From Candidatus Sulfomarinibacteraceae bacterium (GTDB lineage Bacteria; Acidobacteriota; Thermoanaerobaculia; Thermoanaerobaculales; Sulfomarinibacteraceae): 64,000 nucleotides of DNA. Position 1 is the stretch's first letter; each line of letters starts with the position of its first letter. The notes under the pieces were generated by a model, which did no database searches, was not told the DNA's origin, and saw only the letters and a program-made list of their open reading frames with translations. This document shows, in pieces, positions 1 through 64,000 of the stretch. The stretch is taken from positions 169,073 through 233,072 of the forward strand of contig CAWCLO010000002.1 of NCBI GenBank assembly GCA_963796455.1. Reading direction: 5' to 3'. Both the position numbers and the translations under genes were made by a program.

Positions 1-264
1 GCCGAGCCAGATCGTGTACTGCTGTCCCCTGGGAGAAACGGCCTCGACGTCGGTACACCGGCCGCTGATGTTCGTGGGGCCGAGGTAGCTCCATTTCATC
101 GCCTTGAACGGCGATTCGGATTTCATCTCCATGTGCCGCTGGTGCATTTCCAGCCGCGTCTCGCCGTCCGGAATCGGCTCTTTGACTCCGGAATCGGCGG
201 CTGAACTCCATGTCCCGAGGCATACCGCGTGAATGAAAAACAGAGCGGAAAACTTGGCCTTCAT
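1..264 (-). CDS. N-terminus of a secreted BNR/VPS10 (sortilin-like) beta-propeller glycosyl hydrolase-like protein; runs off the window edge
   Basis: Own translation MKAKFSALFFIHAVCLG...WSYLGPTNISGRCTDVEAV...YTIWLG; signal peptide, W-x-x-x-GP-x-x-x-x-GR motif, GGAGG RBS upstream. Confidence 0.7.
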   Translation of the reverse strand, partial: MKAKFSALFFIHAVCLGTWSSAADSGVKEPIPDGETRLEMHQRHMEMKSESPFKAMKWSYLGPTNISGRCTDVEAVSPRGQQYTIWLG

Positions 265-476
265 GTTGTTCCTCCAACCTCAACGCGGAGCTCCGCGAAC
301 CGGTCAATCGTCGCAGAGTTCGTTGGGGTCGGCAACAGCGGATGCCGCACCTCCCGTTGCAGCCGGCTTTTCGCGATTCATGATTCGAGCGTCAGTTGAA
401 TTGCTGTGCCCGCAGTCTGCGACCGTGTTTGCCGATATAGTCGTCATTGTTCGGTACCAAGGTGGAGAGGTGCAGC

Positions 477-1235
477 GTGATTGCTCACGAGATCCTGATC
501 GAAGCATGCGTGAACTCGGTCGAGTCGGCGATCGAGGCCGAGATCGGCGGTGCGCATCGGGTGGAGCTGTGTGACAACCTTTTTGATGGCGGCACGACCC
601 CGAGCATCGGTGCCATGGATGCCGCGCGTGACAGGCTCGAGATCGACCTCAGCGTGATGATTCGCCCCAGAGGGGGAGACTTTCTCTACTCGGATCTGGA
701 GCTGGAGATCATGAAGGCCGACGTGGTGGCGGCGCGTGCCGCGGGCGCCGACGGGGTCGTTTTCGGCATGCTGAGGACGGATGGTGCGGTCAATGTGGAA
801 CAGACGCGAGAACTCGTGGAACTCGCAGGGCCCATGAGCACGACCTTTCACCGCGCCTTTGACATGTGCGCCGATCCTGTGGTGGCGCTCGCCGAGCTGA
901 TCGCACTGGGCATCGACCGCGTGCTGACCTCGGGTCAGCGTCCGTCAGCTATGGAGGGTGCGGCGCGCCTCAAAGAGCTTGTCGACACCGCCCGCGGACG
1001 CATCGTCGTCATGCCTGGGGTGGGCATCGATGCGTCAAATATCGCCGACCTCATCCGGCGGACCGGTGCCGGCGAGTACCACGTCCTGGCCGAGCGTCGG
1101 GTCGTCAGCGGCATGGTCTTCCAGAACCCTTCGGTGTTCATGGGATCTGACCCGGAACAACCGGAGTTCGAACGCCCCGTTACCGACAGCGAGGCGATCC
1201 GGGCGACCGTCGAAGAGGCGTCACGAGCCCGATGA
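477..1235 (+). CDS. cutC: Copper homeostasis protein CutC
   Basis: IEACVNS...GAHRVELCDNL..GGTTPS, MIRPRGGDF, TFHRAFD, RVLTSG motifs; GTG start after GGAGAGG. Confidence 0.93.
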   Translation: MIAHEILIEACVNSVESAIEAEIGGAHRVELCDNLFDGGTTPSIGAMDAARDRLEIDLSVMIRPRGGDFLYSDLELEIMKADVVAARAAGADGVVFGMLRTDGAVNVEQTRELVELAGPMSTTFHRAFDMCADPVVALAELIALGIDRVLTSGQRPSAMEGAARLKELVDTARGRIVVMPGVGIDASNIADLIRRTGAGEYHVLAERRVVSGMVFQNPSVFMGSDPEQPEFERPVTDSEAIRATVEEASRAR

Positions 1236-2807
1236 CGGCACCAGCCTCGCGCTGAGGTCCGGGGTTTCCATGTCCGGGTCCAGCGGAAACATAGGTCGCA
1301 TGATGCGCCGGTAGTCCAGCCGCTCGAGATCCTGGTCGACGCCACCGGGCGTGAGAGCCATGATCCAGTCCGCCCTCATGTCGTAGAGCTCGGGAACCAG
1401 ATATCCGATCTTGACGATGACAATGTCCGCGCCTCTCGGATCCAGCCCCAGCCGGGTGAAATCCTCCTCGAGGTGATACGGCTTGCGCTTCTTGGTGACG
1501 ATCACCGACACACTTCCGGTCCGGATGACGACCTCGGTTTCGGCGTACCGATCGCCGTGTACGATGGACGTCACTTCACCTGAAAGAAGGATCGGGGGGG
1601 CAAAACGATCATCGACGGCGGCTCCCACGTGAGCCTCGACCGGCTGTCCGACACCGGCCGCGACGGCCGCCTCCACCAACTCCGGTCCTGGAATCGAAGC
1701 ATAGATCAGGGAGGGCCCGTCAGCCGTCCCGAACTCGTCTCGCTCCAGGATCTCCTGAAGCGTCCAGGTGACGTCGCCGGCTCCACCGGCGGTTGGGTTG
1801 TCTCCCATGTCGCTGATCAGGAAGGGCCGTTTCTCGCTCCGGATGGCCTTCGAGATGCACTCTTCGAAAGTCGCCACCGGGGCCACAAACTCGAATTCGG
1901 AGCGGAGCTCCCAGAAACTTTCTGCAAGTTCTTCTGCGGTGGACGTGACGACCTCCTCGTCGTCCCCTGTGACCATCACAACCGCGTGGTTCCGAGGCTC
2001 GTCGGCCCAGGCGTACCCGACCCAGATGGCGGCGTCGATCACGCCCGCCCGGGCGGCGGCGGGTGCGACCTGGGCATAGAGGCTCTTGCCTGGTTCGATG
2101 CGGGTGCTGGTCTTCTCTCCGGGCAGCAGGATCGGTACCGGGATCCACGCCTTGAAGGCCGGTTTGCCCCGGCCTCTTTCGATTCTCGACAGGAGGTTTT
2201 CCGCCGCCCGCTGCTTTGATTCGATGGCGTCCTCGTGGGGCGCCAGGCGGTAGCAGGTGATCAGATCGGTCTGCTCGGCCAGTCTCAACGAAACGTTGCC
2301 ATGCAGATCCATGCTCGTTGAAATGAGCACGTCAGTACCGATCACCTCGCGGATTCGGGTGATGAAATCTCCTTCGGGATCGTCGAGGCCGACCACACTC
2401 ATGGCACCGTGAATATCAAAGAACAGACCGTCGTAGGGGAGGTTCTGTTCGAGCCTCTCGAGGGTTTCCCCAACCAGGGACTCGTAGGCCTCCCGGGTCA
2501 CGATCCCACCGGGAAGCGCATGGCCCCGCAGGGTCGGAATCCACTCGGCCCGCCTTCGCATGGGCGAATCGGCGCTCAAGAATGGATAGTAGCCAAAGAC
2601 CTCGTCGCCCCGCCTGGCGTGGAAGGCCTCCGCATGAGTCTGCGCGGGAGAAAAGGTGCTCGATTCGATGGCCAACCCCGCGATGGCGATGCGTGGCAGC
2701 GTCGCGGTTCCTGCGCCTTGATCGACCCCAGCATCGCCGGGCCCGGAGCACGCGGTCGCCACGATCCCGAGCACTCCCAGTTGAAGGGCAACGAAGACAT
2801 TTTTCAT
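1221..2807 (-). CDS. M81 family metallopeptidase (MlrC-like), probable lipoprotein
   Basis: IAIAGLAIESSTFSP, DIHGAM, SMDLHGN, YRLAPHED, SDMGDNPTAGG; lipobox-like VATAC. Confidence 0.88.
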   Translation of the reverse strand: MKNVFVALQLGVLGIVATACSGPGDAGVDQGAGTATLPRIAIAGLAIESSTFSPAQTHAEAFHARRGDEVFGYYPFLSADSPMRRRAEWIPTLRGHALPGGIVTREAYESLVGETLERLEQNLPYDGLFFDIHGAMSVVGLDDPEGDFITRIREVIGTDVLISTSMDLHGNVSLRLAEQTDLITCYRLAPHEDAIESKQRAAENLLSRIERGRGKPAFKAWIPVPILLPGEKTSTRIEPGKSLYAQVAPAAARAGVIDAAIWVGYAWADEPRNHAVVMVTGDDEEVVTSTAEELAESFWELRSEFEFVAPVATFEECISKAIRSEKRPFLISDMGDNPTAGGAGDVTWTLQEILERDEFGTADGPSLIYASIPGPELVEAAVAAGVGQPVEAHVGAAVDDRFAPPILLSGEVTSIVHGDRYAETEVVIRTGSVSVIVTKKRKPYHLEEDFTRLGLDPRGADIVIVKIGYLVPELYDMRADWIMALTPGGVDQDLERLDYRRIMRPMFPLDPDMETPDLSARLVPSSGS

Positions 2808-2856
2808 GTTGGTTCTCCCGACGTGGCCATCAGCGTAGAGCTGCAGCTGCGAGACC

Positions 2857-4122
2857 TCAAGCGGCCACAGCGGTCTCGGCCTGTTCCGGTTCGACGATCT
2901 CGTCTTCGATGGACTTGATCGACGGCACCAGAAAACCTCCGACGCCCATCGCCAGACAGGCGAAACCAGCCGCTGCGTACAGGGCTCGAATGCCGACCAT
3001 CTCCGCCACAGGAGCGGCGATCATGAGCCCGAGGGGCGCCATCGCGCCGCAGGCGCTCATGTAGAGGGTGAACACGCGCCCCTGGATTTCCGGAGCCACG
3101 GTCGCCTGAAGCACAGCCTGAATTGGTCCGTTGACGCATGGGATGGTCACACCGAGAATGACGATACCGGCGAGCGCGGCACCGGCAGAAGACGCCGCGC
3201 CGAGGATCAGGGTGCCGATTCCGGCCACCAACAGACCGACGAAGGTCGTGTGGATCCGTCGCTGAAAACCGCCCCAGACCCCAAGCAGGATTCCGCCGGC
3301 GATGGTTCCGATACCGAATGCCGAGTTCAACCAGCCCAGCCGAACCGCCCCACCGCCCTGTTCAAGCACCAGCAGCGGCAGCAGCGCGAAGGCGGGAACC
3401 ATGCACAGATTCACCAGCATGGCCATCATGACGAGCGGCGTATGACCACGGCGAGCGCGGAGATAGCGGACACCGGAGCGCAGGTCGCCAACGACGGATC
3501 GAAGCCCCGGGGAATCGTGATCGCTCGGACGGCGCTCCGGCTGCGGGATGGTGATGAACGCCAACGGTGCGAGTGCGACGAGAGCGGTGGCGACATCGAC
3601 CATCATCACCGCTGCCATTGGCAGGGTGGCAACCAGCAGTGCGCCGATCGGGGCGGTGATGATCAGCGCTCCGCCCTGGACCGCCTGTTGGAGCCCCTGC
3701 ACCCGGGTCAGGTGGCGCTCGGGCACCATGAGCGTGGTGGAAGCCAGCATGGCCGGCGCGTGGAAGGCCCCTCCGAGGGCGCGGACAAAAAGCACCACCA
3801 TCGCCAGACTGTAGGGGACCGGTCCGACCCAAAAAGACAGCGCCAGGAGAGCCGACGCGATGGCGACGAGGGAGTCGGCGAGCCACAGGATGCGCTTGCG
3901 ATTCCAGCGATCCACCAACACGCCGATGAACGGACCGAGCACGATTTGAGGCAGGAGACCGACAGCCGTCGCGGCTGCCAGCACCGCGGCCGATCCGGTG
4001 GATACCGTCAACCACCAGATGAGCGCGAATTGAACCGCCTGGCTGCCGAGCAGCGAGAGGGACTGGCCGGCGATCAGCACGAGAAAGGGTCGCATCGGTC
4101 GATTTTCGGTTTTGGGATTCAT
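2857..4122 (-). CDS. MFS transporter, macrolide-efflux (Mef/DHA3)-like
   Basis: GQSLSLLGSQAVQFALIWWL, GVLVDRWNRKRIL, QGRVF; about 12 TM segments. Confidence 0.85.
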   Translation of the reverse strand: MNPKTENRPMRPFLVLIAGQSLSLLGSQAVQFALIWWLTVSTGSAAVLAAATAVGLLPQIVLGPFIGVLVDRWNRKRILWLADSLVAIASALLALSFWVGPVPYSLAMVVLFVRALGGAFHAPAMLASTTLMVPERHLTRVQGLQQAVQGGALIITAPIGALLVATLPMAAVMMVDVATALVALAPLAFITIPQPERRPSDHDSPGLRSVVGDLRSGVRYLRARRGHTPLVMMAMLVNLCMVPAFALLPLLVLEQGGGAVRLGWLNSAFGIGTIAGGILLGVWGGFQRRIHTTFVGLLVAGIGTLILGAASSAGAALAGIVILGVTIPCVNGPIQAVLQATVAPEIQGRVFTLYMSACGAMAPLGLMIAAPVAEMVGIRALYAAAGFACLAMGVGGFLVPSIKSIEDEIVEPEQAETAVAA

Positions 4123-4167
4123 GGGCCACCTCCAGTTCTGATTTTTAGAATATAGGGCATACATTGA

Positions 4168-4192
4168 TTATTAGCAAATATTTGAATAATAA
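4168..4192. promoter_or_regulatory. AT-rich imperfect palindrome, probable operator of the divergent HTH regulator
   Basis: TTATTAG-CAAATATTTG-AATAATAA between divergent MFS and regulator genes. Confidence 0.5.
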
Positions 4193-4237
4193 ATTTTATG
4201 CTAGGATTCAATCGAGAACTCGGAAAGGATCGAACAA

Positions 4238-4885
4238 GTGGATGATCAGACCGCCGGCAAGCTAGAAATCGACCGGTCCTGGGAGCCGGAGGATATGTAC
4301 ACGATGACCAGCCTGGAGCAGGTCAAGGTCGTCGCTGATCCTCTGCGCGTCAGCATCCTGGAGGCGCTCTGTCTGGAAGCCAAGACCACGAAACAGGTCG
4401 CCGAGCTCCTGGGGGAGAAACCGACCCGGCTGTACCACCACGTGGATGCGCTGTCGGAAGCGGGGCTGATTCGCCTGGTGGATACCCGTCAGGTTCGGGG
4501 AACGGTGGAGAAGTACTTCCGGGCGGTGGGCAGGGCGTTCCGGGCCGATCCCGGGATCTTCCGCCAGGCCGACGCGGGCGACGAGCAGAATCAGGCTCTG
4601 GCGGACGTGGCCGCGACCATGCTCGAGAGAACGGCCGGGGAGGTGCGAAACCTGATCCTCTCCGGGCACGACATCACCTCGGGAGAGGACGGCATTCTGA
4701 GCTACGTCGAGGTGCGGGCGTCCGAATCAGAGATCCACGAGATCAACCAGCGGCTCATGGATTTCCTGAAGGACCTCGAGGAGAACTGCTGCAAAGGGGA
4801 GCCGTCTGAGGGTGATCGGCGCTATCGGCTCAACCTCGCCTGGTTTCCACTCGATCGCACGAACAGGGATTCAGACGAGTCGTAG
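4238..4885 (+). CDS. ArsR-like winged helix-turn-helix transcriptional regulator
   Basis: ADPLRVSILEAL...TTKQVAELLGEKPTRLYHHVDALSEAGLI...RGTVEKYF. Confidence 0.85.
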   Translation: MDDQTAGKLEIDRSWEPEDMYTMTSLEQVKVVADPLRVSILEALCLEAKTTKQVAELLGEKPTRLYHHVDALSEAGLIRLVDTRQVRGTVEKYFRAVGRAFRADPGIFRQADAGDEQNQALADVAATMLERTAGEVRNLILSGHDITSGEDGILSYVEVRASESEIHEINQRLMDFLKDLEENCCKGEPSEGDRRYRLNLAWFPLDRTNRDSDES

Positions 4886-4931
4886 AGGCCGGGCCCCGGG
4901 GAATCAAGCTCATCGACCGAGGACGGACCGT

Positions 4932-5834
4932 TCACTCGAGGCTGAGCAGGTACTCCGCAATGGCGCGCAGCTCTTCTTCGGGCAGTTCGGCGAGATTCAT
5001 CTGAATGTCGGCCATGCCGCCGCTCGAGAGCTTGTCGTAACCGAAGGTCTCCCCGAACTGCAGCGCCAGGACGAGATCCGAAGCGTCCGAGTATCGACCG
5101 CGGCCTTCCATGTCGAGGAGGCCCGGTACCGTTCCTTCGCCGCGCGGGTGGGCTCCACCGGCCATCGCCCGGCTCCGGTCGGGGATCATCAGCGCGTTGC
5201 GGGGGGTGTGGCACTCCCCGCAGTGGCCGGGTCCGTTCACCAGGTAGGCGCCACGGTTCCACGTCTCGGTGCTCTCCGGGTCCGGACGGAACTCCTCTGC
5301 ACCCGAGGCGAGCCGCTTCCACAATCCGACCCCTCGCCGAGCCAGGCCTGGCATTGGAATATCAGGGGTGCGCGTCGGCGAACGAACCGGTTCGAGCTGC
5401 TGCAGGTAGGCCCAGAGGTCGAGCACATCCTCCACCGGCATGATGCGGTACGAGGTGTAGGGGAATGCCGGGAAATAGTGCTGGCCGTCGGGCGAGACCC
5501 CACGGGTCATGGCATCGACGAACTGCGCCGCCGTCCAGTTCCCGAGCCCGGTCTCGGGGTCGGGGGTGAGGTTGCCGGGCCAGAAGGTGCCCACCGGTGT
5601 ATCGAAAGGGGCATCGCCGATCGGTGGACCCGTGACGCCCGCGGCGGTCGCCGCCTTATGACACGAGATGCACCCGCCAACGCGATACAGCACCTCGCCT
5701 CGGGACGGGTCCGGGTCGTGGGGCGGTAGCATTCGATCGCTTGGACGAGCGACCGTCAGGACGACGAACAACATGACCGTCAACGCCGCGGCGACGGCCA
5801 GCGCCGCCACCAGAGGTTTTGCTCGAACGAACAC
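4932..5834 (-). CDS. Diheme cytochrome c, membrane-anchored
   Basis: Two CxxCH motifs (CISCH, CGECH); NLTPDPETGLGNW, YFPAFPYTSY, RGAYLV. Confidence 0.88.
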   Translation of the reverse strand: MFVRAKPLVAALAVAAALTVMLFVVLTVARPSDRMLPPHDPDPSRGEVLYRVGGCISCHKAATAAGVTGPPIGDAPFDTPVGTFWPGNLTPDPETGLGNWTAAQFVDAMTRGVSPDGQHYFPAFPYTSYRIMPVEDVLDLWAYLQQLEPVRSPTRTPDIPMPGLARRGVGLWKRLASGAEEFRPDPESTETWNRGAYLVNGPGHCGECHTPRNALMIPDRSRAMAGGAHPRGEGTVPGLLDMEGRGRYSDASDLVLALQFGETFGYDKLSSGGMADIQMNLAELPEEELRAIAEYLLSLE

Positions 5835-5836
5835 CC

Positions 5837-6292
5837 TCAGTCTTTTGGCAGACGATACAGGTTGTGGCAGCTCTTGCAGCCGGAGCCGAGCTTGCCGAGC
5901 GCGGGCCCGAATGCTGCGGCCTCCGTCACCGATTGCAGATCCACCGCCGCCTGGTGGGTGCTCTTCATGAGCTGGTCGAACTGGGCGCGATCGCTCCAGA
6001 TCTTCGGCTTGGCCCAGGTCGGGACCTCGCCTTCACCGCTGCCCTCGGGGAAAAGCTTTTCGGCCTTCTCGATGTGGCCGGCCATTTTCAACGCGTTGGT
6101 CCGGACCACCTCGGCGTCGAATGGCTGTTCCTTTTTGGCGATGGCGGCAAAGGTCATCATTGCCTCGCGAACGCCCTCCATCTCTTTCTGGCGCTCTTTG
6201 ATGGTCTCGGTGGCTGTCATCGCGCCGGCCGAAATCGTGATCACGATCGCCACCGCGACCGCACCCGCTATCTGGAGTTTCGTTGTTTTCAT
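5837..6292 (-). CDS. Cytochrome c' / c556 (class II)
   Basis: Signal peptide, AKPKIWSD, C-terminal CKSCH. Confidence 0.9.
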   Translation of the reverse strand: MKTTKLQIAGAVAVAIVITISAGAMTATETIKERQKEMEGVREAMMTFAAIAKKEQPFDAEVVRTNALKMAGHIEKAEKLFPEGSGEGEVPTWAKPKIWSDRAQFDQLMKSTHQAAVDLQSVTEAAAFGPALGKLGSGCKSCHNLYRLPKD

Positions 6293-6413
6293 GGTTTCGT
6301 TCCTCCTCGGTCATAGAACCGCATTGATGGCGTCCGCATTTCCACGAGCTGGTTGGGCTTGATTCAAGATCGATTCATTTTTCCAGTTCTCTCGTGCCGA
6401 GACGGCAAGGAGC

Positions 6414-7184
6414 TCAGAACTTCCCGTTGTCGTTCCGCCACTGGTCGCGGGGCGGAATGGCCTCGATGGTGTCCCAATGCTCGGCGATCTTGCCGTCGGC
6501 GACCCGGAACAGATCATAGAATGAGCTGTGCTGGCCGGCGAGGCTGCCTTCGCTCACCACCAGTACGAAGTTGCCCTCACCGAGCACCCGGTGAACACGA
6601 TCGAACTTCATGACGATTCCTTGTTTGGACCACTCCTCCAGAGCCGCGCGGAGGCCGGAAAGACCATCGCCGAATTGCGGATTGTGCTGCGTGTAGCTGT
6701 CGCCATCGAAGTACCCGGCCAGCTTCTCCATCCGACCATTGACGAGAATGTCGTTGACAAACGTGCGGACGAGCTCCTTGTTGTCTTCGGTCTTGTCGAG
6801 GTCCGATGGTGTGGTGGGGCCGTCGGTCATGGTGTGCCCGCTCGGGTTCGGACCATCGGGTTTTTGCTGGATGTTGTCCCAGTGCTCGACCGTCAGGTCG
6901 TCCTCGAATCGAAAGACCTCGAAGCCGATCTTCGAGGTCGAAAAATCGTACTCGGTGTGGGCGAAAACATAGTCACCATCCTCAAACACCCGCACGACCT
7001 TGACGCGAGGTGATGTCTTGGAAAGCCGCTTGAAAAGCGCCGCCAGACCTTCGCCCCCCTCGTGGGTTCCGGGGTTGTGCTGGATGTATTTATCGGGATT
7101 GACGACCGCCACAGCCGCCGGGTCTCCCGTCTCGATGCCTTTCAGTAGGTCCTGAATCTGTTGTTTTCGATTTGCTGTGGTCAT
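6414..7184 (-). CDS. Tandem SnoaL/NTF2-like domain protein
   Basis: Two repeats of Y(I/T)QHNP...G..G and EHWD. Confidence 0.85.
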   Translation of the reverse strand: MTTANRKQQIQDLLKGIETGDPAAVAVVNPDKYIQHNPGTHEGGEGLAALFKRLSKTSPRVKVVRVFEDGDYVFAHTEYDFSTSKIGFEVFRFEDDLTVEHWDNIQQKPDGPNPSGHTMTDGPTTPSDLDKTEDNKELVRTFVNDILVNGRMEKLAGYFDGDSYTQHNPQFGDGLSGLRAALEEWSKQGIVMKFDRVHRVLGEGNFVLVVSEGSLAGQHSSFYDLFRVADGKIAEHWDTIEAIPPRDQWRNDNGKF

Positions 7185-7268
7185 GAAGACTCTCCTTGAG
7201 TTGGTGTGGACGGGTTTGGTGTTTCTCCGTCGACTTCAGCTATAATGTGGCGTATGGGCACTTTTAAT

Positions 7269-7310
7269 AAGTATGCACGAATTTATGCATTAGTCACCTT
7301 TTAGTAACTA
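7269..7310. promoter_or_regulatory. Probable HxlR-type operator region
   Basis: AAGTATGCAC box and inverted repeat TAGTcAC-N-GTaACTA (7291-7310) between divergent genes. Confidence 0.45.
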
Positions 7311-7322
7311 TGGAGAGATCAC

Positions 7323-7658
7323 ATGAAGGACCCGGAGATTCGCTGCCCGGTCAGCCGCACCCTCAAGATCATCGGCGGCAAGTGGAAACCGCTGATCATC
7401 TACCACCTTGACTGGGGCGAACGGCGTAACGGTCAATTGCGGCGCGCGATCCCCGCGATCACTCAGAAAATGCTCACCCAGCAACTGCGCGAGCTCGAAC
7501 AGGATGGGCTCGTGGAACGGGAGATCTTCCCGGTGGTGCCGCCGCGGGTGGACTACAGGCTCACCGATTTGGGGAAGAGCGTGCTCCCGGTGCTCGAGGC
7601 CATGGCGGCCTGGGGAGTGGCTAACGAAGACGTCTTCCCGGCGGTCGTTGACCTCTAG
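7323..7658 (+). CDS. HxlR family transcriptional regulator
   Basis: CPVSRTLKIIGGKWKPLII...ITQKMLTQQLRELEQDGLV...PPRVDYRLT. Confidence 0.92.
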   Translation: MKDPEIRCPVSRTLKIIGGKWKPLIIYHLDWGERRNGQLRRAIPAITQKMLTQQLRELEQDGLVEREIFPVVPPRVDYRLTDLGKSVLPVLEAMAAWGVANEDVFPAVVDL

Positions 7659-7986
7659 CTGAGAACGCAGTTCTCGACCAGCGACACACCAGCATCTGAC
7701 GAGTCGAGGCGACCGGACCGCACGGATCCGGGGCCGCAGACGGCTCACGTCCTGTTCTCCGAGAACTCGGAATCCCGCGAGCTGAGGCAGACGCATCTGA
7801 ATGCCCAGCACCTGCCGGAATCCATGGCTGCAACGGATGGCGGGGTTGAGGACTTCACGGTTGGCAAGACGACGAAAACCGTGGAGTCTCAACGTCAATC
7901 CGATCGATCAGAATCGGGGCAATCCTCGAGCAGCCGAGTGCTATAGTGAGTCCGCAAACCGTCCAAAAATTTGAAGGAGGTGAACG

Positions 7987-9486
7987 ATGAAACAGGTGTT
8001 GGAGTCGTTCGTGGACCAGGCCCTCGCGCGAGGCCCTGAGCTTCTGGCCGCAGTCGCGATCCTGGTGATCGGCTGGCTGGTGGCGTTGGCCGTGTCGTTG
8101 CTGGTGCGGGTGCTCCTGAAGAGAACGGAGATGGACGATCGGCTGGCCGCCTGGCTTGTCGGCGAGGAACGCGCCGACGCGATCGAGATCGAGAAGTGGA
8201 TCTCGCGCGGCGTGTTCGCCCTTCTCATGCTCTTCGTGCTCGTCGCCTTTTTTGAGGTTCTAGGGCTGCGAATGATCACGGAGCCTTTGAACCGATTCCT
8301 GATCGAAGTATTTGAATACATACCCAACCTCATTGGACCGGCAATCCTGGTTGTCGTCGCGTTTTTGGCCTCCAACGGACTCCGGTTCGTGGTTCGGCGG
8401 TTGGTGTCGGCCTCAAAGCTGGATGAGAGGCTCGCGGCTCAGGCAGGCCTCGAGGAGGGTGAGGCGCCGCCGTTGTCCAAGACCATGGCCGACGCCGTGT
8501 ACTGGGTCGTCTTTCTGCTCTTCCTGCCGGCGATCCTCGGCGCACTCAAGCTCGAAGGCCTTCTCGGACCGGTCCAGGGGATGGTCGACAAGACGCTGGC
8601 ATTCCTGCCCAATCTCCTGGCGGCAGGAGTCATCCTGGGCGTAGGTTGGCTTTTGGCTCGGATCGTCCAACGCATCGTCGGCAACCTGCTCGCGGCTGTT
8701 GGTATGGACCGCCTTTCGGAACAGGTGGGGCTGTCAAACGCTCTCGGTGAGCAGAAGTTATCTGGTTTGATCGGTCTCGTGCTCTACGTTGTCATCCTGG
8801 TTCCGGTTCTGATCGCGTCCCTCAATGCCCTCGCTCTCGAGGCGATCACGCGCCCGGCGAGCGAGATGCTCAACACATTCCTGTCTGCGCTGCCTCTGAT
8901 CTTCGCCGCTGCATTGGTCGTGGTCATTGCCTACTTCGTGGGACGGGTTGTGTCCGGCCTCGTTACCGGACTTCTCTCCGGTGTCGGCTTCAACAAGGTC
9001 CTGGTCAAGCTCGGCATCGGACCGGAACCCGACGAGGGAGAGCGCACCCCGTCCGAGATCGTCGGATACCTGGTCCTTGTGGCGATCATGCTCTTCGCCG
9101 CTGTCGAGGCGGTCGGTCTGCTGGGCTTCGACGTCCTCGCCACATTGGTGACGCAGTTCATGGTCTTCGCGGCCCATGTCTTGCTGGGCCTGATCATCTT
9201 CGTGATCGGATTGTTCCTCGCCAATCTGGCCAGTAAGACCGTCCTGGCGACTGGAGCCAGCCAGGCATCGCTGCTGGCTGTGGCGGCGCGGGTGTCGATC
9301 CTCGTGCTTGCCGGTGCGATGGCCCTTCGGGAGATGGGGCTGGCCAACGAGATCATAACTATCGCATTCGGGCTCGTGCTCGGTGCCTTTGCCGTCGCCA
9401 CCGCCGTCGCGTTCGGGATCGGTGGGCGCGACATTGCCGCGGAAACCCTGCAACGATGGAGGAATGAACTGCGATCTAAAGCCTGA
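7987..9486 (+). CDS. TM-helix-repeat mechanosensitive-channel-associated protein (CmpX-like)
   Basis: Repeated P-N-L-x-x-A-x-x-I-L-x-x-G-W units; C-terminal AVAFGIGGRDIA. Confidence 0.8.
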   Translation: MKQVLESFVDQALARGPELLAAVAILVIGWLVALAVSLLVRVLLKRTEMDDRLAAWLVGEERADAIEIEKWISRGVFALLMLFVLVAFFEVLGLRMITEPLNRFLIEVFEYIPNLIGPAILVVVAFLASNGLRFVVRRLVSASKLDERLAAQAGLEEGEAPPLSKTMADAVYWVVFLLFLPAILGALKLEGLLGPVQGMVDKTLAFLPNLLAAGVILGVGWLLARIVQRIVGNLLAAVGMDRLSEQVGLSNALGEQKLSGLIGLVLYVVILVPVLIASLNALALEAITRPASEMLNTFLSALPLIFAAALVVVIAYFVGRVVSGLVTGLLSGVGFNKVLVKLGIGPEPDEGERTPSEIVGYLVLVAIMLFAAVEAVGLLGFDVLATLVTQFMVFAAHVLLGLIIFVIGLFLANLASKTVLATGASQASLLAVAARVSILVLAGAMALREMGLANEIITIAFGLVLGAFAVATAVAFGIGGRDIAAETLQRWRNELRSKA

Positions 9487-9786
9487 CGGCACGAATATCT
9501 CCTCGACCTCACACCCGACGCAATTCAGGTGCGGTTGCATTGAGCTTTTGGTGAGTTGATCGCCGATGCAGGTGGAACTCTTCCACGCTGCAGCAGCGTC
9601 TGATGGCCAGCGGTTTGCCGGAACTGCGATTCGATCGGCCATGCGCTGTTGGCGGAGGGTGGCTGAAGGTGGGGTTGGAGGGTGGGAGCAACACGTCGCG
9701 AGGCCACCGTCGGCGCGAGGAGGAGGGCGCATCTGAGGGCGGGGAAGACGGGGTCGCCTCCTCGCCGTGGCAGCGCGCGGACGGAC

Positions 9787-9823
9787 AAAAAATCTCCCTC
9801 CTGGGCCGTATGCCGCAGGAGGG
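9787..9823 (-). terminator. Intrinsic terminator downstream of the ATP-grasp operon
   Basis: Stem CCCTCCTG...CAGGAGGG followed on the minus strand by AGATTTTTT. Confidence 0.55.
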
Positions 9824-9956
9824 TTACAGCTCAAACCTGGCGTTTACCAGGTGACGGTCGCCCGGGTTTTGCAGCGGCGGATCGTCGCCCTCGACCGCGA
9901 TCGGATCGCGGCGACGACGGCACAGCCGAATCCCGGCGGGTCCGGATCGTGGATGG

Positions 9957-11000
9957 CTAGAGGGTGTTCATCTCGGCGTTGCCGAAGTTTCGGCCGTAGA
10001 ACTTCATATAGTCGACCTTGCGCTGCAGAGCATCGATGACGACCCGACAGAAGTTGATTTTGGTCATCTTCTGAATGCTGCCGAGCCCGCCCGGGCTGAA
10101 GACATTGATCTCCATCAGCTTGTCGCCCACAACATCGAGTCCGATCAGGAACATCCCGTCCTGGACGAGCTTTGGCCGGACGATCTCGGCGATCCGCAAG
10201 GCGTCCTCGGTGACCTCCGCCGGAGCCAGTTTGCCGCCTGCGTGGATGTTGCTCCGCATGTCGTCGCCGTGGCGGACGCGCCGGAATGCGGCGTATTTGC
10301 CCTTCACCTGGAGCGGCCGCCCATTCATCATGAAAAGCCTGGTGTCGCCGTCGGCCGCGGCCGGGAGATATTCCTGCGCGATGACATAGCCGTCGCGGGA
10401 CACCGCGTCGATCATCTGGTTGAGATTCGGCAGGTCGTCCGGCCGGACCAGAAAGACGCTCGCGCCGCCCGAGCCCTGGAGTGGTTTGAGGACGATCGTG
10501 CCCATCTCCTTGGCAAAGGACTTGATCTCGTTGTTGTCGCGGGTGATCAGGGTGTGCGGCCGCACCTCCTCAGGGAAGAGCTGAAGGTAGATTTTGGATG
10601 AAGCCTTGGCCAGTCCGTTGGGGTCGTTGAGCACGATCACTCCGTGCCGCATGGCGATCCGCCCGAACTCGGTGGCGATGGTCGAGGCCCACGGTCGTTT
10701 GATGACATCATCAGACGGCACGTTTCGCAGCATCAACACATCGAGGTCGTCAACGGTGATACGGGCGGACACGGCCTTGGATCCCTGGATCTCCTTGAAG
10801 AAGGTCTCGTGGGAGCCGTAGGATTTCTTCGACACGGTCCGTGCACGGGCACGGATGAACTCGTCGGAGTCATAGGCCAGATCACCCACTCCGAATACAA
10901 ATGCCTCGTGGCCCTTGTTGATGGCTTCACAGGCGAGCCGGGTGGTCGTAAAACCGGCCTTTTCGGTCGCGATATCGTTGACCAGGAATCCTATCTTCAT
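9957..11000 (-). CDS. Glutathione-synthetase-like ATP-grasp ligase
   Basis: MKIGFLVN start; LDVLMLRNVP, VLKPLQGSGGASVF, QEYLP...GDTR, RSNIHAGG, GLDVVGDKLMEINVFSPGG. Confidence 0.88.
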   Translation of the reverse strand: MKIGFLVNDIATEKAGFTTTRLACEAINKGHEAFVFGVGDLAYDSDEFIRARARTVSKKSYGSHETFFKEIQGSKAVSARITVDDLDVLMLRNVPSDDVIKRPWASTIATEFGRIAMRHGVIVLNDPNGLAKASSKIYLQLFPEEVRPHTLITRDNNEIKSFAKEMGTIVLKPLQGSGGASVFLVRPDDLPNLNQMIDAVSRDGYVIAQEYLPAAADGDTRLFMMNGRPLQVKGKYAAFRRVRHGDDMRSNIHAGGKLAPAEVTEDALRIAEIVRPKLVQDGMFLIGLDVVGDKLMEINVFSPGGLGSIQKMTKINFCRVVIDALQRKVDYMKFYGRNFGNAEMNTL

Positions 11001-12928
11001 TTCTTTCTCCTTTGTATCAAGTCGGTGACAGACAGACCGCCGCGCGCGTTCTGCAGCCGTTTCAGCGCCTCGGGGTCGCCCATATACCGTGGTGTCAACG
11101 GTGGTTCGCGAAGGACTCCGCGCCACCGCAGTTCGCGCACGATCGGGATGTGATTGGCCGCGATCTTTCCAACAAAAAGCTGTTCCAGGTCGCCGCCGGA
11201 AGAGACATATTTCAGGATCTGGACCAGACCGCGGAGATAGACCGCGTCCTTGGTCAGACCGCCTCCCCGGTAGGTTCTCATCGTGATGGCGAATGCCGTT
11301 CGCTCGCCGAAACCGAAGCGTTCGTCGAGCTGGCGAAAGCACTCGATAAATGTCGCACCGTCGAGCATGATCCGAGCGGCGACGACCCGGGCGGCCAGAA
11401 GCCGCAACCTCGGCTTGCTGAGCCCGCCCACGAGATACTCGGAAAAAACGGCCAGGCCTTCCTGGAACGCATCGTAGCCGGCAAGCCCGGCGTAGAGATG
11501 GCGCAGTTTCTGCGCCCGCCCGTTGTGATAGGTGAGCACATGGGTCCCGACCTCGTGCTGGATCAGCGCCTCGACCCGGGAGCTCGGAACGCTGAGCCGG
11601 GTGCTGATCAGAAGGTTTCCCTGAGACACCATCAGACCGGTTATGTCGGGTCTGATTTCGACGCCTGCTCCGATCTCCGGCATCTGGAGCCGGAGGAATT
11701 CGATTTCCCGCCTCGCGCGATCGGCAAACTCGGCAGCACCCACCTTGTGACCCGAAGCCCCGTCGCGGCTTCGCGGAGGAATCGCCCGCAGGATCTCGAG
11801 AGCCAGATCGTAGAGTTCGTCCTCGACCGCCCCGTATTGCTGGATGCTTTCGTGGACGAAGCGTGCGGTGTTGCGGTCCTGCAGCATGGTGATCTGGCGT
11901 TCGATGTCGTCGAGTTTCTCCCGGAAAATCATCGCCAGTGCGGGGTCCTCGATTCGCTCGACCGGGGTCCGGTAGAGCGTGCGTTTGAGCACCAGCGGCT
12001 CCGCCGGCAGGGGCCGGTAGTGGAACGCGGGTGGTTTCTCGAATTTCTTTCGCTTGAACGCGTTCCACGCCTGTTCGACGTTGACCGGTGTCACCTGGAG
12101 CAGGAAGTCGAAGGCCTCGGCGGCATCGGCAAGCATCCGATCGACGTCCCAGACGGCTTTAACGACGGCCCGCCGGCCGAGGGCGTGAAAGTGAGGCGGC
12201 CGGTGGGTTGTTTTGCTGATGGTGAACTGGAAAAGAGCACGGCGCAGGGCGACCGTCACCTGCCGGCGGAGAATTCTGAGGATCCTGGGGAAGATTTCCA
12301 GGGTCGCGGGGTCGCGAAAGATCGGCGAGATCTCGAGACCATAGAGATAACACCCAGCCCGCTCGGCGACCTCGGGGGGTACGACCGAACGAATGCCTCT
12401 GGGCCCGATCCTGTTGGTCTTTCGGGTCGAGACCCGCGCTTTGCGTCGATCGAGCGTGACCCGGCTCAGAGCGGACTCGAACGCGTCCGTGATCGTGGTG
12501 TCCGCGGTCCGGCGCTGCGCAAGAATCTCAAAGGCCGGAACCATCTCGGCGGAAGACACCGGGCCCTCCGTTTCGTTGCCCGGACCCGCCCACAGTTCGA
12601 GGATCAAAAAGGCCCCGAACTCATCGATCATGACATCGGCAACCGTCCGTACGAGATCGGCGATCTCCGGCTGCAGCTTCTTGTCCTCGGAGCAGAGGAG
12701 ATAAGAAGCTTCGCTGGTGGCGAAACGGTAGGTGCCGGGATCGGTGGTCTTGACCGGATTTCGATAGATGCACAGGAAGGGAAGCTGGCGGTCGATGGCG
12801 ATCCGACCCCACACCGGCAGCGTCCGTCGCACACCCTTGTTTTCTCGGAGCCGCGATTCAATGGTCGCGAGCAGTCGCTTCGAAACGGTTTTCGGCCTTC
12901 GCGGCCCGGCGGATGAACCCTCGTTCAC
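10997..12928 (-). CDS. DUF1704 / QEGLA-motif zinc carboxypeptidase (MATCAP-like) with N-terminal extension
   Basis: HEVGTH (HExxxH), FQEGLA, RTYRGGGLTKDAVYLRG; 4-bp overlaps with both neighbours. Confidence 0.85.
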   Translation of the reverse strand: MNEGSSAGPRRPKTVSKRLLATIESRLRENKGVRRTLPVWGRIAIDRQLPFLCIYRNPVKTTDPGTYRFATSEASYLLCSEDKKLQPEIADLVRTVADVMIDEFGAFLILELWAGPGNETEGPVSSAEMVPAFEILAQRRTADTTITDAFESALSRVTLDRRKARVSTRKTNRIGPRGIRSVVPPEVAERAGCYLYGLEISPIFRDPATLEIFPRILRILRRQVTVALRRALFQFTISKTTHRPPHFHALGRRAVVKAVWDVDRMLADAAEAFDFLLQVTPVNVEQAWNAFKRKKFEKPPAFHYRPLPAEPLVLKRTLYRTPVERIEDPALAMIFREKLDDIERQITMLQDRNTARFVHESIQQYGAVEDELYDLALEILRAIPPRSRDGASGHKVGAAEFADRARREIEFLRLQMPEIGAGVEIRPDITGLMVSQGNLLISTRLSVPSSRVEALIQHEVGTHVLTYHNGRAQKLRHLYAGLAGYDAFQEGLAVFSEYLVGGLSKPRLRLLAARVVAARIMLDGATFIECFRQLDERFGFGERTAFAITMRTYRGGGLTKDAVYLRGLVQILKYVSSGGDLEQLFVGKIAANHIPIVRELRWRGVLREPPLTPRYMGDPEALKRLQNARGGLSVTDLIQRRKK

Positions 12929-13710
12929 AGCTTTTCGAGCTCGTCGAGGACGCCGGGAACCGTCGATTCGAGCGCCCGGCCGACCGCATTTGCCAGTGCC
13001 TGATCGGCCACTCCGGTCCATTCGTCCATAAAGAACTTCTTGACCTCGATCGACAGCACACATGCCGACTGCGGAAAGGTCTGATGTGCCCACCGGCCGT
13101 GGTTACCGCCTCGAAAACGGATGTTTTCGCGCACGTCGAGAGCACCGCCTGGAAAATCGTAGGCTCCGAGATCGGCCATGAAGCGATCGATGACCGGAGC
13201 CCATGCGCTGCGGTCGGCGATCGTTCCGGTTCCGACATTGACCTGCGGGTTCGCCAGCGGATCGGCCTCGGGGCCGCCGGGCCCATCCCGCCGGTGATTG
13301 TAGGTGTGGAGATCGAACACGACAAAACGGCCGTATCGTGCGGCCAGATCGGAATAGAGTTCCTGGAGGGCAGCGTAGAAAGCATCGTATTCGGCCACCG
13401 ATTTCTCGGCAACTTCCAAGGGAACTTCGCCGTGCCAGACCTCGAGCCCCCACGCGTCGTCCGGAGTCAGATAAACAGCCTTTTCACGGGGGCGATTGAG
13501 ATCGACCTCGAATCGCGACCGCAGCCCGATGACCCGGGTCGGCGCGACGATTGTCCAGCCGCCTGTCCATGGATCCTCCTCGCGCAAACGACCGGCCTCG
13601 TCGAGCGCCATGAGGCGCAGGGCGTCGGCGCGCACCTCGTGCCCATCGTGGATCGCTGTCGCCACGAGAGGCCCGTCACCCTTTTCCATCACCCAAATTC
13701 GGTCCGCCAT
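12925..13710 (-). CDS. N-formylglutamate amidohydrolase family protein
   Basis: ATAIHDGH, RLREEDPWT, SRFEVDLNRP, FDLHTYNHRR, ENIRFRGG, IEVKKFFMDEWTG. Confidence 0.88.
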   Translation of the reverse strand: MADRIWVMEKGDGPLVATAIHDGHEVRADALRLMALDEAGRLREEDPWTGGWTIVAPTRVIGLRSRFEVDLNRPREKAVYLTPDDAWGLEVWHGEVPLEVAEKSVAEYDAFYAALQELYSDLAARYGRFVVFDLHTYNHRRDGPGGPEADPLANPQVNVGTGTIADRSAWAPVIDRFMADLGAYDFPGGALDVRENIRFRGGNHGRWAHQTFPQSACVLSIEVKKFFMDEWTGVADQALANAVGRALESTVPGVLDELEKL

Positions 13711-13868
13711 CGGTCCCTCTTTCATGTGTGATTTCCGGGATCCTGCAGTGTAGCAGTTATCTTGCCGGATGATTCTCCTGCCGCGAAATTTTTTTTTGTG
13801 AGGATTCAGCCGCCCTCGGGATAGGGCACCACCGGGCATAATCCGTCCTCCTGAGGTATCGTGATGGG

Positions 13869-16175
13869 ATGAATCCGTCAGGGCTGACCAGGTTGTTTTC
13901 ATCTCCGTCCGGCGAAAGCTCGCAGAGTCCAAAGCTCGGCACCTTTGTCGGTGTGTTCACGCCGACGATCCTGACGATCCTCGGCGTCATCATGTACCTC
14001 CGTTTCGGCTGGTTGGTCGGACACCTCGGTCTGATACGCGTGGTCCTTGTCGTCGCGCTGGCCAACGCCATCACCTTCATCACAACCCTCGCGTTTTCGG
14101 CGGTGGCGACCAACGCCAGGGTAGGCGTCGGCGGCGCCTACTTCATCATTTCGCGTAGTCTTGGCCTCGAACTCGGCGGTGCCATCGGGGTTCCGCTCTT
14201 TCTTTCGCAGGCCTTTTCCGTGACCCTGTACGCCTACGGTCTCGCCGAATCGTTTCGGTTCGTGTGGCCGGGGTTGCCGTTGTTGCCGGTGACGTTGGTG
14301 GTCGTGATCGCGGTCGGGATTCTGGCCATGACCGGCGCCGAACGCGCGCTCCGGGCGCAGGTCGTGCTGATGGGTTTCGTAGGGTTGTCGCTGATTGCTC
14401 TGACGATCGGTGCCTTGGCGCGCTCCTCCGAATCGACGGTTGTGCTTCACCCCCCTACCGGCGACGTCGGATTCTGGGTCGGTTTCGCGGTTTTCTTTCC
14501 CGCCGTCACCGGGGTGATGGCGGGGCTCGGGTTGTCCGGGGATTTGCGCGATCCAGGTAAAGCGATCCCGCTCGGGTCGATCGCGGCGGTGGCGACCGGT
14601 TTCCTCGTGTACCTTCTGATTCCACTTCTTCTTTCCATCGGTGCGGATCCCTCCGATCTGCGCGATGACCCGATGGTCTGGTCGAGGGTCGCCGCCTTCG
14701 GACCGTGGCTGGTGCTCCCCGGTTTGTGGTCCGCGATCTTCTCGTCCGCGGTGGGATCGATCCTGGCCGCTCCGCGAACTCTGCAGGCACTGGCCCGGGA
14801 TGGCATCGCTCCGAAATTCTTGTGGCGGCCGACGGGTGATTCACGGGAGCTGTTGCCGGGGATGGTGGTGACGTTGGCGATCGCTGTCGGTGCGGTTTTC
14901 CTCGGCAACCTCAACGCGGTGGCCGCGGTGGTTTCGATGTTTTTCCTCACGGTCTATGGCACCGTGAACATCGTTGCCGCCTTCGAGATTCTGAGCGGAG
15001 ACCCGTCGTGGCGTCCGAAGATCAACGTCCCGTGGCCGGTGACTCTGGCCGGTGGCCTCGCCTGTATGGTCGTGATGGTCCTCATCAGTCCAGTTGCGGG
15101 CCTGCTCGCCCTTGTGGCCGAGTTTTCCCTCTGGATGTACCTGTCGCGGCGAGCGCAAAAAGCGCGGTGGGGCGACGCGCGGCGCGGTCTCTACGAGGCA
15201 TTGATACGGTGGGCTCTCATCCGGCTCAACGAGCGGCCGATCAGCGCCCGCAACTGGCGGCCGCATATTCTGGCGTTTGTCGTCGACCCTCTGAAGGAAC
15301 TCGATCTCATCCGTTTTGGCGACTGGTTCAGCCAGGGACGGGGCGTTGTGACGGTCTGCAACCTGGTGGTCGGCGACCTCGCGAGTGACGAACTCGACCT
15401 GTCCAGCCGCCGCAATCGCATCAAGGAAGTGATCGACGCCGAGGATATCGTGGTCTTCCCGGAGGTCGACGCGGTCAACGATATCGTCGAGGGGATTGTC
15501 AATGTCAGCCAGGCCAACGGCATGGCGGGGATGGCGAGCAATACGGTGCTTCTCGGATGGCCGGAGTCGATCGCCCTCCGGGCCGAGTTCCTGCGCGTGA
15601 TGCGCAAGCTCGAGTTCCTCAAAAAGTCGTTCGTGTTGGGCAGGATTCGGCCCAAGTACATGTTTCGTCGGGAGAACCCGAAGATCCACGTGTGGTGGGG
15701 AGGGCTGGAGCGCAACGGCGACCTCCTGCTGCTGCTTGCGCATCTCTTGAACTCGAACGCCGAATGGCGCGGCGCGACGGTTGAGGTGATGAGTATTGCC
15801 TCCTCCGAGCTGATGAAGACACGCACCGAGACCTACCTCAAACAGCTGATGCCCGAGATCCGCATCGAGGCCGAGGTGCATGTCGTGCTCAAACCGAAGG
15901 GGGAATCGGTCACCGAGGTCATCCATCGTGAAAGCGCCGAGGCGGCGGCGGTCTTCCTCGGGCTTCAGGTGCCCGAGATCGGTGACGAGGAGGCGTATGC
16001 GGAAAGGATCGAGCGACTCGCCGGAGAATTGCCGGTGGTCTTTTTCGTCAAGAACTCGAGCCTCTTCGTCGGCGAGCTGCTAGAGACGACCGAGGCCGCT
16101 ATCGAGGACGATGAGACTGAGGAAGACGAAGCTGAAGACCCTCCAGTGCGCGACACCCTGCCGCTGCCGGAGTAG
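13869..16175 (+). CDS. Cation-chloride cotransporter (SLC12/APC superfamily)
   Basis: LGTFVGVFTPTILTILGVIMYLRFGW, FAVFFPAVTG, SGDL, NWRPHIL, cytoplasmic C-terminal domain. Confidence 0.9.
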   Translation: MNPSGLTRLFSSPSGESSQSPKLGTFVGVFTPTILTILGVIMYLRFGWLVGHLGLIRVVLVVALANAITFITTLAFSAVATNARVGVGGAYFIISRSLGLELGGAIGVPLFLSQAFSVTLYAYGLAESFRFVWPGLPLLPVTLVVVIAVGILAMTGAERALRAQVVLMGFVGLSLIALTIGALARSSESTVVLHPPTGDVGFWVGFAVFFPAVTGVMAGLGLSGDLRDPGKAIPLGSIAAVATGFLVYLLIPLLLSIGADPSDLRDDPMVWSRVAAFGPWLVLPGLWSAIFSSAVGSILAAPRTLQALARDGIAPKFLWRPTGDSRELLPGMVVTLAIAVGAVFLGNLNAVAAVVSMFFLTVYGTVNIVAAFEILSGDPSWRPKINVPWPVTLAGGLACMVVMVLISPVAGLLALVAEFSLWMYLSRRAQKARWGDARRGLYEALIRWALIRLNERPISARNWRPHILAFVVDPLKELDLIRFGDWFSQGRGVVTVCNLVVGDLASDELDLSSRRNRIKEVIDAEDIVVFPEVDAVNDIVEGIVNVSQANGMAGMASNTVLLGWPESIALRAEFLRVMRKLEFLKKSFVLGRIRPKYMFRRENPKIHVWWGGLERNGDLLLLLAHLLNSNAEWRGATVEVMSIASSELMKTRTETYLKQLMPEIRIEAEVHVVLKPKGESVTEVIHRESAEAAAVFLGLQVPEIGDEEAYAERIERLAGELPVVFFVKNSSLFVGELLETTEAAIEDDETEEDEAEDPPVRDTLPLPE

Positions 16176-16367
16176 CCCAGTTGTCTGGGGAGATGTTCGG
16201 TGGTGCCGAAAAGGAAATTCTCGTTACTCTTTGCCGCGCGCGACGACCCCGTTTTCGCGTATCCGACCCAGTGCTAATACGACAATGCGCTGGAGGGAAA
16301 GCGCCTTGCCCGTGTGGCCGTCGACCGTCTTCGTCGGTTGGATTGCCCAAAGGCTGAATCGCGCCGT

Positions 16368-17303
16368 CTAGCCTGGCAGCGATTTCGGTTTCATCAAATT
16401 GTCTTCCATCATCTTGAGCTCGTCGATGCCCGAAATGATGATTTTGGGATCGATTTGCAGCTCTTCGGCCGGCGCCTTGTCGGCGTAGTCGATCTGCGAA
16501 AGCACGTATTTTATGCAGTTGAGGCGGGCCAGCTTTTTGATATCGGATCGTACGATCGTCCACGGTGCGATGGTGCGGTTGCTCTCCGACAACATCTGAA
16601 ACTTCCTCACGGTGTACTGGTCCCAGAGTTTTTGAGCCTGCTCGTCCACCGGCGAGATCTTGTACTGCTTGAGCAGGTCGCCGTGGCGCGATTTGAAACG
16701 CCTGAGCTGTTCCTTTTTGGAAACCGAAAAATAGAACTTGAAGAGTTTGATCCCGCCCTTGACCAGCAGGCGTTCGAAAAGGGGCACGTCCTTGAGGAAT
16801 CGCTTGTTCTCCTCGTCGGTGCAAAAACCCATGACCGGTTCGACCATGGCGCGGTTGTACCAGGACCGATCGAAGAACACGATCTCACCCGCCGCCGGGA
16901 GATGCGAGACGTAGCGCTGGAAATACCACTGGGTGCGCTCCCGGTCGCTCGGTTTTTCGAGCGCGACCACACGCGCTCCACGAGGATTCATGTGTTCGGT
17001 GAAACGCTTGATGGTGCCGCCCTTTCCGGCCGCATCGCGTCCCTCGAAGAGCATCACGATCCGCATTCCGTCCGAACGGACCTTGGACTGCATCTTCATG
17101 AGCTCGATCTGGAGCTTGTGCAGTTCATTTTCATAATCGAGGGTGAATTCCTTCACCCAAATCGGCACCCGGTCGTTGTTTTCGGTCTTTTCGCTGTTTT
17201 TGAACGCCGTGTGCTCACGCAACTTGGCCCGCTTTTTTTGCGGCCCTTTTTTGACCGCAGAACCCTTGGACCGCGAGGTCTTTTTATTTGGTGCGTTTTT
17301 CAT
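16368..17303 (-). CDS. ppk2: Polyphosphate kinase 2
   Basis: FEGRDAAGKGGTIKR, FDRSWYNRA, KISPVD. Confidence 0.95.
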   Translation of the reverse strand: MKNAPNKKTSRSKGSAVKKGPQKKRAKLREHTAFKNSEKTENNDRVPIWVKEFTLDYENELHKLQIELMKMQSKVRSDGMRIVMLFEGRDAAGKGGTIKRFTEHMNPRGARVVALEKPSDRERTQWYFQRYVSHLPAAGEIVFFDRSWYNRAMVEPVMGFCTDEENKRFLKDVPLFERLLVKGGIKLFKFYFSVSKKEQLRRFKSRHGDLLKQYKISPVDEQAQKLWDQYTVRKFQMLSESNRTIAPWTIVRSDIKKLARLNCIKYVLSQIDYADKAPAEELQIDPKIIISGIDELKMMEDNLMKPKSLPG

Positions 17304-17343
17304 GGTGGTGGGGCTCGCCTCCCCGGGGTCGGCACCGCTCTGT

Positions 17344-18318
17344 TCAGCGGATGAACTTGCCGTACTTCCGTTTTTGTTTTTGCATGTTCTTGATTTCCTT
17401 GTCGCCTCGGATGACGATGTCGGGATTCGGCGAAAAATCGAGGGTCCGGCTCCGACCCGTGTACTTGATCTGTTTCAAAATGAGTTTGATGGTCTCGAGC
17501 CGGGCCAGTGCCTTGTCGTCGGAACGGATGACCCACCAGGGAGTTGCCGGTGTGTGGGTCTTTTTCAGGAGGCGATATTTCACCTTGGTGAACTCGTCCC
17601 AGAGATCCTGCGCCTGAAGATCAACCTCGCTCAGTTTCCACTGCCGGAGAGGGTCGTCTTTTCGCCTTTTGAAGCGCAACGCCTGCTCGGCCTTGGAGAC
17701 CGAGAAATAGAGCTTGATGAGAAAGGTCGTTTTGTCTGCGATGATCCGTTCCTCGTAACCGACGACCTTGTCCATAAAGCGTTTGTATTGTGCCTTGGTG
17801 CAGAAACCCATCACCGGTTCGACCAGCGCGCGGTTGTACCAGCTCCGGTCGAAGAGCACCATCTCCCCGGCGTGGGGAAGATGTTCGATATAGCGCTTCA
17901 TGTGCAGCTCGGTCCGCTGTTGGATGGTGGGCTTCCCGAGGGCGATGATCCGGTATCTCTTCTCGTTCATATAGCGCGTGACGCGGCGGATTGTGCCGCC
18001 CTTACCCGATGCGTCGCGTCCGTCGAAAAGGATGATCGCCTTTTTGTTGGTGCGTTCGAGATGTTGTTGAAGCTTGATCAATTCGGCCTGGTAGGGCTTG
18101 AGGACCTCGGATCTGAAGTACTTGATGAGAGCCGCATCGAGCACCTCTTTGCGGTCCTTTTTTTTCATGCCCTTGTGAACGGATTGGATCTGTTCGACCG
18201 TGGTCGTGGGATCGACCGTCGGTTCGATCTTCTCGATGACCGCACGGATCCTGGAGGTGGACCCCTCGGACATCTCAGGGCCTTTGATAACTTGTTTTTT
18301 CTTCGATCTGGGGGCCAC
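17344..18318 (-). CDS. ppk2: Polyphosphate kinase 2 (second paralogue)
   Basis: FDGRDASGKGGTIRR, FDRSWYNRA, WKLSEVD. Confidence 0.95.
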   Translation of the reverse strand: MAPRSKKKQVIKGPEMSEGSTSRIRAVIEKIEPTVDPTTTVEQIQSVHKGMKKKDRKEVLDAALIKYFRSEVLKPYQAELIKLQQHLERTNKKAIILFDGRDASGKGGTIRRVTRYMNEKRYRIIALGKPTIQQRTELHMKRYIEHLPHAGEMVLFDRSWYNRALVEPVMGFCTKAQYKRFMDKVVGYEERIIADKTTFLIKLYFSVSKAEQALRFKRRKDDPLRQWKLSEVDLQAQDLWDEFTKVKYRLLKKTHTPATPWWVIRSDDKALARLETIKLILKQIKYTGRSRTLDFSPNPDIVIRGDKEIKNMQKQKRKYGKFIR

Positions 18319-18457
18319 TTCGTCAACCTTCCATTGTCCTCAGGAGTCGGCCCTCAAGTATAACGAATCCGGCGCCGCGCCGGGCGCACCAGAGCCCCTC
18401 AACGGTTGACTCTCCGGGTCGATCCCCGTCCCTCGATGAGGCCGCTGAGTTCGGTGG

Positions 18458-19765
18458 CTAGAGCATCCCCGAGAGCAGGGTCGCAATTCCCAGAAAGCTG
18501 AAGAACCCGACGACGTCGGTGACTGTGGTGAGGATGATCGATGACGACTGCGCCGGGTCCTGTCGGAGAGCGGTGAGAAGCATCGGGATGGCGGCGCCGG
18601 AAAGCCCGGCGGCGACCATCGAAAGGATCATCGAAATACCGATGACCAGCGTCAGTCCCGGTGAGCGGCTCCACAGGTAGACCGCAGCGGCGGTCGAAAC
18701 TGCGACCGCGATACCGTTGAAAAAGGCGACCCGTCCTTCCTTGCTCGCAACTCTCAGCCACTGCCGAACCCGAACCTCACGCAGCGCCAGACCGCGCATG
18801 GTCACGGCCAGAGCCTGTGCGCCGGTGTTCCCGGACTGGCCGGCCACCACCGGAAGGAGGACGGCGAGGGCGGTGAAGCGCGCGATCGTGTCTTCGAACA
18901 GACCCACGACCGACGCGGCGAGGAACGCGGTCAGGAGGTTGACCTCGAGCCACGGCAGCCGTTTGCGAACCGCAAAGCTCACCGGTGAGAGCGCCCGCTC
19001 TTCGCTGCTCGCGCCGACCATGCGCTGGATATCCGCGGTCGCCTCCTGTTCGACGACGTCGAGGAGAGAACGGTTGCGGATATAGCCCACGAGACGGCCG
19101 GCAAAATCCACGACCGGGAGGGCCAGGATCTTGTGCGATTCCAACAACTCCATGACCTCCGATTGCGAACCGGTCGCCTGCACGCTGACCAGCGGGCCGG
19201 TGACGAGGTCGAGGAGCCGATCGTCCGGTTCGGCGATCGCGAGTTCCTGGAGGGTGACCCGGCCGACGTACACGCCATCCGAATCCACCACGTAGATGTT
19301 GACGATGCGCTGCTCCCGATGCCTACGGAGTTCCGCGAGGGCATCCGAGACCGACCGGTCGCCCGCCATCATGGGAACCCTCGGGTCCATGATGGCCCCG
19401 GCCGAATCGCTCGGGTAGCTGAGGAGGCTCGAGATCTCGCTCGCCGTTCTTTCCTCGAGCTGGTCGAGGATCTCCGCCCTTTCGCTCTCCTCGAGGCGGG
19501 CCAGAATCGCGGTCGAGCGGAGAGGATCGGCGGCCGCAAGAAGATCCCGTCGCGAGGCGGCGTCGAGTTCTCGAACGACCTCGGCGGCGGTACTGGTCTG
19601 CAGATGGTCGAGGAGCAGAGCGCCCGCTCGGGTCGGCAGCGAGACGACAAGTTCCGCAACCTCCTTCGGCGGTACGCGGTCGAGCTGTGCCACCGCCTCG
19701 GCAGTGAAACTGGTGATGAAATCTTCTGCCAGAAGCGAGGCCGCGCCCACGGCGTTGGTATTCAT
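18458..19765 (-). CDS. mgtE: Magnesium transporter MgtE
   Basis: N domain, CBS pair, RLPWL, GQSGNTGAQ, DPA...TTVTDVVG. Confidence 0.93.
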   Translation of the reverse strand: MNTNAVGAASLLAEDFITSFTAEAVAQLDRVPPKEVAELVVSLPTRAGALLLDHLQTSTAAEVVRELDAASRRDLLAAADPLRSTAILARLEESERAEILDQLEERTASEISSLLSYPSDSAGAIMDPRVPMMAGDRSVSDALAELRRHREQRIVNIYVVDSDGVYVGRVTLQELAIAEPDDRLLDLVTGPLVSVQATGSQSEVMELLESHKILALPVVDFAGRLVGYIRNRSLLDVVEQEATADIQRMVGASSEERALSPVSFAVRKRLPWLEVNLLTAFLAASVVGLFEDTIARFTALAVLLPVVAGQSGNTGAQALAVTMRGLALREVRVRQWLRVASKEGRVAFFNGIAVAVSTAAAVYLWSRSPGLTLVIGISMILSMVAAGLSGAAIPMLLTALRQDPAQSSSIILTTVTDVVGFFSFLGIATLLSGML

Positions 19766-20595
19766 CGGGCACCCCCATTCGCCGGTTCCGAGCCGACCGT
19801 GGAGAGGGCTTCGATGGCGCTGAAGAGACTCGACCAGTAGACCTCGCCGAGGTCGAGCAGCGCGCTCATGGCCGTCTCCGATCCAGCCGCCCCCCGCGAG
19901 GGCGACGGCGCGGCGCGCAGCATCTTGTGGCGAATGACGCCGATGAATGCGCCGTGATCGTCAACCACCGGGAGCGCGTCGAGATCGGCCCAGGCGCCGT
20001 GTTGGTGGACGACGGCCATCGAATCCGCGGCGGTGATGCTCTGAATCCGGGTTTTCATGAGCGATCGAAGGAGTTCAGCGTCCGGTTGGGCTGCGAGTTC
20101 CCGGCGATGAACGACCCCAACCAATCGGAGCTCTCGATCGACGACGTAGACATACGGAAACCTCGGATCGTCGACCCGTGATCTCGCCTCGGCGACGGTC
20201 ATGTCGGCGTCGAACGGGATGACTGAGGTATCCGCCACCGACCCCGCCGTGCCTGCGGGGAGGGCGATGGCACTACGGACCCTCCGTTCGAGAGGTCGCG
20301 GAAGCGCCTGCAGAACCCTCTCTCGGACTTCGGCCGAAAGCCGGGATAGCAGCATCACAGTCTTCGTCAGCTCGAGCTGTTCGACGATCTGGGCGGCGCG
20401 TTTGGGTTCGAGCCTGCCGAGGACTTCCGATGCGAAGTCGGGCCAAAGTTCCTTGAGAACTGGCGCTGCGATTTCGGGTTCGAGTCCGCCGACAAGGGCT
20501 GCGACGTCTTCCGGTGGGAGACCTTTTACGCGCAGGGCCGCGGCGCGCGGATGGGCGGCAACGTAACGGTGAGCGAGCGAAAGTGTGGCGGTCAT
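19762..20595 (-). CDS. MgtE N-terminal/CBS-domain-only protein
   Basis: Helical MgtE_N-like repeats, YVYVVD...LVGVV, LPVVD; no TM domain. Confidence 0.8.
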   Translation of the reverse strand: MTATLSLAHRYVAAHPRAAALRVKGLPPEDVAALVGGLEPEIAAPVLKELWPDFASEVLGRLEPKRAAQIVEQLELTKTVMLLSRLSAEVRERVLQALPRPLERRVRSAIALPAGTAGSVADTSVIPFDADMTVAEARSRVDDPRFPYVYVVDRELRLVGVVHRRELAAQPDAELLRSLMKTRIQSITAADSMAVVHQHGAWADLDALPVVDDHGAFIGVIRHKMLRAAPSPSRGAAGSETAMSALLDLGEVYWSSLFSAIEALSTVGSEPANGGAR

Positions 20596-20596
20596 T

Positions 20597-21406
20597 TCAC
20601 GACGCCTTGAGCAGTACGGCGAGGCTGTCGTGGAACCGGGCGGCCGGGACCATCACCCGCCCTTCTTTCGATTCGACAATCACCGCGGTCGATGTCATCT
20701 GGACGATCGAGCCCCTGATCCCCTCGATTTCGATCTCTTGACCGACGCGACACACCTGCGCGACGTACCTCGCCGCAACGATGTTGGCTACCGCAGACCG
20801 CGCTCCGAGCGCAAAGGCGAGACCGCCGGCGGCGAGAATCGAACCCAGAGTTACGGCGAGCACCAGTTCGAGGATCCGGCCCTGGATCCCGAGCTGCTCG
20901 AGCGCCATGACGCCCGCAATGGCGAGGATCAAGGCGTGGGCGGTGCCCGCGAGAACCTCGGCCTGGGCCTCCAGCCGCATGACGGTCGCCCCCCTGGCGA
21001 CCAGACCGCGAGCGATACGCGCCACCGCGAAGCCGCCGACCACCAGCGCCACCGCCGCGATGATGTTCGGCAGATAGACGGCCAGCCTGCTGAAGAGGTC
21101 GGTGAGAATCGGCAGACCCAGAATCTCGACGGCTGCCACCACGACGAGAATCAGGACGACCCAGAAGACAAAGGAACCGATCACCGCCGGCAGGACCGAG
21201 AGCGCACCGCGGGCGCCGGATGCGTCGTCCTGCTCGGGTCCGAGCGGGAGACGATTCAGAAGCCGACCGCTCAACCTCTTCCCGACCACTGCGAGGAGCT
21301 TTGCGACCACCCAGCCGATTGCGACCAGTACCAGCGCTCCGACGATTGCCGGAATATGTTCGGGAACCGCGTGCAGAATCGCGTCGAGCCATTCCTTTAC
21401 TCTCAT
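20597..21406 (-). CDS. Small-conductance mechanosensitive channel family protein
   Basis: YLPNIIAA, LAFALGARSAVANIVA, VGQEIEIEGIRGSI. Confidence 0.82.
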   Translation of the reverse strand: MRVKEWLDAILHAVPEHIPAIVGALVLVAIGWVVAKLLAVVGKRLSGRLLNRLPLGPEQDDASGARGALSVLPAVIGSFVFWVVLILVVVAAVEILGLPILTDLFSRLAVYLPNIIAAVALVVGGFAVARIARGLVARGATVMRLEAQAEVLAGTAHALILAIAGVMALEQLGIQGRILELVLAVTLGSILAAGGLAFALGARSAVANIVAARYVAQVCRVGQEIEIEGIRGSIVQMTSTAVIVESKEGRVMVPAARFHDSLAVLLKAS

Positions 21407-21695
21407 TGTGACCTCCTGTTTGATTAGAATCCCATAGCGGAGGACTCCGATGACAGTGGAAACAGAGTCTGAGGCGATGAAATTCGCCGTGCGTCTCGGG
21501 GCGAACGTTTTTTTGTCCTCTTGAACGGCTTCCCGTCGAGGGCGACCCACTTTCGCCGGCCGGTTGAACGGTGACGGTCTCGGAGGTCGCGCAGCGGCGT
21601 ATCAAGAAACTCTGTCTCGAGCGCGACATCGAGGAATCGAAAGAGGAAAGATGATCGCCTGACAGTTGTGGTAGGTTTCAGGAGGGCTGTTTCCT

Positions 21696-22724
21696 GTGCA
21701 AACACTGCGGCTCGAGGCTTCGCAACTCGGTGCCCTCACCGGTGCACTGATGACCTGGGGACCGGTATGGGCGCCGGTGGAGACCGAGCCGGGAGTCTTT
21801 ACGTTGCAGGTGGTGGACGATGAGGCGACGGCCCGTCCCGACGCCCTGCGTACCGTGATTCCGTTCAAAAAGCTCCTCCTTCCGGCGAGCTTCGCGATGG
21901 TCAGGGGAGGTTTCGGCGACCCGGGCCGTGCCGATGACCTTGCGGGTGAAGCTGGTCGAGGACCGCAGGTGCTCTTCGGAGCGCACGCCTGCGATATCCA
22001 TGCCCTGAAGATCCTCGATCTCCTCTATCTCTCCGACTATGCCGATCCGTACTACGCCGCGAACCGCAACCACCTTTTGGTGGTCGGATTCGGGTGCTGG
22101 CCGGATGACAAGTGCTTTTGCGACTCGCTCGGAACTTCGACCTCGGACGACGGTTTTGATCTTGCTCTGACCCCGCTCGACGGGCGATTCCTGGTGACCG
22201 TGGCGACTTCGAAGGGCGATGACGTGGTGCGGTCCTGCCGGCACCTCTTCGAGCCCGCCACCTCCGACGACATCGGTGACTACCTGATCCGGTTGCGCGA
22301 ACGGAGAGCAGCCTTCAAATTGCGGCTCGACGTGACCGACCTGCCCTACGTGCTGGAGATGAAGAAGGAGGACCCGGTCTGGGACGAACTGGCCCGCAAG
22401 TGCCTGTGTTGCGGCTCGTGCTCGATGGTCTGTCCGACCTGTTCGTGTTTCAATGTCGCCGACCGGATCGACGAGGATGGCACGGCATCTCGCATCCGGT
22501 CGTGGGACTCCTGCCTCTATCGTGACTATGCGGTGGTGGCCGGAGGCCACAACTTCCGCGCCGATCGTGGGGACAGGGTGCGCACACGTTATTACCACAA
22601 GCAGGAGGCCTTCGTACGAGAGTTCGGTATGCCGTCGTGCGTCGGCTGCGGCCGCTGCATCGAGAACTGTCCCACAGGCATCCACGTCGTCGAAGTCTTC
22701 CAGTACGTGCGGGGTGAGCTGTGA
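21696..22724 (+). CDS. Group 3b (sulf)hydrogenase beta subunit, 4Fe-4S dicluster
   Basis: CLCCGSCSMVCPTCSCF and CVGCGRCIENCP. Confidence 0.88.
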   Translation: MQTLRLEASQLGALTGALMTWGPVWAPVETEPGVFTLQVVDDEATARPDALRTVIPFKKLLLPASFAMVRGGFGDPGRADDLAGEAGRGPQVLFGAHACDIHALKILDLLYLSDYADPYYAANRNHLLVVGFGCWPDDKCFCDSLGTSTSDDGFDLALTPLDGRFLVTVATSKGDDVVRSCRHLFEPATSDDIGDYLIRLRERRAAFKLRLDVTDLPYVLEMKKEDPVWDELARKCLCCGSCSMVCPTCSCFNVADRIDEDGTASRIRSWDSCLYRDYAVVAGGHNFRADRGDRVRTRYYHKQEAFVREFGMPSCVGCGRCIENCPTGIHVVEVFQYVRGEL

Positions 22725-23611
22725 CCGTGATTCGAAGCCCGGCGGGCGACGGCGGGCGCGAGCTGGCCACCGGCTCGAACCCCTACCTGCCGGCTCCGGC
22801 GCGCATCCTGCAGGTCACCGAGTTGGTACGGGACACCCACCTCTTCGAGCTGCGATTCGAAGACCCCCCGCTCGCCGCCGCCTTCACCTATCGCCCCGGC
22901 CAGTTCGTCGAGCTGTCGGTCCTCGGGGTGGGCGAAGCGCCGTTCTCGCTGCCGTCGTCACCGACCCGCCGGGGAAGCTTCGAACTCGGCATCCGCAGGG
23001 CGGGCGTGCTCACCAGCTATCTCTTCGACCACCTCGGCGAGGGCGACACGGTCGGCATCCGTGGGCCTCTCGGCAACGGGTTCCCGGTCGACCGATTCGG
23101 CGGTCACGACCTGCTTCTGGTCGCGGGTGGACTGGGGATGGTCCCGCTCCGGGGGCTCCTCCAGTATCTTGTTGACTCGCGCGAGAATTTCGGTCGGGTG
23201 GTTCTGGTCTACGGGAGCCGCAGCCCGGATCGGGTGCTCTTCCGCGACGAACTCGAGCTGTTGGCGCGGCGCGGCGACGCCGAAATCCTGTTGACGGTCG
23301 ACGAAACCGGCGGTTCGGCCTGGGACGGCCGCCGCGGATTCGTGACCGAACTGCTCGACGAGGTGAAGCTGGATTCCGCGCGCTCTTTTGCTGTGGCATG
23401 TGGGCCGCCCGTGTTCTACAAATTCGTCCTCGAAAAACTGGTAGCGGCGGGCTTCGGTAAGGACCGGATCCTTTTGAGCCTGGAGCGACGGATGGAGTGC
23501 GGTGTCGGCAAGTGCGGCCACTGCGCCGTCGGCTACACCTTCACCTGCCTGCACGGACCGGTGTTCAGCTACTGGGACGCCGTCAATCTGCCGGAACTCA
23601 TCTACGAATGA
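22721..23611 (+). CDS. Group 3b hydrogenase gamma subunit, FAD/NAD(P)-binding
   Basis: PGQF, RGPLGNGF, AGGLG, CGPP, ERRMECGVGKCGHC...C.HGPVF. Confidence 0.9.
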   Translation: MTVIRSPAGDGGRELATGSNPYLPAPARILQVTELVRDTHLFELRFEDPPLAAAFTYRPGQFVELSVLGVGEAPFSLPSSPTRRGSFELGIRRAGVLTSYLFDHLGEGDTVGIRGPLGNGFPVDRFGGHDLLLVAGGLGMVPLRGLLQYLVDSRENFGRVVLVYGSRSPDRVLFRDELELLARRGDAEILLTVDETGGSAWDGRRGFVTELLDEVKLDSARSFAVACGPPVFYKFVLEKLVAAGFGKDRILLSLERRMECGVGKCGHCAVGYTFTCLHGPVFSYWDAVNLPELIYE

Positions 23612-24405
23612 ACGACGTGACTTCGAAGCCGAGAGTCGGGATCTTCGGTCTCACCGGTTGCGCCGGGGACCAGCTGCAGATCCTCAACTGTGAGGATCGG
23701 CTTCTCGAGTTGGCGCGAGACCTCGACATTGTCGACTGGGTGATGGCAAAGACCGACAACGACCACGACTGCGCGCTGGACATCGCGTTCGTCGAGGGTG
23801 TGGTGGCGACCGACCGCGATCTGGAGAGTCTCAAAGCGGTCCGCGAGCGCGCCGCCGTGCTGGTTGCGATCGGGACCTGCGCCGTGTGGGGCGGTCTGCC
23901 GGCGATGCGGAACGGCCTCTCCGAAGATGTCCTCGGACGCGAGACGGACGGCGTCGGCAACCCGTCCATCGAGATCGCGGAAGCTCGGCCCGCCGCCGAT
24001 TTCGTGCCCTTCGATTTCCGGCTGCCCGGATGCCCCATCGAACGCGGCGAGTTTCTGGCCCTGGTGCGCGCCGTGCTTGCCGGGACCACGCCCGAGCTTC
24101 CCGCGATTCCGGTGTGCTGGGAGTGCAAGACGTCCGAGCTGCCGTGCCGGGTGATTTTTCACGACGAGGTGTGCTGCGGCGCGATGACGCGCGGCGGCTG
24201 CGGGGCGAGGTGTCCGACTCACGGCATCGCCTGTGCGGGGTGCCGCGGGCCGGTCGAAGAGCCTCACTATGACGCCAACGTCGCCATGTTCTCGGACCGC
24301 GGCCTGTCGTGGCAGGACATCGCCGCGAGGATGCGGGTTTTCTCGGCCCCGGTGTGGATGACGATGGGGCTCGAGCGCGAGGCAAGAAGGGGCGACGATG
24401 AGTAG
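23608..24405 (+). CDS. Group 3b hydrogenase small (delta) subunit
   Basis: GLTGCAGDQLQ, FVEG, IGTCAVWGG, PGCP, VCWEC, CCGAMTRGGCGARCP...CAGCRG. Confidence 0.88.
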   Translation: MNDVTSKPRVGIFGLTGCAGDQLQILNCEDRLLELARDLDIVDWVMAKTDNDHDCALDIAFVEGVVATDRDLESLKAVRERAAVLVAIGTCAVWGGLPAMRNGLSEDVLGRETDGVGNPSIEIAEARPAADFVPFDFRLPGCPIERGEFLALVRAVLAGTTPELPAIPVCWECKTSELPCRVIFHDEVCCGAMTRGGCGARCPTHGIACAGCRGPVEEPHYDANVAMFSDRGLSWQDIAARMRVFSAPVWMTMGLEREARRGDDE

Positions 24406-25699
24406 GACGGTGACGATTCCCCACCTCGGGAGGGTTGAAGGGCACGGCGGAATCCACGTAAGCCTCGCGGGCGACAGCGTGAACGAGGTCAACATGGATA
24501 TCCACGAAGGCAGCCGCTACTACGAGAAGCTGCTCGTGGGCAAAGATTTTCGTGACGTACAGGGCATCATCACCCGGGTCTGCGCCATCTGCTCGGCCGA
24601 TCACACGGTGGTCGCGCTGTCGGCGCTCGAGAAGGCGCTCGGCATTGGCGAAAGCGAACGCACGTCGGTGTTACGCGGATTGCTGTTACACGGGGCCGCC
24701 ATCGAGAGCCACGCCCTTCACGTCTTCGCCCTCGCGCTGCCGGATTTCCTCGGCTTCGACTCGGTCATGGCGATGGCGCAGCAATTTCCCGGCGAGGTGA
24801 CCTTTGCCCTGCGTCTGAAGCAGCTCGGAAATCAGATCCAATCGGTGGTCGGCGGCCGCGCGGTGCACCCGATCAACGCCCTGGTCGGGGGTTTCGGCAA
24901 GCTTCCGCCCCACCGCGCGATCGAGTCGCTGCGCCGCGATCTCGAAGAGGTCGTCGACCCTCTGATGGATGCGGTCGGTCTGCTGGCGTCGATCGATGTT
25001 CCCGAATGGGCTGCCCGGGAAACCGTGTATGTCGCGCTGCGCCCTCCGGGTGACGATTTCGGTTACCGCGGCGACTCGATTCGCACCTCCGGCGGTGTGG
25101 AGTTCCCGGTTGAGGAATACGGCGAGGCGCTGCGCGAGTTTTCGGTCGAGCACTCCCGCGCCCGACACGCGGCATTGGAGTCCGGCGAGACCTACATGGT
25201 CGGGTCCCTCGCCCGGCTCGCGCTGTGGGGTGACCGCCTCCGTGGTCGCGCCGCCCGGGCCTTCGGCGAGCTCATTCCCGGCGGAGCGGTGAACAACGTG
25301 CTGCTCAACACACGCGCCCAGCTGGTGGAAACCGTCCACAGCGTGGAGTCGGCGATCGAGACCTGCGGACTGCTGCTCGGTTTCGATGAAGTCGAAACCG
25401 AGCAACAGGAGGTCGAGGGCCGGGCGGGGAGGGGAGTGGCGGCCATCGAGGCGCCGCGGGGCACCCTGATCCACGAGTACGAGCTCGGCGCCGACGGTCG
25501 GGTGACGGCGGCCAACGTGGTCACGCCGACGGCCCAGAACCTGGCCAACCTGGAACGCGATCTCCGCAGCTCGGGCAACCGGTTGCTCAACGATACCGGC
25601 ACTCCCGAAGTCGAGCTGAAGCGGAGTTTCGAGATGATCGCGCGCGCCTACGACCCGTGCATTTCGTGTTCGGTTCACGTGGCGCGGATTCAGGAATGA
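24398..25699 (+). CDS. [NiFe]-hydrogenase large (alpha) subunit, group 3b
   Basis: RVEGHG, L1 RVCAIC, EAPRG, L2 DPCISCSVH plus short cleavable tail. Confidence 0.93.
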   Translation: MSRTVTIPHLGRVEGHGGIHVSLAGDSVNEVNMDIHEGSRYYEKLLVGKDFRDVQGIITRVCAICSADHTVVALSALEKALGIGESERTSVLRGLLLHGAAIESHALHVFALALPDFLGFDSVMAMAQQFPGEVTFALRLKQLGNQIQSVVGGRAVHPINALVGGFGKLPPHRAIESLRRDLEEVVDPLMDAVGLLASIDVPEWAARETVYVALRPPGDDFGYRGDSIRTSGGVEFPVEEYGEALREFSVEHSRARHAALESGETYMVGSLARLALWGDRLRGRAARAFGELIPGGAVNNVLLNTRAQLVETVHSVESAIETCGLLLGFDEVETEQQEVEGRAGRGVAAIEAPRGTLIHEYELGADGRVTAANVVTPTAQNLANLERDLRSSGNRLLNDTGTPEVELKRSFEMIARAYDPCISCSVHVARIQE

Positions 25700-25703
25700 C
25701 GCC

Positions 25704-26201
25704 ATGAGCGGCCGTCGAAACCATCCGGGGGCGGTGGCGCCCGAACCCGCCCGGCTGTTAATCGTTGGCCTCGGCAATCCCCTGATGGGTGACGATGGAA
25801 TCGGGCACGCGGTTGTCTCGGGCCTGCAGAGCAAGGGGCCGATTCCCGGCGTCCGCGTCGAATTGCTGGCCGGCGATATCCTCGGGCTGGCAGACCTTTG
25901 GGCTGGAGAGCCGGATGTGTGGCTGGTTGATGCCGTTGATGGCGGCCGGAGGGAAGGGCGGATTCGCGTCTTGAGCCACCGGGAGCTCCTCGACCTGCCC
26001 ACGGACGGGCTCTCCGTGCACCAGCTGAGCCTCGGTTCGGGCCTCAACTGGCTGCTGCACGGGAGGCCTGAAATGGCGGCGATTCGATTCCGCCTTTATG
26101 GCATCGAGATCGGTGTGGTTCGTCCCGGGGGGGGGTTGAGCCGCTCCGCCGAAGAGGCCGCCTCGGCACTCGTCGAGACGCTGCAGACGGGCATCAGATG
26201 A
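25704..26201 (+). CDS. Hydrogenase maturation protease
   Basis: GLGNPLMGDDGIG, VDAV, SVH. Confidence 0.9.
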   Translation: MSGRRNHPGAVAPEPARLLIVGLGNPLMGDDGIGHAVVSGLQSKGPIPGVRVELLAGDILGLADLWAGEPDVWLVDAVDGGRREGRIRVLSHRELLDLPTDGLSVHQLSLGSGLNWLLHGRPEMAAIRFRLYGIEIGVVRPGGGLSRSAEEAASALVETLQTGIR

Positions 26202-27946
26202 CCGAGGTAGCCGCTCAACCCATCGAGATCGGCGCTCTGGTCACCGGGCTGGGCGGTGGGCTGGCGCTCTTCCTCTACGGAATGCAGCGCATGACCGAGG
26301 CACTGACCACCGTCGCCGGCGGCGGCATGAGGAACCTCTTGGGCCGTCTGACCAGAAACCGGTTCACGGCTGCCCTCGCCGGGGCCATCACCACAGCGGT
26401 GGTCCAGTCCTCGTCGGCCACCACCGTTCTCGTGGTGGCTTTCGTCTCAACAAATCTGTTGACCCTGAGCCAGGCCATCGGTGTGATCATCGGTGCCAAT
26501 GTTGGCACCACGGTGACGGCCCAGATCATCGCCTTCGAGGTCCACAAATACGGCCTGCTGATGATTGCGGTGGGTTTTCTCATGGATCTGGTGGGGAAGG
26601 CCGAAAGGGTCAAGCAGTGGGGCGTGGCCCTGATGGGGCTGGGATTGATCTTCTTTGGCATGGAGCTCATGAGCGCCGCAACGGGCCCGTTGCGATCCTG
26701 GCCTCCCTTCATTGCCTGGATGCAGGAACTGCAACATCCGCTGGTGGGTATTGCCGTCGGCATGCTCTTCACGGCAGTGGTCCAGAGTTCATCGGCCACG
26801 ACCGGCATCGTCATCGTACTCGCCAGCCAGGGTCTTTTGTCACTGGAATCGGGCATCGGCGTGATCTTTGGAGCCAACATCGGGACCTGCGTGACCGCCA
26901 TTATTTCGGCCATAGGCCGGCCCCGCGAAGCAGTCCAGGCGGCTGTCGTGCACGTGATCTTCAACGTCGGCGGCGTGGTGTTGTGGATGTTCTTCATCCC
27001 CCAGATCGCTGAAATCGTAAGGAGTTTCTCGCCGGTGGCCGAGGACCTGGCCGGAGTGGCAAAACTGGCAGCGGAGACCCCGCGCCAGATCGCGAACGCA
27101 CATACGCTTTTCAACGTCGGGAACGCGCTGCTCTTTATCTGGTTCACTCAGCCACTGGCTCGCCTGGTGGACAGGCTCGTTCCGGAGCGACCCCAACCGA
27201 AAGGTGCCCTGCCCCTTTACCTGGAACCTCTCTTTCTCGAGCAACCGGCAGTAGCGCTGGATCAGGTCCGGCGAGAGCTGGTGCGCCTGGCTGCATATGA
27301 CCGGGCCATGTTGGAGGATTGCCTTGCCGTGGTCACGACGGGATCCCGAAGCGAGGTGGCGGCTTTGGCCAGGGCCGACGATGACGTGGATGCGCTCCAC
27401 GGCGCCATCGTCACCTACCTGGGCAAGTTGTCGCAGCAGGATCTTGTCGGATCTCAACCGAAACAGCTTCACCGCTTCATTGTTATAGCTAACTACCTGG
27501 AGGCCTTCGCCGACGTCATCGAGGCCAACATCGTGGATCTCGCCGAGAAGAGATTGGACCTGGCGTTGACTGTCAGCTCCTCGACAATTCGGGTGCTCGA
27601 GCCCCTCCACAGGCAGATTTGCCACAACTTCGACCTCATGCTCGGAGCCTTGAAGACAGGAGATCAGGAGGCAGCGGGGATGGTGGCTCACAAGAAGAAG
27701 GTGGTGAAGAAACTGGCGGAAGACGCCACCGAGCACCTCGCGCGACGTCTCATCGCCGACGAGCCCAACCGTCTCGCGGCATTTCAGGTGGAAACGGACA
27801 TCATCGAGAGCCTCCAGAGGCTCAATGCGTTGACCCGACTTGTTGCTCGCCAGTTGGAGGAGATTCCCGGATCTTCAGATGTGGCTCGGAAGCAAATCGA
27901 GCCAACGGAAAAGAAGCAGACCCCCTCACCCGATGCGACTCCCTGA
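26198..27946 (+). CDS. Na+/Pi cotransporter with PhoU-like C-terminus
   Basis: Two QSSSATT and GAN(V/I)GT repeats. Confidence 0.92.
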   Translation: MTEVAAQPIEIGALVTGLGGGLALFLYGMQRMTEALTTVAGGGMRNLLGRLTRNRFTAALAGAITTAVVQSSSATTVLVVAFVSTNLLTLSQAIGVIIGANVGTTVTAQIIAFEVHKYGLLMIAVGFLMDLVGKAERVKQWGVALMGLGLIFFGMELMSAATGPLRSWPPFIAWMQELQHPLVGIAVGMLFTAVVQSSSATTGIVIVLASQGLLSLESGIGVIFGANIGTCVTAIISAIGRPREAVQAAVVHVIFNVGGVVLWMFFIPQIAEIVRSFSPVAEDLAGVAKLAAETPRQIANAHTLFNVGNALLFIWFTQPLARLVDRLVPERPQPKGALPLYLEPLFLEQPAVALDQVRRELVRLAAYDRAMLEDCLAVVTTGSRSEVAALARADDDVDALHGAIVTYLGKLSQQDLVGSQPKQLHRFIVIANYLEAFADVIEANIVDLAEKRLDLALTVSSSTIRVLEPLHRQICHNFDLMLGALKTGDQEAAGMVAHKKKVVKKLAEDATEHLARRLIADEPNRLAAFQVETDIIESLQRLNALTRLVARQLEEIPGSSDVARKQIEPTEKKQTPSPDATP

Positions 27947-28143
27947 CTGCCGGTGCTTCTCCCGGTGCCGCGGAGGTGGATCAGGTCGGTCGCATCCACC
28001 TGGATTCCGCACGACCGCTCTCACAATGCAACAATGGTGACCGTTCAACCCGTCGAACCCGTCCGCACCCATCTCCGCAAGTAACGCAGAGAGGTGAACC
28101 GTTCGGTGAGTTTGATGCTCGTCAGGAGACTCCAGGAGGAACA

Positions 28144-29403
28144 ATGGCAACTACTCTTATTCTGGTCGTGAGCGTAACGTTGATCGTCTCGGGTTTGTGC
28201 TCGCTGCTCGAAGCGACCCTCTATTCCACCCGGGTCGCCGTTCTCGAGGCCGCGAGAGCCGACGGACAGCACGTCGCCACCGCCGGGCACATGCTGGATT
28301 TGAAACGAAACGTCTCGAAGCCGACCTCGGCCATTCTGATCTTGAATACAATCGCGAACACGGCGGGGGCTACGGTAGCTGGCATGCTTGCTGCGCAGGT
28401 CTGGGGCGGGAGCGCGGTCCCCTTGTTTTCGGCCGGCCTGACCGCCGCAATCCTCTTCCTATCCGAGATCCTCCCAAAAACCTTTGGGGCCCTGCATTGG
28501 CGGGGCATCTGGCCGTTCGTCGCTCTGCCGCTGAAAGGGCTGGTAACCGCCCTGCGACCTTTGATTTGGGTGACGGAACATTTCTCTTCGTTGTTCGTGG
28601 CGCGAGGTCGCAAGACGCCGGTCACGACGGAGGCGGAAATCGTGGCAATGATCCAGATGGGGGCCGGAGCAGGGCAGTTGACCCATACCGAGACCGAGCT
28701 ACTGACGGCGGTCTTTCATTTTGACGAGTTGTTTTGCAGTGACGTGATGATTCCGTGGACGAACGTTGTCCGGCTCGACGCGTCGTGGTCCCGTGAACGT
28801 TGCATCGAGGTCATTCGCGAGGCCGGCCACAGCCGCTATCCGGTCTCTGACGGCGAGGGCAACGTGCTCGGCGTCCTGCGCGTCGCCGACCTCTTGATGG
28901 CCGGACCCGACGTCAGCCCCGGCGAGGTGCTGCGGTCGGTGATGAAGGTGCCGGAGTCACTGTCCGTGCCGACGCTGCTGCGCAATATGCAAGCCGAAAG
29001 GCTCCCGATCGCCATCGTCGTGGACGAGTACGGCAATACCACCGGATTCGTGACGGTGGTGGATCTCATCGAGGAGATCGTCGGTGTGCTGGGCGACGAA
29101 AAGACCTCGGGCGAGCCGGAGCTCAAGCGGGAGGAAGGCGGCGTTTATCTGATTTCCGGGGTCCTGCCGACCTCGCGGGTCGAACGCGACATCGGTATCG
29201 AGCTGCCGGAGCGGCCGAACGCTCGTACGATGTCAGGATGGCTTGCAGCTCACCTGGGGCGTCTCCCCCGGGTTGGCGACGAGGTGGTCGTGCCCGGAGG
29301 AACCATCAAGGTAGAAAATGTTGTCAGCCACCGAGCGGATCGTATCCGCGTGGTCGTCGACGACCCGGACACTCCGGATGAGCCTACCGACGGTCCGGTT
29401 TAA
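28144..29403 (+). CDS. CNNM/CorC (HlyC-family) CBS-domain transporter
   Basis: DUF21 (ILILNTIAN, SEILPK), HSRYPV, VVDEYG, CorC_HlyC tail. Confidence 0.9.
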   Translation: MATTLILVVSVTLIVSGLCSLLEATLYSTRVAVLEAARADGQHVATAGHMLDLKRNVSKPTSAILILNTIANTAGATVAGMLAAQVWGGSAVPLFSAGLTAAILFLSEILPKTFGALHWRGIWPFVALPLKGLVTALRPLIWVTEHFSSLFVARGRKTPVTTEAEIVAMIQMGAGAGQLTHTETELLTAVFHFDELFCSDVMIPWTNVVRLDASWSRERCIEVIREAGHSRYPVSDGEGNVLGVLRVADLLMAGPDVSPGEVLRSVMKVPESLSVPTLLRNMQAERLPIAIVVDEYGNTTGFVTVVDLIEEIVGVLGDEKTSGEPELKREEGGVYLISGVLPTSRVERDIGIELPERPNARTMSGWLAAHLGRLPRVGDEVVVPGGTIKVENVVSHRADRIRVVVDDPDTPDEPTDGPV

Positions 29404-29519
29404 TCGGTGAATCGAGGAGGGAAAGACGGGCATCAATCGAACGGATTTCCGTGAGTTTCTCCCAGCAATTCGTGCTTCATTCGGGCGGTATCCAGAAAGT
29501 CTCTTGAGTCTGAAGACCG

Positions 29520-29698
29520 CAGGCTGTCGGATATATAATTGCGCCGTCGGTTCGGGGACCGACCCGGCCGCATTGCTCGGCTGCGGCGGCTACCTCTATC
29601 TCGGAAACCGCGTCGTGCTCTGGGCCGGGTACGACTTCGGTCTGACCTCAGCGTCCCCGGACGGAACGGCAAAGCTCGGAGTCTCGTTCGCGTTCTGA
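29520..29698 (+). pseudogene. 3' remnant of an outer-membrane beta-barrel gene
   Basis: ...GGYLYLGNRVVLWAGYDFGLTSASPDGTAKLGVSFAF*: amphipathic beta strands with terminal Phe, no 5' part. Confidence 0.45.
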
Positions 29699-29778
29699 CG
29701 ACCCCTCGGCAACAACCACCACCGTTCCCGAGGTCGCGTGGATCTCGTGAAAAGTAGACTTCACCATATTGCGAGAGC

Positions 29779-31176
29779 TCACGAGTGGTTCCCCCGCGAG
29801 TCAGGGAAGGCAAACGCCAAACTCACAAGAACGAGACCGGACGCCCCGAGGCCGAAGAAGACCGGGTCGAGCGGGAGCTCGACCTTGGCGACAGCCAGGA
29901 AGACGGTGAGAGAGCCCCCTGCCAGGATGCTCCAAAAGGCTGCCGTGCCGCTGACACGACGCCAGAACAGCGCACCCAGGGTTGGAATAAAGAGACCGCC
30001 CACCATGAACGAGTAGGCGAGCAGAATCGAGTCAAGCACTCGTGGCACGTACAGAGCGAAGCCGACAGAAGCGAAGCCGACCACCAGGGTCAAGACCCGA
30101 GAGAGAACGAGCAGGGATTTCTCAGACGATGACGGAGCGACGTGCCGGCCGACAATATCGTCGACGAGGTTTCCGACGCTGGCCAACAGGCACGAGTCGG
30201 CGGTCGACATGATGGCGGCGAAATAGGCTGCGAGCACGAGTCCGGTTGCGCCGACCGGCAGCACGTCCCGAATCAACAAGGGCAAGCCCATCTCAGGATC
30301 CGCCGCCGGATAGAGCACCCGGGCAAACATGCCGAGGGTTGCTCCGATGAATGCCATGGCCGGGTACTCCAGGAGCCCTGCCATGTACCAAGCTCTCTTG
30401 GCCGTGGCCACGTCTTTCGAAGCGTGGATTCTCTGATACAGAGTCATTGCGACAAACCAGATCGGTACGATGGTCACCATCCACGTGACTACCTGCAGGC
30501 CGGTGACGTTTCCAAGGGAGAAAAACTCCGGGGGCAAGGCGGCACGGAGACCGGTCCACCCGCCTACGGCCGAATAACCCAGTGGAAGGCCGAGTACGAT
30601 GAGTCCGACAAAGAGGATTCCCCACTGCACCGTGTCGGTGTAGACCACGGCCTGCAATCCACCGAGCGCGGTGTAGACAACGATCACCACCGACATGGTG
30701 AGCACCGCGGTTGTCAGGTCGATGTCGAAGGCCGCCGATGCCAGCTTGCCCCCAGCGAGGAGCTGTGAGCCGGTAAAGCCGGCATACCCGACTGCCGAGA
30801 CCAGCGCCGCAACCAAACGAGTTGGCTCGCCGAATCGGTAGGCCAAAAAATCGGGAAAGGAACGGTGAGAGTGTGCCGCACCAAGGACCTTGACTCTTGG
30901 TATCAGCACCACCGCGGTAATCCACGCGCCAACCAGGCCTGTGAAGAGGAGCCACGAAGCCGAAAGACCCATGACGAAGCCAAGCCCTCCGAGCCCGATC
31001 GAGAATCCGCCGCCGACGTCCGTTGCCACGACCGAGAGACCGATATGACCGGAGCCCATGGCTCTGCCGCCAACAAAATAGTCGTCGAGGCCTTTCTGGC
31101 GGCGCTGGAAGTAGACACCAACCGCCAACATGGCGATGAAGTACACAGCGAGGATTGCGAAGTCTATGATCTGCAC
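29779..31176 (-). CDS. Sodium:solute symporter (SSS/PutP-like), copy 1
   Basis: [30 protein letters not shown]. Confidence 0.92.
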   Translation of the reverse strand: MQIIDFAILAVYFIAMLAVGVYFQRRQKGLDDYFVGGRAMGSGHIGLSVVATDVGGGFSIGLGGLGFVMGLSASWLLFTGLVGAWITAVVLIPRVKVLGAAHSHRSFPDFLAYRFGEPTRLVAALVSAVGYAGFTGSQLLAGGKLASAAFDIDLTTAVLTMSVVIVVYTALGGLQAVVYTDTVQWGILFVGLIVLGLPLGYSAVGGWTGLRAALPPEFFSLGNVTGLQVVTWMVTIVPIWFVAMTLYQRIHASKDVATAKRAWYMAGLLEYPAMAFIGATLGMFARVLYPAADPEMGLPLLIRDVLPVGATGLVLAAYFAAIMSTADSCLLASVGNLVDDIVGRHVAPSSSEKSLLVLSRVLTLVVGFASVGFALYVPRVLDSILLAYSFMVGGLFIPTLGALFWRRVSGTAAFWSILAGGSLTVFLAVAKVELPLDPVFFGLGASGLVLVSLAFAFPDSRGNHS

Positions 31177-31227
31177 ACTGAGTTTCCAAACGGACGTTCA
31201 AGGGTGGACCGATAGAACCGGGAAAAA

Positions 31228-31245
31228 TACATCGTGCTCAAAATA
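31228..31245 (-). promoter_or_regulatory. Putative EctR-type operator upstream of SSS copy 1
   Basis: TATTTTGAGCACGATGTA on minus strand; equivalent box at 53916-53933. Confidence 0.5.
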
Positions 31246-31338
31246 AAGTAGACCACAACGATGGTCAAATGTGATGGACACAATGGATTTCGGTCAGTTC
31301 TCCTTTGGACTCGTCTAGAATGACCGTGGAGGTTCGGC

Positions 31339-31899
31339 GTGTCCCCGAGTCAATCCAACAACCAAGATCAACCCAGTTTGACGGCCACGCAGGTCATGGC
31401 GGCGTTGCGGAGGATCATTCGGGCGATCGACCTGCACTCCCGGACATTGGTTCGGCGATACGGTCTGACGGGGCCGCAGTTGGTGATTCTGAAGGAGTTG
31501 GTTGAGACCTCGCCGCAATCAGTGAGTTCGCTGGCAGCAGCTGTCAACCTCAGTCAGGCCACCGTTACCGGGATTCTCGATCGTCTCGAGCGCAAGACCA
31601 TGATCACAAGACGGCGTGATTCAAAGGATAAGCGTAAAGTGATGGTCTCACCAACCTCAGCGGCTGAGGATGCGCTGGCAGGTGCGCCACCACTTCTCCA
31701 GGAGCACTTCACGGATGCGTTTGCCGGTCTGGCGGATTGGGAGCAGACTCAGATTCTCTCCTCTCTGCAGCGAATCGTCGTCCTGATGGAGGCCGGGAGC
31801 GTCGAGGCCGGGCCCATTCTCACGACTGGGCCTCTCGACGCGACGCCGGAGGAGACCGAGGCATTTCTGGAACCGACGCAGGCGGAGAACGGGGCCTAG
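31339..31899 (+). CDS. MarR family regulator, EctR-like, copy 1
   Basis: ALRRIIRAIDLHSR.L....GLTGPQL, SQATVTGILDRLE, DKRKV, PPLLQEHF, EQTQILSSLQRIV.LM. Confidence 0.88.
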   Translation: MSPSQSNNQDQPSLTATQVMAALRRIIRAIDLHSRTLVRRYGLTGPQLVILKELVETSPQSVSSLAAAVNLSQATVTGILDRLERKTMITRRRDSKDKRKVMVSPTSAAEDALAGAPPLLQEHFTDAFAGLADWEQTQILSSLQRIVVLMEAGSVEAGPILTTGPLDATPEETEAFLEPTQAENGA

Positions 31900-31954
31900 A
31901 AGTTCCCTCGAGTTGGCTGGTTGGTCCCCAGGTCTTGTCCTCAAATACCTCCCA

Positions 31955-31978
31955 TGATAATGTTTAGTGTGCGATGCT
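31955..31978 (+). promoter_or_regulatory. Extended -10 (TGaTAATGT) overlapped by a putative EctR-type operator, upstream of ablA copy 1
   Basis: TGATAATGTTTAGTGTGCGATGCT; TTGTCC 17 bp upstream of TAATGT; block conserved in copy 2. Confidence 0.5.
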
Positions 31979-32069
31979 TTATTGGCACTCGTTAGAGATT
32001 TTCCCTCACCCCCCACCCCGCTTTGCCGACTGTGCCTAGCGCTGCTGGGCGGTCGAAAGGAACAACCCG

Positions 32070-33419
32070 ATGTCAAATCCAAATACAGATATTGCCACCA
32101 ATGTGGCCGATGAACAGCCCTGGTACAAAGAACGCTCGATCTGGCGCGACGTGCCGATGGCTCAGTGGAATGACTGGCATTGGCAGATGCGTCACCGTGT
32201 TTCCACGGCCGAAGAGCTGGCACGCGTCATCCCCATGACGCCGGGTGAGCAGCGCACGATCGAGCGTGCGCTCGACCGATTCCGCTTTGCTGTGCCTCCG
32301 TACTACGCCTCCCTGATTGACCCGGACGACCCTGAGTGCCCGATTCGTCTGCAGTCCGTTCCCGGTGAAGGCGAGCTGACCATCAGGGATTTTGAAATCG
32401 TCGATCCTCTCAACGAGGAAGGAGACTCGGTGGTGCCGGGAATGACCCACCGATACCCGGATCGTGTGTTGTGGGTGATCATGCACGAATGCGGCATGCT
32501 GTGCCGCCATTGCACCAGAAAGCGCAAGGTCGGGGACCGTCCGGCACCGATCAGCGAAGACCAGTTGGATGCCGGGATCGCTTATCTGAAAGCCAACCCC
32601 GAGATCCGTGACGTGCTGCTCTCAGGCGGTGACCCGCTCCTCCTGTCCGATGACCGCATCGAGCATGTGTTGAAACGCCTCCGCGATGAGGTGCCGTCAG
32701 TGAAGATCATCCGCTTCGGCTCGCGCTTGCCGGTCACCATGCCGCAGCGGATCACACCTGAGCTGGTCGAGATGCTGAGTCGCTACCATCCGATCTTCGT
32801 CAACACACATTTCAACGTACCCAAAGAGTTCACTCCAGAGTCCGAGAATGCGTTGCGAATGATGGCCGATGTCGGGATTCCACTCGGCAATCAGAGCGTG
32901 CTGCTGCGCGGAGTCAACGACTGTTGGGCGTTGATGCGCAAGCTGATGCATGAGCTGACAGCCAACCGGGTGCGCCCCTATTACCTTTACCAGTGCGATC
33001 TGGCCGAGGGCCTCGATCATTTCCGTACGACCGTGGCCAAGGGCATCGAAATCATGGAGCACCTGCGTGGTCACATATCGGGTCTCGCTGTGCCGACGTT
33101 CGTGGTTGACGCACCCGGAGGAGGCGGCAAGATTCCGGTGCATCCCAACTATGTGGTGTCGCAGCACGAAAACAAGGTTGTCCTGCGCAATTTCGAGGGT
33201 CGGATCGTTGCCTACGAGGAGCCCAGGGAGTACACCGGCATGTGCAACGAGGGGCGTCCGTGCTCCTATTGCAGGGACATCTACCGAGCAGGCGAAGAAT
33301 CCGTCGGTGTTGCCGGTCTTTTCGACGACGATCCCGACAATATTGTGCTCGTTCCGACCGAATCTGCGGCCGAAGAAGAGGAGGCGGAGAAGGGCGCGTC
33401 TGCCCGGAGGTCCGCGTGA
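32070..33419 (+). CDS. ablA: Lysine 2,3-aminomutase (KamA/AblA), copy 1
   Basis: [50 protein letters not shown]-terminal Cys cluster; coupled to acetyltransferase. Confidence 0.93.
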   Translation: MSNPNTDIATNVADEQPWYKERSIWRDVPMAQWNDWHWQMRHRVSTAEELARVIPMTPGEQRTIERALDRFRFAVPPYYASLIDPDDPECPIRLQSVPGEGELTIRDFEIVDPLNEEGDSVVPGMTHRYPDRVLWVIMHECGMLCRHCTRKRKVGDRPAPISEDQLDAGIAYLKANPEIRDVLLSGGDPLLLSDDRIEHVLKRLRDEVPSVKIIRFGSRLPVTMPQRITPELVEMLSRYHPIFVNTHFNVPKEFTPESENALRMMADVGIPLGNQSVLLRGVNDCWALMRKLMHELTANRVRPYYLYQCDLAEGLDHFRTTVAKGIEIMEHLRGHISGLAVPTFVVDAPGGGGKIPVHPNYVVSQHENKVVLRNFEGRIVAYEEPREYTGMCNEGRPCSYCRDIYRAGEESVGVAGLFDDDPDNIVLVPTESAAEEEEAEKGASARRSA

Positions 33420-34306
33420 GCCATGCAGAGACGGTCTCAGCAGCAGAGGCCAACACCCTGGCGAGGATTGAAGGGGAGGGCTTCGCAGCAAAGGTCTTCC
33501 TCAGTCCGCTCAATCAGAGAATCCAGGTATTGAGCTACGAGGCGCACAATGTGCGGCCCCTGGTTTCGGATTTCGAAGACATCGCGCGTCAGGCCGGCTT
33601 CGGCAAGATTTTTCTCAAAGCGCCAGTGAAGGACAAAGCGCGTTTCCAGGAGGCCGGGATGTGCGCAGAGGCGACGATCGACGGCTACTTCAACGGCCGG
33701 CCGGCCGTTGTCATGTCGCTTTTTCTCAACGAGAAACGTCGTCAGCGGCCGCATGCGGAGGATCAGGATGCGATCATGGCGAAGATCCGCGAACGTCCGG
33801 TGAACTCCTCGGTTCCGGCGTTGCCCGAAGGCTATGAGATGTTCCCGAGTGGGCTGCAAGATGCCCAGGAGATTGCCCTGCTCTACGCTGAGGTCTTTGC
33901 CAGCTATCCGTTTCCGATCACCGATCCCGATTACATCACCTCGACGATGAAATCAAACGTGCTGTACCGCATTGTTCGTGACTCGAAGGGGACCCTCGTC
34001 GGTGCCGCGTCGGCAGAAACCAGCCCCGAACTCCACAACGCAGAAATGACCGACTTCGCGACGCTGCCCAGCCAGCGTGGTCTCGGCCTTGCTCAGCACA
34101 TTCTGGCGGCACTCGAGAAGGATATGGCTGAGCGCGACATTTCGAATCTTTACACGATCGCTCGGGCTCGGTCGGCCGGCATGAACCGCGTCTTCTACAA
34201 CCGTGACTATGAACTGACCGGAACTCTCGTCAATAACTGCCACATCGCCGGACAGTTCGAGGACATGCACATCTGGTGCAAGTCCCTGAGGACCGGCGAC
34301 AACTGA
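33416..34306 (+). CDS. ablB: Beta-lysine N-epsilon-acetyltransferase (GNAT), copy 1
   Basis: [67 protein letters not shown]. Confidence 0.9.
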   Translation: MSHAETVSAAEANTLARIEGEGFAAKVFLSPLNQRIQVLSYEAHNVRPLVSDFEDIARQAGFGKIFLKAPVKDKARFQEAGMCAEATIDGYFNGRPAVVMSLFLNEKRRQRPHAEDQDAIMAKIRERPVNSSVPALPEGYEMFPSGLQDAQEIALLYAEVFASYPFPITDPDYITSTMKSNVLYRIVRDSKGTLVGAASAETSPELHNAEMTDFATLPSQRGLGLAQHILAALEKDMAERDISNLYTIARARSAGMNRVFYNRDYELTGTLVNNCHIAGQFEDMHIWCKSLRTGDN

Positions 34307-34462
34307 TCGCGGTTTCGCCCGTTTCGTACGTACAACCAGTACGAAAAAACGCGGCGCCGAAGGGTCGCGAATTGTGTACTGGTTGCGGGGGCCCGCACTC
34401 GAGATATATACGAGCATGCTGCGATGAGTCTCACGCTCTTGTGAGCCTTCCTTCAGCCCAGA

Positions 34463-34625
34463 CTAATTGCATGGATCTCCTTGAACAGCGATGACGGCTT
34501 TTCCTCGAGAATGTCCGTTCTCGAGGCAGTGAATTGCCGACGGCGCATCACAGAGCGCGAAGGTCCTATCGATGACGGGTTTGACCTTACCGTCTTCCAA
34601 AAGCTCCTTCAACGACCGCAGGTCT
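34463..34625 (-). pseudogene. 3' remnant of a Zn-binding alcohol dehydrogenase/quinone reductase gene
   Basis: DLRSLKELLEDGKVKPVIDRTFAL.DA..A...LENGHSRGKAVI. Confidence 0.65.
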
Positions 34626-34629
34626 GACC

Positions 34630-34810
34630 TCCGGTGCTCCGATGAACGCGAACCTTTACACCTGTTCCCGTGAGAGCTGCTCGAGGTTTACGACCTCGAG
34701 GATCGGTACGCCTTGGCGCGCGAGCAGGTAGGTGTGAACAGGGACGTAGTTGTCCTTGACCTCGGCCTCTCCCTCCCGCGGGTTCGACACGGCCAGATAG
34801 GGGAGGACCA
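34630..34810 (-). pseudogene. Remnant of a cyclase (kynurenine formamidase-like) gene with an in-frame stop
   Basis: PVHTYLLARQGVPILEVVNLEQLSREQV*RFAFIGAP. Confidence 0.6.
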
Positions 34811-35023
34811 GTCCGATCGGCGCATCCAGATCGAGACGATCCTGGGTGACCATTCGCCTCGGACGGTTCTTTGACGGTGCGGCGGCGCTCATTCGGATCC
34901 TCCCGATGGAGCCGCGCCGGTCCCAGGGCGCAAGTCTCCTTTTTCGTCGGCCCCACGGTACCGGCGAAAGAATGGTTTGTTCGCATCGTTTGGCCGGAGC
35001 CGCCGACGCGGTATGCTCGAACG

Positions 35024-37003
35024 ATGTACGAGCAGATCTCCCACGCCATCCTCAACGACATTCTCGACGACCTCGGACCGGATCTGAACCGAGAGGATCT
35101 CCGCCACTTCTTCGTCCGCCTCGGCGCCAACTTCTACGCGATCCACTCGCTCTTCAGCCACCTGTACGGCAGCCGCGACGATGTGGTCGATCAGCTCCGG
35201 ACTCTGGTCGAAAAGCTCGCGCGGGCCTACGTCGGACGTCCGGACGAACTTCGACGGATCGACATGGCTCGTGAGGAGGAGCACAACTGGTTCCTGAGCC
35301 AGAACATCGTCGCCATGGCGCTCTACTGCGAGGGTTTTGCCGGCGACCTGGAGGGGCTGGAGTCGCGGCTCGAGTACCTCGCCGAGCTCGGGGTCAACAT
35401 GGTCCACGTCCTGCCCGATCCTTGCCGGTCCGGAAGGCGCCAGGGACGGCGGCTACGCGGTCAGCGACTTCCGTCGCATCGATCCCAGGGTCGGTACCGC
35501 CAAGGACCTCACCCGGCTTGCCCGGACGATGCGCGAGAGGGGCATGCTGCTCGCCCTCGACGTCGTGGTCAACCACACCTCGGACGAGCACGAGTGGGCC
35601 CGCCGGGCGCGAGCCGGCGAGGAGGAGTTCGAGGACTTCTACTTCCTCTTCGACGACCGCGAGGTGCCGGACGCCTTCGAGCGGACCATGCCCGAGATCT
35701 TCCCCGAGAACGCGCCGGGCAACTTCACCTTCGACGACGACGTCGGGCAAGTGGGCGATGACGGTCTTCAACACCTACCAGTGGGATCTGAACTACACCA
35801 ACCCACGGGTCCTCATCGAGATGGTCGACGTCATTCTCCACTGGGCCAATCACGGCGCCGATGTGATCCGCCTCGATGCGGTGGCCTTTTTGTGGAAACA
35901 GCTCGGAACCACCTGTCAAAACCTGCGGGAGGCGCACCTCATCCTTCAGTTGATGAAGGACTGCTGTCAGGTGGTGGCGCCGGGGGTGCTGTTCATCGCC
36001 GAGGCCATCGTCGCACCGGTGGAGATCGCTCGCTACTTCGGCGAGGACGCGGTCATCGCCAAGGAGTGCGAAATCGCCTACAACGCCACCCTGATGGCGC
36101 TGCTCTGGGACGGCGTCGCGACGGGCAACGCGAAGCTTCTGAAGCGGGGCGTGCTCAGCCTGCCGAACAAGCTCGATCGCGCCACCTGGCTCAACTACGT
36201 TCGTTGCCACGATGACATCGGTCTCGGATTCGAAGACGCGGACATTGCCGCCGCCGGCTACGATCCGGCTGCCCACCGGCGTTTTCTCTTCGACTGGTTC
36301 ACGGGCCGATTCGAAGGGTCTGTCTCCCGCGGCGAACTTTTTGCGGTCAACACGCGAACCGGGGACGCCCGAATCTCGGGATCGCTGGCCTCCCTCGCCG
36401 GTCTCGAGGCGGCGCTCGAGAGCGGTGATCCCGAGGCGGTGGATCTCGCCGATCGACCGCATCGTCATGCTGCACGCGATGATCATGTCGTATGGCGGCA
36501 TTCCGATGCTGTACTACGGCGACGAGGTCGCGACCCTCAACAACCGGGACTACCTCGACGACCCGGAGCGCGCCGACGATTCGCGTTGGCTGCACCGGCC
36601 GGTCATCGATTGGCGGCGCATGGAACGCCGGTTCGATCGCGGCACCATCGAGCAGCGGGTCTTCTCGGCCCTGAGGAGGATGATCGAGATCCGCAAGACG
36701 ATTCCGGCCTTCGCGGACTTCAACAACCGGGAGTTGATCGAAATCGACGATCCCTCCCTCTTCGCCTTCCTGCGCACCCCGCCGGACCTGAGCGGCGAGC
36801 CGGTGCTCGTGGTGGCGAACTTCGGGCTGGCGCCGACGACCCTCGCTCCCCATGAGATCGGTGGCCGCGGGATCTTCCGCTACGGAACCGTGGTCGACCT
36901 GCACTCGGGCGACGTCATCGAGCTCGAACGGGAGCTGGTCGTCGTGCCGCGATGCGGCTTCCGCTGGCTGACGGATGGTCGGCCGAGAGCCGGGCGAGGC
37001 TAG
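35024..37003 (+). CDS. Amylosucrase / GH13 sucrose-active enzyme (frameshifts near 35410, 35750, 36450)
   Basis: [73 protein letters not shown] spread over four reading segments. Confidence 0.85.
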
Positions 37004-37149
37004 GCCTAGGAGCATGGATCTTGGAAGCGTGACGGAGCGTCATTCGAGTTCGCCCTGATCTACGGCCGCGTATTCGACAGCAACCTGATCGTCGTGCCGC
37101 GATGCGGCTTCCGCTGGCTGACGGACGGTCGGCCGAGAGCCGGGCGAGG
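36939..37149 (+). repeat. 61-bp direct repeat, two copies 150 bp apart (3' end of the amylosucrase gene)
   Basis: 36939-36999 and 37089-37149 differ at one base. Confidence 0.9.
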
Positions 37150-37249
37150 TTCGGCCTAACCCGAGGAATTCGCCAGGTTTCGCCGCGAGGTCGGAAACCG
37201 ACTGCTCGATGGTATCGTCGCGGACCTTGCGCACCCTCGTTGGTGATCG

Positions 37250-39773
37250 CTATGGGCAACGTGACGGGCCCCAGCTATAGCCACACCGCAGGCCGGGCAT
37301 GGTGACCACCGGGTGCCCCTGGTCCTCACGCACCTCATCGGGCCAGCTGAAATCGGCGTCCATGGTGCGGAAGTAGTCGAGGGTGTAGGGCCACAGGGTG
37401 ATCTCTGCTGTGCCTCTGCCGGGGCCGCGACGAATGCGGCAGCCGGGCCCGAAGTCGACCTCGCCCAGCTCTGTCGAGATGATCAGGCGCGGCAGCTCGC
37501 GGCCGCTGCCGTTGCGCCGCAGCTCGGTCGCAATGCCGATGATCGTGTCGAGGTCCACAGGGCGACCGCTGTTCCAGTGCCGTTGGGTCTGCGCGCCGGC
37601 GACATAGAGGTGGTGGAATTCGAAGCCGAAGCGACGACACTTGGACGACAGTGCGCGCATGGCAGCCGCGCTGTCGTTAACGTTGTGCAGCAGGCAGCTG
37701 TTGAGATAGACCGTGACGCCGTGCTGGTGGAAAGCCTCGACCACGCGGCGGTGGGAGTCGTCGAGTTGATCGGCGCTCAACACCAAGGTCTCGAGCTCGA
37801 AACGCACGGGATCGGCCACCTCGAGGCTCTGCAGAGCCGCGTAACGCTCGACGACCGAGGCGTCGTAGAGCAGCGGCTCGTCGTGAAAGACGCGGCTGCG
37901 CATACGGAACGACCGCACGCCGGTGTCGGCGCGCAGGGCGTACACGATGCGTTCGATCTCGTCCTGGGAGTCGGGGAGGTCGGTCTGAGTGCGCAACACG
38001 ACGTCGGTGATCTCCGGCCGATTCGCCACATAGTCGACGATCTGCCGGAGCTCGCGATCATCGCAATCCGCGCGAAGCTCGACACGGGTCAGGTGCACCC
38101 GACAGAGTTTGTCGATGCCGCAGGGGACGACCTCCGGTCCGATGTCGGGCAGATAACTGTAGAGCCTTGCGATCTGTTCCTCGTCGAAGGGCAGGTCGTC
38201 CTCGTCGTCCACCTCGTCGACACCCGGAAGCTCGACCCTGGGAGAGACGAAGAGCGCGTCGTCTCCGATATCGGCCATGAAGCGCGCCTCGAGCATCCCG
38301 TCCTCATTCTCGCGTACGCCCTCGATCTCCGCTGCGGCCGCCACGAATTGGGAGAAGTACTCCGCGGTGTAGGGTGTCCGGATCCACACAAACGCCGGAT
38401 CATCGACGTCACGCTCCACCGCCCAGCCGCTGGTCAGCCAGTCGATCTTGCCGATCTTGGTGGCCGTGGTCAGGTGGGGGATCGCCCGGTCCGAGAGCTG
38501 GGCCCGCAGGAAGTTGCCGGCCCGCAACGCCGTCGCGATCGGGCTCCAAAAGCGCCGGTTGCCTTTGATGGCACTGCAGGGGAAGAAGATGTAGTGCATC
38601 TCCGCACCGCGCAGTCGCAGCTCGCGGTAGAGGCGGACCAGGACCTCGCCGTCGTCGTTGCAACCGGCGAGGAATGGAGTCTGGATGTAGACTGGAATGC
38701 CGTTGCGCGCCAGCTCGGCAATCACCTCGAGCGAGGCGACGGATGCCTCGTCGGGATGAATGAAGTGCCCGGCCACCTCGAGATGTTTGCCGACAATGGC
38801 CAGATCATCGCGCGCCTTGATCAAGAAGCGAACCCAGAAATCGCCGCGTCGACGCAGCATCTGCGGATGGTAAGAGATGGTGCGCGCCGCCAGACGTACG
38901 GTCTCGACGTGGGGGATGTCGCGCGAGCCCGTAGATGGACTGTTCGACGGTCTTGCGGTTCATCAGCGGCTCGCCGCCCGTGAGCACGACCTCCCGGATG
39001 CGGTCGTTACCCGAGATGTAATCCAGCGCCGCGTCCACATCTGCCACGGTCGGCGGCGCCTGTTCGCGGGTTTCCTTGTGTTTGCGGAAGCAGAAGCGGC
39101 AGTACACCGGGCAGCTCATGTGCAGCACCAGGATCACCCGGTTTTCGTACATTTGCTCGACCACGCCCTGATGGAACTGACCGATCCATGTGTGGACCTG
39201 GCCCTCCGGTGAAAGCTCGTCGGTGAACGGCAGGTACTGGTACCCGATGTTTTCGGACAGCCTGATCTGGCGCAGGGTGTGGTGCGAGAGCCGCACCGGA
39301 TACTCGTGCAGGACGCGACGGAGGCTGCCCCGTTCGCCCTCGGGCACCGTGAAGTTGCACAGCGCCTCGTAGTGCTCGAGTTCGCCGATATTCACGAAAC
39401 CGCTCCCCGGCAGCATCTCCTCCAGGAAGGTCAGCAGCAGCTCCTGGGGCAGGTCGATGCCTCCCAGGTTCACCCGAGCCACCGCCTGCGGCGATGCATG
39501 GTTCAACGCGTCGAGAATCTCGTGGATGAACGCTTCGACCCAGTCCTCGTAGCCGCATGCCGCGATCAGCCGCTGCAGGCGCTCGTCGCCGTCGCCTTCA
39601 CCCAGCACGGCGGCGAGCTTCTGCCCGACCACGGCGGGTTCGCCGTACCGATCCAGGAATTCAACCAGCCGATCCTCGAGGAGGCCGATATCGATCTCGC
39701 CCTGCGACAGGGGTGTGCCCTGCTCGCCCGTCCAGATGCCCGTTTCGGAACGCACGCTCTCACTCACTTTCAA
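37250..39773 (-). CDS. Large tandem-domain KamA-family radical SAM protein (~840 aa; one frameshift near 38920)
   Basis: Domain 1: MYENRV, CPVYCRFCFRK, VLTGGEP, HFIHPDE, QTPFLAGCND, GKIDW; domain 2: EITDVVL, NSCLLHNVNDS, LRRNGSGRELP without CxxxCxxC. Confidence 0.82.
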
Positions 39774-39931
39774 TCCCGCCCTTCACGTCGTGCCTCAAGA
39801 GTAGGACGCCGGCCCGAGCATCGCAAGCGAGCCGGCTTCATGATTCCTGCAACCCAGGTCTTCCGCAACAGATGCATCCCGAGCGTGTTGAACGGGCGGT
39901 GACCCGGCGTGACCAATCACGAGACTGGTCA

Positions 39932-40675
39932 CTACATCTTGAATTCAACGAGGACGGCGCGAACGGGTTCGGCGCCGGCGGTCAGCACCGGTCGAGATTC
40001 CTCGCTCAGCCAGAGAACCCGGTCCGCCTCTGCTCGAATTCGGAACTGATCGTTGTCCGTATCGACAACTCGGAACTCGGCCGGGGTCAAGGTATAGACG
40101 ACGCAGGGGCGGTCGAGCTCGAGGGGAGCTGCGCTGTCGGCCGGGACCGAAACCTCCGAGATCGCGAACCGCTGGTCCGCCGCCAGGATTTTCACACCAT
40201 CAGAGGTGGATTTTGGGTATGGCTCATCCATTGCCGGCTCGGATGACGGAGGGAGGGGGGTCTCACTTCGCGTAACCACCAGTAACTCGACGGGCTCCGG
40301 ACCAGGATTGCGGATCGCGTATCTCGAGGCGTCCCAGATGTCCGCCTCGCCGACCGAGTAGCTTGCGATAGCGGGGACTCCTTCATGGCTGAAAGAGAGG
40401 TCACCCTCTCGCAGCGCGAAGACGACGCGGGCTCCGGCCGTGTGTGCAGGGATTGACTCCCCCGGCGACAGCTCGAGTCTCAAAACGTTTGCGTGTTGGT
40501 TCTCGAAAAGGGTCACGACATTGCCTGGTGCGATTCGGTCGAGTCCCGGAGGCGTCGGAGCCTCGTTCATCAGCTTCCCGATCTGAGCTGCGAGCCCTGC
40601 GTCGGGTTCATGGCTGTCGCATCCGAACCCGAGGGCTGCGATTACGATGACGAGCATGATTCGTGTGGTTGACAT
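39932..40675 (-). CDS. Lipoprotein with two cupin-like domains
   Basis: Lipobox LGFGC; LFENQHANVLRLELSPGESIPAH...IRNPGPEPVELLVV. Confidence 0.6.
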   Translation of the reverse strand: MSTTRIMLVIVIAALGFGCDSHEPDAGLAAQIGKLMNEAPTPPGLDRIAPGNVVTLFENQHANVLRLELSPGESIPAHTAGARVVFALREGDLSFSHEGVPAIASYSVGEADIWDASRYAIRNPGPEPVELLVVTRSETPLPPSSEPAMDEPYPKSTSDGVKILAADQRFAISEVSVPADSAAPLELDRPCVVYTLTPAEFRVVDTDNDQFRIRAEADRVLWLSEESRPVLTAGAEPVRAVLVEFKM

Positions 40676-40698
40676 GTGGTGCCCCTTCCATTGAGAGT

Positions 40699-40960
40699 TC
40701 AGTGCGTCAGAAGTTTGTTCCGCCCCGCGTAGTCGTCGTAGGAGGCCACGACCACAGTCGTGTTGTCCGATCCACCGGCTGTGTTGGCGGCGCCGATGAG
40801 CGCCTGGCACCGGGCATTTGCGAAGAACTCGCGGTTGAGTACCTCGCGGATTCCCCAATCCGTGACCTGCCCGGTGAGCCCGTCGGAGCACAACAACAGA
40901 CAGTCGCGGTCCTGAAGCTTCCAGCAGTCAACCTGCGGCTCGGCGTTCAGACCCCAATAC
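40699..40960 (-). pseudogene. 3' remnant of a PP2C/Stp1 Ser/Thr phosphatase gene
   Basis: EPQV...LQDRDCLLLCSDGLTGQV...LIGAANTAGGSDNTTVVV; N-terminal part absent. Confidence 0.75.
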
Positions 40961-41096
40961 CGAGGTCGTCTTCGGCCTCGATCTCCGAAATGTCGAAGTC
41001 GTCGAGGACGAAGTCCGCCCCCATGCGTTCGACGAGCTTGGTGATGGTGACGACACCGATGATGGCGATGCCTGCGACGATCAGATGCTTCTTCAT
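40947..41096 (-). CDS. 49-aa small membrane-anchored acidic protein
   Basis: MKKHLIVAGIAIIGVVTITKLVERMGADFVLDDFDISEIEAEDDLGIGV*; ATGA overlap with upstream gene and GAGAGG RBS. Confidence 0.5.
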   Translation of the reverse strand: MKKHLIVAGIAIIGVVTITKLVERMGADFVLDDFDISEIEAEDDLGIGV

Positions 41097-42028
41097 GATG
41101 ATCCTCTCGGATGTTTTCTTCTCAGTTCGCGTTTCAGCCTGGGCGCCAACACAGCTTCACAAAAACTCCTGAAGCCGGTTTGGGTCGTGCTGTTGACCGA
41201 TCTCGAGTACGCCGGCCGCAGATGACCGTTTTCGATACTGCGGAACATCTGGACCACCTCGTCGGCCACCTTCCCGCCGATGCCGAGCTGTGTCAGGGCT
41301 CGTTTCGTTTCTGAGGGTTCCGATCGAACATGGCTGACCTCGGATCCGAGCGCATCTCCGATGGTACGAGCCGCCTCGCGAACTCCGAGATCGTGCGGGC
41401 CGTGAAGTGGTTTCGTTGAAATCCGCTCCGATGCGGGGAAAACGAGCTGACGCGTCGCCTCGATCGCGACGTCGATGGCGGCGACCGTCGGGATCTGCCG
41501 GTCGCCTGCCACCGGTAGGGGTATGGTCCCTTCCTCCATGATCGGCCGCGCAAAGAGAAAGTAGTTCTCCATCAACATGCCCGGCCGAAGATGAGTGACC
41601 GCGGTCATGCCGGTCTCTGCAGCGGCCTCGTCCAACCGCCCTTCCACGTCATGCAGCCCGTCGATGGGCCCCGTGTCGAAGCCGAGATGGGCGCCGAAAC
41701 TGGAGAGATTCACGACGCGCGATATCCGGTTGGTCGTGATCGCGTTTGCCGCGTTGGCCCCGAGGCGATTCTGAAAAGCCCGGAGATCTTCACAATCAGG
41801 AGGGGTGGGCGTGGCCCAGAAGAGCGCGTCGGCGACACGGGTTGCCCGGGCCACGAAGACGTCATCCTCGAGATCACCTTCGTCTACGACGGCACCAAGT
41901 TCTTCAAAGTGCTTGACCTTGGTTCGGTCACGAGCAAGGAGCTTGACGTGGACACCCTCGACGTCAAGTAGGAGGGCGGCGACTTTGCCACCGACGGTGC
42001 CGGTCGGGGTGGTGACTGCAACGATCAT
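41093..42028 (-). CDS. NmrA-family NAD(P)-binding protein
   Basis: VAVTTPTGTVG, GDLED, VVNLSSFGA, HLRPGMLMEN. Confidence 0.85.
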   Translation of the reverse strand: MIVAVTTPTGTVGGKVAALLLDVEGVHVKLLARDRTKVKHFEELGAVVDEGDLEDDVFVARATRVADALFWATPTPPDCEDLRAFQNRLGANAANAITTNRISRVVNLSSFGAHLGFDTGPIDGLHDVEGRLDEAAAETGMTAVTHLRPGMLMENYFLFARPIMEEGTIPLPVAGDRQIPTVAAIDVAIEATRQLVFPASERISTKPLHGPHDLGVREAARTIGDALGSEVSHVRSEPSETKRALTQLGIGGKVADEVVQMFRSIENGHLRPAYSRSVNSTTQTGFRSFCEAVLAPRLKRELRRKHPRGSS

Positions 42029-42044
42029 TGATGGTCTCCTTTTG

Positions 42045-44200
42045 TCATCTTAGGGTCATGTCATGGGTTGGTTGATGGCCGTTGTCGACATCGAGGAAAC
42101 CGAAGTGGCGGATCCCTTCGAGAATGCCGCGCGCATGCTCTGCCGTCGCGAAGTGGATTCCCCTGCGCCCGCGGAGCCCACGGAGCTCACGACTGAAGTT
42201 GCCGACCACGACAGCTTGCTCGGCACTCTTGAGCATGAGGGCGTCGTTCCCCGAGTCGCCGGCCACCAGGACCTGGCCTCGGTTGAACCCCCAGCGAAGC
42301 GCCAGGTGTCTCACCGCCTGCCCTTTCGATGCCTTGGCGGGGAGAAGATCGAGGTACTTCGAGTGCGAGGCGATCGCCGTGGCCCGAAGACCTCGGTCTC
42401 GTAGTCGGCGGCGGATTTCGGAGGAACCAGGCCACCGATCTGATTCGGTGAAGTAGCTGACCTTGAGCGGGCTCTGGTTTCGCTTCGGCTGCAGCTTGAG
42501 ACCGGGGACATCCTCGAGCGCTTCACGAATCCCGTCCGGATCCCACTCGCGATCGATGTGTCGGCGCCAACTGAGGTCCTCGACGGGGTATCCGCGCCAG
42601 TAGTGAATCTCGCTGCCCACCGACGTGATCAGAGCATCCGGGATCGGAATCGACCACCGGGAAAGGACCCCTAGCGCGCCCTTCAGGTCTCGGCCGGTTG
42701 CGACGCCGAACGCAACGCGTTCGCGATGGTCCCCGAGCCAGGAAGCGAACTCCTTCGCTGCCTCGAGATCGCCCAGGAGGGTGTTGTCGATATCGCAGAC
42801 GAGGAGACGGTCGGCGAGCACCATTCGTGCCGGAGGCGCCGCCGGTGTCAGCGGTCGCCGACGTCGGATGCGCTTCACGTCGCGGAGATACCGTTTCGCG
42901 TGCCCCGACCACGAGAAATGAGTGTCCGCACCACGAACCCCGGCCCGCGATCGTCGACTCCATTGGGTGCCGTCCTGAAGGACCTCGAGAAGACCGTCCG
43001 CGATGGAAGATGCATCCATGGGATCGACCGACACGCCGTTCTTGCATTTCTCGATGATCTCGGTCGGACCACCGTCGTGGGTTGCCACAATCGGCAGGCC
43101 GCTCGCGGCCGCCTCGATCAGCGTCAGACCGAAGGGCCCGGTGACGGCCGGGTTGACGAAGACTCCGCGCCGGCGGGTGGCGAGTCGGTAAACCTCGGCA
43201 ACGTCGTCTGCCGTGTGGGTTTTGGGATACGCGACGCGACCGTATAGATCGAATGTGTCGATGAGGTGCAGCATCTGCTGCACGATCATCCGTTGCGCCT
43301 CGGAAGGTCGTCGAGATCGTCTCGATCGCCGATGAGCAGCACCAGATTCGCCCGTTCGCGCAGCTCCTCGTGCTCGCCGTATGCCCGGATCAGTGTTTCC
43401 AGGTTTTTACGCTCGTCCGGCCGTTGCACCGCGAGGATCATCGGCTTCTTTGGTTCTCGGAGAAACCGGTCGATCTCGCCCGCAAACTGAATCTCCTCTC
43501 CTCGTCGAGGAGGCCGGAACCGGTCGAGATTGACCCCGGGTGCGTTGACAACCATCCGGTTGGTGGCGTTGACATCGTACATCCCGTATTGTTCGGCCAC
43601 CTCCTGGAGGTGCTGGCGATCACAGGTCGGCGCCCTCGAGGACACGCTCCTCGGCGTTGATGCGCCGGGTGATGTTGTAGCGCGATTCGATGGATTCAGC
43701 GGCTCAATCCCTTCTCGAGCAAACGCTGACGCTTGACGCGTCCAAGAGAGTGAGTGGTGTAAACGATTGGCGAGCCCAGCAGCTTGCCCAGCCGCAATCC
43801 CGACCACGCCGGCGTCCGGGTAGTGACCGTGGACGATGTCGGGCACCCGCCCAAGTCTCTCTGAAGTGCAGCAGCGCGTTGTCGACGAACTGCGGCAGGT
43901 AGGGCCAGAGCGACTCTTTGTGCAGATAGCGGTGCGGGCCGAACGGGACGCGGACGATCCACGCGCGTTCGGTCAAAGGCTCGATATGGCTCGGCGTAAT
44001 CCGGCGCGACGTTGGTTGACAAGATCTGGCGGGTCATGAGCTCGACCCGGGCGACCTCGGGACGGCGCGACAGAGCCCGGGCGAGCTCCAGGACATAGAG
44101 CACCTGGCCGCCGGTGTCAGCATCGCGGCCCAGCTCGGGGTTGTCGCCCCGGATCAGCCCGTGGGCGCTGACGAGGCAGATGAAGAGACCGTCGTGGAGT
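42045..44200 (-). CDS. sps: Sucrose-phosphate synthase with C-terminal HAD (SPP) domain, copy A (several frameshifts; start approximate)
   Basis: [69 protein letters not shown]. Confidence 0.85.
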
Positions 44201-44345
44201 CGACGACCTTGAGACCCTTCCCGGCGCCGCAGCGGGCGCCGGGGAGGGTCCCGGCGATGGCGGCGGCGCCGCCGGGATGCAACGACAGCCTCGGGACGGT
44301 GGCCGTTGCCGATGGAGAACCGCGGCCGTCGGGGTCGAACGAGAC

Positions 44346-44379
44346 TGTAAGATTTTCATGTCTTCGTGTACCTTTTACC
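44346..44379. promoter_or_regulatory. Paired 13-bp enhancer-like sites, 21-bp spacing
   Basis: TGTAAGATTTTCA and TGTACCTTTTACC; same architecture at 49506-49539. Confidence 0.5.
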
Positions 44380-44531
44380 GGGTGTTTCGGCCGGTCGCCC
44401 GGCTGGTTCGAACGTGCGGCCCATGCTTGTTGATCGCTGAGTCGACGGCGCGTACGTGTTGCCGCTCTCGGCATTCACTCATAGATATTTGCAATCTCCG
44501 TACCGGCGACCGCGGCTCGGGAGCATCCGGT

Positions 44532-44547
44532 TGGCACGAGGCTCGCA
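44532..44547 (+). promoter_or_regulatory. Sigma-54 -24/-12 promoter upstream of MscS
   Basis: TGGCACGAGGCTCGCA (GG-N10-GC). Confidence 0.55.
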
Positions 44548-44630
44548 TCATGGTGGCGTGGCGGTGTGCGAGCGGGTTTCGATCGCGATCCGGTCCTGCC
44601 GCCGAATCCCGACGCAGGAGGCCATCAGCT

Positions 44631-45759
44631 ATGCCGGACCGTGCCGCAGGACTTCTCACCTCGCTCTCTCCAGCCTCGACAATCTTCCGATTCTCGGAAT
44701 CACCGTCGCCGGCAACCCCGGTTGGCGGTGGCTGCTCGCGGTCGCGATGGTGTGGTGCTCTATGCCGGATTGAAGCTCGTTCTCGGTCAGTTGGCCGCCA
44801 GGCTCGCCGCCTGGCGGACACGACCTCCAATACGGTGGACGATCTCGTCGTGGACGTCCTGCGATCGACCGGTCGCCTGTTCTTCGTCCGCCGTGGCCGT
44901 GCTCGGCGCGAGCACGGTCCTCGAGCTCGGCGAGACGGCGGCGGACGTGCGGCGGTGGTTCGCCGTCATCGTCGCTGAGTCTCCAGGTCGGCCTGTGGGC
45001 GCAGCGGGCGCTCTCGTTCTGGTTCGACACTGCAGCGCGGCGAGCTTCTCGAGACCGATCCCGGGGCGGTCACGACCCTCCAAGGTCTCTCGTATCTTGT
45101 CCGAGGCGCGCTCTGGGTGGCGGTCGCCGTCTTCGTGCTCGACAATCTGGGTTACAACGTCAGCGCGCTGCTCGCGGGTCTCGGCATCGGCGGCGTCGCG
45201 GTGGCGTTGGCGCTGCAGAATGTCCTCGGCGATCTCTTCGCCTCGCTCTCCATCGCCCTCGACAAGCCCTTCGTCACCGGCGACTTCATCATCGTCGACG
45301 ACAAGCTCGGGACGGTCTCGCGGGTCGGACTGAAGACGACACGGGTGATGAGCCTGTCGGGCGAGCAACTCGTCTTCTCCAACTCGGACCTGCTGAGCTC
45401 GCGGATCCGAAACTACAAGCGGATGGAGGAGCGCCGCGTCGCATTTTCGTTCGGCGTGCTCTACCAGACCACCATCGAGCAGCTCGAGGCGATCCCGGAA
45501 ATGGTGCGGGAGATCATCGAAGAACACGCCCGAGACCCGGTTCGACCGAGCCCATTTCAAGGAGTTCGGCGACTCCGCCTACGTCTTCGAGGTGGTCTAC
45601 TACGTGTCAAGCTCCGACTACAACGTCTACATGGATTGCCAACAGGCCATCAACCTCGAGCTCTGTCGACGCTTCGACGAGCGCGACATCGATTTCGCCT
45701 ACCCGACCCGGACGCTGCACCTGGAGTCCCACACCGGACCCGCGCTGGTTCGTATTTGA
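44631..45759 (+). CDS. MscS-family mechanosensitive channel (multiple frameshifts)
   Basis: LLAGLGIGGVAVALALQNVLGDLFASLSIALDKPF..GDFI, VFSNSDLL, FAYPTRTL. Confidence 0.85.
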
Positions 45760-46228
45760 TCCCGTGGTTCGTCCGCAAACGCCCCTCGAAATCGGATAAC
45801 AGAAACAGTCTGACGCTCGTTCGGCACACACCGAACCGGCAGACGTGTTCGCCGTCAGAGTTGGACGGAGGGACGTGACCGGAGCAGGCCCGTGCCGCAC
45901 GGCCGGTGTGCTCCGGTCAATGTGTCGATTCGGCGCCGATCATGAGCGCCTCGATTTCGTCGAGTCGAGAACCCTCGCCCCAGAGACAATAGATCTAATC
46001 GCGCACGACGAGCTCGGCGAGATCGCCCCACTCCTCATGCCGGGGCGTCCGACGGATCTTGACGACCACGAGTTTCGAGGGGATGTCTTCTTCCGCGAGG
46101 CTTCAGGCCCGGGGCCGCGTCGAGGCCTCACCACGAATGGCATCGACAGTCGCCGACCGTGAGTTTGCCGACGCGCATCCGCGTTTGGGTATAGTGGCCA
46201 CGATCGTGGTGGAGCGAGGAGAAAGCTT

Positions 46229-47348
46229 GTGAGCGAGGTTTTCGACGGCGAATCACATCCGTTCGTTGCGGCCGTCCGGCGTGATGACGACACTGTCAGC
46301 GAGGCGGAACGGCAGTTGCGACGGCTCGACACCGCGCTCGACGTCGGTATCGCAATCGTTGACGGGCTCGGGCGTCCCAGGTTTATCGGCGACCATGCCC
46401 GGCAACAGCTCGGGATCGTCGATACCGACGAACCGAACGACGCAGCCGGGCGCATCCTCGGTGTGTTGCGCCCGGGCATCGCCGCGGCCGTGAGTGCCGG
46501 CGATGCTCGGGAACGAGTCATCACAGTGACCGGAAGTGATGGAGCACCACGCGATTACGAGGTCAAGATCGTACCGCTGTCGAGTAGCGGGTCGAGCGAG
46601 GCCCTTGTACAGCTTCGGGATGTCTCTCGCGTGGAGCTGCTCGAGCAGACCCTGCTGGAGGCCGCCCGGCTGCGCGCCCTGACGCGGCTCTCCCTGGGCA
46701 TTGCCCACGATCTGCGGGCCCCGATGAACGCCATCACCCTCAATCTCGTCAATCTGAAGGACAGCCTGGCCGACAGCGGGTGGTCGGGAGCGGACGAGCA
46801 TTGCGAGGTCATCGAGATGCTCGAGGGCGAGCTCCGGCATCTGCAACGGTCGGTGGAGACGTTGCTGACGCAGACCTCGCCGGTGCGCATGGAGGCGGAG
46901 GTCTTTTCCGTCGGAGAGGTGATCGAAGAGATCAAAGGGCTGATGCAGGCCCAGGCCCGCCAGAAGCATCTGACGCTGGAAGTCGTGGCAACCGCTGGAC
47001 AGGTCGCGGTTCGGGCGCACCGCGACTGGATCAAACAGGCGATCATCAACCTGGTGGTCAACGCCCTCGACGCGACGCCCAGGGGCGGGACGGTCGTCAT
47101 CGAGGCGGCGGCGGACGACGATTGGGCGGTGGTCACCGTGAGCGACACCGGGCCCGGCATTCCTCGGCACATCGCCGAGCGCCTTTTCGAACGCGCCGCG
47201 ACGACCAAGCCGCGGGGAGTTGGGATCGGGCTCGCGATGGCGAAAGCGGCCGTCGAGGCGGCGGAAGGCCGTCTCGATCTGATCCGTTCGGACGACAGCG
47301 GCGCCTGCTTCGAAATCCGCATCCCGCTGGAACATGGAGAGGAGTGCC

Positions 47349-47362
<14 letters not shown>
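46229..47362 (+). CDS. Cytoplasmic sensor histidine kinase
   Basis: IAHDLRAPM, QAIINLVVNALDA, VSDTGPGI, GIGL; PAS-like N-terminus, no TM. Confidence 0.9.
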
Positions 47363-48713
<1,351 letters not shown>

Positions 48714-48757
48714 CCCCCGGTCGGAGGCGCCGTGAAAGCGATGACCCACGATCTCGG

Positions 48758-48922
48758 GTGGCCCCGAAGCTCGTGCTGATCGTCCTGATGTGGGTCGGCC
48801 GGCTCGAGATCATGGCGGTGGCAGTCCTGGTCGCGACACCGGTGCGACTGGACGAAAATCTCCTCGTCGGGCGCCAGGTGACAGACGGCGACTCAGAGGG
48901 AAACGGCGACGATCTGCGTTGA
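48758..48922 (+). pseudogene. 3' remnant of a TrkH potassium-uptake gene
   Basis: PKLVLIVLMWVGRLEIMAVAVL matches the TrkH terminal K..L...M..GRLEI helix. Confidence 0.6.
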
Positions 48923-48953
48923 TCGAGATCCGATCGGACCGGAGCCGCATTCG

Positions 48954-49412
48954 TCAATCGTCCTCGGGATCCGGAGGGACGGTCAGCACCGGGCACGGCG
49001 CGAGCCGGACGACCTTCTCCGCCACCGAGCCGATGAGCATCCGCGCCAGCCCGGTTTCGCCATTGGTGGCGAGGATGATCAGATCGGTGTCGTTCTCGGT
49101 CGCGTAGTTCGCGATCTCGTGTGCGGCGCTGCCCATCTTCACCGATGAAACGACTGGGACTCCACTCTCGATGTCGTTCTCGACCACCGTCTCGATGGTC
49201 TCTCTCGCGTGCGCGTCCATCGACTTGATGTACTCCGTCATGGCCGGCGCGGCATGTCCGACCATGGATGCCATGGCCGGCACGGATGGCAACACGTGCA
49301 GCACATCCACACGGGCGGCGAACTGGCGTGCGAGACCGTTGACCAGCGGAAGTGCCCGTTGCGCCTCGTCGCTGAAGTCGGTGGGCCACAGGATGCGTTT
49401 GATGGCGTTCAT
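48954..49412 (-). CDS. Universal stress protein
   Basis: ILWPTDFS, DLIILATNG...LIGSVAEKVVRLAPCPVLTV. Confidence 0.93.
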   Translation of the reverse strand: MNAIKRILWPTDFSDEAQRALPLVNGLARQFAARVDVLHVLPSVPAMASMVGHAAPAMTEYIKSMDAHARETIETVVENDIESGVPVVSSVKMGSAAHEIANYATENDTDLIILATNGETGLARMLIGSVAEKVVRLAPCPVLTVPPDPEDD

Positions 49413-49438
49413 ACTGTCCTCCCTTCGCCGAAGACTGT

Positions 49439-49454
49439 CGCAAATGCCGTGCCA
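49439..49454 (-). promoter_or_regulatory. Sigma-54 promoter for the USP gene
   Basis: TGGCACGGCATTTGCG on the minus strand. Confidence 0.7.
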
Positions 49455-49505
49455 GGGCCCGGACCGACGTGGGGCGATCGTGGCGCCCGATCTCGCGCCG
49501 AGAAT

Positions 49506-49539
49506 TGAAAAACTTTCACACCTCGAGGAAAGATTGACA
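49506..49539. promoter_or_regulatory. Paired 13-bp enhancer-like sites between divergent sigma-54 promoters
   Basis: TGAAAAACTTTCA and GGAAAGATTGACA, starts 21 bp apart. Confidence 0.5.
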
Positions 49540-49637
49540 CGGGTTCGGGCATCGCGGGTGGACAATCCGTCCGACAGACGAGGGCTGTTCCCACTGCCGG
49601 CAGGGGTCGTCGCCGCGCGGGCTTGGACAGGCCCGGC

Positions 49638-49653
49638 TGGCATCGTCTTTGCT
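49638..49653 (+). promoter_or_regulatory. Sigma-54 promoter for the BON-domain gene
   Basis: TGGCATCGTCTTTGCT. Confidence 0.7.
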
Positions 49654-49690
49654 TCATAAACTGTTGCGCCCAGCGACCGAAGGAGACAGC

Positions 49691-50506
49691 ATGGTGTTTT
49701 TCAACGACGAGCAGATCAGAAACGAGGTGATCGCCGAACTCGCCACGGATCACCGCATCGACGCCTCGGACGTCAGTGTCGAGGTCAGCCAGGGGATCGT
49801 CAAGCTCGATGGGACGGTTCCCAGCGCCACAGAGCTCACCCGCGCGAGCGCCGGCGCGGCGATGGTCGTTGGTGGCGCAAACATCGTCGACGCGCTGTCC
49901 ATTCGATCGCCGAGAGCGTCGAATCTGTCCGACGACGGTGCCATCAAGGTCTCGCTTGGCCGAATGCTGGCTACGGAGCCGGAGATCGACCCGTCCCGAA
50001 TCATGGTTATGGTCCAGGATCGGCGGGTCTCCCTCGAAGGATCGGTGGACGCCGAGTGGAAGAAGAGCTACGTCGAAGCGTTGATCGCCCGGCGGCCCGA
50101 GGTTCTGGATGTGGAGAGCGCGCTGACCGTGGTCCCGACCAGGGACGCGGCGGATCAGGCGACCGCCGACGATCTCGTCCGCGCCCTGGATCGCCATCCC
50201 TTGATCGGCGACCACAACCTGGTGGTGCGGGTCGAGGATGGCGCCGTCACCCTTTCGGGCCCGGTCGGCTCGGACGCCGCGCGTGAGGCGGCGGTGCTAC
50301 TCGCGACGTACATGTTCGGCGTAACCGATGTGAGGGACGAGATCACCATCGTCAGATCCGAGCCCCTGATCTACGCAGGAGCCGGCGAATCAGCCATGGC
50401 AGCGAGGCATCGGCCCGCGCTATACGAACTCGAATCCACAGGGAGGATGACACATGAAACTCACTCGATTGTTCTACGTACGCAAGTCTTGCCGTGCTCG
50501 TCGTGA
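49691..50506 (+). CDS. Triple BON-domain (OsmY-like) protein; true stop may be earlier
   Basis: Three D..I...V...L....I.V.V..G.V.L.G.V repeats; AGGAG RBS. Confidence 0.82.
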   Translation: MVFFNDEQIRNEVIAELATDHRIDASDVSVEVSQGIVKLDGTVPSATELTRASAGAAMVVGGANIVDALSIRSPRASNLSDDGAIKVSLGRMLATEPEIDPSRIMVMVQDRRVSLEGSVDAEWKKSYVEALIARRPEVLDVESALTVVPTRDAADQATADDLVRALDRHPLIGDHNLVVRVEDGAVTLSGPVGSDAAREAAVLLATYMFGVTDVRDEITIVRSEPLIYAGAGESAMAARHRPALYELESTGRMTHETHSIVLRTQVLPCSS

Positions 50507-51198
50507 CCGCCGCGGCGTGCGGCGCCGACAGCCCTCCGGATGAGGGTCTGGTCGAGGACCTGGGTACGCTGATGCCCGGGGAGCCCGAGGTGCCGGACGC
50601 GGCCGAGGCGGCGCCTGACAACGTGACGGTGCTCTTTGCCGACGACCTCGTGCACGCATCGAGGATCATGCTTCGTCCCGGAGAGAGCGTGCCGGAGATC
50701 GAGACCGGCCATCGCCTGTACTTCCAGCCCTTCGGTACCGCCGAGCTGGCCGTGGACACGAGCGACGAGACCACGATGACGACGTTGACCGGCGGGGACG
50801 TGTACCAGGTCGAGCCGGGTCGGGTTTCGATCACCAACGTCGGGACGCTGCCCATCGAAATCATCGAGGTGGCTCGAACCGAGGTCGGTCTTCCCGAGTT
50901 CCTCGAAACCGAGGCGGCGAACGAGATCGGAGGCGACAGCGTTCTGCTGAACAACGACCAAGTGCGCGTGCTGGAGCTGATCCTCGAGGCCGGAGAGACC
51001 GCCGAGCTGAGTCCGGCGCCGGTCCGGCTGGTCTTCTCCATGACGGACTCGACCGTGGAGTATCGCTCGGCGGACGGTGCGACCGTGGAGATCCCCTCCG
51101 GTGCGTCGGCCGCCTACGCTCGGCCGGGCGACGATCTCTCGGTCCGTAACCCCGGTGATGACCCGGTGACCATCGTACTCTTTGACTGGTTCGTTTGA
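50454..51198 (+). CDS. Lipoprotein with two cupin-like domains (probable indel in the signal peptide)
   Basis: GGAGG then ATG at 50454; lipobox AAAC; APDNVTVLF...LRPGES, VRNPGDDPVTIVLF; similar to 39932-40675. Confidence 0.6.
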
Positions 51199-51396
51199 TC
51201 CGCCCGCGAGATCGGCGCCGAGCTCGACGTTCGGTCGAAGGAGGACGCCCGCACCGTGGTTGCCTGCACCTTGATCGAGGGGGTCGCGTGACAACGTCAG
51301 AGGGGGTCGCTCGGGGCTTGCCCCCACGCGGGGGCCGGTGCGCCCCGGGTTCATCAATCACGACGAAACTGATGTCATATGAGGTGGAGGTCAGCG

Positions 51397-51620
51397 ATGA
51401 ACGTAACCACGAATCGCCAACGCATCACTCACGAGTGGTCGGTCCTCAAAGGCCAGATCAAGGAGCAGTGGGGCAAGCTCACCGACGATGACCTTCTCGC
51501 CATCGCGGGTCAGCGAGAGCAGCTACTCGCGAGTATTCGTTGGCAGTACGGCCTGGCGGCCGACGAAGCGGAGCGCCAGGTCGAAGAGTGGGAAACAGGG
51601 TCGGTCTGGGGACAACCCGG
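51397..51620 (+). CDS. CsbD family stress protein (reads in frame into DUF302)
   Basis: WSVLKGQIKEQWGKLTDDDL..IAGQREQL....QYG....EAERQVEEW. Confidence 0.8.
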
Positions 51621-51687
51621 GTGGATCAAGATCGCCACCATCGCGGATCCGCGGCCGCCACAACACGAGGAACCAGGGAGTCACACC

Positions 51688-52089
51688 ATGCGCGAAAGCG
51701 AATTTAACCTATCGGTGGACCTGCCGGACCTCGATCACTATGAGGCAACCCGACGGGTCGTCGAGAAGCTCGGCGAGGAGGGTTTCGGGATCCTGACCGA
51801 GATCGACGTCAAGAAGACGCTCAAGAAGAAGCTCAACGTCGAGTACCCGCGATACGTCATTCTGGGTGCGTGCAATCCTCCGCTCGCCCACCGTGCGCTC
51901 GCCGCCGAGTTCGATATCGGTGTGCTGCTGCCATGCAACGTGGTCGTGGCCGAACGCCCGGGCGGCGGTTCCGTCGTCAGCGCCATGGATCCGGTTGCGG
52001 CCTTCGACCTGATCGACAATCCCAAGGTCGAACCCATCGCCCGGGAAGTCAGGCACAAGATGGAGCGCGTCCTCGGACAGCTCCCCTGA
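51688..52089 (+). CDS. DUF302 domain protein
   Basis: GFGILTEIDVKKTLKKKL...YVILGACNPPLAHRAL...IGVLLPCNVVV. Confidence 0.88.
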   Translation: MRESEFNLSVDLPDLDHYEATRRVVEKLGEEGFGILTEIDVKKTLKKKLNVEYPRYVILGACNPPLAHRALAAEFDIGVLLPCNVVVAERPGGGSVVSAMDPVAAFDLIDNPKVEPIAREVRHKMERVLGQLP

Positions 52090-52169
52090 GTGCCCAGCGG
52101 GGGTGGGCGTGAAGAAGAAGATCGTCGACGTACTTGGCGAGTTTGACCTTCCAGTCGACGCGGTATGAC

Positions 52170-52435
52170 GTCGGCCGCAGTCCTGGAATCGGCACGGAGT
52201 CCTCGGGGGCAGTGCATGACCAAGCGCCCCCGGTCCATCCGGATCGAGCAACCAGACTGTGACTTCGTAATCCTGACCGTCTGCGGTTGTAATTCTTACC
52301 TGAAGGAACGCCCACGGCAGGTCGACGGGCGCCGGAATCTGCGCGTGAATAGGTTCGTTCTCGGATCTCGGTCACGACTTTGTGTGACGGTTGTCCTGGT
52401 TTGGTGAGCTGTCCGCACAGTTCGCATTGATACAT
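52170..52435 (-). CDS. Small putative zinc-ribbon protein, disrupted
   Basis: MYQCELCGQLTKPGQPSHKVVTEIRERTY; 3' end unclear. Confidence 0.35.
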
Positions 52436-52451
52436 TGGTTTGAAAGACCTC

Positions 52452-53868
52452 TCAGATGAGTGTGCTGTGGTGACCGCGGCCGACGCCCGCGGGGGCTGGG
52501 ACGACCAGCGTCAGGATCACGAGGGCGATCGCCGACACGCCGAGACCATAAAACACGGGATCCAGCGCGAGCGCGTTTTCATGACCGTCAGACTGACGGT
52601 GGTCGTGCCGCCGCCGACGATGCTCCAGAAGGCCGCGGTGCCGCTCGTGCGGCGCCAGAACAGGGCGCCGAGGGTTGGGAAGAACAGACCCGCCACCATG
52701 AACGAGTAGGCGAGGAGGATCGAGTCGATGACCCGGGGTACATAGAGGGCGAAATCCCACCGAAGCAAAACCGACGACGAGCGTCAGGATGCGCGAAACG
52801 GTCAGCATCGATCGTCTCGGACGTCGCCGGCGCGAGGTGTTTGCCGATGATGTCGTCGACGAGGTTGCCGACGCTGGCGAGCAGGCACGAGTCGGCGGTG
52901 GACATGATGGCGGCGAAGTAGGCGGCGAGAATCAGACCGGTGGCGCCGACCGGGAGCACATCGCGAATCAACAGCGGCAGCCCCATCTCCGGGTCGGCGG
53001 CGGGATAGAGCACCCGCGCGAAAAGCCCGAGCGTCGCGCCGATGAACGCCATCGCCGGATACTCCAGCAGGCCTGCGAAGAACCAGGCCCGCCGGGCGGT
53101 GGCCACATCCCGCGAGGCGTGGATGCGCTGATACAGGGTCATGGCGACGAACCAGATCGGCACGATGGTGACCATCCACGTCGCCACCTGAAGACCGGTG
53201 ACGTTGGTCAGCGAGAAGTACTCGGCGGGGAGCGCATCTCGAGCCCGGTCCAGCCGCCGACGGCGGTGTAGCCCAGCGGCAGTGCGAGAAGGATCAGGCC
53301 GAAAAGAGGATGCCCCACTGGATGGTGTCGGTGTAGACGACGGCCTGAAGGCCGCCGAGCGCGGTGTAGACGACGATGACGACCGACATGGTGAGCACCG
53401 CGGTCGTCAGGTCGAGCTCGAAGGCGGCCGAGGCGAGCTTGCCTCCGGCGAGCAGCTGAGAGCCGGTGAATCCGGCGTAGCCGACGGCGGAAACCAGCGC
53501 CGCGACGAGCCGCGTCGGCCCGCCGAAACGGTGCGCGAGGAAGTCGGGGAACGAGCGGTGGTGTGGGCATCGCCCAGGGCCTTGACCCTCGGGACCAGCA
53601 ACACCGCCGCCAGCCAGGCGCCGATGAGCCCGGAGAACAGAAGCCACGAGGCCGACAGGCCCATGACGAAGCCGAGCCCGCCGAGGCCGATGGAGAAACC
53701 GCCGCCGACATCGGTGGCGACGACCGAGAGGCCGATGTGACCGGCGCCCATGTCGCGGCCGCCGACGAAGTACTCGTCGAGGCCGGTCTGGCGGCGCTGA
53801 AAGTAAACACCCACCCCGAGCATGCCGACGAAGTAGACGCCGAGGATGATGAAGTCGACGATCTGCAC
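52452..53868 (-). CDS. Sodium:solute symporter, copy 2 (several frameshifts)
   Basis: Colinear and highly similar in protein to 29779-31176 across several frames. Confidence 0.88.
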
Positions 53869-53915
53869 TGCGGGTCCGAGTCAGGAGGGTGTCGGGGAGA
53901 GGGGGTGGCGAAAAT

Positions 53916-53933
53916 TCCATCGTGTGCAAAGTA
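53916..53933 (-). promoter_or_regulatory. Putative EctR-type operator upstream of SSS copy 2
   Basis: TACTTTGCACACGATGGA on minus strand. Confidence 0.45.
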
Positions 53934-54030
53934 ACTGAAACTCGTCCGGCGTCAAACGCGACGCATGCGACGGATCCCGCGGACCACATGACGGGGACGA
54001 CGGGTAGAATAACGACGGAGGCGTGCCGTC

Positions 54031-54659
54031 ATGCCGATCGAGAAAAGCCACCCTCATCGATCGCAGCCGATTCACGACCACGCAGGTCATGGCGGCGCTG
54101 CGCAGGATCATCCGCGCGATCGACCTCCACTCCCGCAGCCTGGTCCAGCGTTTCGGGCTGACAGGGCCGCAGCTGGTGGTCCTCAAGGAGCTCGTCGATA
54201 GCTCGCCCCGTCGGTGAGCGAGCTCGCTGCCGCGGTCAACCTCAGCCAGGCAACGGTGACCGGGATACTCGATCGGCTCGAACGCAAGGAAATGGTGTTC
54301 AGAGTGAGGGATCCGAGGACCGGCGGCGGGTGCTGGTGTCGCCCACGCCGGTTGCGGAGGAGGTCCTTGCCGGCGCGCCGCCGCTGCTGCAGGAGCACTT
54401 CACGAGGTTTCGCCGCCTTCCGGACTGGCAACAGACGCAGATCCTGTCCTCGCTGCAGCGGATCGTCGCCCTGATGGAGGCGGCGGACGTCGAGGCCGGA
54501 CCCATCCTCACCACCGGGCCGCTGGACGCGACGCCGGAGAAGACCGAGGCGTTTCTCGAGACCGCGCCGGCGAGAGGGCGACGACGGTGCGGCGCGATCG
54601 CCGACCGGACGGCGATCGCGGCCTTGAGCGGGTCGTTATCGTCTTATGCTAATATTTAG
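54031..54659 (+). CDS. MarR/EctR-like regulator, copy 2 (frameshifted; ends approximate)
   Basis: QVMAALRRIIRAIDLHSR, NLSQATVTGILDRLERK, PPLLQEHF, GPILTTGPLDATPE. Confidence 0.82.
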
Positions 54660-54669
54660 GACGAAAGTA
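54647..54669 (+). promoter_or_regulatory. Extended -10 and putative operator upstream of ablA copy 2
   Basis: TGCTAATATTTAGGACGAAAGTA. Confidence 0.45.
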
Positions 54670-54754
54670 ATTGACCATCGCACCAGACCGTCGAGCGGTC
54701 CCTTGCGGTCGACGCATGATTCCCCGTTGAGCGTCTCGACCGAGAGGAACCACC

Positions 54755-56109
54755 ATGTCCATATCCGACACCTGCCCTCGACCGCGATGCGGCGGCGAGG
54801 AACCCTGGTACAAACGGCGGACGATCTGGCGCGACGTGCCCATGAGCCAGTGGCGCGACTGGCACTGGCAGATGCGGAACCGGATCACCACCGCCGAGGA
54901 GCTCGCCCGCGTCATGCCGATGACGCCGCGGGAGCAGCGCACCATCGAGCGGGCCCTCGACCGGTTTCGATTCGCGGTGCCGCCGTACTACGCGTCCCTC
55001 ATCGACCCGGATGACCCCGAGTGCCCGATCCGCCTGCAGGCGGTCCCCGGCGAGGGAGAGCTCGCCGTCGGCGACTTCGACATCGAGGACCCGCTCAACG
55101 AGGACGGCGACGCGGTGGCGCCCGGGATGACCCACCGCTACCCGGATCGCGTGCTCTGGGTCATCATGCACGAGTGCGCCATGCTGTGCCGCCACTGCAC
55201 GCGCAAGCGAAAGGTCGGCGAGCGTCCCGACGCCGATCAGCGAGGATCAGCTGGACGCGGGGATCGCGTACCTGAAGTCGAACCCGGAGGTGCGGGACGT
55301 CCTGCTCTCCGGCGGGGACCCGTTCCTGCTGTCGGACGATCGCCTCGAGCACGTGCTCCAGACGGGTCCGCGACGAGGTGCCGTCGGTCGAGATCATCCG
55401 ATTCGGCACCCGCGTTCCGGTCACCATGCCGCAGCGGATCACGCCCGAGCTGGTCGAGATGCTGCGCCGCTATCACCCGGTCTTCGTCAACACCCACTTC
55501 AACGTCCCCAAGGAGTTCACCCCCGAGTCCGAGGCCGCGCTCCGGCTGATGGCCGACGCCGGCATCCCGCTCGGCAACCAGAGCGTGCTGCTGCGCGGGG
55601 TGAACGACTGTTGGGCGCTGATGCGCAAGCTGATGCACAAGCTCACCGCCAACCGCGTGCGGCCGTACTACATCTACCAGTGCGACCTCGCCGAGGGTCT
55701 CGAGCACTTCCGCACGACCGATCTCCAAGGGGATCGAGATCATGGAGCACCTCCGCGGCCACATCTCGGGGCTCGCGGTGCCGACCTTCGTCGTCGACGC
55801 CCCCGGCGGCGGCGGCAAGATCCCGGTCCACCCCAATTACATCGTGTCGCAGCACGAGCACAAGGTCGGTGCTGCGCAACTTCGAGGGCCGGATCGTCGC
55901 CTATGAAGAGCCCAAGGAGCTACATCGGCATGTGCAACGAGGGGCACCCGTGCTCGTACTGCCGAGAGATTCTCCGCAACGGCGAGGAGACCGTCGGCGT
56001 GGCCGGACTCTTTGACGACGACCCCGAAAACATCGCGCTGGTCCCGACGGAAGCGGATGTGGACGAGGACGGTGTCCAAGAGGCCGAGGCCGATCGGAGT
56101 TTGGCGTGA
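54755..56109 (+). CDS. ablA: Lysine 2,3-aminomutase, copy 2 (frameshifted)
   Basis: [34 protein letters not shown] across frames. Confidence 0.88.
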
Positions 56110-56996
56110 CCGGGGTAGCCACAGAAGCCGCGAGCACGTTCAACACGTTCGACCCGGATCAGCGGCGATGGGTTCCGAGCCGAGATCTACTTCGCCCCGC
56201 TCAACCAGCGCATCCAGGTGCTTGAGTACGAGGCCGACGACACCGAGAAGATGGTGGCGAGCTTGGCCGACGGCGCTCGGGAAGCCGGATTCGGTAAGGT
56301 CTTTCTCAAGGCGCCGGTTCCACCAGAAGGACAGCCTCGAGGCCGCCGGGATGACCGCCGAGGCAACGATCAACGGCTACTTCGCCGGACAGCCCGCAGT
56401 GGTGATGTCGGTGTTTCTCAACGAGGACCGGCGGAGCCGGCCCTTTGCCGACGAGGAGGCGGCGATTCTGAAGACGATTCGATCACGGCAGGCCGATCCC
56501 TCCGTGAAGGAGTTGCCGGCTAAGTACGAGATGGCAATTGCCGGGCCGGCAGACAGCCGTCGAACTCGCCCTGCTCTACGGCCGCGTCTTCGACAGCTAC
56601 CCGTTTCCGATCACCGATGCCGAGTATCTCGTCTCGACCATGGAGATCGAACATCGTCTACCGCATCGTCCGCGACGCGACTGGGCGAGATCGTGGCGGC
56701 AGCGTCGGCGGAGACCGATCCCGGAGCAACGAAACGCGGAGATGACCGACTTCGCCACCCTTCCGAGCCAGCGCGGTCTCGGGCTGGCGAAGCACATCCT
56801 CGCCGCCCTCGAGGACGATATGGACGAGCGAGGGATTCACAACCTCTACACCATAGCCCGTGCCCGGTCCGCGGGCATGAACCGGGTGTTCTACAACCGC
56901 GGATACGACTGGACGGGGACACTGGTCAACAACTGCCACATCGCCGGTCAGTTCGAGGATATGCACATCTGGTGCAAGACGCTGAACCGACACTAG
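56106..56996 (+). CDS. ablB: Beta-lysine N-acetyltransferase, copy 2 (frameshifted)
   Basis: [57 protein letters not shown]. Confidence 0.86.
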
Positions 56997-57120
56997 CCGA
57001 AACCGGCGTTCGGCGAGCCGGAGTGTTCCTGCGACCCAATGATCCGAGCGATGTACGGCGACGGCTGGCGACCCCGACGATGGAGAGATAACCGCCTCGT
57101 TGGCCTGCCGGAGCAGCGGA

Positions 57121-57207
57121 ATCGAGTGCAACCTGATCGTCGTTCGGAATCGTCGGTTCCGGTATCTGTTGTTTGAGAGGGAGTCAGCCGATGAGGAGGT
57201 GCGCTGA
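57121..57207 (+). pseudogene. Possible decayed 3' end of an amylosucrase-like gene
   Basis: IECNLIVVRNRRFRYL resembles [16 protein letters not shown]; its TGA directly abuts the ATG of the kinase. Confidence 0.35.
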
Positions 57208-58167
57208 ATGAGACAGCCCAACACCGGCGGCGGAGCAGCGTCCGGGCCCGCGCCTGCCGCGTCCGGCGGACGCCCCGTCGTCGTCGGCGAGGTGCTCTTT
57301 GATGTCTTTCCGGACGGCACGCGGGTCTTGGGCGGCGCGCCGCTCAACGTCGCGTGGCATCTGCACGCCCTCGGGCTCGAACCATTGCTGCTCTCCAGGA
57401 TCGGCGACGACGACCTCGGCGGCGCGGTCCTCGACGCTGTGGAGTCGTGGGGCATGGACTGTTCTGGGATACAGATCGATCGTGACGCACCCACGGGTAG
57501 GGTCGCCGTCGAGTTCGACAACGGTTCACCGACCTTTGATATCGTCGCCGACCAGGCCTACGACAGGTTCGACCCTGACGCCGCCCGTGACGCCCTCGTC
57601 GGTTGCCGCCCGGCGCTGCTCTACCATGGCTCGCTGATCGCCCGTGACAAAGCCGCCGATCGCGCGCTGCGGAGTCTTCGAGGGAAGACCGGGGCGCCGA
57701 TCTTTGTCGATGTCAACCTCCGCGACCCGTGGTGGTCGGTGAAGACGGTGACATCGCTGACCCGCGGCGCCCGTTGGGTCAAGCTCAACGACGACGAGCT
57801 CGGCCGGTTGTGCGGTCAGGATTCTGTCGCCGATGCCGTGGGCTCCGAGCTTGACGCGGCGGAGCTCGCCCGCCGGCACGGGATCGATGAGCTGGTGGTC
57901 ACCTGTGGCGACCGGGGGGCTTATGTCTGGGTCGGAGACAAGGCCGTCGCGGGTCGGCCACCCGGCGAGATCGAGGTGATCGACACCGTCGGCGCGGGCG
58001 ACGCCTTCAGCGCGGTGTGGATCACCGGTCTGCTCAGCGGCTGGGACTCGGAGACCACCCTGGTTCGGGCGTTGGAGTTCGCAGCCGTCATCTGCGGTAT
58101 CCGAGGGGCGACGACCACCGACCGCCGAATCTATGATCACTGTCGAAATGCCTGGAGACTGCCATGA
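57208..58167 (+). CDS. PfkB-family carbohydrate kinase (fructokinase)
   Basis: GEVLFD, GGAPLNVA, DVNLR, VKLNDDE, DTVGAGDAF; overlaps sps start. Confidence 0.9.
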   Translation: MRQPNTGGGAASGPAPAASGGRPVVVGEVLFDVFPDGTRVLGGAPLNVAWHLHALGLEPLLLSRIGDDDLGGAVLDAVESWGMDCSGIQIDRDAPTGRVAVEFDNGSPTFDIVADQAYDRFDPDAARDALVGCRPALLYHGSLIARDKAADRALRSLRGKTGAPIFVDVNLRDPWWSVKTVTSLTRGARWVKLNDDELGRLCGQDSVADAVGSELDAAELARRHGIDELVVTCGDRGAYVWVGDKAVAGRPPGEIEVIDTVGAGDAFSAVWITGLLSGWDSETTLVRALEFAAVICGIRGATTTDRRIYDHCRNAWRLP

Positions 58168-60321
58168 GCAACGAGCGAGGCCTCTACATCGCGTTGATCA
58201 GTGTCCACGGGCTGATCCGTGGGACCAATCCCGAGCTCGGGCGAGACGCCGACACCGGAGGCCAGGTCCAGTATGTCCTCGACCTCGCCCGCGCGCTTGC
58301 CGAGCGCCCGGATATCGACCGAGTCGAACTCATGACGCGACAGATCTTGTCGACCAACGTCGACTGGCACTACGGCGAACCGGTCGAACAGATCGCCGAG
58401 AAGGCGTCGATCATCCGACTCCCTTGCGGACCGCATCGCTATCTCCACAAGGAATCACTGTGGCCGTATCTGCCGCAGTTCACCGACGAGGTGCTGCAGC
58501 ACTTCCGCAGGATCCAAAGGGTTCCCGACGTCATCCACAGCCACTACGCCGACGCCGGCGCCATCGCGGTGCGGTTGAGCGGATTGCTCGACACAACCCT
58601 CGTCCACACCGGGCACTCGCTGGGCAAGAGCAAGCAGCAGCGGCTGCTCGACAAAGGGACGGCGCCGGAGACCATCGAGAAGCGCTACCGCATGAGCCGC
58701 CGCATCGCCGCCGAGGAGCAGGTCCTCGCGGCGGCGGATCTGGTCATCGCGAGCACGGATCAGGAGGTGGAGGAGCAGTGGGGTCAGTACGAGGGGAGCT
58801 CTCCGAGCCGGATGCTGGTCATTCCTCCCGGGGTCGATCTCGATCGATTCAGCCCGCCCCGACGGGGCGACCAACTGCCCGAAATCGCCGGCGAGGTCGA
58901 CCGGTTTCTGAGCGAGCCGAAGAAACCGTTGATTCTCGCGCTGCAGCGGCCCGACGAGCGCAAGAACCTGGCGACGCTGATCCGCGCCTACGCCGGGCAC
59001 GACGAACTCCGTCGCAGAGCCAACCTTGCGCTGGTCATCGGGAAGAGGGACGACATCACCGAGTTGCCCAGGGCGCAGCGGAAGATCCTCACCGAGATGC
59101 TGCTCCTCATCGATCGATACGATCTCCACGGATCCGTGGCCTACCCAAAAAGCCATCGTCCGGAGGACGTTCCGGACCTGTATCGCCTCGCCGCCATGCG
59201 CCACGGTGTTTTCGTCAATCCGGCCTTGACCGAGCCGTTCGGGCTCACCCTCATCGAGGCCGCCGCCAGCGGGCTGCCGGTGGTCGCCACCGACGACGGC
59301 GGCCCGACGGCGATCGTCGGCTCGTGCCGAAATGGACTGCTCGTCGATGCCCTCGACGCCGACCGAGATGGCCGACGCGCTCCACGAGGTCGTGGCCGAT
59401 CCCAAGGCCTGGCGACGGCGGTCGAAGGCCGGGATCCGGGGCGCATACGGCTATTCCTGGAGCGGTCACGTCGAGCGATATCTCAAGGCGATCCGCCGCC
59501 GTCTCCGCACGAAGGTGCGCCGGCGCCGGTCCGAGGTGCCGCGGCACCCGCTCGTCCTGGCCGACCGGCTGCTCGTCTGCGACATCGACAACACCCTGAC
59601 CGGCGACCACGCGGCGCTCGATCGGTTCCGCGTCTGGCTCGAGGCCCACCGTGGCGAGGTCGCCTTCGGCATCGCCACCGGGAGGGTGCTGAGCAATACC
59701 ATTCGGGCGCTCAAGGAGTGGGAGATCCCGCGGCCGGATGTTCTGATCACCGCGGTCGGCAGCGAGGTCTATTACGGTCGAAACCGATTCGTCGACGATG
59801 TCGGGTGGCGGAGGCTCATCGATCGCAAGTGGGAGCCCGATCGCCTCCGCAAGCTCCTGTCGGCGGTGCCCGGTCTCAGGCTCCAGCCGAAGGCCGACCA
59901 GCGGCGATTCAAGCTGAGCTACTTCCTCGATCCGAAAAAGGCGCCGTCCATCGCCGAGCTCCGGCGGCGCATCAGATCGGCCGGTCTCGAGGCCCAGCTC
60001 ATCTACTCGCACGAGGCCTACCTGGATCTCCTTCCGGCGCGCGCCTCAAAGGGCGGGGCGCTCAAATACCTGGCTCACCGCTGGGGTCTGCCCCTCGAAC
60101 ACCTGCTGGTGGCCGGCGACTCGGGCAACGACGCCGAGATGCTGACCTCCGGCGCCTTCGGGATCGTGGTCGGCAACTACAGTCCCGAGCTGAGGAACCT
60201 CCGCGGGCGCGAGGGCGTGTACTTCGCCGAGGCCGAGCACGCCGGTGGGATCCTCGAGGGAATCGACCACTTCGGGTTCGACGACGGGGTCGGTCACGAC
60301 GGCGACGAGACCGACGACTGA
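58164..60321 (+). CDS. sps: Sucrose-phosphate synthase with SPP (HAD) domain, copy B (one frameshift near 59365)
   Basis: [67 protein letters not shown]. Confidence 0.92.
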
Positions 60322-60331
60322 GGCGGGTGCC

Positions 60332-62727
60332 TCAGCCGTCGAGCATCGCCTGCGCCCGCGGCCGGAATTGCAGCGCGTAGAACATTTCGAGATAGCGCCG
60401 GGTCTCGGCCTGCTCCAGGTCGGTCATGTACTTCCAGAAGCCGTAGATCCGCGCCAGCGTCATCATCCGCTCGGCGTAGAGCTTCCAGGTGTAGCGGCTG
60501 TTGACCCGGTCGATCCCGCCTCGGGAGATCGTGTTCCAGTGCTCGGGCTCGGACGCGCATCGCTCGAAGAAATCCGCCATGAGATCGGCCGAGCGGTCGC
60601 CTTGGTTGGGATCGATGTGGAAGCCGCTGACGCCGTGTTCGATGATCTCGAGCGGACCGCCGAAACAGGTGGCGAAGGTGGGCAGCCCGCAGACCATCGA
60701 TTCGACCACCGTCAGTCCGAAGGCCTCGAAGAGCGCGGGCTGGACGAATGCGCCGCCGCGGTCGGCGACCAATCGATACAGCTCGCTGCCCACCACCCGG
60801 TCGACATGCTGGACCCAGCGCATCTCGCCGTCGAGCTCGTAGCGGTCCATGATCTCGTGCATCCGCTCGATCTCGGCGACCTCCTCGTCGTCGCTCGAGG
60901 ACTCGGGGTCGACGAATCCGGCGACCAGGAAGAGGTTGGCGGCCCGCCGCAGCCGGCTGTTGCGGCCGAACCACTCGCCAACCCGGTGAGGTTCTTGACC
61001 CGGTCGAGCCGCGCCATGGAGAACAGAACCGGTTTGTCGGGGTCGCGGAGCTGACCGCGGGTGCTCGGCAGTCCGGCCTCGAAGAGCTTGGCCTCGAGCT
61101 CGGGGTGGAGCCCGGTGAGCCGCCGGTCGGTCTCGGAGTACGGGAAGTAGATCTCGGGGTCGGCGCCCGGCGAGACGATGTTGAACCGCGGGTCGTAGAC
61201 ATCGATCCCGTCCACCACCCGGTGCAGCCCGGGCATGGTGTAGGCCTGATAGCTCTCGTACTGTCCGGCGCTTTCGCCCGTCCCGGCGATCTCCTGGTAG
61301 GTGCTGGTGATGACGAAGTCGGCGGTGTTCATGGCGATGAGATCGGCGGTGAACTGGCACGAGAAGTGGTACTGCTCCTCGTTGTCTCGCCAGTAGAGAT
61401 CCGACATCAGGTACTTGGTCTTCTCCAGCGCGTGCGCGATTGTGCACTTGGTGACGTGCAGCCGCTCACCGATGATCGCGGCGGCGAGGTTGCCGTCGGA
61501 GTAGTTGCCGACGACGAGGTCGGGCTTGGTTCGGAGCTCGGCGAGGATCTCGCGCTCGGCCTCGAGGGAGAACCGCTCCATATAGGGCCAGACGTCGAAC
61601 CGTGAGATCCACTGAGGGATAATCTCTCCGGTCTCGGCGCGGAACGGAACGCGCAGGATCCGAGCTCGCTCGGTGCCCGAGATCGACTCGGATCGCTGGT
61701 TGCAGGTCGTGTTGCCCGCCTCGGGGATCAGCCGGGTCACCACCAGGATCTGTGGTTCGTAGTCCACACCCTGCTCGCTCAGACGGGCGCGGATCTCGTG
61801 CTCGAGGGCGCGCACCTGGTCGAGGATGTAGACGACCTGCCCACCGGTGTCCGGCAGCCCCATGACGTTCGACTGGGCGAAGTAGCCGTGCGGCGACAGG
61901 ATCACCACGTTAAAGACCATTGGGATCCGCGCCAGGAAGCTCGCGAGAGTCGCCGGCTCGGGCGCCTCGAGGAGGTCCTGGAGCAGTTCCATGGACTCCC
62001 TCGCCCGGCCGACGGTGTTGCCCCAACCGGGCTCGAATCCGGCGCCGCGGAGCTCGGTCGCGACGGTCGCGAACGGCTCATCCGTTTGGTGGTCCGAGAG
62101 GACCTCGAGGGCCGTGCGGAGTGCCCGCCGGACGGCGCCGGCGTCGTTGTACTCGGGGTCGAGCATCAGCTGCTGCCCGTCGCAGGTGTGGAGCGAGAGA
62201 AACCGGACCAGCCGGTGTGCGCCGTTCTCGGCGTCGGCCAGCAGCTTTCCCGACAAATGGCGGTTGAGATACTCGACGCCGCGTCCGATCGACCGCGCCT
62301 CCTTGAGCCGGGGAAACGGGTGGCCGAAGGGGTCGAGATCGATCTCGAGCGGCCAGCTGTCGTCGGTCGAGCGCCCGTTGACCAGCGACTCCTTGAACCG
62401 CAAGTACTGCGACACCGAGACCTCGTCGACCTGCATCGTCTCGGCGTGGATCCGGAGATAGAACCATTTCCCGATCCCGGGCCGCACCGCGAGAAAAACC
62501 CACGGCGCCTGCAGCGCCGCCTCCTGAGACGCACGCAACGACGTCTCGAGGACGCTTCCGTTCGTCAGGTCGTTCTGGTTGTCAGCGATGTACGAGTCGA
62601 GTTCGCCGACGAGCTCCGACCGCAGAAGAAACGGTTTGCCGAGCGCGAAGTAGCGGTGCAGCAGTTGATAGACGGACGCGCGGTTGGCGCTGATGAACGT
62701 GCCGAGGGCCTTGTGGTCTTGCATCAT
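60332..62727 (-). CDS. susA: Sucrose synthase (one frameshift near 60980)
   Basis: [69 protein letters not shown]. Confidence 0.93.
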
Positions 62728-62782
62728 GGCCGCCCATTGTACGACGCCGAAAATCGGAATCAATCGCGTTGGTTGATTCCGA

Positions 62783-63730
62783 TCATTCGTTTCGTTGGGT
62801 TTCCCGGATGTGCGCGTAGTTAAGTGTGGCGACGAAGACGCTGCCGCCGATGAGGTTGCCGAACAGGGCCAGGCCGATGAACCGCGCCGAGTCGACGATG
62901 GTGAACTCGCTGGATGTGAAAAGGGCAACGAACATCTCCACCGCACCGGCGATGGAGTGGTGCAGCCCACCGAGCCCGATGAGGAAGGTCACGATGAAGA
63001 TCGACACGATCTCGGCGAGCCCGGGCGGCGTCGCGAGGATGAGCCAGGCGCCGAGCGCCATGAGCCAGCCGGCAAGAACGGCGCTGACCAGCAGCGAAAA
63101 TGAGCTCGGGCCGACCAAATGATGACCGATCTCGACGTATCCGGCCGAGGCGCCAATGACCGGCTCGGCCAATCTGAGCAGCCCTGCGCTGATCAGCGCC
63201 CCGATGAGGTTTCCCGCGATGACGATGCACCACAGGCGCAGCAGACTGACAACAGTCGCCCTGCGGTCGAGCACCGGATAGACCGCCGTCGCGGTGTGCT
63301 CGGTGAAGAGTTCGGCGCCGCTCATCAGGCAGACGACAAAGCCGAGAGGGTAGACCAGCGAAACGAGAAGCCGCGCGAGCATTTGCGACTGGTGAAGCGA
63401 CTCGACGGCGACGGTCGTAACGCCGACCGCCATCGCGGTGAAGCCGAGGATCAGCCCGGCGGCGACCGACGACAATGCGAGCGACAACGCCGGCCGGTTG
63501 AGCTGTTCGAGGCCCTCGGCGATAGCCGTGAGGAGCACGTCATCCGGATGCCGTCGGTGCTGATCAGTCCGCTTGACGATGACCGGCACAAAGCTCTGAT
63601 CCTCTTCGAGCCTTTGCAGATGCCGAACCTGCGGGTGCTCGACATGGTCTTCGAGCGATCCGGTCGGCGACTCGGTGGTCTCCCTTTTCGAGCGATTGCC
63701 GCCTTCGTCGAGGCTATTCTCGTGGTCCAC
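62783..63730 (-). CDS. Formate/nitrite transporter (FNT) family protein
   Basis: [36 protein letters not shown]. Confidence 0.87.
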
Positions 63731-64000
63731 GTTTTCGACTCCCTTTTCGCGAGTTCCTCCGCTCGATGTCGAAGTCCCTGCGGGTTCGTGCGTTCAGATT
63801 TTCATCACGCTATCATCATCGATCCCGACCGCCAACCTGATCTTGAGCGCTTCGTTCGCCGTTGCACCGTTGTTGGTGTTGAGGCCGGGTTGGACCTCCT
63901 TTGTGTTGGCAGGTCATCAAGGGGTTTGAATCCGAGATGTCGAGAGCGGGATCTACTCTCGTGAGAAAGCCCCTGATCGTTGAAACCGAAGGCACACGCA

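Follow-up and report, generated by a model that had tools for sequence, protein, structure and literature searches.

A tandem KamA-family protein with one predicted active site, common in sediment sulfate reducers and possibly linked to N-epsilon-acetyl-beta-lysine

The window analysed in this work, a stretch of 64,000 nucleotides from a Candidatus Sulfomarinibacteraceae bacterium, encodes a protein in which a complete KamA-type barrel is almost certainly fused to a second, cofactor-less barrel. Judged from its sequence, this protein is with good confidence predicted to be an active PLP/radical aminomutase, and free L-lysine is probably not its main substrate. It is tentatively proposed to be a 2,3-aminomutase of N-epsilon-acetyl-lysine and N-epsilon-acetyl-beta-lysine, that is, of an N-acylated diamino acid, a prediction drawn from the chemistry of lysine 2,3-aminomutase (LAM) and from gene context. 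The family to which it belongs is widespread and apparently undescribed. The gene appears in the assembly as two minus-strand ORFs, at 38805-39773 (322 aa) and 37250-38860 (536 aa), whose frames cross near position 38920, and the following features were assigned:

31339-34306, plus strand: marR, ablA (above the TIGR03820 cut-off) and ablB (above the TIGR03827 cut-off), 3 kb from the aminomutase gene
37250-39767, minus strand: whole gene, 838 aa when read like its intact homologues, with a probable GTG start at 39767
39405-39767, minus strand: N-terminal helical region, residues 1-121; nothing in Pfam matches, and of 102 scored positions 6 are near-invariant
39084-39113, minus strand: CPVYCRFCFR, with Cys219, Cys223 and Cys226 (LAM Cys125, Cys129 and Cys132) and Arg228 (LAM Arg134), placed by alignment
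38919, no strand: extra single base that breaks the frame, a probable assembly error
38258-39404, minus strand: domain 1, residues 122-503, a complete radical-SAM/PLP barrel of KamA type, with conservation of at least 98% at 120 of 382 positions
38573-38575, minus strand: Ser398, at the position of LAM Asp293; Ser in 200 of 200 sequences, His in four of the most distant members shown
38462-38464, minus strand: Ala435, at the position of LAM Asp330; Ala in 193, Ser in 6 and Gly in 1 of 200 sequences
38447-38449, minus strand: Lys440, which corresponds to the PLP lysine Lys337 and sits in a loop shorter by two residues than in LAM; 200 of 200 sequences
38147-38257, minus strand: acidic linker, residues 504-540; unconserved, low model confidence
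37283-38146, minus strand: domain 2, residues 541-828, a barrel of LAM fold that lacks the cysteine triad, the GGD motif and the PLP lysine; its conserved residues cluster where the model brings it into contact with domain 1

The original prediction had joined the two ORFs across one indel into a single fused gene of about 840 aa with a unique N-terminus of about 130 aa. An intact homologue of 838 aa (P0001), the best match, is 96% identical to each half of the window gene and confirms the fusion and the overall length; the N-terminal region proved shorter than stated, at about 120 aa. Intact tandem relatives of 820-850 aa are common: a protein search with the second ORF yielded 573 proteins among 8,000 scored candidates, and most of the 120 proteins listed have 810-890 aa. 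The indel itself was traced to base 38919, which is missing from all four of the closest loci and from contigs of the sequencing runs X3 and X4; those of X1 and X19 do not span the site. Comparison of these sequences indicates that the frame break is most likely an assembly error. It is highly improbable that the family is functional but the window copy a recent pseudogene with a real frameshift, or that the halves are separate genes. The break does sit in the sole assembly available, and a search of sequencing runs turned up no reads of the source organism, the best run sharing 0.23 of its words. However, the codon differences of the window gene are synonymous to non-synonymous in ratios of 59:27 (against L029) and 61:23 (against L006), and five or more further genes of the window also have broken frames (amylosucrase-like, one sucrose-phosphate synthase, sucrose synthase, the second ablA and the second ablB). 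Separate genes are ruled out: the break falls within domain 1 rather than between the domains, and shorter close matches align as pieces of the long form. The same gene is split once each, at other places, at G456:C2:2126064-2128530 and G591:C89:28325-30783. RNA run X19 contributed a single contig of 424 bases, which covers 38309-38731 with 14 differences and does not show transcription, and a scan at the gene detected neither a promoter nor a terminator at its end. A 63-base direct repeat (36939-37001 and 37089-37151, 61 of 63 positions identical), possibly an insertion scar, lies between the end of the amylosucrase-like gene and the stop of the aminomutase gene.

The two domains differ sharply in what they retain of LAM. 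All motifs previously read by eye were found, namely, CPVYCRFC with the following Arg, YIFFPCS, PHLTTA and GKI, as well as EITDVVL, NSCLLHNVNDS, LRRNGSGRELP and GEVD. Residues were counted in 200 full-length sequences (at least 800 aa) from the 120 listed proteins and 103 loci, and LAM numbering was carried over through the window AblA aligned to the Clostridium subterminale structure 2A5H. The equivalents of LAM Cys125, Cys129, Cys132, Arg134, Arg116, Arg198, His230, Gln258 and Lys337 are invariant in all 200. In LAM, Asp293 and Asp330 presumably grip the epsilon-amine of lysine, and Arg134 is taken to bind the carboxylate. A profile alignment pairs Asp293 with Ser398, Asp330 with Ala435 and Lys337 with Lys440, and not one of the 200 sequences has an acid at either aspartate position, as had been claimed for domain 1, whereas both AblA copies in the window indeed keep YQCD and FVVD. 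The surroundings of PLP are also altered, with an invariant Glu204 at LAM Thr110 and Met206 at LAM Arg112. The tandem family has gained two invariant acids of its own, Glu330 and Glu389, which map to the modelled domain interface at the PLP end of the barrel; because of this location they are unlikely to anchor a side chain, and their candidacy as substitute amine anchors is disfavoured.

None of the NCBIfam cut-offs is reached by the tandem family, as scored with the intact homologue L041. TIGR00238 (KamA family) is a near miss at 172.2 bits against 199.2, and the scores fall far below the cut-offs for TIGR03820 (AblA/KamA; 167.1 against 525.4), TIGR04468 (arginine 2,3-aminomutase; 170.1 against 600), TIGR04368 (glutamate 2,3-aminomutase; 145.7 against 650), TIGR03822 (AblA_like_2; 145 against 396.25) and TIGR03821 (EpmB; 138.2 against 369.3). 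LAM_C (PF12544) matches neither half of the window gene nor L041, whereas it does match the window AblA. The LAM fold, CxxxCxxC and the PLP lysine of domain 1 nevertheless place the protein among KamA-like radical-SAM/PLP enzymes in the broad sense. With LAM and AblA it shares this fold, CxxxCxxC, Arg134 (Arg228, 200 of 200), Arg116, Arg198, His230, Gln258, the PLP lysine and a link to ablB; it differs from them in the Ser/Ala pair that replaces both aspartates, a shorter lysine loop, the lack of LAM_C, an extra N-terminus of 120 aa and a fused cofactor-less barrel, and its identity to LAM is 22-23%. Glutamate 2,3-aminomutase, in which the 293 and 330 positions are changed to basic or amide residues, is a KamA-family precedent for an altered side-chain pocket, but the window protein has no basic residue there and is tandem. 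The C-terminal half has its best NCBIfam score with arginine 2,3-aminomutase, yet no antibiotic-cluster context was seen for the window family. AblA_like_2-type proteins also have CPVYCRFCFR, but they keep both aspartates and have a single domain. Neither efp nor epmA is among the recurring neighbours annotated around the tandem gene. The family would work like LAM, yet it fails the tested LAM/AblA features and scores too low for EpmB and for the glutamate and arginine aminomutases.

Domains 1 and 2 are homologous (probability 99.9, E 2.5e-32); the latter lacks the cysteine triad and, as predicted from GEVD, carries Glu or Asp at the position of the PLP lysine. The full-length model (pLDDT 84.8, pTM 0.90) superposes on 2A5H with a Z score of 31.0 and an rmsd of 2.3 A over 337 residues, the next entry having a Z of 14.7; domain 2 alone (pLDDT 93.2) reaches a Z of 19.0 and an rmsd of 3.1 A over 231 residues, with 11.4 for the next. 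When domains 1 and 2 were folded as two chains, the complex scored 0.95 and the best of three controls 0.00, the runs agreeing in at least 94% of contacts with a partner pLDDT of at least 91. Of 157 solved complexes, 116 attain the mark used for this score, as do 2 of 215 mismatched pairs, and resemblance to the solved LAM oligomer may explain the pass. In the model the PLP ends of both barrels face each other, with Arg756 of domain 2 contacting Tyr360 and His391, and Arg750 contacting Lys440 and Asp442; 14 of the 25 invariant domain-2 residues belong to the interface, which comprises 56 of the 288 residues (p 2e-5). The partner subunit of LAM acts as a lid on the active site. Since the modelled interface lies at the PLP end and invariant residues cluster in it, domain 2 looks selected as a lid that would replace this subunit. 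It would shut the PLP end of domain 1, and one chain would therefore carry one active site. The pseudo-dimer architecture originally proposed is supported by the LAM fold of both halves and by this modelled arrangement.

A quick tree of 69 rows places domain 1 (support 98) and domain 2 (support 100) each on one side of a branch and separates both together from all single-domain rows at 93, the branches of domain 2 being much longer; this fits one old duplication. A profile search of 1.84 billion representatives returned divergent full-length members and single-domain relatives (P0348, P0350, P0351, P0354 and others), one of them from a Micrarchaeota MAG, nearly all of which lack both acids. 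By this quick tree, the tandem family forms a distinct clade with acid-less single-domain sisters. Since the loss of both acids is common to many of the latter, it does not point to one substrate. Eight single-domain KamA-like proteins (P0348, P0350, P0351, P0354, P0368, P0371, P0373 and P0377), mostly without both aspartates, have ERxY, FHCxP and short GK-loop motifs and score below every NCBIfam cut-off. No close relative of P0348 was found in plasmids or viral contigs, which yielded no gene context for it, and matches in the ESM Atlas carry automatic names only. Seven genomes (G483, G523, G532, G550, G569, G574 and G583) have two copies of the tandem gene, the second mostly clearly lower-scoring; this suggests subtypes, and the neighbours of second copies differ in the regions read (L192, L204 and L205). 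In agreement with the original prediction, literature and sequence searches revealed no characterised homologue. The literature searched, which holds few subscription papers, contains no description of a tandem KamA or of the importer operon described below, and the portions seen of PMC6522883 (which treats KamA function), PMC12776343, PMC12316311, PMC11887813 (whose main text, in the part seen, mentions no lysine, radical SAM or racemase) and bioRxiv 10.64898/2026.07.07.736966 do not deal with the tandem family.

Two opposite patterns of co-occurrence emerge, as the gene is found together with ablAB in the host family and with ablB mostly without ablA in sulfate reducers. It was present in 15 of 77 genomes of the host family, and 14 of these 15 have both ablA and ablB above cut-off, which rules out a simple replacement of AblA everywhere for this family; ablB occurs in 20 of the 62 genomes without the tandem gene. 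The order ablA-ablB-tandem gene, in one orientation, is seen in G478, G122 and G026. The gene was detected in 2 of 301 genomes of a phylum sample around G151 and in 4 of 151 in the host class, and close loci are labelled Thermoanaerobaculia. The position within an osmolyte region, noted at the outset, holds for the window, but the closest relatives, L006 and L029, do not share it. In the window, a second ablA-ablB copy (54824-56984) is frame-broken in the assembly and keeps YIYQCD. Sucrose-type solute genes, several of them frame-broken, lie at 34871-37003, 42045-44103 and 57208-62970 (amylosucrase-like, two SPS/SPP fusions, sucrose synthase and a PfkB kinase), and a four-subunit sulfhydrogenase-type NiFe hydrogenase operon with a maturation protease is found at 21696-26201.

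The survey of homologue neighbourhoods that had been suggested was carried out, and the commonest context is an operon of importer, amidohydrolase and racemase genes. In 80 metagenome loci, which were the best out of 306 confirmed and often short and related, the neighbours were amidohydrolase_3 (34), ABC ATPase (32), M23-like (30), IclR (27), AblB (21), PotD-like (19), proline-racemase family (19), class I aminotransferase (12) and other KamA (3) genes. In 32 genome regions, chosen from 57 carriers related to G349 with long contigs favoured, the counts were amidohydrolase 20, PotD 18, M23-like 13, racemase 12, AblB 3 and KamA 0, often in one same-strand run. The core operon, controlled by IclR or sigma-54 and usually lacking ablB, comprises racemase, amidohydrolase, importer, tandem gene and M23-like hydrolase. 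None of nine host-family regions contains it; in the genome from which the window comes, nothing matched PotD or the M23-like protein, and the amidohydrolase (34%) and racemase (33%) have only distant homologues, located elsewhere. A second amidohydrolase type, only 29% identical, follows the gene in L004, L007, L030, L032 and L034. The racemase-family neighbour keeps both cysteines in all full-length copies, which rules out a dehydratase, and has a distinct RRYPxLCGH motif. The M23-like protein keeps HxxxD, has HxH in 32 of 34 cases and matches the middle of PRK06148; as a stand-alone ORF (L076:2576-3256 and 33 similar ones) it lies directly downstream of the tandem gene in many loci.

Of the 121 relatives of G349, by inference sulfate reducers, 57 contain the tandem gene, while 18 have ablB and 5 have ablA, both scored above cut-off. 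Fifteen of the 18 ablB genomes carry the tandem gene and two carry ablA above cut-off. A broader check of six genomes with ablB and the tandem gene revealed a KamA with both aspartates in G547 and other KamA types in two; since the former scored under the threshold, the ablA count is an undercount. In the remaining three, G550, G619 and G608, the tandem family is the only KamA-family match. The genomes are related and many are incomplete, so that p values overstate the evidence. Lysine 5,6-aminomutase (PF09043) was found in 3 of the 121 genomes, each with its own KamA, which rules out a replacement of KamA in lysine fermentation. Where it stands away from any ablA, ablB was also observed as the last gene of polar amino-acid ABC operons (L231 and L239), alongside M23-like and amidohydrolase genes (L241) and close to a racemase-family gene (L236).

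An N-acylated diamino acid fits the absence of an anchor for a charged side chain, the recurring amide hydrolase and the recurring beta-lysine acetyltransferase, and among such compounds acetyl-lysine and acetyl-beta-lysine are the pair with a known natural source. The reaction would follow LAM-like chemistry, with a substrate-PLP aldimine, hydrogen abstraction by the 5'-deoxyadenosyl radical and a 1,2-amino shift, and an uncharged acetamide side chain would have no need for the Asp anchors. The route proposed for sulfate reducers is import of the solute, followed by its conversion into the alpha isomer and deacetylation; where ablB occurs without ablA, the reaction could proceed in the opposite direction, with AblB acetylating lysine before the amino shift. 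The accessible text of PMC12549914 reports that the AblB homologue O34895 (YodP) of Bacillus supported acetyl-lysine production in an E. coli reporter, and that of PMC12776343 describes the AblA/AblB route to N-epsilon-acetyl-beta-lysine. The proposed route has the solute and the acetyltransferase family in common with the latter, but here the amino shift would take place on the acetylated compound and would serve mainly uptake and breakdown. For the neutral substrate originally envisaged, a diamino acid neutralised by N-acylation is the best interpretation; the idea of an undescribed beta-amino-acid solute is weakened, as the operon reads as uptake and conversion and the ablB link leads to a known compound. 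A new solute is unnecessary to explain the data. Against acetyl-lysine stand the 42 of 57 G349-group carriers in which ablB was not found and the lack of the importer operon in the host. The gene of the proline-racemase family with its Cys/Cys pair, seen in 19 of 80 loci and 12 of 32 regions, is unneeded for L-to-L salvage and unexplained.

Somewhat less likely is a catabolic aminomutase for another imported compound or hydrolysis product, such as N-acetyl-diaminobutyrate from ectoine, N-acetyl-ornithine, 2-aminoadipate, an N-substituted lysine or a small neutral amino acid, for which the ablB link would be secondary; the new-solute idea is included here. The core operon, with ablB in only 3 of the 32 regions, is consistent with such a role, as are class III aminotransferase or CoA-transferase genes near a few loci (L188, L217 and L222), but this reading leaves unexplained the nesting in ablAB genomes (14 of 15) and the separate ablB adjacencies in three lineages, and a binding protein scored only 80 bits on the ectoine EhuB model, whose cut-off is 190.9. 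A 2,3-aminomutase of lysine (or ornithine or D-lysine) with a rewired pocket, which would pass a beta-amino acid to AblB while the racemase supplies the right enantiomer, is doubtful to a slightly greater degree. It would account for the 21 of 80 loci in which ablB adjoins the tandem gene, mostly without ablA, for the three genomes in which the latter is the sole KamA-family match beside ablB, and for the racemase found in the operon. The importer is either PotD-like or, in 4 of 80 loci, of the polar amino-acid class, whose best PDB match, 3vv5, is presumably a lysine/arginine/ornithine binder; polyamine- and lysine-type binding proteins usually take cations, and importers of these classes suit a free amine better than acetyl-lysine. 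However, no acid occupies 293 or 330 in any of the 200 sequences, Glu330 and Glu389 sit at the modelled interface, canonical ablA coexists in 14 of 15 host-family carriers, and the gene does not travel with lysine 5,6-aminomutase. Another PLP/adenosyl-radical chemistry without an amino shift (radical deamination, elimination or epimerisation) is very unlikely: the identity of 22-23% to LAM and the Glu204 and Met206 substitutions would allow it, but the Arg134, His230, Gln258 and Lys337 equivalents are invariant and all characterised KamA-family enzymes are, to our knowledge, 2,3-aminomutases.

We know of few substrates for radical-SAM/PLP aminomutases, namely, lysine, glutamate and arginine, and the routine annotation of the tandem family as lysine 2,3-aminomutase is probably wrong. 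Sediment sulfate reducers commonly carry this family, as seen in 57 of the 121 genomes of one sample. If the acetyl-lysine isomers are its substrates, the enzyme would provide a testable turnover route for an osmolyte of methanogens and bacteria, for whose breakdown no paper was found in the literature searched (few subscription papers included), and would account for genomes with ablB but without ablA. The fused live/dead design may serve as a one-active-site scaffold for studies of LAM chemistry and for the making of beta-amino acids. Another KamA subfamily of sulfate reducers (L258:7265-8389, L259:7685-8797, L260:7752-8828, L262:7969-9042 and L263:4354-5427) has YCE(P/A) and ATNIGK at the 293 and 330 positions. 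In L260, L262 and L263 the gene that follows looks glutamine-synthetase-type by eye, and this subfamily is a candidate for beta-glutamate or beta-glutamine metabolism.
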